Positions 1 to 64,000 of a DNA stretch of 64,000 bases are shown piece after piece. The stretch is taken from positions 1,460,268-1,524,267 of the forward strand of contig CM119267.1 in assembly GCA_051294375.1 (NCBI GenBank), in the 5' to 3' direction. The position numbers were made by a program, and so were the translations under genes. The notes below the pieces were generated by a model. That model worked only from the letters and a program-made list of their open reading frames with translations, did not search any database and was not told the origin of the DNA. The stretch comes from Paraspadella gotoi. Its lineage: Eukaryota > Animalia > Chaetognatha. Each line of letters begins with the position of its first letter. Position 1 is the stretch's first letter.

Positions 1-204
1 CTATGAAAACACCGAGTGTGCGCGACTATGCGCGACTATGCGGATTTCTATTACATTCGTCATGAAAAGGAAAGAGGATGCAGTTTTAATTACATCCGGG
101 GAAATCGAACCGAATAAATGACAACGAAATCTTATTCCTCCCAGACGAAGATCGAGTTTCCTTCTCATCATCCGGAAAATATAGTTATGTCTCTCTCTGT
201 CTCT

Positions 205-2840
205 AGAGAGACGTTTTTGTCCAGGAAAGTCACTCATCAAAGGAGCTGTCCCTTCAGAGATTCTATGCCGTTCGCTGGTCCGCCTCTCGCCGTCCCCTAC
301 TTTCCCCGCAACCTTTCTCTCTTGACCCATAGGAAAGAGATGAGACGGAGAGAGGAGAGAGGAGACGAATGACGCAGAGACGAAGAGAGACGGATGAGAG
401 ACAGAGAGACCGAGAAGTAGATCGTGAAAGAGCAGACAGTGAGACAGACAAGACAGAGACAGGAAGAGACAGAGAACAGAAGCGAGAGACAGAGACAAGA
501 GATGCAGACATTACACTATATTTTCCCGGATGATGAGAAGGAAACTCGATCTTCGTCTGGGAGGAATAAGATTTCGTTGCTCCATTATTCGGTTTACGAT
601 TTCCCCGGACTGTAATTAAACTTTCATCCTCTTTCCTTCTCATGACTGAATGTAATAGAATATCCGCATAGTCCGCGCACTAGTCGCCACACTCGAGTTT
701 TCTCGATAGCAAAAAATATTTTGGACCAAAATAAACACAAAGAATAAATCGGATGGGTAAAAAAGATTAAAAAATCGCTGCGATTTGGAAAAAAAGATAA
801 GTTTCATGACGTAAAAAATATTTGGATTAAAATTGTTTTGTTTTTTCAATGTTAAACGGTGAGTTAAACCTAATAATTTAGAGAAAAAGTTTAAAATAAA
901 TTCAACAACGCTGATGAATGTTTGAACAAGAGCCGAAACATGTCCGTTATTATTATTGTTTCAAATAATCGTTGTTGAATTTCATTTTCAAACTTTCAAT
1001 CTAAAATCTCAACACAACGAAAGGATTATAATGTCTAACTTAATAATTAAAAAAACAAGAGGCGTAAATCAAATGTGTTGCGCCGCAGTGACTGCCTTAT
1101 CACGGTGTATTTTTCTCTCGGGACATGATATGTGGACATAAACAAGACTACCATACGACAAATAACTTTCTTTTCTATTTAGCTTTTTAGGATTTCCTAA
1201 TGGCGGCGCTTGCAGGTTCCCCTATAGCGAAAAATTATATGCAATTCAATGTAAGACCGCACCGATCCGACCGACAGACCGTACAGACCGATCAGACCGG
1301 ACGAAAAGCTCCGCGCATCAGTACTTGATTATAACAACAAATATTAAAACGATTTTTTAAGAAAAGGACTAGCTTCTCTTGTGAGATTCTGTGTGATATT
1401 CTAGTGGATATCATTACGTCACTGCTTGAAATAAAATTTTATTTACAATTGTTACGAAAAAAAAAAAAATTTTTGCCATCCTTATTTTTGAAAATTTGAT
1501 AAAAAACAGCTTTTTGATTAATATAATGAATGCATTTTTTTCAAATATAGGCTTTAATTTCGCTTTCAAAATTTGAGATGATTTTTGCGTCAGTTTTTAG
1601 TTCCCATTTTTTTTGGATAATCCTGAATTACTATTAAACATTTTTAAATTTTAACATTAACATTTAAATTTTTGACTTTGTTAACTGAAAAAGCGATATG
1701 ATGGAAAAACATTTACGCTTCTCGTCGATGTGGTCGCTGTCGTTCGTCCGTCGTCTCGTCGGTCGTTTCGTCGTCGTTATCGCATTTTGCCTCTTCCTCC
1801 TCCTCCTCCTCCTCCTTCTCATACTTTGTCTTAAACTGGCAAACGCAGGTAAGGTCAACTTTTTTTTGCCTTCGGATCAAACCGACCACCTTTTTTCTTT
1901 CTTTCTTTTTCCTTTTGTGTTTTGGTCGGCAACATCAAAAAGCTGAAGGACAGATAGTCACTTGCGTATATTTAAAGATAAATTAATTTAGTTTGACTTT
2001 ATTACAATCGCCTCTGTAAATAGTAGCATCTCCATGCAATGGGCAACCAAGTTACTTAGGGAGTTAATAATTACTCCAAGGACGGCAAGAGAGAATAGAT
2101 AACGTTTGCCAGCAGTCTTGCTATTGTTATTTCCTAAGACGCGTCTTGATAGATTTTTAATTTCGTGTGTGCCAAAGAAAGGTAAATACTGAAAACATTT
2201 TGTTTATCATTGGAGCGATTAATTACGTATGGTAATTTTTATATTTGGTTGTTTACTAATTTCAGTAAAAGTTTCAGCTCCTTGTATTTTGATGTGTGAG
2301 GCCGGAGTACAATATAGTATTCCCCGATCTAATAATTAGGGGTAGTGGTCTTTTCATTCAATTTAAACTTTATTAGTAAAACATTTATACCACTTCATTT
2401 GATAGAGAAGCCCAGGTTTCACTGGAGTGAATAACGAGACTGTGAGAGAATTTCTTGATGTGAAAAGCTTTGCAGGGACCTTCTCTGTCATTATCTTGTA
2501 AGAGTTTGATGGAGGCTTTAAACCACCCAATAGGTCTGTCAAAAAGTCAGGGGGCAGATATTTTTATATTAGTTATTATTTTCCATAGGAACATATAAGG
2601 ATAGTAGTAATGGAAATTCAGAAATTCAGTCTTATAACAATACCATACGTCTAAGCAACTGATGTTATTATTTTCTTTTTATCCTTGAATTCTATTGGCT
2701 AGTTGGATCTTTTTTTATCCAAAACAAACCGCGATTTTCTTTTGGCAAAGAATCCATGTTTAGGAATAATCGGTTTTGAATATCACGTCAGGGGAGAAGA
2801 GAAAAGGATGTGAACTCCATGAAGGTCACCACATTAAAGG

Positions 2841-2881
<41 letters not shown>

Positions 2882-4439
2882 CGAGAGAGAGTGAGAGACG
2901 AGAGAGAGAGATTGTAGAATGAAGAGAGACCGGAGAGAGAGAGAGAGAGTGGAAAAAACCGCCAACTTAATCAAACCATTAAGATGTCCACAATGAAAGG
3001 TTTATAGAGATTTTACAAACAATTTATTAAAAGAAAGGAACCAGAAAAAAAGGATCAATGTTATCGCGTATAGTTAGGCAACTCAATGCGAGATAAGAAG
3101 GAGGGTTAAAGCCGGATAACGGGGACAAAGGGACAAAGACTAAAGACAAAGGGCAAAAGGTGAGCTCATCGAGCGGCAAGATGGAAGTCCTATAAAGGGT
3201 TGATGGTGCAAGATGGTTAGCGGTCTTATAGCAAAGAGGTAAGGAAACGTCTGAGTAAAGATAGGAATAGTTTTTTTCTTTTTTTCGCGATGGGTCGAGA
3301 AAAAGGGACGTTTACCCTTTTGAAGGTAAAGTCGTCTTAGTATAAAAGAAAAGTGAAGAAAATGGAAGTGGCAAGAGGAGGAACAAGGGATGGAAAAGGA
3401 GAAAGGCAATGGAAAGAAAAAAAAAGGAAATGAAGTAAATGAAGGGTAAGGAAAAAATAATAAGAAGGCAAATGCAAATGGACGTGAAAAGCTGAGATTA
3501 GGCAAAAACAAATAAAAATCCAAAAGTAAAAAATGGAAGGAAAGGAAAAAAGAAAAGAAAAGGAAAAAAGAAAAGAAATGAAAGAAAGTAAAAGAAAAAA
3601 AGACAGGCACAAAGTACTGAGGAAAGTCAAAAAGAATTAAAAGGAAGGGGAAAGGAAGGGATTAGAAAGGAAAGAGGAATAAAAAGAAGCAAAGAAAACG
3701 CGCGGGAAAAAGGATAAACGAAGGAAAAAGGGGAAGAAAGGAAAGTTCAAAATGGAAAAGAAAAAAAGAAAGCGAAAAAGGGAAAAAAGGGAAAGAAGAA
3801 AAAGGGAAAGAAAAAGAAAAAAAAAGAAAATGAAGGTTAAAGAAGGAAAAATGAAAAAAAAGGGCAAAAAAAGATAATAAATGATAAAAGAAAAGGAAGC
3901 TGGAAAAAAAAAGGTAGGAAGAAAAAAGGAAGGAAAAGCATGAAAAAAGCGAAAGAAAAAAGGAAGGAAAACGGATAGAAAATAAGGGGAAATGAGAAAA
4001 AGGAAAGAAAAAAAGGAAAAAGAAAAAGTGAAGAAAAGGTAATTTTGAGAAATAAAGGTCACACCGTAAGATCACCAAAGATAAGGAAAAAGTGGAAAAA
4101 AGGAAAGAAAACAAGGAAAAAGTTAAGGAAAAAAACGTAAGGAAAAAATAAAAGAAGAGAGAAAAAAAAAAAGAAAAAAGAGGCCAAGAAGAAATAGGAA
4201 AGAAAAAAGCGTAAGAAAAAATGAAAGAAGAAAAAAGGAAGAAAAAGGAAATAAAAAAAGGAAAGAAGAAAAAAGAAAGAGAAAAGTGAAGGAAAAAAAA
4301 GGTAATATAAAAGGAAAGGAGAAAAAAGTAAGGCGAAAAATGAAAGAAGAAAAAGGGGAAAAAGTAAAGAAAAAAGCAAAAGGAAGTAAAAAGGGGCAAA
4401 ATCTTCTCTCTNNNNNNNNNNNNNNNNNNNNNNNNNGTC

Positions 4440-4474
<35 letters not shown>

Positions 4475-7400
4475 ATCTCTTTAAATCTCTTTTCCCAGGT
4501 TCACAATTATTCCTTTTTTATGTTGCTTTTTATCTTCAGCCTTTGTCATTAAACAATAATTATTCAGTATTTAAAAAAAAAAGCGATATAGTAGGTATCT
4601 GTCTGACTCTCTCTCTCTCTCTGTCTCTCTCTCTCTCTCTTCCTCTTTTCTTCTCCTTCTTGTGTCTCTGTCTCTCTCTGACTCTCATCATTTTTTATCC
4701 CGTTCCTCGGTTCTTCGTCTCTGTGGACTAGTGTTACGCATTTCCCTTTGATTTCATTCTTTCCTTTTTCGATTCTTCTCTCATTTTTTTCTTTGTCTTT
4801 GCTTTTTTCTCTTTATTTTTCTTCTCTTTTCTTTTCTTTTACATTTCTTTCTTCTAATGTTTATACTTTCCTTTTTCCTTTCAAGGAAGAACGGACGGAC
4901 GAGACGGAAGGGCACGGACGGACGACGAAAAAATACCTCGTAGTCAAAAAAAAGAATGAAAAACGTTCGACGAGTCCGTACGTACAGGACAAAGAAAAGC
5001 AAATACGATATTGTCCGCAACAAAAAGGAGAAAATTTCGGACGAGAAAGAAGAGAGAGAGAAGCAGAGAGCAGAGAGAGAGAGAGAGAGAAGAGGAGAGA
5101 AGAAGAGGGGAGAGAGAGAGAGGAGAGAGAGAGCGAGAGAGAGAGACCAGAGATCTTTGACTCATATTATTTATTCGATGTTATTGAGTGAAGGAAAATT
5201 CGTTCGTTTTCAGTTTTGTTAGCGTTTTTTTCCTATCAGAGATGGAACTTTTATTTACTGCGTTTCTGATATTAAATTTCCCGGTTCGCTACTGTATTTG
5301 CGGAGAGAAAGATTTGACTGTAGTTTAAGAGGAAATTTAATTAGTGCATCGTATAAGTATAACGTATAAGTTATAGTAAAGTATTTAAAGTAAATTACCA
5401 TACTAGGTTGGAGCCCTATATTACTGTGATATCAACTTGAGAATCAAATTCCAGAGCCTTTAATTCTAAAAGTAAGGAAAGAGACAGAGAGGAGAGAGGA
5501 GGAGAAGTGAGAGGGATGAGAGAGAGAGAGGAGAGAGAAGAGAGAGGAGAGATGAGAGAGAGAGAGGAGAGAGAGAAAGAGAGAGAGAGAGAGTCATAGG
5601 GAAATTTTTTGAAATAAATTGGTTCGTAGAAAAACAAGAGGAAGGGTCCGTTAAATGGCAGTCGGAACATGGATCTCCTCGGAGGCGGAGGTTGGTGTTC
5701 GGAAAGGGAGAGCCACTAAAAAGCGAAATCAGAAAGAAAGGAGGAAAGGAAAGAAAGGAGGAAAGAGAAAGAGAAAGCAAAGAAGAAGGAGGAAAGGCAA
5801 GAGGAGGAAAGAAAAAGAGTGCAGAGAAAACACAGAGATGGGGAGAAGGAAAAAGAGGGAGGTTAAGGGACAGAGAAGAGGAAAGGAGAAGAAAGAGGAA
5901 AATAAAGAGAGGGAGGGAAAGAGAGGGGAGAAGGAAAGAGAAAGAGGAAAGAGAGAGAAGAAAGAAAAGAGAGAGGAAAGGAAAGAAGAGAAGGAGGAAA
6001 TAGAAAGGAGGGAAAGAATTTGGAGGGAAGCTGTCTAGGAAAACTAGATATAAATTAAACTCGTGAATGAAAAAAATATGACGAGGAAAAGAAGAAAAGA
6101 ACAATAAAGTCATTGATGGACGAGAAAAGGAAGAAAACAGAAAATAAATAGAAAAAAAAAGCAGGAAGGGTCTTCACATCAGGAAGAAATGTGGGAAAAA
6201 AAAATAAAAAAAAAAGAGAAAAGAGAAAAGTCAAATTATGAGGGAAGAAGTGAATAAAGAAAAGAAAAAGGAAAGAAAATATCAAAGATGGCGAAATAAA
6301 AGAAAAAAAAGAAAAAGGAAAAAGGAAAGTATAAACATTAAGAAGAAAGAAATGAAAAGAAAAGAAAAAGAGAAGAAAAATAAAGAGAAAAACAAAACAA
6401 ACGAAAAAAAGGACAGAGAATCGAAAAAGGAAAGAATGAAATCAAAGAGGAAATGCGTAACACTAGTCCACAGAGACGCAAGAACCGAGGAACGGGATGA
6501 AAAAATGATGAAGAGTCAGAGAGAGACAGAGACCAAGAAGGAGAGAAAAAAAGAGGAAGAGAGAGAGAAGAGAGACAGAGAGAGAGAAGAGACGTCGAGA
6601 CAGATATACCTCACTATATCGCTTTTTTTTTTAAATACTGAATAATTATTGTTTAATGACAAAGGCTGAAGATAAAAGCAACATAAAAAAGGAATAATTG
6701 TGAACCTGCGAAAAGAGATTTAAAGAGATTTAGAGAAGAGAGATAAGAGAGAGATAGAGAGAGAGAGACGTTTTTGTCCAAGGAAAGTCCTAATCAAAGG
6801 AGTGTCCGCTCAGAGATTCTATGCCTTCCTGGTCCGCCTCTCGCCTCGCCTATTTCCCCGCAACCTTTCTCTCTCTGACCCGATAGAGAGAGAGAGAAGA
6901 CAGAGAGAGAGAGAGAGAGAGATGAATGATGAGCAGAGCAGCAGAGAGAGAAGAGAGAGAGAGAGAGATGAGAGAAATGAGTCAGGTAGAAAGACAAAGA
7001 CAAGAGACAGAGCAGAGAGACAGGAGAGACAGAGAGCAGAGAGAGCAAAGGAGACAGAGATGCAGACATAACAATATTTTCCGGATGATGAGAAGGAAAC
7101 TCGGATCTTTCGTCTGGAGGATAAGATTTCTTGCTCCATTTATTCGGTTCGATTTCCCCAGGATGTAATTAAAACTGCATCCTCTTATCCTTTCTTCATG
7201 TACGAATGTAATAGAAATTCCGCATAGTCGCGCATAGTTCGCGCACGACTCGATTTTTCATGCAAATATTGGACAAAAATAAACCAAAGAATAAATCAGT
7301 GGGAAAAAAGATTTAAAAATTACGCTGGATTGGAAAAAAAAGAAAAGTTTCATGACGATAAAAAATATTGGATTAAAATTGGTTTTTTTTTTCAAATGTT

Positions 7401-9377
7401 AAATCGGGAGTTAACCTTAATAATTAATAGAGAAAAAGTTTAATAAATTCAACAACGCTCGATGAAATGTTTGAACAAGAGCCGAAACATGTCCGTTATT
7501 ATTATTGTGTTCAAATAAATCGTTGTTGAATTTTCATCTTCAAACCTTTCTCAAATCTCACCCACAACGAAAGGATTAATAATGTCTAACTTAATAATTA
7601 AAAGAAACAAGAGACCGTAAATTCAAAGTGGTTGCGTACCGCAGTGACTGCCTTATCAACGGTGTATTTTCTCTCGACATGATATTGGACATAAACAAGA
7701 CTACATGACGACAAATAACTTTCTTTTCTTAATTTAGTTTTTAGGATTTCCAAAGGCGGCGCTTGCAGTTCCCTATAGGAAAAATTATATGCAATTTCAA
7801 TGTAAGACCGCACCCAGACCAGTACCGACAGACCGTACATGACCGATCAACGCGACGAAAAGCTCCGCCTCGAGTACTTGATATAACCAACAAATATTAA
7901 AACGATTTTTTAAGAAAAGGGACTAAGTTCTCTTGTGATATTCTGTGTGATATTCTAGTCGATATCATTACTCACTAGCGAAATAAAATTACTACAATTG
8001 TTACGAAAAAAAAAAACTTTTTGATCCTATTTTTGAAAATTGATAAAAAACACAGTTTTTGATTAATAATAATTGAATGCATTTATTTTCAAAATATAGG
8101 CTTTAATATTCGTTTCAAAATTGAGAGAATTTTGCGTCACAGTTTTAGTTCCCATTTTTTTTGGATAATCCTGAATTAACTATTAACATTTTAAATTTTT
8201 AACATTAACATTTAAATTTTTGACTTTGTTAAGCTGAAAAAGCGATATGAGGAAACAGTTACGTTCTCGTCGAGTGGTCGTGTCGTCGTCGTCGTCGTCG
8301 TCGGTCGTCGTCGTCGTTATCGCCATTTTGCCTCTTCCTCCTCCTCCTCCTCCTCCTTCTCATACTCCTTGTCTTAAACTGGACAAACCAGGTAAGGTCA
8401 ACTTTTTTTTGCTTCGGATCAAACCGACTCACGCTTTTTTCTCTTTTTCTTTCCTTTTGTGTTTTGGTCGCACACATCAAAAAGCTGAAAGGACAAGATA
8501 GTCACTGTATATTTAAAGATAAATTAATTTAGTTTGACTTTATTACAATCGCCTCGTAAATAGTAGCATCTCCATGAATGGCCAGCCAAGTACTTAGGGA
8601 GTTAATAATTACTCCAAGGACGGCAAGAGAGCAATAGATTTGAACGTTTGCAGCAGTTCTTGCTATGTTATCTTCCTAAGAGGTCTTGATGATTTTTAAT
8701 TCGTGTGTGCCAAAGAACGGGTAAAATACTGAAAACATTTGTTTATCATTGAAGCGATTAATACGTATGGTAATTTTTATATTTGGTTGTTACTAATTTC
8801 AGTAAAGTTTCAGCTCCTTGTATTTTGATGTTGAGGCGGAGTACAATAGTAGTATTCCCCGTATCTAAATAATTAGGGAGTGGTCTTTTCATTCAATTTA
8901 AACTTTATTAGTAAAACATTTATACCACTTTCATTGATAGAGAAGCCAGGTTCACTGGAGTGAATAAACGAGACATGTGAGAGAATTCTGATTTGAAAGC
9001 TTTGCAGGGACCTTCTCTGCCATTATCCTTGTTAAGAGTTGATGGAGGCTTTAAACCACCAAAGGTCTGTCAAAAAGTCAGGGCAAGATATTTTTATATT
9101 AGTTATTCATTTTCCATAGGAACATAATAAGGATAGTATATGGAATTCAGAAATTCAGTCTTATAACAATCACGCATACGTCTAAGCAACTGGATTATAT
9201 TTTCTTTTTATCTTTTGAATTCTGATTGTAGTGATCTTTTTTTATCCAAAACAAACCGCGATTTTCTTTTTGGCAAAGAATCCCATGTTTTAGAAATAAT
9301 CGTTTTCGAAATATCACGTCCAGGGAGAAAGAGAAAAGGAGTGCAACTCCATAGAAGGTCACCACAATTATAAGGAG

Positions 9378-9413
<36 letters not shown>

Positions 9414-11300
9414 ACGAGCAGAGAGTGAGAGACGAGAGAGAGAGATGTAAGAAGAGAGACCGGAGAGAGAGAAGAATGGAAAAAACCGCCAACTAATCAA
9501 ACCATTAAGTGTCCAAATGAAAGGTTAGTAGAGATTTTACAAACAATTTCATTAAAAGAAAGGAACCAGAAAAAAAGGATCAATGTGACGCGTAATAGTT
9601 AGGAACTACAATGGAAGATAAGAGAGGAGGTTAAAGCGGATAACGGGGACAAAGGGACAAAGGACAAAGAACAAAGTGGCGGCAAAGGGAGCCTCATCAG
9701 GGCAGATGGAAGCCAAAAGGGTTGATGGTGCAAGGGTAGGTCTTATAGCAAAGAGGTAAGGAAACGTCTGAGTAAAGAAGGAATATTTCTTTTTTTGGAT
9801 GGGTCGAGAAAAAGGGACGATTTACCCTTTTAGAGGTAAAGTCGTCTAGTATACGAAAGAAAAGTGAAGAAAATGGAGTGGCAAGAGGAGCAGGGATAAA
9901 AGGAGGAAAAGAGGAAAAGGAAGGAAAGAAAAAAGGGNNNNNNNNNNNNNNNNNNNNNNNNNGAGGAGAAGAGGAGGATGAGAGAGAGGAGACGGGAGGA
10001 TGAATGAAGAGGAGAAGAAGAGATGTGAGAGAGAAAGAAGGAGAGAGAAGCAGAGAGAGGGGAGAGAGAGAGAAGAAGAGGAGAGAGAGAGGAGAGAGAG
10101 GAAGAGAGAGGACCATTTGACTCAATTTTTATTCGATGTTATTGAGAGTCGAGAAAATTTCTGTATGTTCGTTATAGCGTTTTTTTCCTATCAGAGCATG
10201 GAACTTTTATTTACTGCGTTCTGATAATTAAATTCCCGGTTTCGTACTGTATTTGTGAGAGAAAGATTTGACGTTTATTAATGAGGTACTATATCATCGT
10301 ATAAGTATATAGTTAAGTTATAGTAAAGTATTTAAAGTAAATTACCATACTAGGGTTGGAGCCCACTATATCACTGTTGATAAAACTTGAGAATCAATTC
10401 CAGAGCCTTTAATTCTAAAAGTCAGGAAGAGGACACGAGAGGAGAGAGGAGGAGAATGAGAGGAGAGAGAGAGAGAGGAGCAGAGAAGAGAGAGAGAGAG
10501 ATGAGAGAGAGAAGCAGAAGGAGAGAAGAGAGAGAGAGAGCGGAGAGAGTCATAGGGAATTTGTTTGAAATAAATTGGTTTGGTTAGAAAAACAAGAGGA
10601 AGGGCTCCCCGTTAAATGGCATCGGACACATGGATTCTCCTGGCGGAGGCGAGGTTGTGTTCGGAATAAGGGGAGAGCAACTTAAAGAAGGAAATCAGAA
10701 AGAAAGGAGGAAGGAAAGAAAGGAGGAAAAGAAAAGGAAGGAAAGCAAAGAAGAAGGAGGAAAGCGACAAAGAGGAGGAAGAAACAAGAGTGAGAGAAAA
10801 CACAGAGATGGGAGAAGGAAAAAGAGGGAGGTTTAAGGGAAGAGCAAGAGGAGAAGGGAGAGAGAAGGAGGAAAATAAAGAGAGGGAGGAAAGAGAGGGG
10901 AGGAAGGAAAGGAAAAGAAAAGGAGAAGAAGAAGAGGAGAAGGAGAAGGACAAAAGAGAAGGAGAAAAAAGAAAGGAGGAAAGAATTTGGAGGGGAAGCT
11001 TTCTAGGAAAACTAGATATAAATTAAATCAGTGAATGAAAAAATATGACCGATGGAAACGAAGAAAAGAAAATAAAAGTTCATTGATGGACGAGAAAAGG
11101 CAATGAAAACAGAAAATAAATACGAAAAAAAAAAAAGGCAGGAAAGGGTCTTCACATCAGGAAGAAATGTGGGAAAAGATAAAAAAAAGCGAAAAAAAAG
11201 GAGAAAAGAGAAAAGTCAATTATTGAAGGGAAGAAGTGAATAAAAGAAAAGACAAAAGGGAAAGAAAATATCAAAGATGGCCCGAAATAAAAGAAAAAAA
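205..11300. repeat. Redundant noisy copies: ~205-3400 vs ~6760-9930 (direct); ~5040-6310 vs ~9965-11300 (direct); 4437-4870 vs 6290-6765 (inverted); 1-205 vs 500-710 (inverted)
   Basis: Colinear sequence with dense 1-bp indels, bounded by N25 gaps and GA microsatellites. Confidence 0.85.
1698..1848 (+). CDS. Candidate first coding exon encoding a signal peptide (unknown secreted/membrane protein)
   Basis: ATG, basic N-region, Leu-rich core (FCLFLLLLLLLLILCLKLANA), then a strong donor GCAG|GTAAGG in phase 1. A noisy second copy lies at 8247-8391. No downstream exon identified. Confidence 0.4.
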
Positions 11301-12920
11301 AAGGTTTTTGTCTTTAATCGGGACTCAAATCAATTTATGGTTTGTACTCTAGACGAGGAAAAGAAAAAAACGGAATTAAAGGAACAAAAGGGAAAATAGA
11401 AAAAGTCCATTTGAAACAGGAATTAATTTAAAAAAGTTCGATTTAAAAAAAAAGAGAAAAATTTAAAAAGTTAATGATGAGTTTAAAAAATAATAAACCG
11501 GTCTTTTTAGAAAACCGCCTTTAAAAAAAATTGTTAAAATTAAAAAAACAGAAAAATATTTAAAACATTTCTTAAATTTTTTTAGAATTCCCCTTTCCAT
11601 TTCTACAATTATTGTAAGCTCATTGTAAACTGATCGTAAACACTTTACCGAATCTGATTTTCGTTTTACGCTTTTGTCTCGATTTTTTTCCCGCCAACGA
11701 CGAGTAGAAAAATACCAGCGTTCCGTCGATGGGAAAGAAACGTGACGAGGGTTTTTTCTTTTAGTTGCGAGTACTCGCGGAGCAACTCTTTAAGTCACTT
11801 TTCGGTCGATCCGTATGTCCGTCGGTCTGTCCCTCTTAATATAATTTGCCTATAGTTGGTTGCTCATTTGTTAAGACAGAAAAAAACCTCAAATGTAAGG
11901 GACTGCTTGCGCCGCCTTAAGGAAATCCTAAAACTATAAGAAATAAAATACGGAACTTTGATGCAGTGAGTGTCATAAATACACGGGCTAAGAAATTTTT
12001 TAAGCATGTCATATCATGTCATATCATGTGATAAAAGGGAGTGAAAATAAAGTAACTGCAGCGCAAAAACATTGGAATTACCGTTCTTGTTTTTTAAACG
12101 AAAAACAACAGATAAAAAAAGAAAAGAAAGACAACGACGACGACAACGACGACGACAACGACAACCAAAGCGAATTCTGTTGGATCAACGATTTTTTATT
12201 TGGCAAAGAAGCAAAAACCCAAAGATGTTATGTCATAAATGGAAGCTTAATCTTGGCTAAAATACGATCATAAGGTCTCTTATCTCTGCCTCTTTGGCCC
12301 CCTTTGTCTCTCTCTCTCTCTCTCTNNNNNNNNNNNNNNNNNNNNNNNNNATCTCTACCTCTTCGTCTCTTCTCGTGCTCTCTCGTCTCTCTCGTCCTCT
12401 CTCTCTCTTGCTCTTCTCTCGGTCTCTTCTCTCGTTATTTCTTCCTCTTCCTTAATTCCCCGATCATCCTTTCTTCTTTCCCCTAGTAGATCTTTCTTTT
12501 CTTTTCTTTCTTTCTTTTCTTCTTTTCTTTTCTTTCCGGTCAGAACCTCTCTCTCTTCTCAAGTTTTCTCTCACAATCTCTTGTCTTTCTTTTCTTTTCT
12601 TTTCTTTTCTTTTCTTTTCTTTCCGGTCAGAACCTCTCTCTCTTCTCAAAGTTTCTCTTCACATTTCACGATATCAGATCACGTTTTCACTTTTCACAAA
12701 ATTCCTTTCGTGACGTCTTCACTCGTAATTGGATTCACAGTCGTTTTTTTTTTAGCTTTTATCTTCGCGTCGTATTTTTGGCTAATTTGTTTTGCTTAAT
12801 CCTTTTCTTTAATAAGAGAAAGAATTTCCTCTATAAAATTGNNNNNNNNNNNNNNNNNNNNNNNNNCAATTGATCAGAATTTGAAGTTTAGCATCAGGCC
12901 ATCTGGCTTTTCTTCAAATA

Positions 12921-12959
<39 letters not shown>

Positions 12960-14239
12960 TCGCTCAACCCTTTACTTCCTTCCAATCTTAACATTCGTTT
13001 ATTTTTTCCATTGGGTTTTCTTCTTTTTCTGTTTTTTTTTCTTTCTCTTTTCTCTTTCCTTGCTTGTTTGTGTCCTTTCTGTTTCTCTTTCCTTTTCTTT
13101 TATATCCTTCCTTCCTTCTTCTTTTTCTTTTCTTTTTCTCTTTTTCCTTCTCTTTTCCTTTCTTTTTCTCCTGCTTCCTGGGCTCTTTTTCCTTCTCTCT
13201 TGTTCATTTTTCTTTTTGTATTTTTTAATGTTTCTCTCCCCGAAGATTTCCACTTCAATTTTTCTCTCATGCGAACTATTCGAAATTTTGCCCGAACATT
13301 TCAAAACTTGAACTTTGATGAAAAAAATTTGTCGCCTCCACCCCCCAGAAATCGGCGGTCTCGCCGCGCCGCCCAGGGGATAAACGCGGTCGCGGGTTCC
13401 CCCCCGGGGCCGGCCCCCCCCCGCGCCCCGCCCCCGCCCCGACCCCCCCCCGCGGCGGCGCCCCTGCCCCGCCGACGGTGCTCCGCCCCCCCGCGCCTTC
13501 CGCCTTTCTTTCCGGCCGCTGTCCCCTATTTTTTTATTCTTTTCTTTTTCCCTCTCCCTTCTGCTTCTCCTTGCCCTTATCCCCTGTCTCCACTCTTTCC
13601 TCCTTGGTTTAGTTTTTCCTCTCCCTTCCTTTTCTTCCTCCCTACGCCCTCCCTTCCCTTTACTTCAATCCTCGCTTTTTCTCATTTCCACTCCCCTTCC
13701 GCCCTCCGGTCCCCTTCCTCTTCTTTTTTCCTCCACCGCCTCCTTTTCCTTTCCGCTTTTTTCCTCTCATCCTCCCTTTCTGCTGCTGTCTCCTTCGCTC
13801 CTATCCTCCCTTTTTTCCCTTTTTTTTTCCTTTTTCCTGTTGTTTCCTTTCACTGTTTGCTATGAATTTCGCGGCGACTTAAGGTAGGATCTGTCCCAGT
13901 ATACGCTATCTACCCTACGAGAGAGAGGTCTTACGGACCGCGATTGGGCAAATAACGGATTCAATGGGTTTGAGGGGAATATTGGAGGAAGTGGTGCTCA
14001 CGAGGGGTATGTCGAGAGAAGGTGGGGTGGTTCTCTGCGCCTCGCTGGCGCCCTAACGGTAAGAATCAATGAAGGAGTGGCCGAGAGTAGAGGGCAAGAG
14101 ACGAGGAGCGTGCGGGCCGCGTGATCGGGGCATGTGCCAGGGGAGGGGCAAGCAAGCAGTGGGGGAGGGACTGCGGGGGGGGGCCGTGGGAAACCCCGAC
14201 GTCTCATGGGCGCCCCAATTTTATTTTTTTTTCGCCCGG

Positions 14240-25090
<10,851 letters not shown>

Positions 25091-25889
25091 AAGAGAGAAG
25101 GAATAAAAATAAAGGAAAGAAAATAAATGAGGAAAGAAAAAAGGAAGGAAAAGAAAAAAAGAAGAAAGTGTAGGAAAAAATTAGAAGAGAAAGTTTTGAA
25201 GAATTTGAATCAAGAAATAAATGTCAATTCAGACGAATTATTATGGATATGGAAGGAAGGAAGGAAGGAAGGAAAGAAGGAAAGAAGAGGAAAAGGAAGT
25301 TGTGAAGAATTTGAATCAAGAAATACTTAAATGTCAAGTCAGACGAATTGTTGTGGAAGGAAGGAAGGAAGGATGAAAGGAAGGAAGGAAGGAAATAAAG
25401 AAGAGGAGAGAAAGTTTTGAAGAATTTGAATCAAGAAATAAATAACAAGTCAGACGAATTTTTTTAGAAAAAAGGAAGGAAGGAAAAAATAAAAAATAAT
25501 AAAAAAGTAAGAAAAAAAGAAAAGGAGGAGAAAAGAAAAGAGAAGGAGAGAAAGACAGGAAAAACAAGGGCAGAGTCTGAATGGAAAAGAAGAAAGAATC
25601 ACAACGTGGAAACTATTTTGGGAGATCATTTGAGAGAGAGGGAGATAGAGAGTGAGAGAGTGGGAGAGAAAAAGGAAGAGAAGAAAAATAGGGAGAGAAG
25701 CAGAAAAGAAAAGGGAGGCATAGAAAGATAGGATTGGCGAGAGAAAACCACTAGGAAAATCCCATAAAATCTCCGAGGGCGTCATCTATTTAAACTTTCT
25801 TAATTCTCTAAGGTAATCATGGCTCACAGCAAGCCTAACACATCCGACCCTCTAAAATCCAATCACAACGAAAACGCGATCACGAGAGA

Positions 25890-25898
25890 GAGAGAGAG

Positions 25899-25974
<76 letters not shown>

Positions 25975-27841
25975 TACCATTATCTCTGCAAAAAATCTCT
26001 CTCGCGCGCGAAAGAGCGCGAGAGAGAGAACGAGAGACGCGCGACGAATCGGCTTCTGTGATTGGTCGAGAAATCCGCAACGCGGCGCGATGATTGGTCG
26101 TAGTTTCTCCTGGGAGAGAGGGATAGATGAAGAGGATGGAGAGAAGAAAGTAGGACAGAAAGATAGAGAGAAGGATAGAAAGAAAGAGACGCGACTCGCG
26201 AATTCAACTTCTTTCGCTTCGAAGAAGAAAAAAAAAAATTTAAAAGAAAAAAAAAAAGTTGAATCGATACAAATTTTATTTCGGGGGGGAGAGGGAGATG
26301 GAGAGGAGGCGGAGAAAAAGGGGAGAGGAGAGGGAGGAGGGAAAGAAGGGGAGACGGGGAAGGGGGAAAAAGAGGGAAGAGGAAGAGGGAGGAGAGAAAG
26401 GAGAGCTGAGAGGGAGAGGAGAGGGAGAAAGGAGAGGGAGAATGGGGAAAAGGGGGCAGGGAAGAGGAGGAGGAAGAGAAAGGAGAGAGGGAGAGGAAGA
26501 GGGAGAGGGAGAGGGAAAGAAAAGGGGGAGACGGACCGGGAGGGGGAAAGAGGGAAGAGGAAGGGGAGGGGAGAGAACGGAGAGAGGGAGAGGAAGAGGG
26601 AAGGGAGGAGGAAAGAAAGGGGGAGAACACGGGGGAGGGGAAAGAGAGGGAGAGGGGAGAGCGAGAAAGAGAGAGGAAGAGGAGAGGGAGAAGGGAGGGA
26701 GAGGGGAAAAGGGGGAGGGAAGGGAGGAGGAAGAGAAAGGAGAGAGCAAGGGAGGAGGAAAGAAAAGGGAGAGAGGGAAGGGAGAGAAAGAGGGAGAGAG
26801 GGGAGAGGGAGGAGGAGAGAAAGGGGGAGACGGGAGAAGGAGAGAGAGATGGAAAGGGGAGACAGAGGGAAATGGGGAGAGGGAGAGGGAGAAGGAGAGA
26901 AGGGGAAAGAGGGAGAGAGAGGAGGGAGAGAAAGGGGGAGAGGGAGAAGGAAGGAGGGAGAGGGAGGAGGGAGAAAAGGGGGGAGAAGGAGGAGGGAGGA
27001 AGAGAGAGGGAGGAGGAGAAAAAGGGGCAGTGGAGAGGGAGGAGGGAGAGAAATTTGGGAGAGGGGGGGAGGGAGAGAAAGGGAGGGGAGGACATGAAAG
27101 ATGAGGGAGATAAATAGAATAAAAAAATATAAAAAAATAAATATATAAGTATATTTAAAAAAACAAAATAATAAAAAATTAAGGATTTAATGGAAAATTT
27201 AAAACAAAAAAATGTTTTCCGTCTGTGATTGAAGGATACAATCCGTTTTTGTTTTTAAGATTAAAATTAACTTCGATATTTTTTATTTTTTTTAGTTTTT
27301 CAGATCATGATGAAGTCCGTATCTTTCCCGTCGTGTCAACTTCCTTTCTCTCTCTCTCTCCTTCTCTCTCTCTCCTCTCTCTCTCTCTCTCTGCCCAAGC
27401 CTTTCATCTTCTCTTTGTAAACAAATTAACTTCTCTTTTGCTCATTTTTTTCTCATTCATCGCAAATCTGCAAAATCATTCGCAAAAATCAAATTTTTTT
27501 TGGGGAAAAAAAAAAAATCAACGTTTTTTTGAAAAATAAAGTCAACAAAAGATCATGAGTGCAACCTTGGTGGCGCAGGCGTCTAATGGGCGCTCCATGA
27601 CAAGCGAAAAAATGAATTGTTGAATGCTCTGGTAATATGATATGATATTATATAAATTTTTCAATTTTGATTTACTAGTCATTTTTTAAAAAAAATTCGG
27701 ATTTTAATGTTTTCTCAACTCATAAAAAACTGATTTACTGAACAGAAAAAAAAGTTTTGAATGAGTTTTTTTAGATTCAACGGAAATGGAATCTGAGATT
27801 TGGCAAACAGACATTTCGGTGCTGAGTATGGAAACATGGAG

Positions 27842-27877
<36 letters not shown>

Positions 27878-29900
27878 NNNNNNNNNNNNNNNNNNNNNNN
27901 NNGAGAGAGAGAGAAGGATGAGAGAGAGAGGAGAGAAGAGAGAGAGATTGAGAGAGAATGAGAGGAGAGAGAGAGAGTACCATTTCTCTGCAAAAAAATC
28001 TCTCTCGCGGGGCGCGAATGAGAGAACGAGAGAACGCGCGACGATCGGCTTCTGTGATTGGTCGAGAAATCCGCACGGGCGCGATGATTGGTTCGTAGTT
28101 TTCTCCCTGGGAGAGAGGGATTAGATGAAGAGGATGGAGAGAAGAAAGTAGGACAGAAAAGATAAGAGAGAAAGGATAGAAAGAAAGAGACGCGACTCGC
28201 CGAATTCAACTTCTTTCCTCGAAGAAGAAAAAAAAAAATTTAAAAGAAAAAAAAAAAAGTTGAATCGATACAAATTCTTATTTCGGGGGGGAGAGGGAGA
28301 TGGAGAGGAGGCGGAGAAAAAGGGAGAGGAGAGGGAGGTAGGGAAAGAAAGGGGAGACGGGGAAGGGGAAAAGAGAGGGAAGAGGAAGAGGGGAGGAGAG
28401 AAAGGAGAGAGGGAGTAGGAGAGGGAGAAAAGGAGAGGGAGAGGGGAAAAAAAGGGGGGAGGGAAGAGGGAGGAGGAAGAGAAAGGAGAGAGGGGAGGAA
28501 GAGGGAGAGGAGAGGGAAAGTAAAAGGGGGAGACGGGGGATGGGGGAAAGAGGGAAAGAGGAAGAGGGAGGGGAGAGAACGGAGAGAGGGAGAGGAAGAG
28601 GGAGAGGGAGGAGGAAAGAAAGGGGGAGAACACGGGGAGGGGAAAGAGAGGGAAGAGGGGAGAGGAGAAAGAGAGAGGAAGAGGGAGAGGGAGAAGGGAG
28701 GGAGAGGGGAAAAGGGGGAGGGAAAAGGGAGGAGGAAGAGAAAGGAGAGAGGCAGAGGGAGGAGGGAAAGAAAAGGGAGAGAGGGGAAGGAGAGAAAGAG
28801 GGGAGAGGGAAGGGAGGAGGAGAGAAAAGAGGGAGAGGGAGAAGGAGAGGGAGGAGGGAGAACAAAAATGGGGAGAGGGAGAGGGAGAAGGAGAGAAGGG
28901 GAAAGAGGGAGAGAGAGGAGGGAGAGAAAGGGGGAGAGGGAGAAGGAAGGAGGGAGAGGGAGGAGGGAGAAAAGGGGGGAGAAGGAGGAGGGAGGAAGAG
29001 AGAGGGAGGAGGAGAAAAAGGGGCAGTGGAGAGGGAGGAGGGAGAGAAATTTAGGGAGAGGAGGGGAGGAGAAAGGGAGGATAGGAACATAAGAAAAATG
29101 ATGAGGGAGATAAAAGAATATAAAAAATATAAAAAAATAAAATATATAAGTATATTTAAAAAAAACAAAATAATAAAAATTAAGGAATTTAATGGAAATT
29201 AAAAAAAAAAATGTTGTCTTATTGAAGATAAATCCAGTTTTTTGTTTTTAAGATTAAAATTAACTTCGAATTTTTATTTATTTTTAGTTTTTCGATTCAT
29301 GATGAGTCCTATCTTTCCCGTCGTGTCAATTCTCTCTCTCTCTCTCTCTCCCTCTCCTTCTCTCTCTCTCTCTCTCCCTCTCTCTCTCTCTGTCCTCTTC
29401 TCCCTCCTCCAAGCCTTTCATCTCTCTCTTTTGTAAATCAAATTAACTTCTCTTTTGCTCATTTTTTTTTCTCATTCATCGCAAATCTTGCAAACATCAT
29501 CGCAAAAATCAATTTTTTGTTGGGGAAAAAAAAAAACAACTTTTTTTAAAAATAAAGTCAACAAACAGATCATGAGCTGGCAACCATTGGTGGCGCAGGC
29601 GTCTCAATGGCGCGCTCCATGACAACGCGAAAAAATGAATTTTGAATCTCTGGTATATATGATATATATTAATAAATTTTTTCAATTTTGATTACTAGTC
29701 ATTTTTTAAAAAAAAATCGATTTTAATGTTTTCTCAAACTCATAAAAAACGATTTACTGACAGAAAAAAAAGTTTTGAAATGAAGTGTTTTTTAGATTCA
29801 CGGAAATGGAATCTGGAGATCTGCAAACAGACATTTCGGTGCTGAGTATGGAAACATGGAGAAAAATCTCTCCTTCTCTCTCTCTCTCTCTCGTCTCTCT
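25890..29900. repeat. ~2-kb tandem duplicate (25890-27877 vs 27903-29900) across a 25-N gap, containing a ~0.8-kb polypurine tract
   Basis: Colinear copies differing by indels; N25 at 27878-27902. Confidence 0.85.
26001..26105. promoter_or_regulatory. Candidate CpG-rich promoter module: two TGATTGGTCG (CCAAT boxes) 32 bp apart plus E2F-like GCGCGAAA
   Basis: ATTGG at 26061 and 26093; GCGCGAAA at 26006-26013; the CCAAT pair also appears in the duplicate (~28057, ~28087). No transcript evidence. Confidence 0.3.
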
Positions 29901-30739
29901 ACTCTCTCTCTCTTTCTCTCTCTCTCTTCTTTCTCTCTCCTCTCTCTCCTCTCTCATCTCTCTCTCTCTCTCTTTACAACATGATACTTCGTTGTCTCCG
30001 CAGATTTGTGTCGGACAATTACGGAAATTAAAGGAAAACCGAAGTCGGAAATTTGATTATGAAAAAAAAAGAAAAGACAAAAAGAAAAGAAAAAGAAAGA
30101 AAAAGACAAAAAGAAAAGAAAAAGAAAGAAAAAGACAAAAAGAAAAGAAAAAGGTGAAAAAAGACTAAAAGACAAAAAAGGAAAAAAAAACCCATCTCTT
30201 ATATTATTAATGTGCCAATTACGATTGTGGACTTCTGTAGAAGCTATATTTGATTTATTATGTCGACATTAAGTTGTTTCTTTCAGATATTTTCGTTTTA
30301 CATTTTTGGTCTTCCGATGTATTAACAAGAACCATGTTCCATGTCTAGGTATCCAAAGGTCTTATGATTATCGTCTTTCTGATTTAGTTGAAACTTCTCT
30401 CAATTTCTCTTTCTTCCGTCTCTCCCTTGTTTTGGGCAGCAAAGGTCATTCGTCGTTTGAATGAGTTTTCAAAGCAAAACAAAGAAACACGTGAGAGAAA
30501 ATTTTAAAAACGAAGATTTTTACGGAAAAACACGAAAAAACACGAAAAAACCAACTAAACAGTAAACAAAACAAAAGAAGAAAAGAAGAAAAGAAGAAAA
30601 GAAAAGAAAGATGACAACTTTTTGGGTCAAAGTTGTTTTGTTTGTTTTGTTGTTTTGGTGATCGACCTTCGCTTCGTCGTTGTCACGTTTCGCTGTTTCT
30701 TTTCTCTGATCCTTTCACCCTTTTCAAATTTCTGCTCGG

Positions 30740-31180
30740 ATTTTTCTGGGCCTCTTTTACGTGACCTTTTCTTGCCTCTTTCACATAGCCTTTTCTTGGC
30801 CTGTTTTATATGGCCCTTTTCTTGGCCTCATTCACTTGAATTTTTACTTGCCCTCTTTCACTTGATCCTTTTCTTGGCCTTTTTCAAATGGTCTTTTTCT
30901 TGGCTTCTTTCACATGAATTTTATTTTGACCTCTTTCACTTGATATTTTTTTAACCTCTTTTGCATGGCCTTTTTCTTGGCCTCTTTGATTTGGCGATTT
31001 TCTTGGCTTCTTTCACTTAGCATTTTCTTGGCCTTCTTCACTCTGCCTTTTTCTTGGCCTTTTATGTTGGTTGCCCTTTTATTTCCTTGTCTATTTTGGC
31101 CTCTTCTTTTGTTGCTCGGGAAATCAACACTTTTTGGCCTTTTCCCTTTGGCCTTTTCCCTTTGGCCTTTTCCCTTTGAC
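30740..31180. repeat. Degenerate ~25-bp tandem repeat (TTTTCTTGGCCTCTTTCACTTGA-like)
   Basis: TTTTCTTGGCC core recurs at ~25-bp spacing. Confidence 0.75.
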
Positions 31181-31829
31181 TCTTGCACAATTTGTTACTC
31201 TACAAATTATTCCGCTACACTTTCTACGTTTTTGAAAAGTTCGTCTTAATATTTAAATGCATTCTTTGCTTTTCTATGCCTTTATCTGCTTTTCTCTTTG
31301 ATCTCTAGCTCTGCTTTCTTTTTGTCTCTGCTTTCTTTTCGTCTCTGCTCTTCCATCTTTGTCTCTCAAAACGAATCTAAATCCGATGCCATAAAAAGAA
31401 GCAACAGAAGGAAATAACATTTGGCTACCAAAAATACAACAACAACAACAATAACTATACTTTTTAAAGAAAAAAAAATAACAAAAAAAAACAAAAGAAA
31501 CAAACAAACCAGTTTTGACGAAAAAAGGAAAAACATCACAAGTGAAAAAATGAGAAGACAAAATGAAAGGGAAAAAAAGGGAAAAAATGAGACAAAAAGG
31601 AGAGAAGGAAAAGTAAGAAGAGAAAATAGAAAGAAATTATTTTGTAGAATAAAGAAAAAATAAAAATAAAATGAGAACTTTTATAAAATTGGAAAAAAAA
31701 GAAAAAAAAATTAAAATTAAAAATAATAAAGATATAAAATGAAAGGATTCAAAACAGTATATTACATTTAATTCATATTAATCTTTATTTAGTTATTCTT
31801 AACACCTAAAATGTCAAAACCGAACCAAT

Positions 31830-32426
31830 TTTTAGTCGTGTAATCGTGCGAGTGAAAATTAGTTTAAATGAAAAAAAAATGTCTCATTTTCTTGAATATT
31901 TTTATTAATTTTAACCCATAATTACTCAAATTATTCATAATTGGATGGATAAAATGAGATTAAATTTTTTGTGTGGGTAGGAAAGTGTGTGATTGAGCAG
32001 AATATAAAGTTTAGATGGAATCGAGAAGTGGAAATGAGTTTGCATGAAAAAACCAAAGTCAAGTTGACTTGAAATTTTATTATTTAGGCTTACTCATAAA
32101 TGTTTTAATTAGTTAATTAATTGATTATTTAATTAAATTGAAAAAATGATTCAAGTAAAAAAAATTATGCAAGTGGAAAAATGGTGCAAGTTAAAAAAGT
32201 TATTAAAAAAAATAATGCCTGTTGTAAAAATGTTGCAGGTTGAAAAAAAAAAGAAAGTTGAAAAAATAATTGCAAGCGATTCACATGTATATGCGCATCC
32301 ATTGGTTTGGTATGGTACAATCTGTTAAGATCACAAATTGAAAGAATTATCGTCATTTATCATCAGATTAGCTTATTACCGCTTAATTATCGTAGGCAGA
32401 TCCGACATTGTTGGCTCAAACTTGTT
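31830..32426 (+). mobile_element. HINE/DINE-1-like element, 5'-degraded
   Basis: Internal ~130-bp repeat, 18-bp subrepeats (~32140-32280) and family 3' end GGCAGATCCGACATTGTTGGCTCAAACTTGTT. Confidence 0.7.
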
Positions 32427-32442
32427 TCTCTCTGACTAAAAA

Positions 32443-32640
32443 ATCACAACAACGATAACAACAACAACACAACAACAATAATAACAACGATAACAACAAT
32501 AATAACAACGATAACAACAATAATAACAACAATAACAACAATAACAACAATAACAACAATAACAACAATAACAAAAATAACAACAACAACAATAACAACC
32601 ACAATAACAACAATAACAACAACAACAACAAGAACAAAAC
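32443..32640. repeat. (AAC/AAT)n compound microsatellite
   Basis: Direct inspection. Confidence 0.95.
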
Positions 32641-32801
32641 AAAAGACACTTGAATCAAGACCGATTAATTTTCCCTCTCGCGGATCAGAAGTGTAAAAAC
32701 GTTTTCTAATTAAAATAAACATTGTTTTCTCGAATAAAAAACAACATTGTTTCGTTAAATCACAACTGGAAGTGTTGAAGCCGGTCATCGTCACGCCTGT
32801 C

Positions 32802-32865
32802 CGTCTGTCCCGGCGTCAGTCTGTCCCGGCGTCAGTCTGTCCCGGCGTCAGTTTGTTCCGGCGCC
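32802..32865. repeat. 16-bp GC-rich tandem repeat (GTCTGTCCCGGCGTCA) x~4
   Basis: Direct inspection. Confidence 0.85.
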
Positions 32866-33007
32866 GATTGAAGGATGAAACGTCATTCGGCTCTGAATGG
32901 AAAAATGAGGGAAAATGATGGGAAAAAAAGATGGAATCGAGAAAAAAAAGAAAAAAAAGAAAAAAAGAAAAAAAGAGAAAAAAAAGAAAAAAAAAGAAGA
33001 AAAAGAG

Positions 33008-33038
<31 letters not shown>

Positions 33039-33164
33039 AATAAGAGAAAAAGAGAAAAAAAAGAAAAAAATAAGAAAAGAGATAATGATTTTTTTTATTT
33101 CCTTTCAAGTAAAAAATCAGTCGAATGGAAAAAAATTCAAGGGACAAAAAATGAAGCGAAATGG

Positions 33165-33598
33165 AATCGAATGAAATGAATAAGGATGAAATGAATAAGA
33201 ATGAAATTAATGAGGAAGAAATGAATAAGAATTAATTGAATGAGGATGAAATGAATAAGAATTAATTGAATGAGGATGAAATGAATAAGAATGAAATGAA
33301 TGAGAATGAAATGAATTAGAATTAATTGAGTGATTATGAAATGAATAAGAATTAAATGAATGAGGATGAAATCAATAAGAATTAATTGAATGAAGAATTA
33401 ATTGAATGAGAATGAAGTGAATAAGAATGAAATGAATGAGGATGAAATGAATAAGAATTAATTGAATGAGGATGAAATGAATAAAAATGAAATGAATAAA
33501 ATTAATTGAATGAGGATGAAATGAAAAAGAATAAAATGCATGAGGATGAGATGAATAAGAATGAATTGAAGGAGGATTAAATGAATAAGAATGAAATG
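33165..33598. repeat. (AATGA)n-derived 15/30-bp minisatellite
   Basis: Repeats of GAATGAGGATGAAATGAATAAGAATTAATT. Confidence 0.9.
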
Positions 33599-34034
33599 GG
33601 GATTTTCTCCTTCGGTTTCACAAGTAATTCGCGTAACGAATCACGAATCACTGAGGTGCAAATCCTCTGCCTGGTGAGCACCCGCACTACCGGCTCAGTG
33701 ACTCCTTGGTGGGAAGAGACGGAAACGTGGCCACTGGCCAATGGTTCTTTGCCGTCTCTGCTTAGTCCCCGGTGCGACTATGGTGGGTGGCGGAGGGTCT
33801 TCCCCAGCAGTTGAATGCAATCAGGGTTGAAAAAATGACTAAAAATAATTTTAAAAAACAGTTTAGAATTATTGTAAAATGGAAATAAAATTTATAAATG
33901 ATTCAGTCTTGATTGGTTGAAACTTTTGAATTGAACAAATTAAGAAATAAACAAACATAACAAAACAACATAACATAACAAAATACAAAACAAAGCAACA
34001 AAGAATTGATTAATTTTTTTGAGGGTCATCGACT

Positions 34035-34100
34035 TAAAGACCGACAAGTAAAGACCGGCAAGTAAAGACCGACAAGTAAAGACCGACAAGTAAAGACCGC
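34035..34100. repeat. 14-bp tandem repeat (TAAAGACCGACAAG) x~4.5
   Basis: Direct inspection. Confidence 0.85.
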
Positions 34101-34336
34101 CGCTCGATTCCCTTTTACCCAACAACCAAACGATTTCCTAATTTGTCAGCAACGAGAGAAAAGTAAACATCGATTGTAGTTTCAGGTCAACAAAAAACTC
34201 AAAATGAAAACAAACAAACGTCAAACGAAAACAAACAAAAGACAAACGAAAACAAACAAAAGTCAAACGAAAATTGATCCGCTGAGATAAGAATTTTTTT
34301 TTTTTACTTCGCTCTTGACAATTTGATTTTGACGCC

Positions 34337-34439
<103 letters not shown>

Positions 34440-34826
34440 ACTTTAAAAGCTTTTATCAATTTATTTAAAAGCCAAATGGCGAAATAAAAAAAAAATATTT
34501 TCTATGCGTCTTTTTCGTTATGATTTACGATCGAACTTTTGCGGTTTGAAGATTTTCGCTTTTTCGAAAAATCATAATTTTTCGCATTTTTGGTCAAAGA
34601 GATATTGATATTATAATAGATATCAAAATATATCAATAGATATCAATATAATAATAGATATTGATAATGATATTGAAAAACTAAAGTGCGAGCTTCAGGC
34701 TAGGACTTTAAACTGCCCTAAAAAACTACCTTATTTTATCATTTGTAAGTATTAATAGTTTTTTGAGTTTTCATAAATGGTACTGAACAACTGATCAATT
34801 CGAATTTTCTAGTGGAAAATAGGCAT

Positions 34827-35425
34827 TAAGGCGTAGTAAAATTTCTAAATTTAACTTTAATTAAAATTCTAAAAGTGAGTAACGAACAACATTATACTAA
34901 TGAACATTTATGTAATAAATATTTATACTAGTACTAAACCAATAAATGTTAAAATGTCAAAACAGTTTTTTTGAAGATTTTTTTGCAGATTTGGATTCAT
35001 CATAAAAAGTTGATAAAAAGAAATATAACTCTTTTTAAAATATAACTTCATTAAGTGGGTCAAAAATTAAAAAAATCTATATTTTAAGCTGAAAATTAAC
35101 TTTTTATATATCAAATATAGTTTTTTTAATTTTTAACCCACTTAATGAAAGAATTATTTATATATTTAATATATAAAATAAATATATATAATTAATTATA
35201 TTTTCTTTTGTCAACTTTTGACGAGGAATTCAAATCTGCAATCAAAATTAAGAAAAGCCTATTTTAAAATTTTTCGTTTTTAAAAGGATAGTATTATATA
35301 TAAATATAGCCTACAGTTAAAATTAAAAAAAAAAATTAATTTTTTTTACAAATTAATGTTTACTGATGGTATGTTGTTCATAATTGTCTTTTAGAATTTT
35401 TGTATGCAACTTTCACTACGCCTTA
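34827..35425. mobile_element. Non-autonomous DNA transposon/MITE, hAT-type (599 bp)
   Basis: 15-bp TIRs TAAGGCGTAGT(A/G)AAA at both ends; perfect 8-bp TSD ATAGGCAT (34819-34826 / 35426-35433); AT-rich non-coding interior with an imperfect internal palindrome. Confidence 0.92.
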
Positions 35426-36124
35426 ATAGGCATGGGCTCTTTCTAACTCACAATTCAAGCAGACATTTTTGTTGGAAACCCGATCCCACCCCAACAAGCG
35501 TTCTATTGGTGATACAATATTAATCGCAATGTTATTGATAATACTATCAAATAAAGAGTTAGTTTTTATAATTCGTTTTATTATTTGTACCGATATGTTT
35601 TGTATGTTTTGTACGTATTTTGTACGTGTACGTGTACGTGTACGTGTTTTGTACGTATTCGGTAGGTGGGATCATGCTGGCAGCATCCATGGCAATATTT
35701 TGATCTATATGAATAGGAAACTTATGAGAGATTTTAATTGCTCGTAATTGTAAATTATCAAATTTTTCCCAGTGATAAGAACCAGCAGATAAAAAACATG
35801 GTGATGAATATAAAAGCAATGAAACTACCAGTGATGAAAATAGTTGATGAAATGTTCGTTTTAATTACATTTCAAATCTTTTTGTAGATGAAAACTTTAA
35901 AGCGGAAATTATATTTAGCTTTTCCTACTTTTTCTGCATTTTGTATATTGAGTGATAATAATGATAATTTAATGTATCATCGCAGGAAATGGACCAGTAG
36001 ATGGAACTTCCTTCGTTGGTATTATATTACAATAAAAATCGCAAATCGCCTACAAAGAAATTTTCTGTGCCATTTAAACGTTGGTCTCTCTTAGATTTAT
36101 ATCGCGTATCTCACGGGTTTAATA

Positions 36125-36237
<113 letters not shown>

Positions 36238-36354
36238 AAGTGAGACAGAGATATAAAGAGAGAGAGGGAGTGGGAGCTAGTTTTTCGAAATTTACGAGGC
36301 CCAGAAATTCGTAACGGAGCGAAAAAATCTTTTTCGGCTTTTTACTCACTTATT

Positions 36355-36890
36355 TCTTGAGTCATGATTTGATGGATAGATTGGATTGAAATTTTGTGTG
36401 TGGGGAGGGAAGTGTGTGATTGAGCTGTATATGAAGTTTCGATGGAATCGTCTAAGTGGAAATGAGTTTAAATGGAAAAACAAAAAAATATATTTCACTA
36501 TTTGAACACCAATTACTCATGAGTGGATGGGGCGATTGAATTGAAATTTTGTATGTGGGTGGGAAAGTGTGTGATTAAACTAATTTACTAATTGATTATG
36601 CTTCTTTTTCTCTTTATTTTAAATGTAAAAGCAAGATGTATTAATTAATTAAATAATTAATCAGTTAATTAATCAATTAGTCAATTAATTAATCAATAAT
36701 CAATTAATCAGTCAATTAATCAATAAAAACAACCATTTCGGATCAAATTAATTAATTGCCAAATTAATTTAATAATTAACCTGAATAAATTAATTATTAA
36801 TTAATTAAATAATTAATAACTTGAATTAATTATTAATTAATTACCGATAATGATCGTGGGCAGATCCGACATGGTTTGCTCAAACTTGTT
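36355..36890 (+). mobile_element. HINE/DINE-1-like element, 5'-truncated
   Basis: Colinear with ~41390-42015 including the 3' terminus GGGCAGATCCGACATGGTTTGCTCAAACTTGTT. Confidence 0.75.
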
Positions 36891-37491
36891 TATTCTCGAC
36901 GCATTTCTAAGAAATGAAAAATGGCGGAGGTGGATTAATAGGAGCAGAGAGCGGGGGTAGCGGAGGAGTCTTAAAAGGAGCCGAGTTCAAAGAGCCAAGC
37001 CTCTTCCNNNNNNNNNNNNNNNNNNNNNNNNNNNNNNNNNNNNNNNNNNNNNNNNNNNNNNNNNNNNNNNNNNNNNNNNNNNNNNNNNNNNNNNNNNNNN
37101 NNNNNNNNNNNNNNNNNNNNNNNNNNNNNNNNNNNNNNNNNNNNNNNNNNNNNNNNNNNNNNNNNNNNNNNNNNNNNNNNNNNNNNNNNNNNNNNNNNNN
37201 NNNNNNNNNNNNNNNNNNNNNNNNNNNNNNNNNNNNNNNNNNNNNNNNNNNNNNNNNNNNNNNNNNNNNNNNNNNNNNNNNNNNNNNNNNNNNNNNNNNN
37301 NNNNNNNNNNNNNNNNNNNNNNNNNNNNNNNNNNNNNNNNNNNNNNNNNNNNNNNNNNNNNNNNNNNNNNNNNNNNNNNNNNNNNNNNNNNNNNNNNNNN
37401 NNNNNNNNNNNNNNNNNNNNNNNNNNNNNNNNNNNNNNNNNNNNNNNNNNNNNNNNNNNNNNNNNNNNNNNNNNNNNNNNNNNNNNNNNNN

Positions 37492-37523
<32 letters not shown>

Positions 37524-38153
37524 ACAGACGACGCAACCCCTCGGAGGAGCAGGAACTCACGCGCGGATCTCGTGAATCATGTGAAGTTCACCGAAGTCCG
37601 GGCAACAACGCGGGCAGGAAAGAAAAGAAAGATCGGGCGGGAAAGATAGAAAGAGAGACAGAAGGGGGAAAAGAAAGACGATTCGAAAGTTGGACAGGTG
37701 AACTTTCTCTCTCTTGCCTGAAAAAAAAATGTGAAGGGGAAGAAGAAATATTTTTTTCACGAAACAAAAACAAAATAAAAAAAAACGACGAAAAGAAAAC
37801 TGTGAAAAAACAAAAACAAAAAACAAAAAACAAACAGAAAAAAAAACACAACGAATTAATGAAAAAAGTGAACTTCTTTTTTTTGGTAACGTAACTTTCT
37901 CCCTAATCAGGTGACTCTTCGTCTCGGAGTCAAAGTTACTTTGAATTTTATCATCGATGAACAAAATTGAACATAATTGAACCAACAAGTGATCAAACTA
38001 TTTGGTGAACAAATTTTCTGAACGAATCAATCAATCAATCAATAAACGGAATTAGCGAACAGGGGAACAAGTCAAAAAGAATTTACGTTTTAAAAACTCG
38101 ACTGAAAGAGAGAGAGAGAGAGCGAATCGACTAACGAGCCGACAACAACCAAG

Positions 38154-38327
38154 ATGAAGACGTTGTTGTCGTCGTCGTCTTCGTCGTCGTCGTCGCGTTT
38201 CTTCATCGTCTACCTCATCGTCGTCGTCGGCGTCGCTTCCCTCCCGGAAATGGCAGAGGCCGTCATCCATAAAATGACGGCGTTTCAAGGACAAGACGCC
38301 ATCTTGCGTTGCCCGAGATTGACGCAG
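38154..38327 (+). CDS. Ig-superfamily cell-surface protein, first coding exon (signal peptide + start of V-type Ig domain)
   Basis: ATG at 38154 gives MKTLLSSSSSSSSSRFFIVYLIVVVGVASLPEMAEA-VIHKMTAFQGQDAILRCPRLTQ: a hydrophobic signal peptide ending A-x-A, then the Ig A'/B-strand motif G-x-x-A-x-L-x-C. Ends CAG|GTTTGG in phase 0, matching the next exon. Confidence 0.8.
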
Positions 38328-38600
38328 GTTTGGGGGGGGGGTGAGGGAGTGGGGGAAGGAAAGAGAATAAGGTGAGGTAAAGTAAGGAAGATAAAAATGA
38401 ACAGTCGGAGAAAGGGGAAATAATATTCGTGTTAGAAAAGAGAGTTAGGATTTGAGAAAGAAAAAAGGGTGAGTTGATCAAAATATTTAGGAAAAAAGTG
38501 AGACTTAATTTGATCAGATAAATAAGTGAAAACATTGTTGAGTCTGTAGTCGGGCATTGCCTCGGTTCACCCCGCCTATAAGCATGCCACTGTCAGTTGT

Positions 38601-38672
38601 GACCCGGTTGCTCATTGAGTAAAGCCATCAGCTCATGACCACTAGGTACCGGGTTCAATCCCAACCCGGTAC
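38601..38672 (+). promoter_or_regulatory. tRNA-derived segment (Pol III A/B-box-like) inside the LTR; also at 42367-42438 (-) and 42771-42842 (-)
   Basis: GACCCGG-T(G/T)GCTCATTGAGTAAAGC-CATCAG-CTCATGA-CCACT-AGGTA-CCGGGTTCAATCCC-AACC(T/C)GGTAC: ~72 nt with tRNA spacing, A-box-like TGGCTCATTGAG, B box GGTTCAATCCC and CT-CAT-GA at the anticodon position. The anticodon and T stems are broken, so it is not a functional tRNA. TATAAG lies ~24 nt upstream. Confidence 0.7.
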
Positions 38673-38679
38673 CTAGCGT

Positions 38680-38767
38680 GAGGACGGCCGTAAGCCGCCT
38701 TGGGGGCGTGGAAAACCCTCAAGCCTGGTTCCAAGCCCAGGACCCTTTCCTTGGCTGCTTAAGGGGG
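38680..38767 (+). ncRNA. Twister-ribozyme-like motif inside the LTR; also at ~42263-42348 (-) and ~42666-42752 (-)
   Basis: UAA-GCC-GC-[P3 CUUGGGGG...CCCUCAAG]-[P4 CCUGG-UUCCAAGC-CCAGG]. The loop matches twister L4 (U-YYY-AAGC); its GC can pair with the GC preceding P3 (T2), and its UCC can pair with GAGGA just upstream or GAGGG downstream (T1). P1/P2 cannot be assigned cleanly by eye. Confidence 0.5.
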
Positions 38768-39034
38768 TTATAGAAGTTATGGATAGTCATCTTCAGCCCA
38801 NNNNNNNNNNNNNNNNNNNNNNNNNNNNNNNNNNNNNNNNNNNNNNNNNNNNNNNNNNNNNNNNNNNNNNNNNNNNNNNNNNNNNNNNNNNNNNNNNNNN
38901 NNNNNNNNNNNNNNNNNNNNNNNNNNNNNNNNNNNNNNNNNNNNNNNNNNNNNNNNNNNNNNNNNNNNNNNNNNNNNNNNNNNNNNNNNNNNNNNNNNNN
39001 NNNNNNNNNNNNNNNNNNNNNNNNNNNNNNNNNN

Positions 39035-39268
39035 AATCGGGTGACCAATCGGTGATTGAATCTTGTGAGGGTCATATTTAATCGGGTGACCAATCGGTGA
39101 TTGAACCTTGTGAAGGTCAGATTTAATCGGGTGACCAATCGGTGATTGAATCTTGTGAGGGTCTGATTTAATCGGGTGACCAATCGGTGATTGAATCTTG
39201 TGAGGGTCAGATTTAATCGGGTGACCAATCGGTGATTGAATCTTGTGAAGGTCAGATTTAATCGGGTG
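39035..39268. repeat. 45-bp minisatellite (AATCGGGTGACCAATCGGTGATTGAATCTTGTGAGGGTCAGATTT), 5+ units
   Basis: Direct tandem copies running out of the N-gap. Confidence 0.92.
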
Positions 39269-39423
39269 AGGCTGATCGAAACTCGAGTTAAGTGGAGGCG
39301 AAAAAGTCGATTAGTCCAACGAAGCGAAAGAAAAAGAAAACAAAAGGACAAAAGAATAACAACAAGAAGATTGGAAAACAACAACGACAAAAACTGAACA
39401 TATTGGACGTTGGAGGAAGGAAA

Positions 39424-39459
<36 letters not shown>

Positions 39460-39540
39460 CCTTTAAGACCAAATGGTTGTCTCTCGTAAAAGATATATCG
39501 TATTTGTTTATGTTTTTCCCCCTTTTTTCCTTTTTTGATA

Positions 39541-39618
<78 letters not shown>

Positions 39619-39806
39619 CACATTTTTACGTTAGTCTCTGGAAAAAACCAAGAATTTTGTTCTAAGACTTAATGTTGCGTTAAAGATTTTATTTCTAGTT
39701 TTCTAACAAACTTAAAACTCTCTCTCTCTCTCTGTCTCTCTTTCTCTCTCATCCTTCTCTATTCCACTTCCTTCTCTCCATCTCTCCCCCCCTCTCTTTT
39801 GCCCAG

Positions 39807-39985
39807 GCAAATATGTGGCTCAACTCTGACAAAGTCCTGACCATCAACCGGGATCTACTTGGGTCCTCTGACCACACCAAATTCGTCGCTCTGCCCAGCG
39901 CGGGTGGTCCTAACCGAAATCTCTCCTCGACTGGATTCGATCTTAAGATTCGTTCTGTTCAATTCGCCGACGCCAGCGTCTACAA
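39807..39985 (+). CDS. Ig-superfamily gene, exon 2 (core of V-type Ig domain)
   Basis: Long pyrimidine tract + CCCAG acceptor; open frame ANMWLNSDKVLTINRDLLGSSDHTKFVALPSAGGPNRNLSSTGFDLKIRSVQFADASVY with C-strand W, E-strand F-x-L-x-I and D-A-x-x-Y motif; donor AA|GTGAGT (phase 2). The ORF track misses this frame. Confidence 0.9.
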
Positions 39986-40539
39986 GTGAGTCGCGTGTTG
40001 GAGTGAAACACCCTGTAACAGAGATGGGGTGGGGTCGGGGGGAAATACCCTGTAAAACGAAGAATTTACTAAACCCGATATAATATGATATAAAATTCCT
40101 GAAAAATAAAACGATTTTTGGTTGTTTTTCACAAAAATAGAAAGAACATTAATAAAAAGAACATTAATAAAAAGAACATTAACAGCTAACAGGCGTTGTC
40201 GCTATAAAGTAACAGGCGTGGGTGAGAAGCAGGCGGAAGACGAATCACATGGAAACGAATTGAGAGAAGTCAATGATGGTGGGAGTGTTGAGATTCAGGC
40301 GCAAAAAATGTTCAGATTCAGGCGAAAAAATCTTAAAAGAATAGTGATCTCGCCAGACGAGAGGAGGAAATAAAGAATAAAAAAAGAAAGACAAAAAATT
40401 GATGCGATGATAACCAAATGATTGATGCGATGATAGTCATTCATTGTTGTGATGATAATCATTCATTGATGCAATGATAGTCATTCATTGACGCGATGAA
40501 TCATTCATCGTAATAAAACGAACAAATGCGTGTATGAGT

Positions 40540-40573
<34 letters not shown>

Positions 40574-41218
40574 AAGAAAGAGAGGAAGAAAGAGAAAAAG
40601 AGAAGTCCAACTTATTGAATTTCTTAATCATATTTACATATTGCAGTATTAAATCTAAATGTATCTATTTTCATTTTAGATCTTAATATTAGTTCTGTTT
40701 TATAGTTTTCCAGTAGCTAAATATAATCTTTAGCAATGCTAATGATTAATATGAGTTATAGTAATATTTTATTTTTAATTAATAATAATACTCTGACATT
40801 TTATTACATAAAGAGTTAACTTGCTCATATTTATTTGTTCAGAAGTTTAACCATTATTCAGCATTGGTTTGGTTTTGGTTTGGTTGTTCTCCTTATCAGA
40901 GCTCAATCAGACTAAGGTTAACATCCTTAACTGTTAATCATTAATCGTGCTGAATTGTGCTTACGGTTTAAGCATAATATAATAAATGTTTATAAACAGT
41001 ATTTAATTATGTTTTATTTTTTTTAATTCAGGCAAAGCGAATTTGCTATACACAAATTAAAAACTTAGTTTATATAGTAATGATGCCAAGTCAAAACAAA
41101 TTCTTTCAAGTAAGATATTAATAAAATTAATTAAACTTCTTACACTGAACATCTTAAAATATATTTATCTTCTAAGAATATACCCTCTTATACAAGCGCT
41201 ACAAAGCTGAACTCGTTT

Positions 41219-42015
41219 TTAGTCGGATCTGCTTTCAGCAGATCCCGAATCTATAATTCACTTTGTCGGTCCGTCGGTCCACCCCCTCAATGTTGTCGGG
41301 CACTCACTTATAACATGTCCGTCCATCTTTCTGTTTGTCCGTCCGTCCGTCCGTCCATCCGTCCATCCGACCTTAGCAAAAAACACCAATTACTAGTGAT
41401 TGGATGGATGGATTGGAATAAAATTTTGTGTGTGGGTGGGGAAGTGTGTGATTGAGCTGTATATGAAGTTTTGATGGAATCGTCCGAGTGGAAATGAGTT
41501 TAAATGGAAAAAAAAAATTTTTACTATTTGAACACCAATTACTCATGAATGGATAGGGCGATTGACTTGAAATTTTGTATTTGGGTAGAAAAGTGTGTGA
41601 TTAAACTGGAAATCAAGTTTCGATGCAATCATTTGAGTGGAAATGAGTTTAAATGGAAAAAACAAAGAACTATTTCACTAATTAATTATGCTTCTTTTTC
41701 TTTTTATCTGAATTGTAAATGCAAGATGTATTAATTAATCTAATAACTAATCAGTTAATTAATCAACTAGTCAATTAATTAATCAATAATTAACTAATCA
41801 GTCAATTAATCAATCAAAACAAACATTTTGGATCAAATTAATTAATTAATTGCCTAATTAATTAAATAATTAACTTGAATAAATTAATTATTAATTATTA
41901 ATTAATTAAATAATTAATTAACTTGAATTAATTATCAATTAATTATTAATTAATTAATTAATTAATTACCGATAATAATCGTGGGCAGATCCGACATTGT
42001 TTGCTCAAACTTGTT
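41219..42015 (+). mobile_element. Non-autonomous Helentron (HINE/DINE-1-like), complete copy
   Basis: 5' TTAGTCGGATCTGC-TTTCA-GCAGATCC (subTIR + palindrome), (GTCC/GTCT)n microsatellite, two ~130-bp internal tandem repeats, 3' GCAGATCCGAC subTIR + hairpin GTTTG-CT-CAAAC + TTGTT end; inserted in T-runs with no TSD. Confidence 0.8.
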
Positions 42016-42211
42016 TTTACTTAACATATATATATAATTTAAAGAAAGATAAAAAAATGTGACAACCGTTTACAATTGGAAATATTTACAATTTTTAAAA
42101 GTTGTAAAAGTGTGTATTTTTCCTCATATTAAAATTAAGATATAAATTTCAATCAAAAAGGTCTTTTAAATTATTCATTCAAATATTTTTTTTATGAATT
42201 TTCTCTTCAAT

Positions 42212-42898
42212 TGTGGATAAGGCGCTAAGTGGGCTGAAGATGACTATCCGTAACTTCTATAAACCCTCTGCAGACATGGAACGGGTCCTGGGCTTGGAAC
42301 CAGGCTTGAGGGTTTGCCACGCCCCCAAGGCGGCTTACGGCCGTCCTCACTCTTCCCGCAGGGTAGGTACCAGGTTGGGATTGAACCCGGTACCTAGTGG
42401 TCATGAGCTGATGGCTTTACTCAATGAGCCACCGGGTCACAACTGAAAGAGTCATGCTTATAGGCGGGGTGAACCTAGGCAATGCCCGACTACATGCCCC
42501 CCAGATTGTAACCCACCCTGCACTGCTTCCAGTGGAGGGAGGGGAGCAATCTTCGGCACGTCCATGGGCCTGGAATCAGAAGGTGGAATACGCTCGACAG
42601 GATGGGCTCACCAGTGTGGATAAGGCGCTAAGTGGGCTGAAGATGACTATCCGTAACTTCTATAACCCCTCTAGCAGACATGGAACGGGTCCTGGGCTTG
42701 GAACCAGGCTTGAGGGTTTGCCACGCCCCCAAGGCGGCTTACGGCCGTCCTCACTCTTCCCGCAGGGTAGGTACCAGGTTGGGATTGAACCCGGTACCTA
42801 GTGGTCATGAGCTGATGGCTTTACTCAATGAGCCACCGGGTCACAACTGAAGAGGCATGGCTTATAGGCGGGGTGAACCTAGGCAATGCCCGACTACA
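42212..42898 (-). mobile_element. Complete TRIM-like non-autonomous LTR retroelement (687 bp)
   Basis: Two near-identical direct repeats, 42212-42494 and 42615-42898, each with TGT...ACA ends; 120-bp non-coding interior; flanked by 4-bp TSD CAAT (42208-42211 / 42899-42902). On the minus strand a PBS-like TGGTGAGCCCAT lies 1 nt after the 5' LTR and a G-rich PPT-like GGGGGGCA abuts the 3' LTR. Confidence 0.9.
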
Positions 42899-43334
42899 CA
42901 ATAAGATTTACTGCAATATGCAAATTAGATTATAGTACTTTAAATACTAATTTTTATATTTATAGAATATAATTTGCATGTTGCAGTAAATAATAATGCA
43001 AAAGAAATTCAAACAAAAAATACTTGATTCCATATGAAACATGACAATTGCAAAGATCTTAAAAATGAGAAGCCATATCTAAATTTTTAACTTACTCATG
43101 ATCGCACACTTTTATAAAAATCCATCGTAATTCTTAGTAGTTTTTATTAAAAAAAAAAAAAAACTATATAAAAAAAGCATGACGACGACGATGATGTCGT
43201 AATTCTTAGTAGTTTTTATTAAAAAAAAATTAAAAAAAACTATATAAAAAAAAGCATGACGACGACGATGATGTCACAAAGAAGCTGAGCCTTTGCTTAA
43301 TCTCTCCAAGATGGGCTTTGGCACGTCTGGCGAA

Positions 43335-43947
43335 TCAACTGGCATAATTTGGTCAACTGGCATAATTTGGTCAATTGGCATAATTTGGTCAGCTGGCATA
43401 ATTTGGTCAACTGGCATAGTTTAGTCTTCTTGCATAATTTGGTCAACTGACATAATTTGGTCCACTGACATAATTTTGTCCACTGGCATAATTTGGTCAA
43501 CTGGCACAATTTGCTCAATTGGCATAATTTGGTAAACTTGCATAATTTGTTCAACTGACATAATTTGGTCAACTGGCATAATTTGGTCAACTAGCATAAT
43601 ATGGTCAATTGGCATAATTTGGTCAATTGGCATAATTTGGTCAACTGGCATATTTTGGTCAACTTGCATAATTTGCTCAACTGGCATAATTTGGTCTATT
43701 GGCATAATTTTGTCAACTGACATAATTTGGTCAACTGGCATAATTTGGTCAACTAGCATAATTTACTCAATTGGCATAATTTGGTCAATTGGCATAATTT
43801 GTCAACTGGTATAATTTGGTCAACTGGCATAATTTGGTCAACTGGCATAATTTGGTCAACTGGCATAATTTGGTCTATTGGCATAATTTTGTCAACTGGT
43901 ATAATTTGGTCAACTGGCATAATTTGGTCAACTGGCATAATTTGGTC
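43335..43947. repeat. 18-bp minisatellite (CAACTGGCATAATTTGGT)n, ~34 units
   Basis: Clear 18-bp periodicity; the source of the spurious TKLCQL/VDQIMP ORFs. Confidence 0.95.
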
Positions 43948-44039
43948 AATCAATCAATCAATCAATCAATCAGAGAGAGATAGAGAGAAGGAAACTTTTA
44001 AAAATTCTAATGTGTCTTTTGGTTTTTTATTTTAAACTC

Positions 44040-44530
44040 TTTTCCACCTTTACGATTCCATAAAAAATGAATATCCAGCTTAATCACATAAAATTTCACA
44101 CACAAAATTTCATTTCAATTTATTTATCCAATTTTTAATAAATGTAATAATTCTGAGTACATTTAAATGAAAATACTTAATAATTAATAATTATGACTTT
44201 TGTTATTTCCATTTAATCTCATTTCCACTCGGACGATTCCATCGAAACTTTATATCCAGCTCAATCACACACTTACCTACCCACACACATAATTTCATTC
44301 CAATCCATCCATCCAAACACGAGTAATTAGAGTTTAATGAAAAGGTGAGACGGACCTTCAGACAGACAGACAGACGGATGGACGGACATAATTTTTTTGG
44401 CATAATTTATCATTATTCGATGATCTGACATGATTTAAGTGAGTGCCCGACAAGATTTAGGGGGGAGGGACCGACGGACCGACAAAGTGGATTATAGAGT
44501 CAGAATCTGCTGATGAACAAATCCGACTAA
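44040..44530 (-). mobile_element. HINE/DINE-1-like element, 5' half
   Basis: ...AAATCCGACTAAAA 5' terminus on the minus strand, (GACA/GACG)n and ~130-bp repeats; the left boundary is uncertain and may extend through the 18-bp array. Confidence 0.65.
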
Positions 44531-45058
44531 AAGTAAAAAGTTGAAAACTCAAATCGTCTGAGCAATTTTTTTTCTTTTTCTTTTTATTCTTTTTTTTCTT
44601 TTTCTTTTTTTTTCGCAGTTTCCTGCTCGTTTGCATTTTTTGAGTCGCGAGAAAATCGTCTTCGCAGTTTAAGAGAAGAAGGGGAGATGATAGAGAGGAA
44701 AAAACAAGAAGAAGGGGAGATGATAGAAAGGAAAAGGAAAGAAAAGAAAGGGAGATGATAGAGAGGAAAAGGAAAGATAAGAAGGGGAGATAATAGAGAG
44801 GAAAAGGAAAGAGAAGAATGGGAGCTGATAGATAAAAAATGGAAAGAGAAGAAGGGGAGATGATAGAGAGGAAAAGGAAACCGCAGCCCCGCCGCAGCCG
44901 CGGTAGGAAGGGTAACGGAGGTGGTAGGAATTTTTCCGTGGTCGGATGTGAAACTGATGGTCTGTGCGCCGCCACCGCCGCCGCCACCTCTGCCGCCACC
45001 ACTGCCGCCAACACAGCCGCCACTGTCGCCCTTGACGACAAGCTTCTAAGCTACTCAA

Positions 45059-45638
45059 TAAGGCGTAGTAAAATTCCTAAATTCAACTTTAATTGAAATT
45101 CTAAAGTGAGGAACGAACAACATTATACTAATGAACTTTATGTAATAAAAAATTTAGAATAAATTTTACAATTTACGCAGTAGGCCATATTTATACTAGT
45201 ACTAAACCAATAAATGTTAAAATTTCAAAAGTTTTTTCTAAGATTTTTTTGCAGATTTGGATTCATCATAAAAAGTTGATAAAAAGAAATATAACTCTTT
45301 TTGACAAATTCCTTTATTAAGTGGGTCAAAAATTTAAAAAATCTATATTTTAAGCTGAAAATTAACTTTTTATATATTAAATATAGTTTTTTTTAATTTT
45401 TAACCCACTTAATGAAAGAATTTTTAAAAATAATTATATTTTCTTTATCACTTTTGACGAGGAATTCAAATCTGCAATCAAAATTAAGAAAAGCCTATTG
45501 TGATTTTTTTTATTTTATAGCCTACTGCGAAAATTAAAAAACATAAAATTAATTTTTTTTACAAATTAATGTTCACTGATTGTATGTTGTTCATAATTGA
45601 CTTTTAGAATTTTCGTATGAACTTTTCACTACGCCTTA
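45059..45638. mobile_element. Second copy of the hAT-type MITE
   Basis: Same TIRs and interior as 34827-35425; TSD CTACTCAA / CTACTCAT (7 of 8 match). Confidence 0.9.
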
Positions 45639-45959
45639 CTACTCATATCTCTGTCCATGGTTTCACTAATTCACCTTTGACCTTTCATGTGATTTTCGGC
45701 TTCGTTCATTATCGACCACAATTGTCTTCAGATCTCGGGATTCGGTTCTGACATCACAGTGACGCGCTCTGTGACACTCTGATGTCACTCCTTTCTTCTT
45801 CACCTCATTGCCTCCCCTTCACTGCCAGCTGCCACCCCTGTACCCTTTTTCCTCCAAACATCGGAATTGCTCCCAAAACAAAAGTCACGTGACTTCCTGG
45901 TTTGACTTACTTAACCCGTTGGCTTCGATTCTCACCGAATGCCAATTCCACCTCCCTCT

Positions 45960-46012
<53 letters not shown>

Positions 46013-46177
46013 GTCGGGTTCGGGGTCAAAAAGTTCAAATGTTTTAAAGGAACATTACCAAATACGTACAATTTTAAATTTTGTTTTTACGTCCAACGTA
46101 TTCTTAATGAAAGACCCTATAAGCCGCTTAATCGCGAGCTCAGGTCCGTTGTTGTATCATTTATCATTTATCATTTA

Positions 46178-46213
<36 letters not shown>

Positions 46214-46405
46214 AACTCTCTCCCTCTCTCTCTCTCTTTTTTTCTCTTCCTTCGAAAAAAACTTTTCCCTCTAAGTATTTGGTTTTTTTGTCCGAATGGT
46301 TTTCCAACGAGTCTTTCTTTATTCTCATTTACTATTTCCTTTCTTTTCCTTTTTTTCTCCTTTTTTTCCCTTTTTCTTGCGTAGGTCTTTTCTCCGTCTA
46401 ATTTA

Positions 46406-46438
<33 letters not shown>

Positions 46439-46454
46439 CCTCTTTGTATTCTTT

Positions 46455-46790
46455 CCTTTTCCTCTCTATCATCTCCCCTTCTTCTCTTTCCTTTTCCTCT
46501 CTATCATCTCCCCTTCTTCTCTTTCCTTTTCCTTTCTATCATCTCCCCTTCTTCTCTTTCCTTTTCCTTCTATCATCTCCTCTTCTTCTCTTTCCCTTTC
46601 CTCTCTAACATCCCCATTCTTCTCTTTCCTTTCCTCTCTATCATCTCCCTTCTTCTCTTTTCTTTTCCTCTCTATCATCTCCCCTTCTACTCTTTCCTTT
46701 TCCTCTCTATCATCTCCCCTTCTTCTCNNNNNNNNNNNNNNNNNNNNNNNNNAAAGAGAAGAAGGGGAGATGATAGAGAGGAAAAGGAAA
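46455..46790. repeat. ~35-bp purine/pyrimidine minisatellite (also 44670-44880)
   Basis: AGAGAAGAAGGGGAGATGATAGAGAGGAAAAGGAA units; sits at the breakpoints of the inverted duplication. Confidence 0.8.
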
Positions 46791-46803
46791 GAATACAAAG
46801 AGG

Positions 46804-46836
<33 letters not shown>

Positions 46837-47263
46837 TAAATTAGACGGAGAAAAGACCTACGCCAAGAAAAAGGGAAAAAAAGGAGAAAAAAAGGAAAAA
46901 GAAAGGAAATAGTAAATGAGAATAAAGAAAGACTCGTTGGAAAACCATTCGGACAAAAAAAACCAAATACTTAGAGGAAAAGTTTTTTCGAAGGAAGAGA
47001 AAAAAAGAGAGAGAGAGAGGGAGAGAGTTAGAGAGAGAGAGAGGAGATTCTCACATGATGGAAGAGAGAGAAAGAGGAGAGAGAGAGAGAGAGAGATTAA
47101 ATGATAATGATAAATGATACAACAACGGACCTGAGCTCGCGATTAAGCGGCTTATAGGGTCTTTCATTAAAGACATACGTTGGACGTAAAAACAAAATTT
47201 AAAATTGTACGTATTTGGTAATGTTCCTTTAAAACATTTGAACTTTTTGACCCAGAACCCGAC

Positions 47264-47304
<41 letters not shown>

Positions 47305-47617
47305 TGGAATTGGCATTCGGTGAGAATCGAAGCCAACGGGTTAAGTAAGTCAAACCAGGAAGTCACGTGACTTTTGTTTTGGGAGCAATTCCGATGTTTG
47401 GGAGGAAAAAGGGTACAGGGGTGGCAGCTGGCAGTGAAGGGGAGGCAATGAGGTGAAGAAGAAAGGAGTGACATCAGAGTGTCACAGAGCGCGTCACTGT
47501 GATGTCAGAACCGAATCCCGAGATCTGAAGACAATTGTGGTCGATAATGAACGAAGCCGAAAATCACATGGAAAGGTCAAAGGTGAATTAGTGAAACCAT
47601 GACAGAGATATGAGTAG

Positions 47618-48202
47618 TAAGGCGTAGTGAAAGTTGCATACGAAAATTCTAAAAGTCAATTATGAACAACATACAATCAGTGAACATTAATTTGTAAAAA
47701 AAATTAATTTTATGTTTTTTAATTTTCGCAGTAGGCTATAAAATAAAAAAAATCACAATAGGCTTTTCTTAATTTTGATTGCAGATTTGAATTCCTCGTC
47801 AAAAGTTGATAAAAGAAAATATAAATTATTTTTAAAAATTCTTTCATTAAGTGGGTTAAAAATTAAAAAAACTATATTTAATATATAAAAAGTTAATTTT
47901 CAGCTTAAAATATAGATTTTTTAAATTTTTGACCCACTTAATAAAGGAATTTGTCAAAAAGAGTTATATTTCTTTTTATCAACTTTTTATGATGAATCCA
48001 AATCTGCAAAAAAATCTTAGAAAAAACTTTTGAAATTTTAACATTTATTGGTTTAGTACTAGTATAAATATGGCCTACTGCGTAAATTGTAAAATTTATT
48101 CTAAATTTTTTTATTACATAAATGTTCATTAGTATAATGTTGTTCGTTCCTCACTTTTAGAATTTCAATTAAAGTTGAATTTAGGAATTTTACTACGCCT
48201 TA
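47618..48202. mobile_element. hAT-type MITE, inverted re-copy of 45059-45638
   Basis: Reverse complement of 45059-45638 with the same flanks and the same TSD mismatch (ATGAGTAG / TTGAGTAG), so it is the same insertion event seen twice. Confidence 0.85.
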
Positions 48203-48579
48203 TTGAGTAGCTTAGAAGCTTGTCGTCAAGGGGCGACAGTGGCGGCTGTGTTGGCGGCAGTGGTGGCGGCAGAGGTGGCGGCGGCGGTGGCGGCGCACAG
48301 ACCATCAGTTTCACATCCGACCACGGAAAAATTCCTACCACCTCCGTTACCCTTCCTACCGCGGCTGCGGCGGGGGCTGCGGCGCCGGCGGCAGAGAGAA
48401 GTCCCGAATTTTCCGTTAGTGGATGCAGCAGCGAAAATTGAAGGCCGGCGGGCGTCGTTAACGCCAGATGGAAATGGCAAATGGCATTGCAAATGGCATA
48501 GCAAATGGCATATTATAGCATAATGGACTGACATGGCGTAATGGCGAAGGCAACGACAAACAACTACGGAGTCTCTGTG

Positions 48580-51500
48580 GAAGACGACGACGACGAAGAT
48601 GAAGACGACGACGACGAAGACGAAGACGAAAAGAAGAGAGATTCGCGTCTTCATCTTGGTGCTTCATCTTGTCGTCGTCTTCATCTTCTCGTCGTCGTCT
48701 TCATTTTCGTCGTCTTCATCTTCGTCGTCTCGTCATCTTCGTCGTCGTCCGTCTCATCTCTCGTCTTCGTCGTCGTCGTTTCAATCTTTTCGTCTGTCTT
48801 CGTCGTCGTCTTCGTCTTCGTCGTCGTCGTCTTCATCTTCGTCGTTTGTATTCCATCTTCATCGTCGTCTTCATCTTGTCGTCTTCTCGTCGTCGTCGTC
48901 TTCATCTTCTGTCGTCGTCGCTTCATTTTCGTCGTCTTCATCTTCGTCGTCTTCATCTCTCGTCGTCGTCGTCTCATTTTCGTTCGTCTTCATCTTTCGT
49001 CGTCTTCATCTTCGTCGTCGTCGTCTTCATCTTCGTCTTCGTCGTCGTCTTCGTCTTCGTCAGGTCGTCGTCATCTTCTTTTCGTCGTCTCACTTCGTCG
49101 TCTTCATTTCGTCTTCGTCGTCGTCTTCAATACTTCGTCTTCGTGNNNNNNNNNNNNNNNNNNNNNNNNNATCTTCGTCGTCGTCGTTCATCTCGTCGTC
49201 GTCTTCATCTTCGTCGTCGTCATTCATCTTCTCGTCGTCGTCTCATCTTCGTCGTCGTCGTCTTCATCTTTCGTCGTTTCGTCTTTCATCTTCGTCGTTC
49301 TTCGTCATTCATCTTCGTCGGTCGTCGTCCGGTCATCTTCGTCGTCGTTCATCATCTATCGTCGTCTTCATCATCTTCGTTCGTCGTCGTCATCATTCCG
49401 TCGGTCTGTCTCATCTTACGTCGTCGTCTGATCTCTCGTCGTCATCTTTCGTCGTCGGTCGTCAGTCTTCTGCTCGTCTCAATCATCTTCGTCGTGTCTT
49501 CATCATTCTTCGTTCGTCGTTCGTGTCATCTTCTCGTCGTCTACATCTCGTCGTCGTCGTCGTCTTCTTGCCGTCGTCGTCGTTCATCTTCGTCGTCGTA
49601 TTTCACTTCTTCGTCTTTCATCTTGTTCATCTTCGTTCTCGTCGTTCATCTGTCGCTCTGTCGTCTTCATCTCGTCATTCGTCAGTTCGTCTTCCATCTT
49701 CGATGATCGTCGTCATCTTCTTGTCTCATCATCGTCGTCGTCTCATGCAATGCTTCTCGTCGCGTCGTATCATCTTTCGTCGTCGTATCTTGGTATTCAT
49801 CTTCGTCGTCTTCAATCGTCTCTCAATCTTCGTCGGTCGTTCATCTCGTCGGCGTTCATTCCTCTTCTCGTATCTCGTCTTCGTCGTCACTCATCCTGCC
49901 ATCTTCGTACGTCGTCATCATTCTCTTCGTCGTCTTCAACCTCGGTCGTCTTCATCTGTCGTCGTCGTCTTCAATCTTCATCTCTCTTCTTGGCTCCTCT
50001 TCTCTTTAATCATAACGTGCGACGACGACGAAGATGAAGACGACGACGAAGATGAAGACCAAGATGAAGACGACGATGAAGATGAATACAACGACGAAGA
50101 TGAAGACGACGANNNNNNNNNNNNNNNNNNNNNNNNNACAGCGACAGATTGCTGACAGATGCTTTGTAGATGCAGGAAAGGTGTTGATAGTCGAGACCGG
50201 ATTCCAAGAGAATTAGGTCTTCTCGACGACATGTTCCAACCACGCCGACCTTCAGAGTCACCCTTTAGGATCACCACCCCCGTCGCTTCGATCAACACCT
50301 TCCCACGAACCCGTTAGCGAGGGTGTCGAAAATCCCGACGATGAAATCATCACTCCGCCTCCCTCTCTCCCGGTTTAAAACACCCCAGGGTTTTCGAGTT
50401 TGTCTACCTCCATTGGAGTGAATTTTTTGTCTCACGATCCGTTCTTTTCGTTTGTTTTCGTTGTTTCTTTGTTTAGTTTGTTTTTTCGGGTGGGAAAAAA
50501 TCATGGTATGAAAACTTTTTTTTGAGGGGAATTTGTTTTTTTTAATTTGGAATCTAGTTGGTGAGAGGAGAGAGAGAGAGAGAGAGAGAGAAGAGAGAGA
50601 GAGAAGACGAAGAGCAGAGAAGAGAGAGAGAGACGGTTTTCTGAACCTGTTCCCGAATTCTGTTGTTAATTTCGTGTCACAATTTTCACATTTTATTCAG
50701 TCTGTTTCCAGCGATAAGCTGACCCAGACTTTGGGCGCCAAGAAAAAATCAAGATGAAAAAGTTCATCTTCGTCGTCGTTCGTCATCTTTCGTTTCGTCG
50801 GTCAATCATCTTTCGTCGTCGTCATCATCTTCGTCGTCGTCATCAATCTTTCGTCGTCTCGTCATCTGTCGTCGTCGTCGTTCATCTTCGTCCGTCTCTC
50901 ATCTTCGTTGTCGCTTCATCTTCGTCGTCTCTCATCTTCTCGTTGTCATCTCTCGTCTCGAATCGCATCGTCGTCGTCTCTCAATCTTCGTCGTCGTCGT
51001 CTCATCTTCATCTTCGCGCTCATTTCGTCGTCGTCGTCATCTTGTCCTCGTCTTCAATCTTCGTCAGTCTCGTTCATCTTCTGGTCGTCGTCATCTCGGG
51101 TCGTCGTCGCTCATCTTCGTCGTCGGTATCATTTTGCTCGTCCTTATCTTTCGTCGTCTTCACTCTCTTGATTATCTTCAGTCGTCGCTCATTTTCATCT
51201 TCGTCGTCGTCATCATCTCGTCGTCGTTGCATCCAATCTTCGTCGTACTCGTCATCTTCGTTCGTCATCAATCTTCGTCATCACTCGTCGTCGTCTTTCA
51301 TCTTCTCCGTTCTTCGTTTCGTCGGTCTTTCATCTTCGTCGTCTTTCGTCGTTCGTCTCGTCTTGCGTCGTCGTCGTCAATCTTCGTCGTCGTCTTCTCG
51401 TCGTTCATGTCTTATCTGTCGTCTCATCATTCTCTCAGTTCCGCCTTCGTCGTCTCTTTCGTCGTCGTTTCATCTCTCGGTCGTCGTCATCTTTCATCTT

Positions 51501-54500
51501 CGTCGTCGTCGTCATCTCGTCACGTGTCGTCATCATCTTCGTTCGTCGTCGTTTCATCTTCGTCGTCTCGTCTCGTCTTCGCTCGTGCTCGTCTTCATCT
51601 TCGTCGTTGTGATTCATCTTCTCCGCGTCTTCACTGGTTCATCTTCGTCGTCATCTCATCTTCGTCTCGTCGTTCATCTTCGTCTTCGTCAGCGTTCATC
51701 TTCGGCTCGTCGTCGTCATGTCTTCGTCGTCGTCGTCCTTGCAATGCTTTCCGTCCGTCGTATCGATCTTCTACGTCGTCATCATCTTCGGTCTCTCATC
51801 TTGTCTGTTCGTCTCGTCTTCTTGTCGTCTCCTCAATCTTCGTCGTCGTTCATCTCGTCGTTCGTCGTCGTCTTCATCTTCGTCTTCGTCGTATCCTCGT
51901 CTTCGGTCGTCGTCTCATACTTCGTCGTCCTTCTAGGTCGTCTTATCTTCGTCGTCTTCAATCCTTGGTCGTTCATCTTCGTCGTCGTCGTCTCAATCTT
52001 CGTTCGTCTCTCATTTGTTCCTGTCTTCGTCGTCGTCGTCATCTTTCGTCGTCGTCGTTCATCTTCGTCTGTCGTCATCTTCGTCGTCGTCGGTCATCTT
52101 CGTCGTCTCATCATTCTTCGTCGTCGTCGTCATCTTTCGTCGTCGTCATCATCTTCGTCCTCGTCATTCATCTCGTCGTTCGTCATCATCTCGTCGTCGT
52201 CATCATCTTCGTCGTCGTCGTCATCTTCGTCGTCGTCCATTCTTCTTCGTCGTTCTTCATATCGTTCGTCGTCGTCATCATCTTCGTCGTCGGTCGTCAT
52301 CTTCGTCGTCGTCGTCATCTTCGTCGTCGTTCCATCATCTTCGTCATCGTCGTCATCCGTCGTCAGTCATTTCGTCGTCGTCATCATCTTCGTCGTCGTC
52401 GTTCATCTATCGTCAGTCGTCATCATCTTCGTCGTCGTCATCATCTTCGTCGCGTCATCATCTTTTCTCGTTCGTCGTCATCTTCGTCTCGTGTCAATCT
52501 TCGTCGTACTTCATCATCTTCGTGGTCGTTCGTCATCTTCGTCGCGTCATCATCAATCTTCGTCGTCGTCATCATCTTCGTGCGTCGTCGTCATCTTCGT
52601 CGTTCGTCATCATCTTTCGTGTCGTCATCATCTTCGTCGTCGTCATCATCTTTCGTCGTCGGTCGTCAAATCTTGGCGTTTCGTCGTTCATCTTGTTCGT
52701 CTTCATTCATCTTCGTTCGTCGGGTCGTCAATCTTCGTCGGTCATCTATCATCTTCGTCGTTCGTCATCCATCTTCGGTCGTTCGTTCGTCATCTTCGTC
52801 GTCGTCATTCATCTTCGTCCTCTCATCATCTTCGTCGTCGCTCTCATCTTCGTCGTCTCATTCATTCTTCGTCGTCGTCGTCATCTTCGTCCTCGTCACA
52901 TCATCTTTCGCGTCGTTCGTCATCTTCAGTGTCGTCGTCATCTTCGTCGTCGTCTCATCTTCGTCGTCGTCATTCATCTTCGTCGTCGTTCATCATCTCG
53001 TCGTCGTCATCAATCTTCGTCGTCGTCATCATCTTACGTCGTCTTCATCATCTTTCGTCGTCGTCGTCATCTCTCCTCGGTCATCATCTTCGTTCGTCAT
53101 TCATCATCTTCGTCGTCGTTCGTCATCTTCGTTAAATGTCGTCGTTTCGTCGTCGTCGCTCGTCGTCATCTTCGTCGCGTTCGCATCATCTTCGTCGTCC
53201 GTCGTCATCTTCGTCGTCGTCGTCATCTTCGTCGTCGTTTCATCATCTTCGTCGTCGTCGTCATTACTTCGTCGTCGTCGTTCATCTTCGTTCGTTCGTC
53301 GATCATCTTCGCGTGTTCGTCATCTTCGTCGTCCGTTTCATATCTTCGTCGTCGTCATCATCTTCGTCGCTCGTTCATTCATTCTTCGTCGTCTCAATCA
53401 TCTTCGTCGTCGTTCGTCGTCATCTTCGGTCCTCGTTCATCATCTTCGTCGTCATCAATTCATCTTCGTCTCGTCGTCGTCATCTTCGTCGTCGTCGTCA
53501 TCTTCGTTCGTCATCAATTCATTTTCGCTTCGTCGTCATCATCTTCGTCGTCGTTCGTCGATCATCTTCGTCGTCACATCATCTTCGTCGTCGGCGTTCA
53601 TCTTCTGTCGTCGTCGTCATCTTTGTCGTCGTTCATCATCTTCGTCGTCTCATCATCTTCGTCGTCATCTTCGTTTCGTCGTCCGTCATCTTTCGTCGTC
53701 GTCATTCATCTTTCGGTCGTCTCATTCATCTTCGTCGTCGCTCGGTCATTCTTCGTCGTCGTCGGTCATCTTCGTTCGGTCGTCGTCATCTTCGTCGTCG
53801 TCGTTTCATCTTCGTCGTCGTCGTTCATCTTCGTCGTCGTCGTCATCTCGTCGTCGTCATCGTTCGTCGTCTCTTCGTCGTCGTCGTCATCTTCGTCGTC
53901 GTCCATCATCTTCGTCGTCGTCGTCATCTCGTCGTCGTTCATCATCTTCGTCCTCGTCATCATTCTTCGTCGTTCATCATCATCTTCGTCGTCAGTCGCA
54001 TCTTCGTTCGTCTGTCATCGTCGTCGTCATCTTTCGTCGTCGTCGTCATCGTCGTTCGTCCGTCGTCATCTTGCGTCGTCATCATCCTTCGTCGTCGTCG
54101 TCATCTTCGTTCGTCGTCATTTCAGTCTTCGTCGTACTTCATCATCTTCGTCGTCATTCTTCGTCGTCTTCATCTCGTGTCATCTTCGGTCTGTTCATTC
54201 GTCGTCGTCTATTCATCTTCGTCGTCGTCTTCATCATCTTGTCGTCGTCGTCGTCTTTGTCATCTTCGTCGTCGTCATCATCTTCGTCGTCTTCCATCAT
54301 CTTCGTCGTCGTCGTCATCTGTCGTTCGTCTTCATCTTTTCGTCGTTTCGTCATCATTCTCGTCGTCGTCGTCATCTTCGTCCTCGTCATCATCTTCGTC
54401 GTCATCTCATCTTCGTCTTCATCTTCGTCGTCGTCGTTCATCTTTCGTCGTCTGTCATCTTCGTCGTCTCTCATCTTCGTCGTCTTCATTCATCTTTCGT

Positions 54501-55605
54501 CGTCGTCGTCATCTTCGTCGTCGTCGTCTCTCGTCGTCTCTTCATCATCTTCGTCGTTCGTCGTCGTCATCTTCGTCTGTCGTCATCTTCGTCGTCGTCT
54601 CATCTTCGTCGTCGTCATCGATCTGTCGTTCGTTCTTCATTTTCGTCGTGTCGCATCTTCGATCGTCGTCATCTCGTTCGTCGTCATCTTCGATTCGTCT
54701 GTCATTCTCTTCGTCGTCTTCTATCATCTGTCGTCGTCATTTCGTCGTCTTCATCATCTCGTCGTCGTCGTCTCATCTTCGTCGTCGTCTCTACTTCGTC
54801 GTCTTCATTCTCTTCGTCGTCGTTCGTCATCTGTCGTCGTCGTCTCATCTTCGTCGTCGTTCATCTCTTCGTCGTCGTCGTCTATCTTCGTTCGTCGTTC
54901 TATCTTCGTCGTCGTTCATCTTCGTCGTCGTCGTCATCTTCGTCGTCGTCATCTTCGTCGTCGTCATCTTCTTCGTTCGTCTCGTCATCTTCGTCGTCGT
55001 CGTCATCTCGTCGTCGTCTCATTCGTCCGTCTTCATCTTCGTCGTCTTTCTATCTTCGTCGTTTCGTCTCATCTTCGTGTCCGTCGTCTCATCTTCGTCG
55101 TCGTCTTCATCACTTCGTCGTCGTCGTCTCATCTTCGTTCGTCGTCATCTTCGTCGTCGTCTCATTCTTCGTCCGTCGTCGTCATCTTCGTCTCGTCGTT
55201 CTTCATCTTCGTCGTCGTCTCATCTTCGTCGTCGTCATCTATCTTCGATCGTCTTTTCATTTCATCGTTCGTCGTCGTCATCATCTTTCGTCGTCGTCAT
55301 CATCTTCGGTCCTCGTTCATCATCTTCGTGCGTCGTCATCATCTTCGTCGTTCGTCGTCATCTTCGTCTCGTCATCATCTTCGTCGGTCTGTTGTTCATT
55401 TCTTCGTTCTCGTCAATCTTCGTCGTCAGTCATCATCTTTCGGTCGTCGTCGTCAATTCTTCGTCGTTCGTCATCTTCGTCGGCGTCATCTTCCGTCGTC
55501 GTCGTCTTCTTCGTCGTCCGTCATCATCTTCTGTTCGTCATTCAATCTTCGTCGCGAAGATGAAGACGACGAAGATGAAGACGACAACGAAGATGAAGAC
55601 GAGTA
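48580..55605. repeat. Large (GTC)n-derived ~21-bp minisatellite (ATCTTCGTCGTCGTCGTCTTC-like), very noisy, interrupted at ~50113-50760
   Basis: Continuous TCGTCG/TCATCT motifs; orientation flips near 48640, 50020 and 55555; the plus strand almost lacks stop codons, producing spurious 500-1500 aa ORFs. Confidence 0.95.
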
Positions 55606-56236
55606 GTCCAAGATTCTGCGACAACAACAACAACAGAATAATCGACAAGGACAAGAAAAATATCGATGAGGAAACTGACGACGACGACGACAAGAAAGAG
55701 ACAACTAGTATAACGATGATTAATATGTTTCTTCATCAACAACAACAACAACAAAAACAACAACAACAACAACTCCATTCGAGGTCATTCAATTCCGATT
55801 TTCGATTTAATCTTTTTCCATCAATAAGTAGGGACGTCTGGCGTGAAGCGTCCGAGATAAAAATTAGCGAATAAAAAAGTTATTTTACTCACTGAATAAA
55901 AATACTTAAAATGCTTACAAAATACATAAAATTGATAAAATTATTATTGCGAAAACATTGTTCAATCACATGCACTATATCTAGTGCTTTTTCCATTGAA
56001 ATCTATAGATATTAACTAAAAATATTAGAATTAATTTTTCTTTTTGATATAATAAGAGAACCATACTTCCGTCACTTGATGTCGTCAGGTTAATAGTAAA
56101 TATGCGTTTGAGGATTCCAAATCTGTTTTTAAAATTGACCTATGTAGACGCGCATAGACGCGATATGCCTTGAAAGCAAGTTGTTTGGTTTGGTTCCACC
56201 TAAATTTTTAGCTTCGGCCGAGTCAATTGGTAATAA

Positions 56237-57467
56237 AACAAGTTTGAGCAAACAATGTCGGATCTGCCTACAATAATTAAGCGGTAATCTGCTAATCAGA
56301 TAATAAATCACAATATTTTGTTAAATTTTTTTCAACTCGCGTCATTTTTTCCACGCACATAATTTTTTCAACTCATCAATTTTTCAATTTACATCATTTT
56401 TACAATTTGCATCATTTTTGTAACTCGCATAATTTTTTTCACGCACATAATTTTTTAAACTCATCATTTTTTCAATTTACATCATTTTTACAATTCGCAT
56501 CATTTTTTCAACTTGCATAATTTTTTCAACTTGCATATTTTTTTCAACTTGCATAATTTTTTCAACTTTTTTCAAATTAATTAATTAATTAATTAATTAA
56601 TTAATTAAAACATTTAATAGTAATCATAAATAAAAAAGATTAAAGTAAATGTGACTTATGTTTTTTCCATTTAAACTCATTTTCACTCGCACGATTCCAT
56701 CAAAACTTTATATCCAGCTTTATCTCACACTGTCCTACCCACACACAAAATTTCATTCCAATCTAACCAGCCAATCACGAGTTATTGCAGCTTTTTGATA
56801 AGATGGGACGGATGGACGGATTGATTGACTAATTTATTTAATTATTGATTAATTAATTGACTAATTGATTAATTAACTGAATAATTATTTGATTTATTAA
56901 TACATCATTCATTTACATTTAATATAAAAGGAAAAAGAAGCATAATCTATTAGTGAAACAGGTTTTTTGTTTTTTTTCATTTAAACTCATTTCCACTCAA
57001 ACGATTCCATCGAAACTTGATTTCCAGCTCAATCACACACATTCCTACCCAAATACAAAATTTCAAGTCAATCGCCCTATTAACTCTTGAGTAATTGGTG
57101 TTCAAATAGTGAAATTTTTTTTTCCATTTAAACTCATTACCACTCGGACGATTCCATCGAAACTTCATATACAGCTCAATCACACACTTCCCTACCCACA
57201 CACAAACTTTCATTCCAATCCATCCATGCAATCACGAGTAATTGGTGTTTTTTGCTAAGGTGGGACAGACGGACGGACGGACGGACGGACAGACGGACAG
57301 ACGGACAGACAGACGGATGAATGGACATCATTTTTTTGGTATAATATATAATAATTCTATGTTCTGACATGATATAAGTTAGTGCCCGACAATATTGAGG
57401 GGGCGGACCGACGGACCGACAAAGTGAATTATAAAGTCGGGATCTGCTGACAAGCAGATCCTACTAA
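56237..57467 (-). mobile_element. HINE/DINE-1-like element, complete copy
   Basis: AACAAGTTTGAGCAAACAATGTCGGATCTGCC at the left end and GGGATCTGCTGACAAGCAGATCCTACTAA at the right; (GGAC)n tracts, ~130-bp repeats and an 18-bp subrepeat array at ~56330-56570. Confidence 0.8.
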
Positions 57468-58332
57468 AAATTGATTTTCTTTAATATCTTTTCCATATAA
57501 TTTTTTTTAAATGTTTCAAAGGATTTTTTTAAAATCTTGATCGGAATCTTAGTCAAAAGTATAACAACTTTTGAAATTAAATTAAACACATTTGGTCACA
57601 TTTAAAAAAATAAATAAATATATTTTCTGAAAGAGAAAAGATTGAATTATATTTCTGATATAAACAAAAATTTTCTATACGTAAAATGTTTATATAATTA
57701 CTAAGGATAATGATTATCATTTTGTTGAAAAAAAAATTAAAAAATTCTTGTAGGAACCTTAACAAAACATATGATTTAAATATGATAATTTAGGAGTTCA
57801 AACTTTGTTCCCCCTGATTTAAAAACTACTGACATAGGGCTAAAAGACTATATTATCAGATTTTAAAATTTTAAGTTTTAGCTGTGTCAACGAGGCCTGG
57901 CAGAAAAAAATTATCACAATTTTTTTTTCTTATGTCATTATGCTATTATAAAATAATTTTAATGCATCATGTGAGGTATCATACAAAAGCTAACGATGTC
58001 TGCTACATGACAGCACGTGAAAAAAAATTTTCTTAATAAAAATAAAAAATTACCAGACTACCCTACAATAAGGCGCTTAAAGGGAAAAAAATGGCAGAAA
58101 AGGGGAAAAAGGCGAGAAGCTTAAAGGGAGAAAAAGGGCACAAAAAGGGAAAAAGGTGCAAAGCGCATAGTTTCATAAAAAAGTCAAAAAGACTAAATTT
58201 CACGAAATAATAAAATGCTGCTTTTCATAATTTTTTTTTTGCTGAGTCCTGTAATGACCAACATCAGTCAAGTCATCACGAAAAAAAATCACAAAAAGTG
58301 ATCAGGAAAAATTGCCGAGGCAGATGGCAATG

Positions 58333-58386
<54 letters not shown>

Positions 58387-58729
58387 AAAAGACTACGAAA
58401 TTTTTATAATTTTGATTAATAATGGGTCGCCCCGGTTTTTTAATTAAATGAATTGGGGAAGGAGATAAAATCTAATGGACCCCCCCCGAATGAATCTCTA
58501 CAATTCGTTTCTCTCTCTCTCACTCTCACTCTCTCTCACTCTCACTCTCTCTCTCTCTCTCTCTCTCTCGCTCTCTCTATCTCTCTCTCTCACTCAAGCT
58601 CTCAGCAAAAAAGCGGCAAAGATAAAAACCGAGGAAAGGGAATCTTTTGCCGAAAACTAAAGACACGGCAGTTTTAACGGGAGGAAGTTTGCAAAAAAAC
58701 TTATAAAGAAATTTGAAAAGGGTTAGATT

Positions 58730-60235
58730 TTTAGTCGGATCTGCTTATCAGCAGAATCTATAATTCACTTTGTCGGTCCGTCGGTCCGCCCCTTCTATCT
58801 TGTCGGGCATTCACTTATATCATGTCAGAACACCGAATTATGATAAATTATGCACAAAAAAAACGATGCCCATCCGTCCGTCTGTCTGTCTGTCCGTCCG
58901 TCCGTCCCACCAATTAATTAATTAACTTGATCCGAAAGTTGACTGATTAATTAATAATTGATTAATTAATTGATGAATGGATTAATTAACTGATTAATTA
59001 TTTGATTAATTTATGCATCTTGCATTTACATTTATTATAAAAATAAAAAGAAGCATAATCAATTTGTGAAACAGGTTTTTTGTTTTTTTCATTTAAACTC
59101 ATTTCCACTCAAACGATTCCATCAAAACTTGATTTTCAGATTTCCTACCCACATACAAAATTTCAGGTCAATTGCCCCATCCACTCATGAGTAATTGGTG
59201 TTCAAATATTGAAATATATTTTTCGGTTTTTTCCATTTAAACTCATTTCCACTCGGACGATTCCATCGAAACTTCATAACCAGCTCAATCACACACTTCC
59301 CTAACCACATAAAAAATTTCCTTCCAATCCATTCATTCAATCACCAGTAATTGGTGTTTTTTTTTAAGGTAGGAAGGACGGACAGACGGATGGATGGACG
59401 GATACACAGACAGACAGACAGACGAACAGATGGACATCGTTTTTTTTTAATAATTTATCATAATTCGATGTTCTGACATTAAATAAGTTAATGCCCGACA
59501 AGATTGAGGGACCAACAAAGTCAATTAAAAATGATGTCTGTCCATCTGTCTGTCTGTCTGTCTGTCCATCCCACCTTAGCAAAAAACTGCGATTACTTGT
59601 GATTGGATGGATGGATTAGAATAAAATTTCGTGTGTGGGTGGGGAAGTGTGTGCTTGAGCTGGATATAAAGTTTCGATGGAATCGTGCGAGTGGAAATGA
59701 GTTTAAATGGAAAAAACAACAAAATCTATTTCACTATTTGAACGCCAATTAATCATGAGTGGAAGGGGCGATTGACTTGAAATTTTGTATGTGGGTAGCA
59801 AAGTGTGTGATTATGCCGGGAATCAAGTTTCGATAGAATTGTCCAAGTGAAAATGAGTTTAAATGAAAAAAAACCTGTTTTACTAATTGATTATGCTTCT
59901 TTTTAATTTTATATTATTATTATTATTATTATTATTATTGATTAATCAAACAATTAATTAGTTAATCAATAATTAATTAATCGGAAAATTAATCAATCAA
60001 ATAAAATTCAATCAATTGATTTGTTTATCAATTAATTAATTATTTAATCAATCAATCAATCAATAAAACAATCAATCAAGTCAATCGTTATTGGCATAAT
60101 TTTTGTCGTCGCCATCATCGTCGTCGTTGCTTTTGTCAGTTACAAAAAGACCCAAAAATAAATAATAAACTAAATTATTTATTAATTACCGATAATGATC
60201 GAGGGCAGATCCGACATTGTTTGCTTAAACTTGTT
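58730..60235 (+). mobile_element. HINE/DINE-1-like element containing an inverted fragment of the same family
   Basis: Same 5' and 3' termini as 41219-42015; ~58912-59520 is family sequence in the opposite orientation. Confidence 0.72.
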
Positions 60236-61248
60236 TTCAATTAAAGTAATGTTTTTCTCTCGCTCGCTCTCTCTCTTTCTGTTGGAATACTTTTGACATT
60301 ATGATTAAATTTAGTAGTCACTTGTTTTCTCTATAACATTTCTATATTACTTACTAATTTTATGTGCTGCCATCTTGAAATGAGTTTTGTAATTATTTGT
60401 AAGAAACAAAAGTCACATCCCTATATAAAAGTCAGCTTCACTTGTTTAAGTCACTGAGGTTTGATATCTCCTGGCTAAAAGGAAGTAAGTATTTGTCTTG
60501 TAAAAAATGATTATTTTTCTTTAAAGAATAAGTTTCTAATAAATTGTTATTTTTATTTTCTAGTGCTTATACTCCTTGCAAATAATGGAAACTACAATGC
60601 AATCTGCTTTAAATTTGTTATTGTCTTCTACTGTCTACATAAATATGAACTTAAGTAATAAAACGATTTAAACCTTAAAATGGAGTTAACTAAATTCCTT
60701 GAAATGCCAATTAAACAAACTCGAATAGAACAACCTCAGTTAAAGAGTAATATAACGTTTAATATCTCGTCAACTAACCCTCGAAACGTCCGTTACTCGA
60801 TCACTTTCTCTCTCTCTCTTTCTCTCTCTCTCTCTGACTCCTCTCTCTCCGTCTTTCACTCTGTAGGTTTCCCTCTTCTTCTCTTCTTATTTGTAGTCTG
60901 TTAATTATCCGTTTTGATTAAAATTTATATTACTGAAGGAAAGATAAAGTCGTTGTCTCTATTATTATTATGATTAATTTATTTTTCAAATCTTTTGGTC
61001 GAAAACGAGATCCCCTTGCGTCCTGACACCAAAAACAAGAAAAGCGTTTTAGACAAAAGAAGATAAATCTTTAGATGGCAAGAGAGAGAGAGAGAGAAAG
61101 GGAGTACGAGAGAAAGGGGGGGAGGGAAATACAGAGAGAGAGATAAAAACAGAGAGAGCGCCATTATGTGCTTCTTTGAGTAATTTTTCTTTATGAAAAA
61201 AAATTAAAGACTAAAATTTCTCGTTTTCACATTTATTTTTTAACTTTG

Positions 61249-61987
61249 TTAGTCGGATCTGCTTTCAGCAGATCCCGGCTCTATAATTCACTTTGTCGGT
61301 CCGTCGGTCCGCCCCCTCAATCTTATCGGGCATTAACTTACATCATGTCAGAACATTGAATTATGATAAATTAGGCCAAAAAAAATGATGTCCGTCCATC
61401 CGTCCGTCCGTCTGTCCCACCTTAGCAAAAAGCTCCAATAACTCGTGGTTGGATTGGAATAAAATTTTGTGTGTGTGATGAAGCTAAATATAAAGTTTCG
61501 ATGGAATCGTGTGAGTGGAAATGAGTTTAATTGGAAAAAATATAAGTTGCATCTATTAAAATCTATTGACTTATTTTAACCAATAATTACTCTAATTGGA
61601 TGGATAGATTGAGTTTAAATTTTTGTGTGTGGGTAGGAAAGTATGTGACAAAGCTTGATATAAAGTTTTGGTGGAATTGTGCAAGTGGAAATCAGTTTAA
61701 ATGGAAATGTTTTAATTAATTAATTAATGTAAAAAAGATGCAATTTAAAAAAATTATGCAGGTTGTAAAAATGATGCAAGTTGAAAAAATTATGCAAGTT
61801 AAAAAAAGTATGCAAGTTGAAAAAATGATGCGAATTGTAAAAATGATGCGAGTTAAAAAAATGATGCGAGTTAAAAAAAATGATGCGAGTTCAAAAAAAT
61901 TTAAAAAAATATTGTTATTTATCATCTGATTAGCTGATTACCGCTTAATTATTGTAGGCAGATCCGACATTGTTTGCTCAAATTTGT
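61249..61987 (+). mobile_element. HINE/DINE-1-like element, complete copy
   Basis: TTAGTCGGATCTGCTTTCAGCAGATCCC ... GGCAGATCCGACATTGTTTGCTCAAATTTGTT; 18-bp subrepeats at ~61735-61895. Confidence 0.8.
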
Positions 61988-62081
61988 TTTTTTTCAAATT
62001 GCGATTCATCTTGCTGATGAATCCAATGCCCCTGATTTTTTTTATTGCTCCCTAATCTGCCAAAACGCAAAGACTTTATTT

Positions 62082-62202
62082 GATGACCTTGCGAGTTGAC
62101 CTTGAGTTGACCTTGCGAGTTGACCTTGAGTAGACCTTGCGAGTTGACCTTGAGTTGACATTGCGAGTTGACCTTGAGTTGACCTTGCGAGTTGACCGTG
62201 AG
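62082..62202. repeat. 24-bp (13+11) tandem repeat GTTGACCTTGCGA-GTTGACCTTGA
   Basis: Direct inspection, ~5 units. Confidence 0.9.
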
Positions 62203-62428
62203 CAAAGACAAACTCTTTTATTTTGGCACCAGAATTGATTTCTATTCTAATACCAAACCATTTAGGCATAAGTATGGTAGGTCGTAAAATCATACATACA
62301 ATTAAATAAACCTAAGTCTTCGTTTATAGTTATCCCATCTGTAATAACCTCCTGGTTCGTCTTTCGCCATCTCTCATCGCATCTATTATCCCATCTGTTC
62401 CCCCTTTCCGCATCCCTTTCCTTCTCAG

Positions 62429-62554
62429 ATGTCAGTGGACAACCTTCATACAAAAACTCCAACTGGTCGTCGTATCTCGACCAAAATGTTCGTCGCTCAA
62501 ATCAGTTTACAAAGAAAAAGACGCAGTCACTCTCGCTTGCGATGTCACGACCAA

Positions 62555-62557
<3 letters not shown>
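62429..62557 (+). CDS. Ig-superfamily gene, exon 3 (end of Ig domain 1, start of Ig domain 2)
   Basis: Acceptor CCCTTTCCTTCTCAG|A. The phase-2 join with exon 2 gives ...DASVY-K-CQWTTFIQKLQLVVVSRPKCSSLKSVYKEKDAVTLACDVTTNG, completing Y-x-C and the G strand (L-x-V) and starting a second domain (E-x-D-x-V-T-L-x-C). Donor GG|GTGAGA. The gene appears to continue beyond the window. Confidence 0.85.
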
Positions 62558-62601
<44 letters not shown>

Positions 62602-62690
62602 GAAGAGCACTGAAGTAGAAGTAATTAAATAAAAAAGAATGAGATTTTTATTGTGACGCATTTCTAAGAAAAGAGACGAGGAGACGAGAG

Positions 62691-62767
<77 letters not shown>

Positions 62768-62808
62768 GAGGAGACGAGAGAATGGGGAGGGAGGGAGGGA
62801 GGGAGAGG

Positions 62809-62923
<115 letters not shown>

Positions 62924-63233
62924 AAAAGAGACGAGAGAATTGGGAGGGAATTTACGACCTGAAGAATAAAAAAAAGGGAGGGATAGAGAAGATGACAGTG
63001 TGTGATAGCGGTAATGATGACGAAGGATGTAATAATGGAGATAATGATGACAGGAATTTGGGATGATAATAGGGATTTTTATGATAAAGATTTAATGATA
63101 AAGATGACAGACATCATAGAGTCAAAGAAGTGGCATTGAAGAAATTGAGATGATAATAAAGATAAGATTGAGAGAAGTGATTGTTTTGAACTCAGTTCGG
63201 AGAGATGGTTTCCTTGACAGCTAACTTTCTGGG

Positions 63234-63394
63234 CTAATTCTGCGCTATCAAGAGGAGAGGAATTCGTAGATAAATGGCGCAGAAGAGACGATGGCGCCGG
63301 TCAAACCGATCATGAGATGAGGACGACAAAGTTTCGGCCAAGAGGCGAAGCCCAGGACTTGACGAAAAAGTCTGTGATGATGTGGTTAGAAGTC
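63234..63394 (-). CDS. Possible terminal exon of an opposite-strand gene
   Basis: Minus-strand acceptor TTGTTATCCTTTGCCCAG| followed by phase-1 frame LLTTSSQTFSSSPGLRLLAETLSSSSHDRFDRRHRLFCAIYLRIPLLLIAQN*; locally higher GC. No homology recognised. Confidence 0.2.
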
Positions 63395-64000
63395 CTGGGC
63401 AAAGGATAACAAAACATTTAATACAAAGTCAGAAAATATATATATAAAGTTTAAAGAATCTTTCTTACTTGTTTGTGAAGCCAAAATAGCAACAAAAGGT
63501 GGCTTCTCTCACAAAAAAGTTCACCAATCCAGTAATCAGAAAGTAGTTTCTTATTAAAAGAATTCCGAGTTCTCTAAACATTAAAAAAGGTGAAACTAGA
63601 CAGATTTGTTAGTCCACGTCGATAAATCGTAATTAGAATCTATCGAAATCCGATGGACCAATCAGAATCTGCCAAGAACTGCCTCGGAATCTGTACCTAA
63701 GTATATATTAAACAAAAGTCTAAAACAAAAGAACACTAACTATTGGTACTATTAATTTTTTTAATTTTTATCTATTACAATTCTATGAATAAATATGAAT
63801 AAATAACTTTTTAAAGAAATTTATCATTTTTCACCCTATATTCAGTCATATCTAAAAAACAAAAAAAGATTTTGCATTGATATTTTGCATATCAACATAT
63901 GAAACTAACGTTTCAAAAAATAAAAATAAATATAATGATATTGAACAGTGAATTTTTTTTATGAACGGAACAGTAACGTTACGCCATTTTTCATTGTGTC

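Follow-up and report, generated by a model that had tools for sequence, protein, structure and literature searches.

Does a short LTR element with a twister-like motif in each of its LTRs work as a retrozyme, or does it merely carry the motif along? The question is raised by a locus at 42212-42898 of the window, i.e. the whole stretch of 64,000 nucleotides analysed here. Answering it requires that the element be placed among the known families of LTR elements, that the motif be assigned to a ribozyme class, and that its fold be judged against the variation among other copies.

Self-BLAST against the window, together with the coordinates of the parts, bore out the preliminary description of a complete LTR element with 283/284-bp LTRs, a 120-bp interior, a PBS, a PPT and CAAT duplications. 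The element is 687 bp long, has TG..CA ends and has its sense strand on the minus strand, to which all its parts refer. The 5′ LTR (42615..42898, 284 bp) and the 3′ LTR (42212..42494, 283 bp), each bounded by TG..CA, share 98.2% identity, with 280 identities, 2 mismatches and 3 gap positions. The non-coding interior (42495..42614, 120 bp) carries a PBS-like stretch with a TGG start one base after the 5′ LTR (42602..42613), for a putative primer, and a short polypurine tract of six G followed by CA directly before the 3′ LTR (42495..42502). By eye, the PBS comes nearest to the tRNA-Trp type in Fig. S2 of PMC10886601, with which it agrees at nine of its first ten bases. Flank comparison identified the target-site duplication CAAT on the left (42208..42211, plus strand) and right (42899..42902, plus strand), a 4-bp duplication that rests on one insertion. 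The G+C content of the element is 56% vs 17-21% in the flanks. No coding partner was recognised by inspecting the reading frames within the 64-kb window.

A third LTR, about 90% alike, lies on the opposite strand at 38545..38800 (plus) and ends at an N gap; its twister core occupies 38677-38740. The intact P3 and P4 stems previously ascribed to it are there, but an 11-nt deletion takes away the 5′ strand of P5, and one change falls within the A box. The window is microsatellite-rich and gapped and contains duplicated blocks at 81-95% identity, so some differences among the three LTRs may be assembly errors; the same composition suggests an animal host.

Several other repeats share the window. 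Multi-kb duplicated blocks at 205-11301, 14518-25087 and 25899-29899 (81-93% identity) show scattered small indels typical of uncorrected long reads, and a large inverted duplication at 44881-48382, with arms of ~1.6 kb at 95% centred on an N gap (46728-46752), is probably an assembly fold-back. Beyond the N gap at which the third LTR ends is a tandem repeat with a ~45-bp period (39035-39269). A family of dispersed repeats, with ~150-bp internal units, occurs in both orientations at 31839-32427, 36362-36891, 41216-42024, 44031-44539, 56446-57470, 58729-60244 and 61238-61991; one of its copies adjoins the TRIM on the left, and the right flank of the TRIM is also very deeply covered in sequencing runs.

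The earlier picture of the element, drawn without a tRNA-like promoter part, was incomplete, since A and B boxes sit in each LTR. The tRNA-like segment spans 42770..42842 in the 5′ LTR, with the A box from 42835, the B box ending at 42781 and a TATA-like word upstream (42866-42862), and recurs at 42366..42438 in the 3′ LTR. An A/B box pattern at tRNA spacing, which was fitted to this sequence, matched twice in the window (in both LTRs) and in 0 of 100 shuffles. Over the segment, neither ARAGORN (0 genes) nor the Rfam tRNA model gave a tRNA call, and the predicted fold consists of two hairpins with no cloverleaf; the segment is therefore read as a promoter-like remnant and likely serves as an RNA polymerase III (Pol III) promoter.

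The name Helenus stands for TRIMs whose LTRs include a tRNA-like segment with the boxes TRGCY and GGTTC, and which have a PBS and a PPT (Kojima, 2024; PMC10886601). Helenus belongs to the proposed TRIMp3 group, and its animal members have 4-bp TSDs and Gypsy-like PBSs (PMC10886601). The present element shares with Helenus the two LTRs, the A and B boxes (TRGCY in box A, GGTTC in box B), the PBS and PPT, the lack of coding sequence, the 4-bp TSD and a length within the range of 311-1263 bp; it differs in that the YGG of box A is missing and a twister fold follows the boxes. We are highly confident that it is a Helenus-type TRIM. We regard the family as new. In the available part of the PMC10886601 consensus file, a word search found no entry similar to the start of this LTR or to its PBS. 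Words of the twister-loop type in that part of the file marked no twister, in a format whose wrapped lines may hide some motifs, and the available text of the article lacks the word 'twister' and names ribozymes only in one reference title. According to the same source, Pol III transcription and Gypsy mobilisation are unvalidated for the published Helenus too.

Two further observations concern the B box. A strong hairpin of 11-13 bp surrounds it in both LTRs (42770-42802 and 42366-42398, minus strand), and the commonest variant among copies turns a G-U pair of this hairpin into G-C. Also, loose contig ends over 42776-42800 in one sequencing run (X5) indicate a diverged subfamily (31 contigs, agreement 0.74) with a B box nearer the usual tRNA T-loop.

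What, then, is the motif behind the boxes? On the minus strand, a type-P5 twister fold can be drawn at 42685..42763 in the 5′ LTR and at 42281..42359 in the 3′ LTR, and the 81-nt twister stretches of the two LTRs are identical. The predicted cut sites, U42741^A42740 and U42337^A42336, lie 404 nt apart and agree with the U^A positions proposed earlier. The UAA, GCC and GC blocks, the 8-bp P3 and the 5-bp P4 with its L4 loop were likewise found in each LTR where the preliminary description had put them. In 5′ LTR coordinates, P5 (5 bp, 42763-59/42689-85) closes the whole fold and is followed inward by P2 (3 bp, 42756,54,53/42738-36, with 42755 bulged), by GA (42752-51) upstream of the T1 strand, and by the T1 pseudoknot of three Watson-Crick pairs (42750-48/42702-00). 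P1 is a loopless palindrome of six bases (42747-42) directly before UAA. The GC strand then enters the T2 pseudoknot (42735-34/42697-96), after which come P3 (8 bp, 42733-26/42716-09) and P4 (5 bp, 42708-04/42695-91), the latter enclosing the L4 loop.

The core bases (UAA, GA and the L4 loop) and both pseudoknots are thus all present, the block order is the type-P5 circular permutation, and P3, P4 and P5 all pair. In the rice twister, G13, G30, A46 and G48 tolerate no substitution (PMC5113685), and their counterparts are present here at 42735, 42697, 42751 and 42749. One T1 pair is U-A, compared with C-G in both the Rfam consensus and the Schistosoma table, which amounts to a two-sided change vs known twisters. 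Twisters are expected to have a 4-bp P2, and the one found here has 3 bp and a bulge. The caution that P2 has only three nucleotides was justified, but a partner strand for it, previously overlooked, does exist upstream, and the 5-bp P5 is present too. Twisters often tolerate mutation of P1, P2 or P4, and P1 is dispensable (PMC8501958, PMC6154101, PMC5113685).

The Rfam search named earlier as a check gave a divided answer. At the gathering level there were 0 matches, and a scan of the whole window to E 10 gave 60 matches, mostly microsatellite hairpins and no ribozyme. At low stringency, Twister-P5 (RF02684) aligned end to end (1-58/58) in all three LTRs with 16.3, 16.3 and 17.1 bits (E 1.1, 1.1 and 0.22), short of the RF02684 cut-off of 37.6 bits. 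Block order, UAA cut loop, GA with T1, T2 GC, L4 loop and P4 are shared with this type. The differences are a P3 that the model does not have (a 22-nt insertion in the alignment), a loopless palindromic P1 with zero loop bases, a bulged 3-bp P2 with one base missing, and the sub-threshold score itself.

Could the resemblance be accidental in GC-rich LTR sequence? The Rfam E-values are not significant, and the loose core descriptor that we used was written after the motif had been seen. Nevertheless, within the 64-kb window this descriptor matches nothing but the three LTRs, and it matches only 2 of 200,000 shuffled LTR sequences, even though pairing of P3, P4 and P5 is not demanded. In addition, all blocks occur in the permuted order with correct pseudoknot pairing, and the pattern of variation among copies (see below) speaks against accident. 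We regard chance as extremely improbable and close to refuted. Because of the rarity of descriptor matches, the block order and the pseudoknots, the motif is almost certainly derived from a twister.

Another reading of the same bases would be a type-P1 twister that uses a downstream GAGGG (~42671-42667) as its T1 strand. The preliminary description had offered both this word and an upstream GAGGA as T1 partners; the latter stands, whereas none of the three LTRs offers the former an in-register partner for P1 or P2, and Rfam picks the P5 arrangement. GAGGG could pair with L4 bases via one G-U, and diverged subfamilies, seen in loose contig ends only, keep a GAGGG run there, but the region differs among the three LTRs and is variable among copies. 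A type-P1 arrangement is accordingly very unlikely. One consensus of loose ends pointed to a type-P1 subfamily; with an agreement of 0.46, it was set aside.

The element thus carries a twister-derived motif of type P5, and the next question is whether it can reach an active fold. Within one copy, P1 can form at most 1 bp, whereas between two copies it forms 6 bp (-10.7 kcal/mol). With no loop between its halves, a palindrome of six bases is unable to fold back into a three-pair hairpin; in our model, two copies would instead form a shared 6-bp P1, and each core of the resulting double twister would combine the 5′ half of one LTR's motif with the 3′ half of the other's. The loopless palindrome shifts the likely mechanism to cutting as a pair. 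Minimal hammerheads that depend on dimers offer a parallel, as they share the very short palindromic stem beside the cut site (PMC6765202, PMC7761336, bioRxiv 10.64898/2026.07.22.740005), and in Penelope-like elements and animal non-LTR retrozymes such a stem is believed to make two adjacent copies cut jointly (PMC6765202, PMC7761336). They differ in ribozyme class, and here true LTRs around the PBS and PPT supply both copies.

By nearest-neighbour energies, which omit pseudoknots and tertiary contacts, the minimum of the motif monomer is -31.9 kcal/mol vs -21.3 kcal/mol for the twister skeleton, and this minimum is a rival hairpin that buries the cut site. For two strands, the double-twister skeleton is at -61.5 kcal/mol; a pair of monomeric skeletons reaches -42.6 and a pair of blocked monomers -63.8, while the two-strand minimum of -74.7 kcal/mol is a non-twister fold. 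In these models, pairing would make the active skeleton competitive, not favoured. When whole LTRs or whole transcripts were folded, P2, P5 and the inter-LTR P1 had probability 0 and P3 at most 0.06; P4 alone survived, at 0.8-0.9, although in the long transcript the copy of the 5′ LTR reached 0.17. A blocked form has also been predicted for the hammerheads of plant retrozymes (PMC4918200), so the blocked fold here is not decisive.

Copies in public sequencing runs provide a second line of evidence. Thirteen of the 15 runs listed hold the stretch in part: nine from one organism, three from biofilm metagenomes and one from a second organism. None of these is on record as RNA, and the data are assembled contigs, which are unable to show RNA ends or circles; one run, X9, is only guessed to be RNA, and it covers the flanks as well and is therefore silent on expression. 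Thousands of contigs match the element, with 8158 contigs on an 811-base stretch in run X1, where contig depths do not equal copy numbers. Contigs of X1 that end exactly at the LTR termini and continue into unrelated AT-rich flanks number 92 at 42494 and 68 at 42615, and several others join the left to the right flank across the element. These exact breaks show that there are many insertions with these ends. The arrangement recurs in a second lineage: a biofilm contig of 320 nt, from run X10, runs from one LTR across the interior into the other and shows 18 differences and 3 gaps.

Searches beyond these runs returned little. A metagenome scan gave one match, which lies inside a bacterial-looking reading frame and was rejected as chance; viral contigs gave 0 matches; and the 62 matches to a 17-mer in prokaryote genomes are about the chance expectation, the longest LTR match being 28 bases.

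Variation among the copies bears on whether the fold has been maintained. The variants come from summed contig depths and are not linked into haplotypes; 40 of the 44 in 42655-42800 are listed, 38 of them in the motif, and our test covers motif positions 42691-42763. Among those listed, 11 variants in this region reach at least 1% of summed depth in X5, the deepest run, and 11/11 spare the fold. Six are unpaired (L3 and the P2 bulge) and five keep their pairs: a G-U of P3 becomes G-C, P2 has two changes, from G-U to A-U (7-9%) and from C-G to U-G, and P1 and P5 each have a single change from C-G to U-G. As 64 of the 219 possible substitutions are fold-compatible, 11/11 gives P = 7e-7, a value that, like those that follow, ignores mutation hot spots and shared descent in a young family that is conserved anyway. 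Leaving out the four variants at elements defined after data inspection gives 7/7 and P = 1.4e-4, counting the four variants beyond the 40 listed as incompatible gives P = 3e-4, and transitions at paired sites alone give P = 0.034.

P4 and L4 have no variant among the 40 listed, and the four inner palindrome bases have none at 1% in X5, unlike L3, which is a comparison over few positions. Variants that break a pair or a core base make up 15 of the 38 listed in the motif and reach at most 0.6% in X5 and 1.2-4.1% in the shallower X9. In the biofilm lineage (X11 and X12), five of nine L3 bases are changed and P3 has G-C for G-U, with no listed change in 42727-42754; in X10, the loop-closing pair of P3 is broken. 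No two-sided covariation was found among the listed variants, all five stem variants being one-sided. Similarly, no insertion restoring the missing base of the P2 5′ strand was found among them, and P2 is one base short family-wide. At 42755, the commonest copy base (~90% in X5) differs from the base of this element and could pair with the T2 guanine in competition with T2; mispairing of that kind has been proposed to harm the rice twister (PMC5113685). Since the frequent variants spare the fold, selection on the fold is suggested, and we consider this moderate evidence, drawn from sequence comparison, that the source copies kept the fold under selection.

The same data have to be weighed against a Helenus-type TRIM with a captured, inactive twister, for example from a SINE or a Penelope-like tail. 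Such a TRIM would replicate in the ordinary way, its Pol III transcript staying uncut and keeping a long R repeat; the motif would persist because the family is young or because it acts as a structural signal. The short P2, loopless P1 and sub-threshold Rfam score are as expected for a relic, as are the predicted preference for blocked folds, the loss of half of P5 in the third LTR and the want of two-sided covariation among copies; other Helenus families, as far as the available consensus file goes, persist with no recognisable twister loop. A relic does not explain why frequent variants avoid core positions and breaking changes, both pseudoknots included, why a second lineage rewrites L3 and keeps the rest, or why wasp Helenus-2 LTRs hold, as judged by eye from the available file, a ribozyme of a different class at the same place (see below). 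We therefore consider an inactive twister fairly unlikely, and the view that the fold is active in source copies reasonably probable on the strength of these sequence patterns.

An active fold could serve the element in more than one way. The route that we put forward, at a little short of an even chance for the whole, is that a high-copy TRIM of Helenus layout carries pair-activated twisters in both LTRs, which release a circularising 404-nt RNA that is copied by a Gypsy-type partner. Transcription by Pol III would start near 42842 and, as no run of four U is found, read through into the 3′ LTR; the absence of such a run from the sense strand has a chance probability of 0.31 and is not significant. 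The transcript with two LTRs would be cut twice to yield a 404-nt RNA (predicted at 42337..42740, minus strand), a hypothetical monomer made of one permuted LTR and the interior with no terminal repeat. Cuts at the same site in both LTRs would remove the R repeat and make strand transfer impossible. For plant retrozymes, a missing R repeat has been argued to mean a circle primed at the PBS (PMC4918200), and since the 404-nt product has no R repeat, replication would likewise proceed through a circle. The circle would carry one palindrome only and should be slow to recut, and reverse transcriptase and integrase would come from a Gypsy-type element, to judge from the 4-bp TSD and the PBS type. 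If the twister is active, pair-dependence of cleavage, which derives from modelling, is as probable as its absence, and formation of a circle has somewhat better than even prospects. Contig joints that 'go back' were considered as signs of circles and discarded, as they do not match the predicted junction, itself indistinguishable from LTR sequence.

Alternatively, an active twister may serve linear end-processing only, with a cut in the 3′ LTR alone setting the 3′ end of the Pol III transcript. A terminal repeat of ~100 nt would be left, ordinary LTR reverse transcription would work and no circle would be needed; a single copy may then cut itself, its P1 reduced to 1 bp with a loop of four bases. 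This would suit the dispensability of P1 in other twisters, the part that twisters play in defining RNA ends of non-LTR retroelements in Schistosoma (PMC8501958), the 404-nt monomer, which has no special stability, and, weakly given its chance of 0.31, the absence of an internal Pol III terminator. It sits badly with the two LTR motifs being identical in the same local context, where selective cutting needs an extra assumption, with a monomeric skeleton ~10 kcal/mol above the blocked hairpin, and with inner palindrome bases that, over few positions, are invariant at 1% in X5, unlike L3. End-processing alone appears rather unlikely.

How far the proposed circle-forming element resembles known retrozymes can be judged feature by feature. 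Plant LTR retrozymes (PMC4918200, PMC7761336) are likewise non-autonomous, with a ribozyme motif at the same place in both LTRs, a PBS and PPT, a 4-bp TSD, a cut-to-cut RNA with no R repeat and a ribozyme predicted to be blocked. They differ in having a type III hammerhead rather than a candidate twister, a plant rather than an animal-like host, a tRNA-Met type PBS, which the comparison with Fig. S2 of PMC10886601 did not indicate here, and a monomer of 600-1000 nt rather than the predicted 404 nt; the likely tRNA-type internal promoter is a feature of the present element. In anatomy (LTRs, PBS, PPT, 4-bp TSD, non-coding centre and same-place ribozyme motif) the element agrees with the definition of a retrozyme. 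The stability of the monomer is unremarkable (z -1.55 as a linear and -1.07 as a circular RNA), and its 65% of paired bases falls below the >70% given for retrozyme monomers (PMC4918200). No type III hammerhead was found in the LTRs, as the sense strand contains no CUGANGA and there was no Rfam hammerhead match; CUGANGA words on the antisense strand were considered and rejected, as they lack a hammerhead arrangement. The element therefore stands outside the hammerhead-defined retrozyme family and below the Rfam twister threshold, and probably works like an LTR retrozyme with a twister variant.

Perere-3 of Schistosoma mansoni already provides an example of twisters in an animal retroelement (PMC8501958). 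The T-variants of Perere-3, for which cleavage has been shown, share with our motif the weak P1 and the setting in an animal retroelement. They differ in belonging to a non-LTR element with a single twister at its 5′ end, in type-P1 order, in a 4-bp P2 and in involving no circle.

A closer parallel comes from gall-associated wasps. In DataS1 of PMC10886601, as far as available, the LTRs of Helenus-2_SyUm and Helenus-2_SyJa contain, directly after the B box, what by eye (unscored) is a complete hammerhead of type III whose loops are complementary over 12 bases. These elements resemble the present one in the 4-bp TSD, the tRNA-Trp PBS, the LTR length (277 bp) and the succession of tRNA-like boxes in the 5′ half and a ribozyme-like motif; also by eye, two short words of their 3′ tail resemble the tail of this LTR at 13/15 and 11/13 bases. 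The difference lies in the motif, a type III hammerhead with complementary loops, which the available text of PMC10886601 does not mention. Judged by these sequences, Helenus-2_SyUm and Helenus-2_SyJa would be candidate animal LTR retrozymes. Following the reasoning of PMC10085705, two ribozyme classes in one slot would argue that cutting, not class, is kept. The comparison suggests an unrecognised group of animal LTR retrozymes with interchangeable ribozymes. A more specific and tentative version, which we hold to be doubtful as a whole, is that behind a Pol III TRIM promoter lies a ribozyme slot, which a hammerhead occupies in wasp Helenus-2 and a pair-dependent double twister in the present element, such that only a transcript with two LTRs would be cut and the 404-nt circle would be protected from recutting.

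In the open-licence PubMed Central and bioRxiv literature, our searches turned up no LTR element with a twister, no TRIMp3 with a ribozyme and no twister dimer occurring in nature. LTR retrozymes are described as hammerhead elements, mainly of plants (PMC7761336; bioRxiv 10.64898/2026.07.22.740005), and the available text of the latter source does not contain 'twister'. Animal retrozymes are said to be without LTR, PBS and PPT, and unpublished insect type III hammerheads and truncated twisters in RTE elements have been mentioned (PMC7761336). If our reading is true, the circle-based LTR route would extend to animals with the ribozyme class interchangeable, the twister would gain a defined natural job together with a natural candidate for the domain-swapped double twister, and an answer would be offered to how some Pol III-driven TRIMs form their RNA ends. 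If the motif is dead, the element would still be a new Helenus family that records the capture of a ribozyme.

The copies also hint at diversity beyond this family layout. Over 42615-42680 and 42212-42275, loose contig ends from the same organism show at least two other versions of the LTR tail, with the twister core common to all, which points to several subfamilies. In X9, one contig of 1416 nt matches the tRNA-like part and the twister (42276-42439) and not the first 55 LTR bases, and other contigs leave the LTR just past the B-box hairpin. Such single contigs with the tRNA-like and twister module only could be SINE-like relatives or the source of a captured module.
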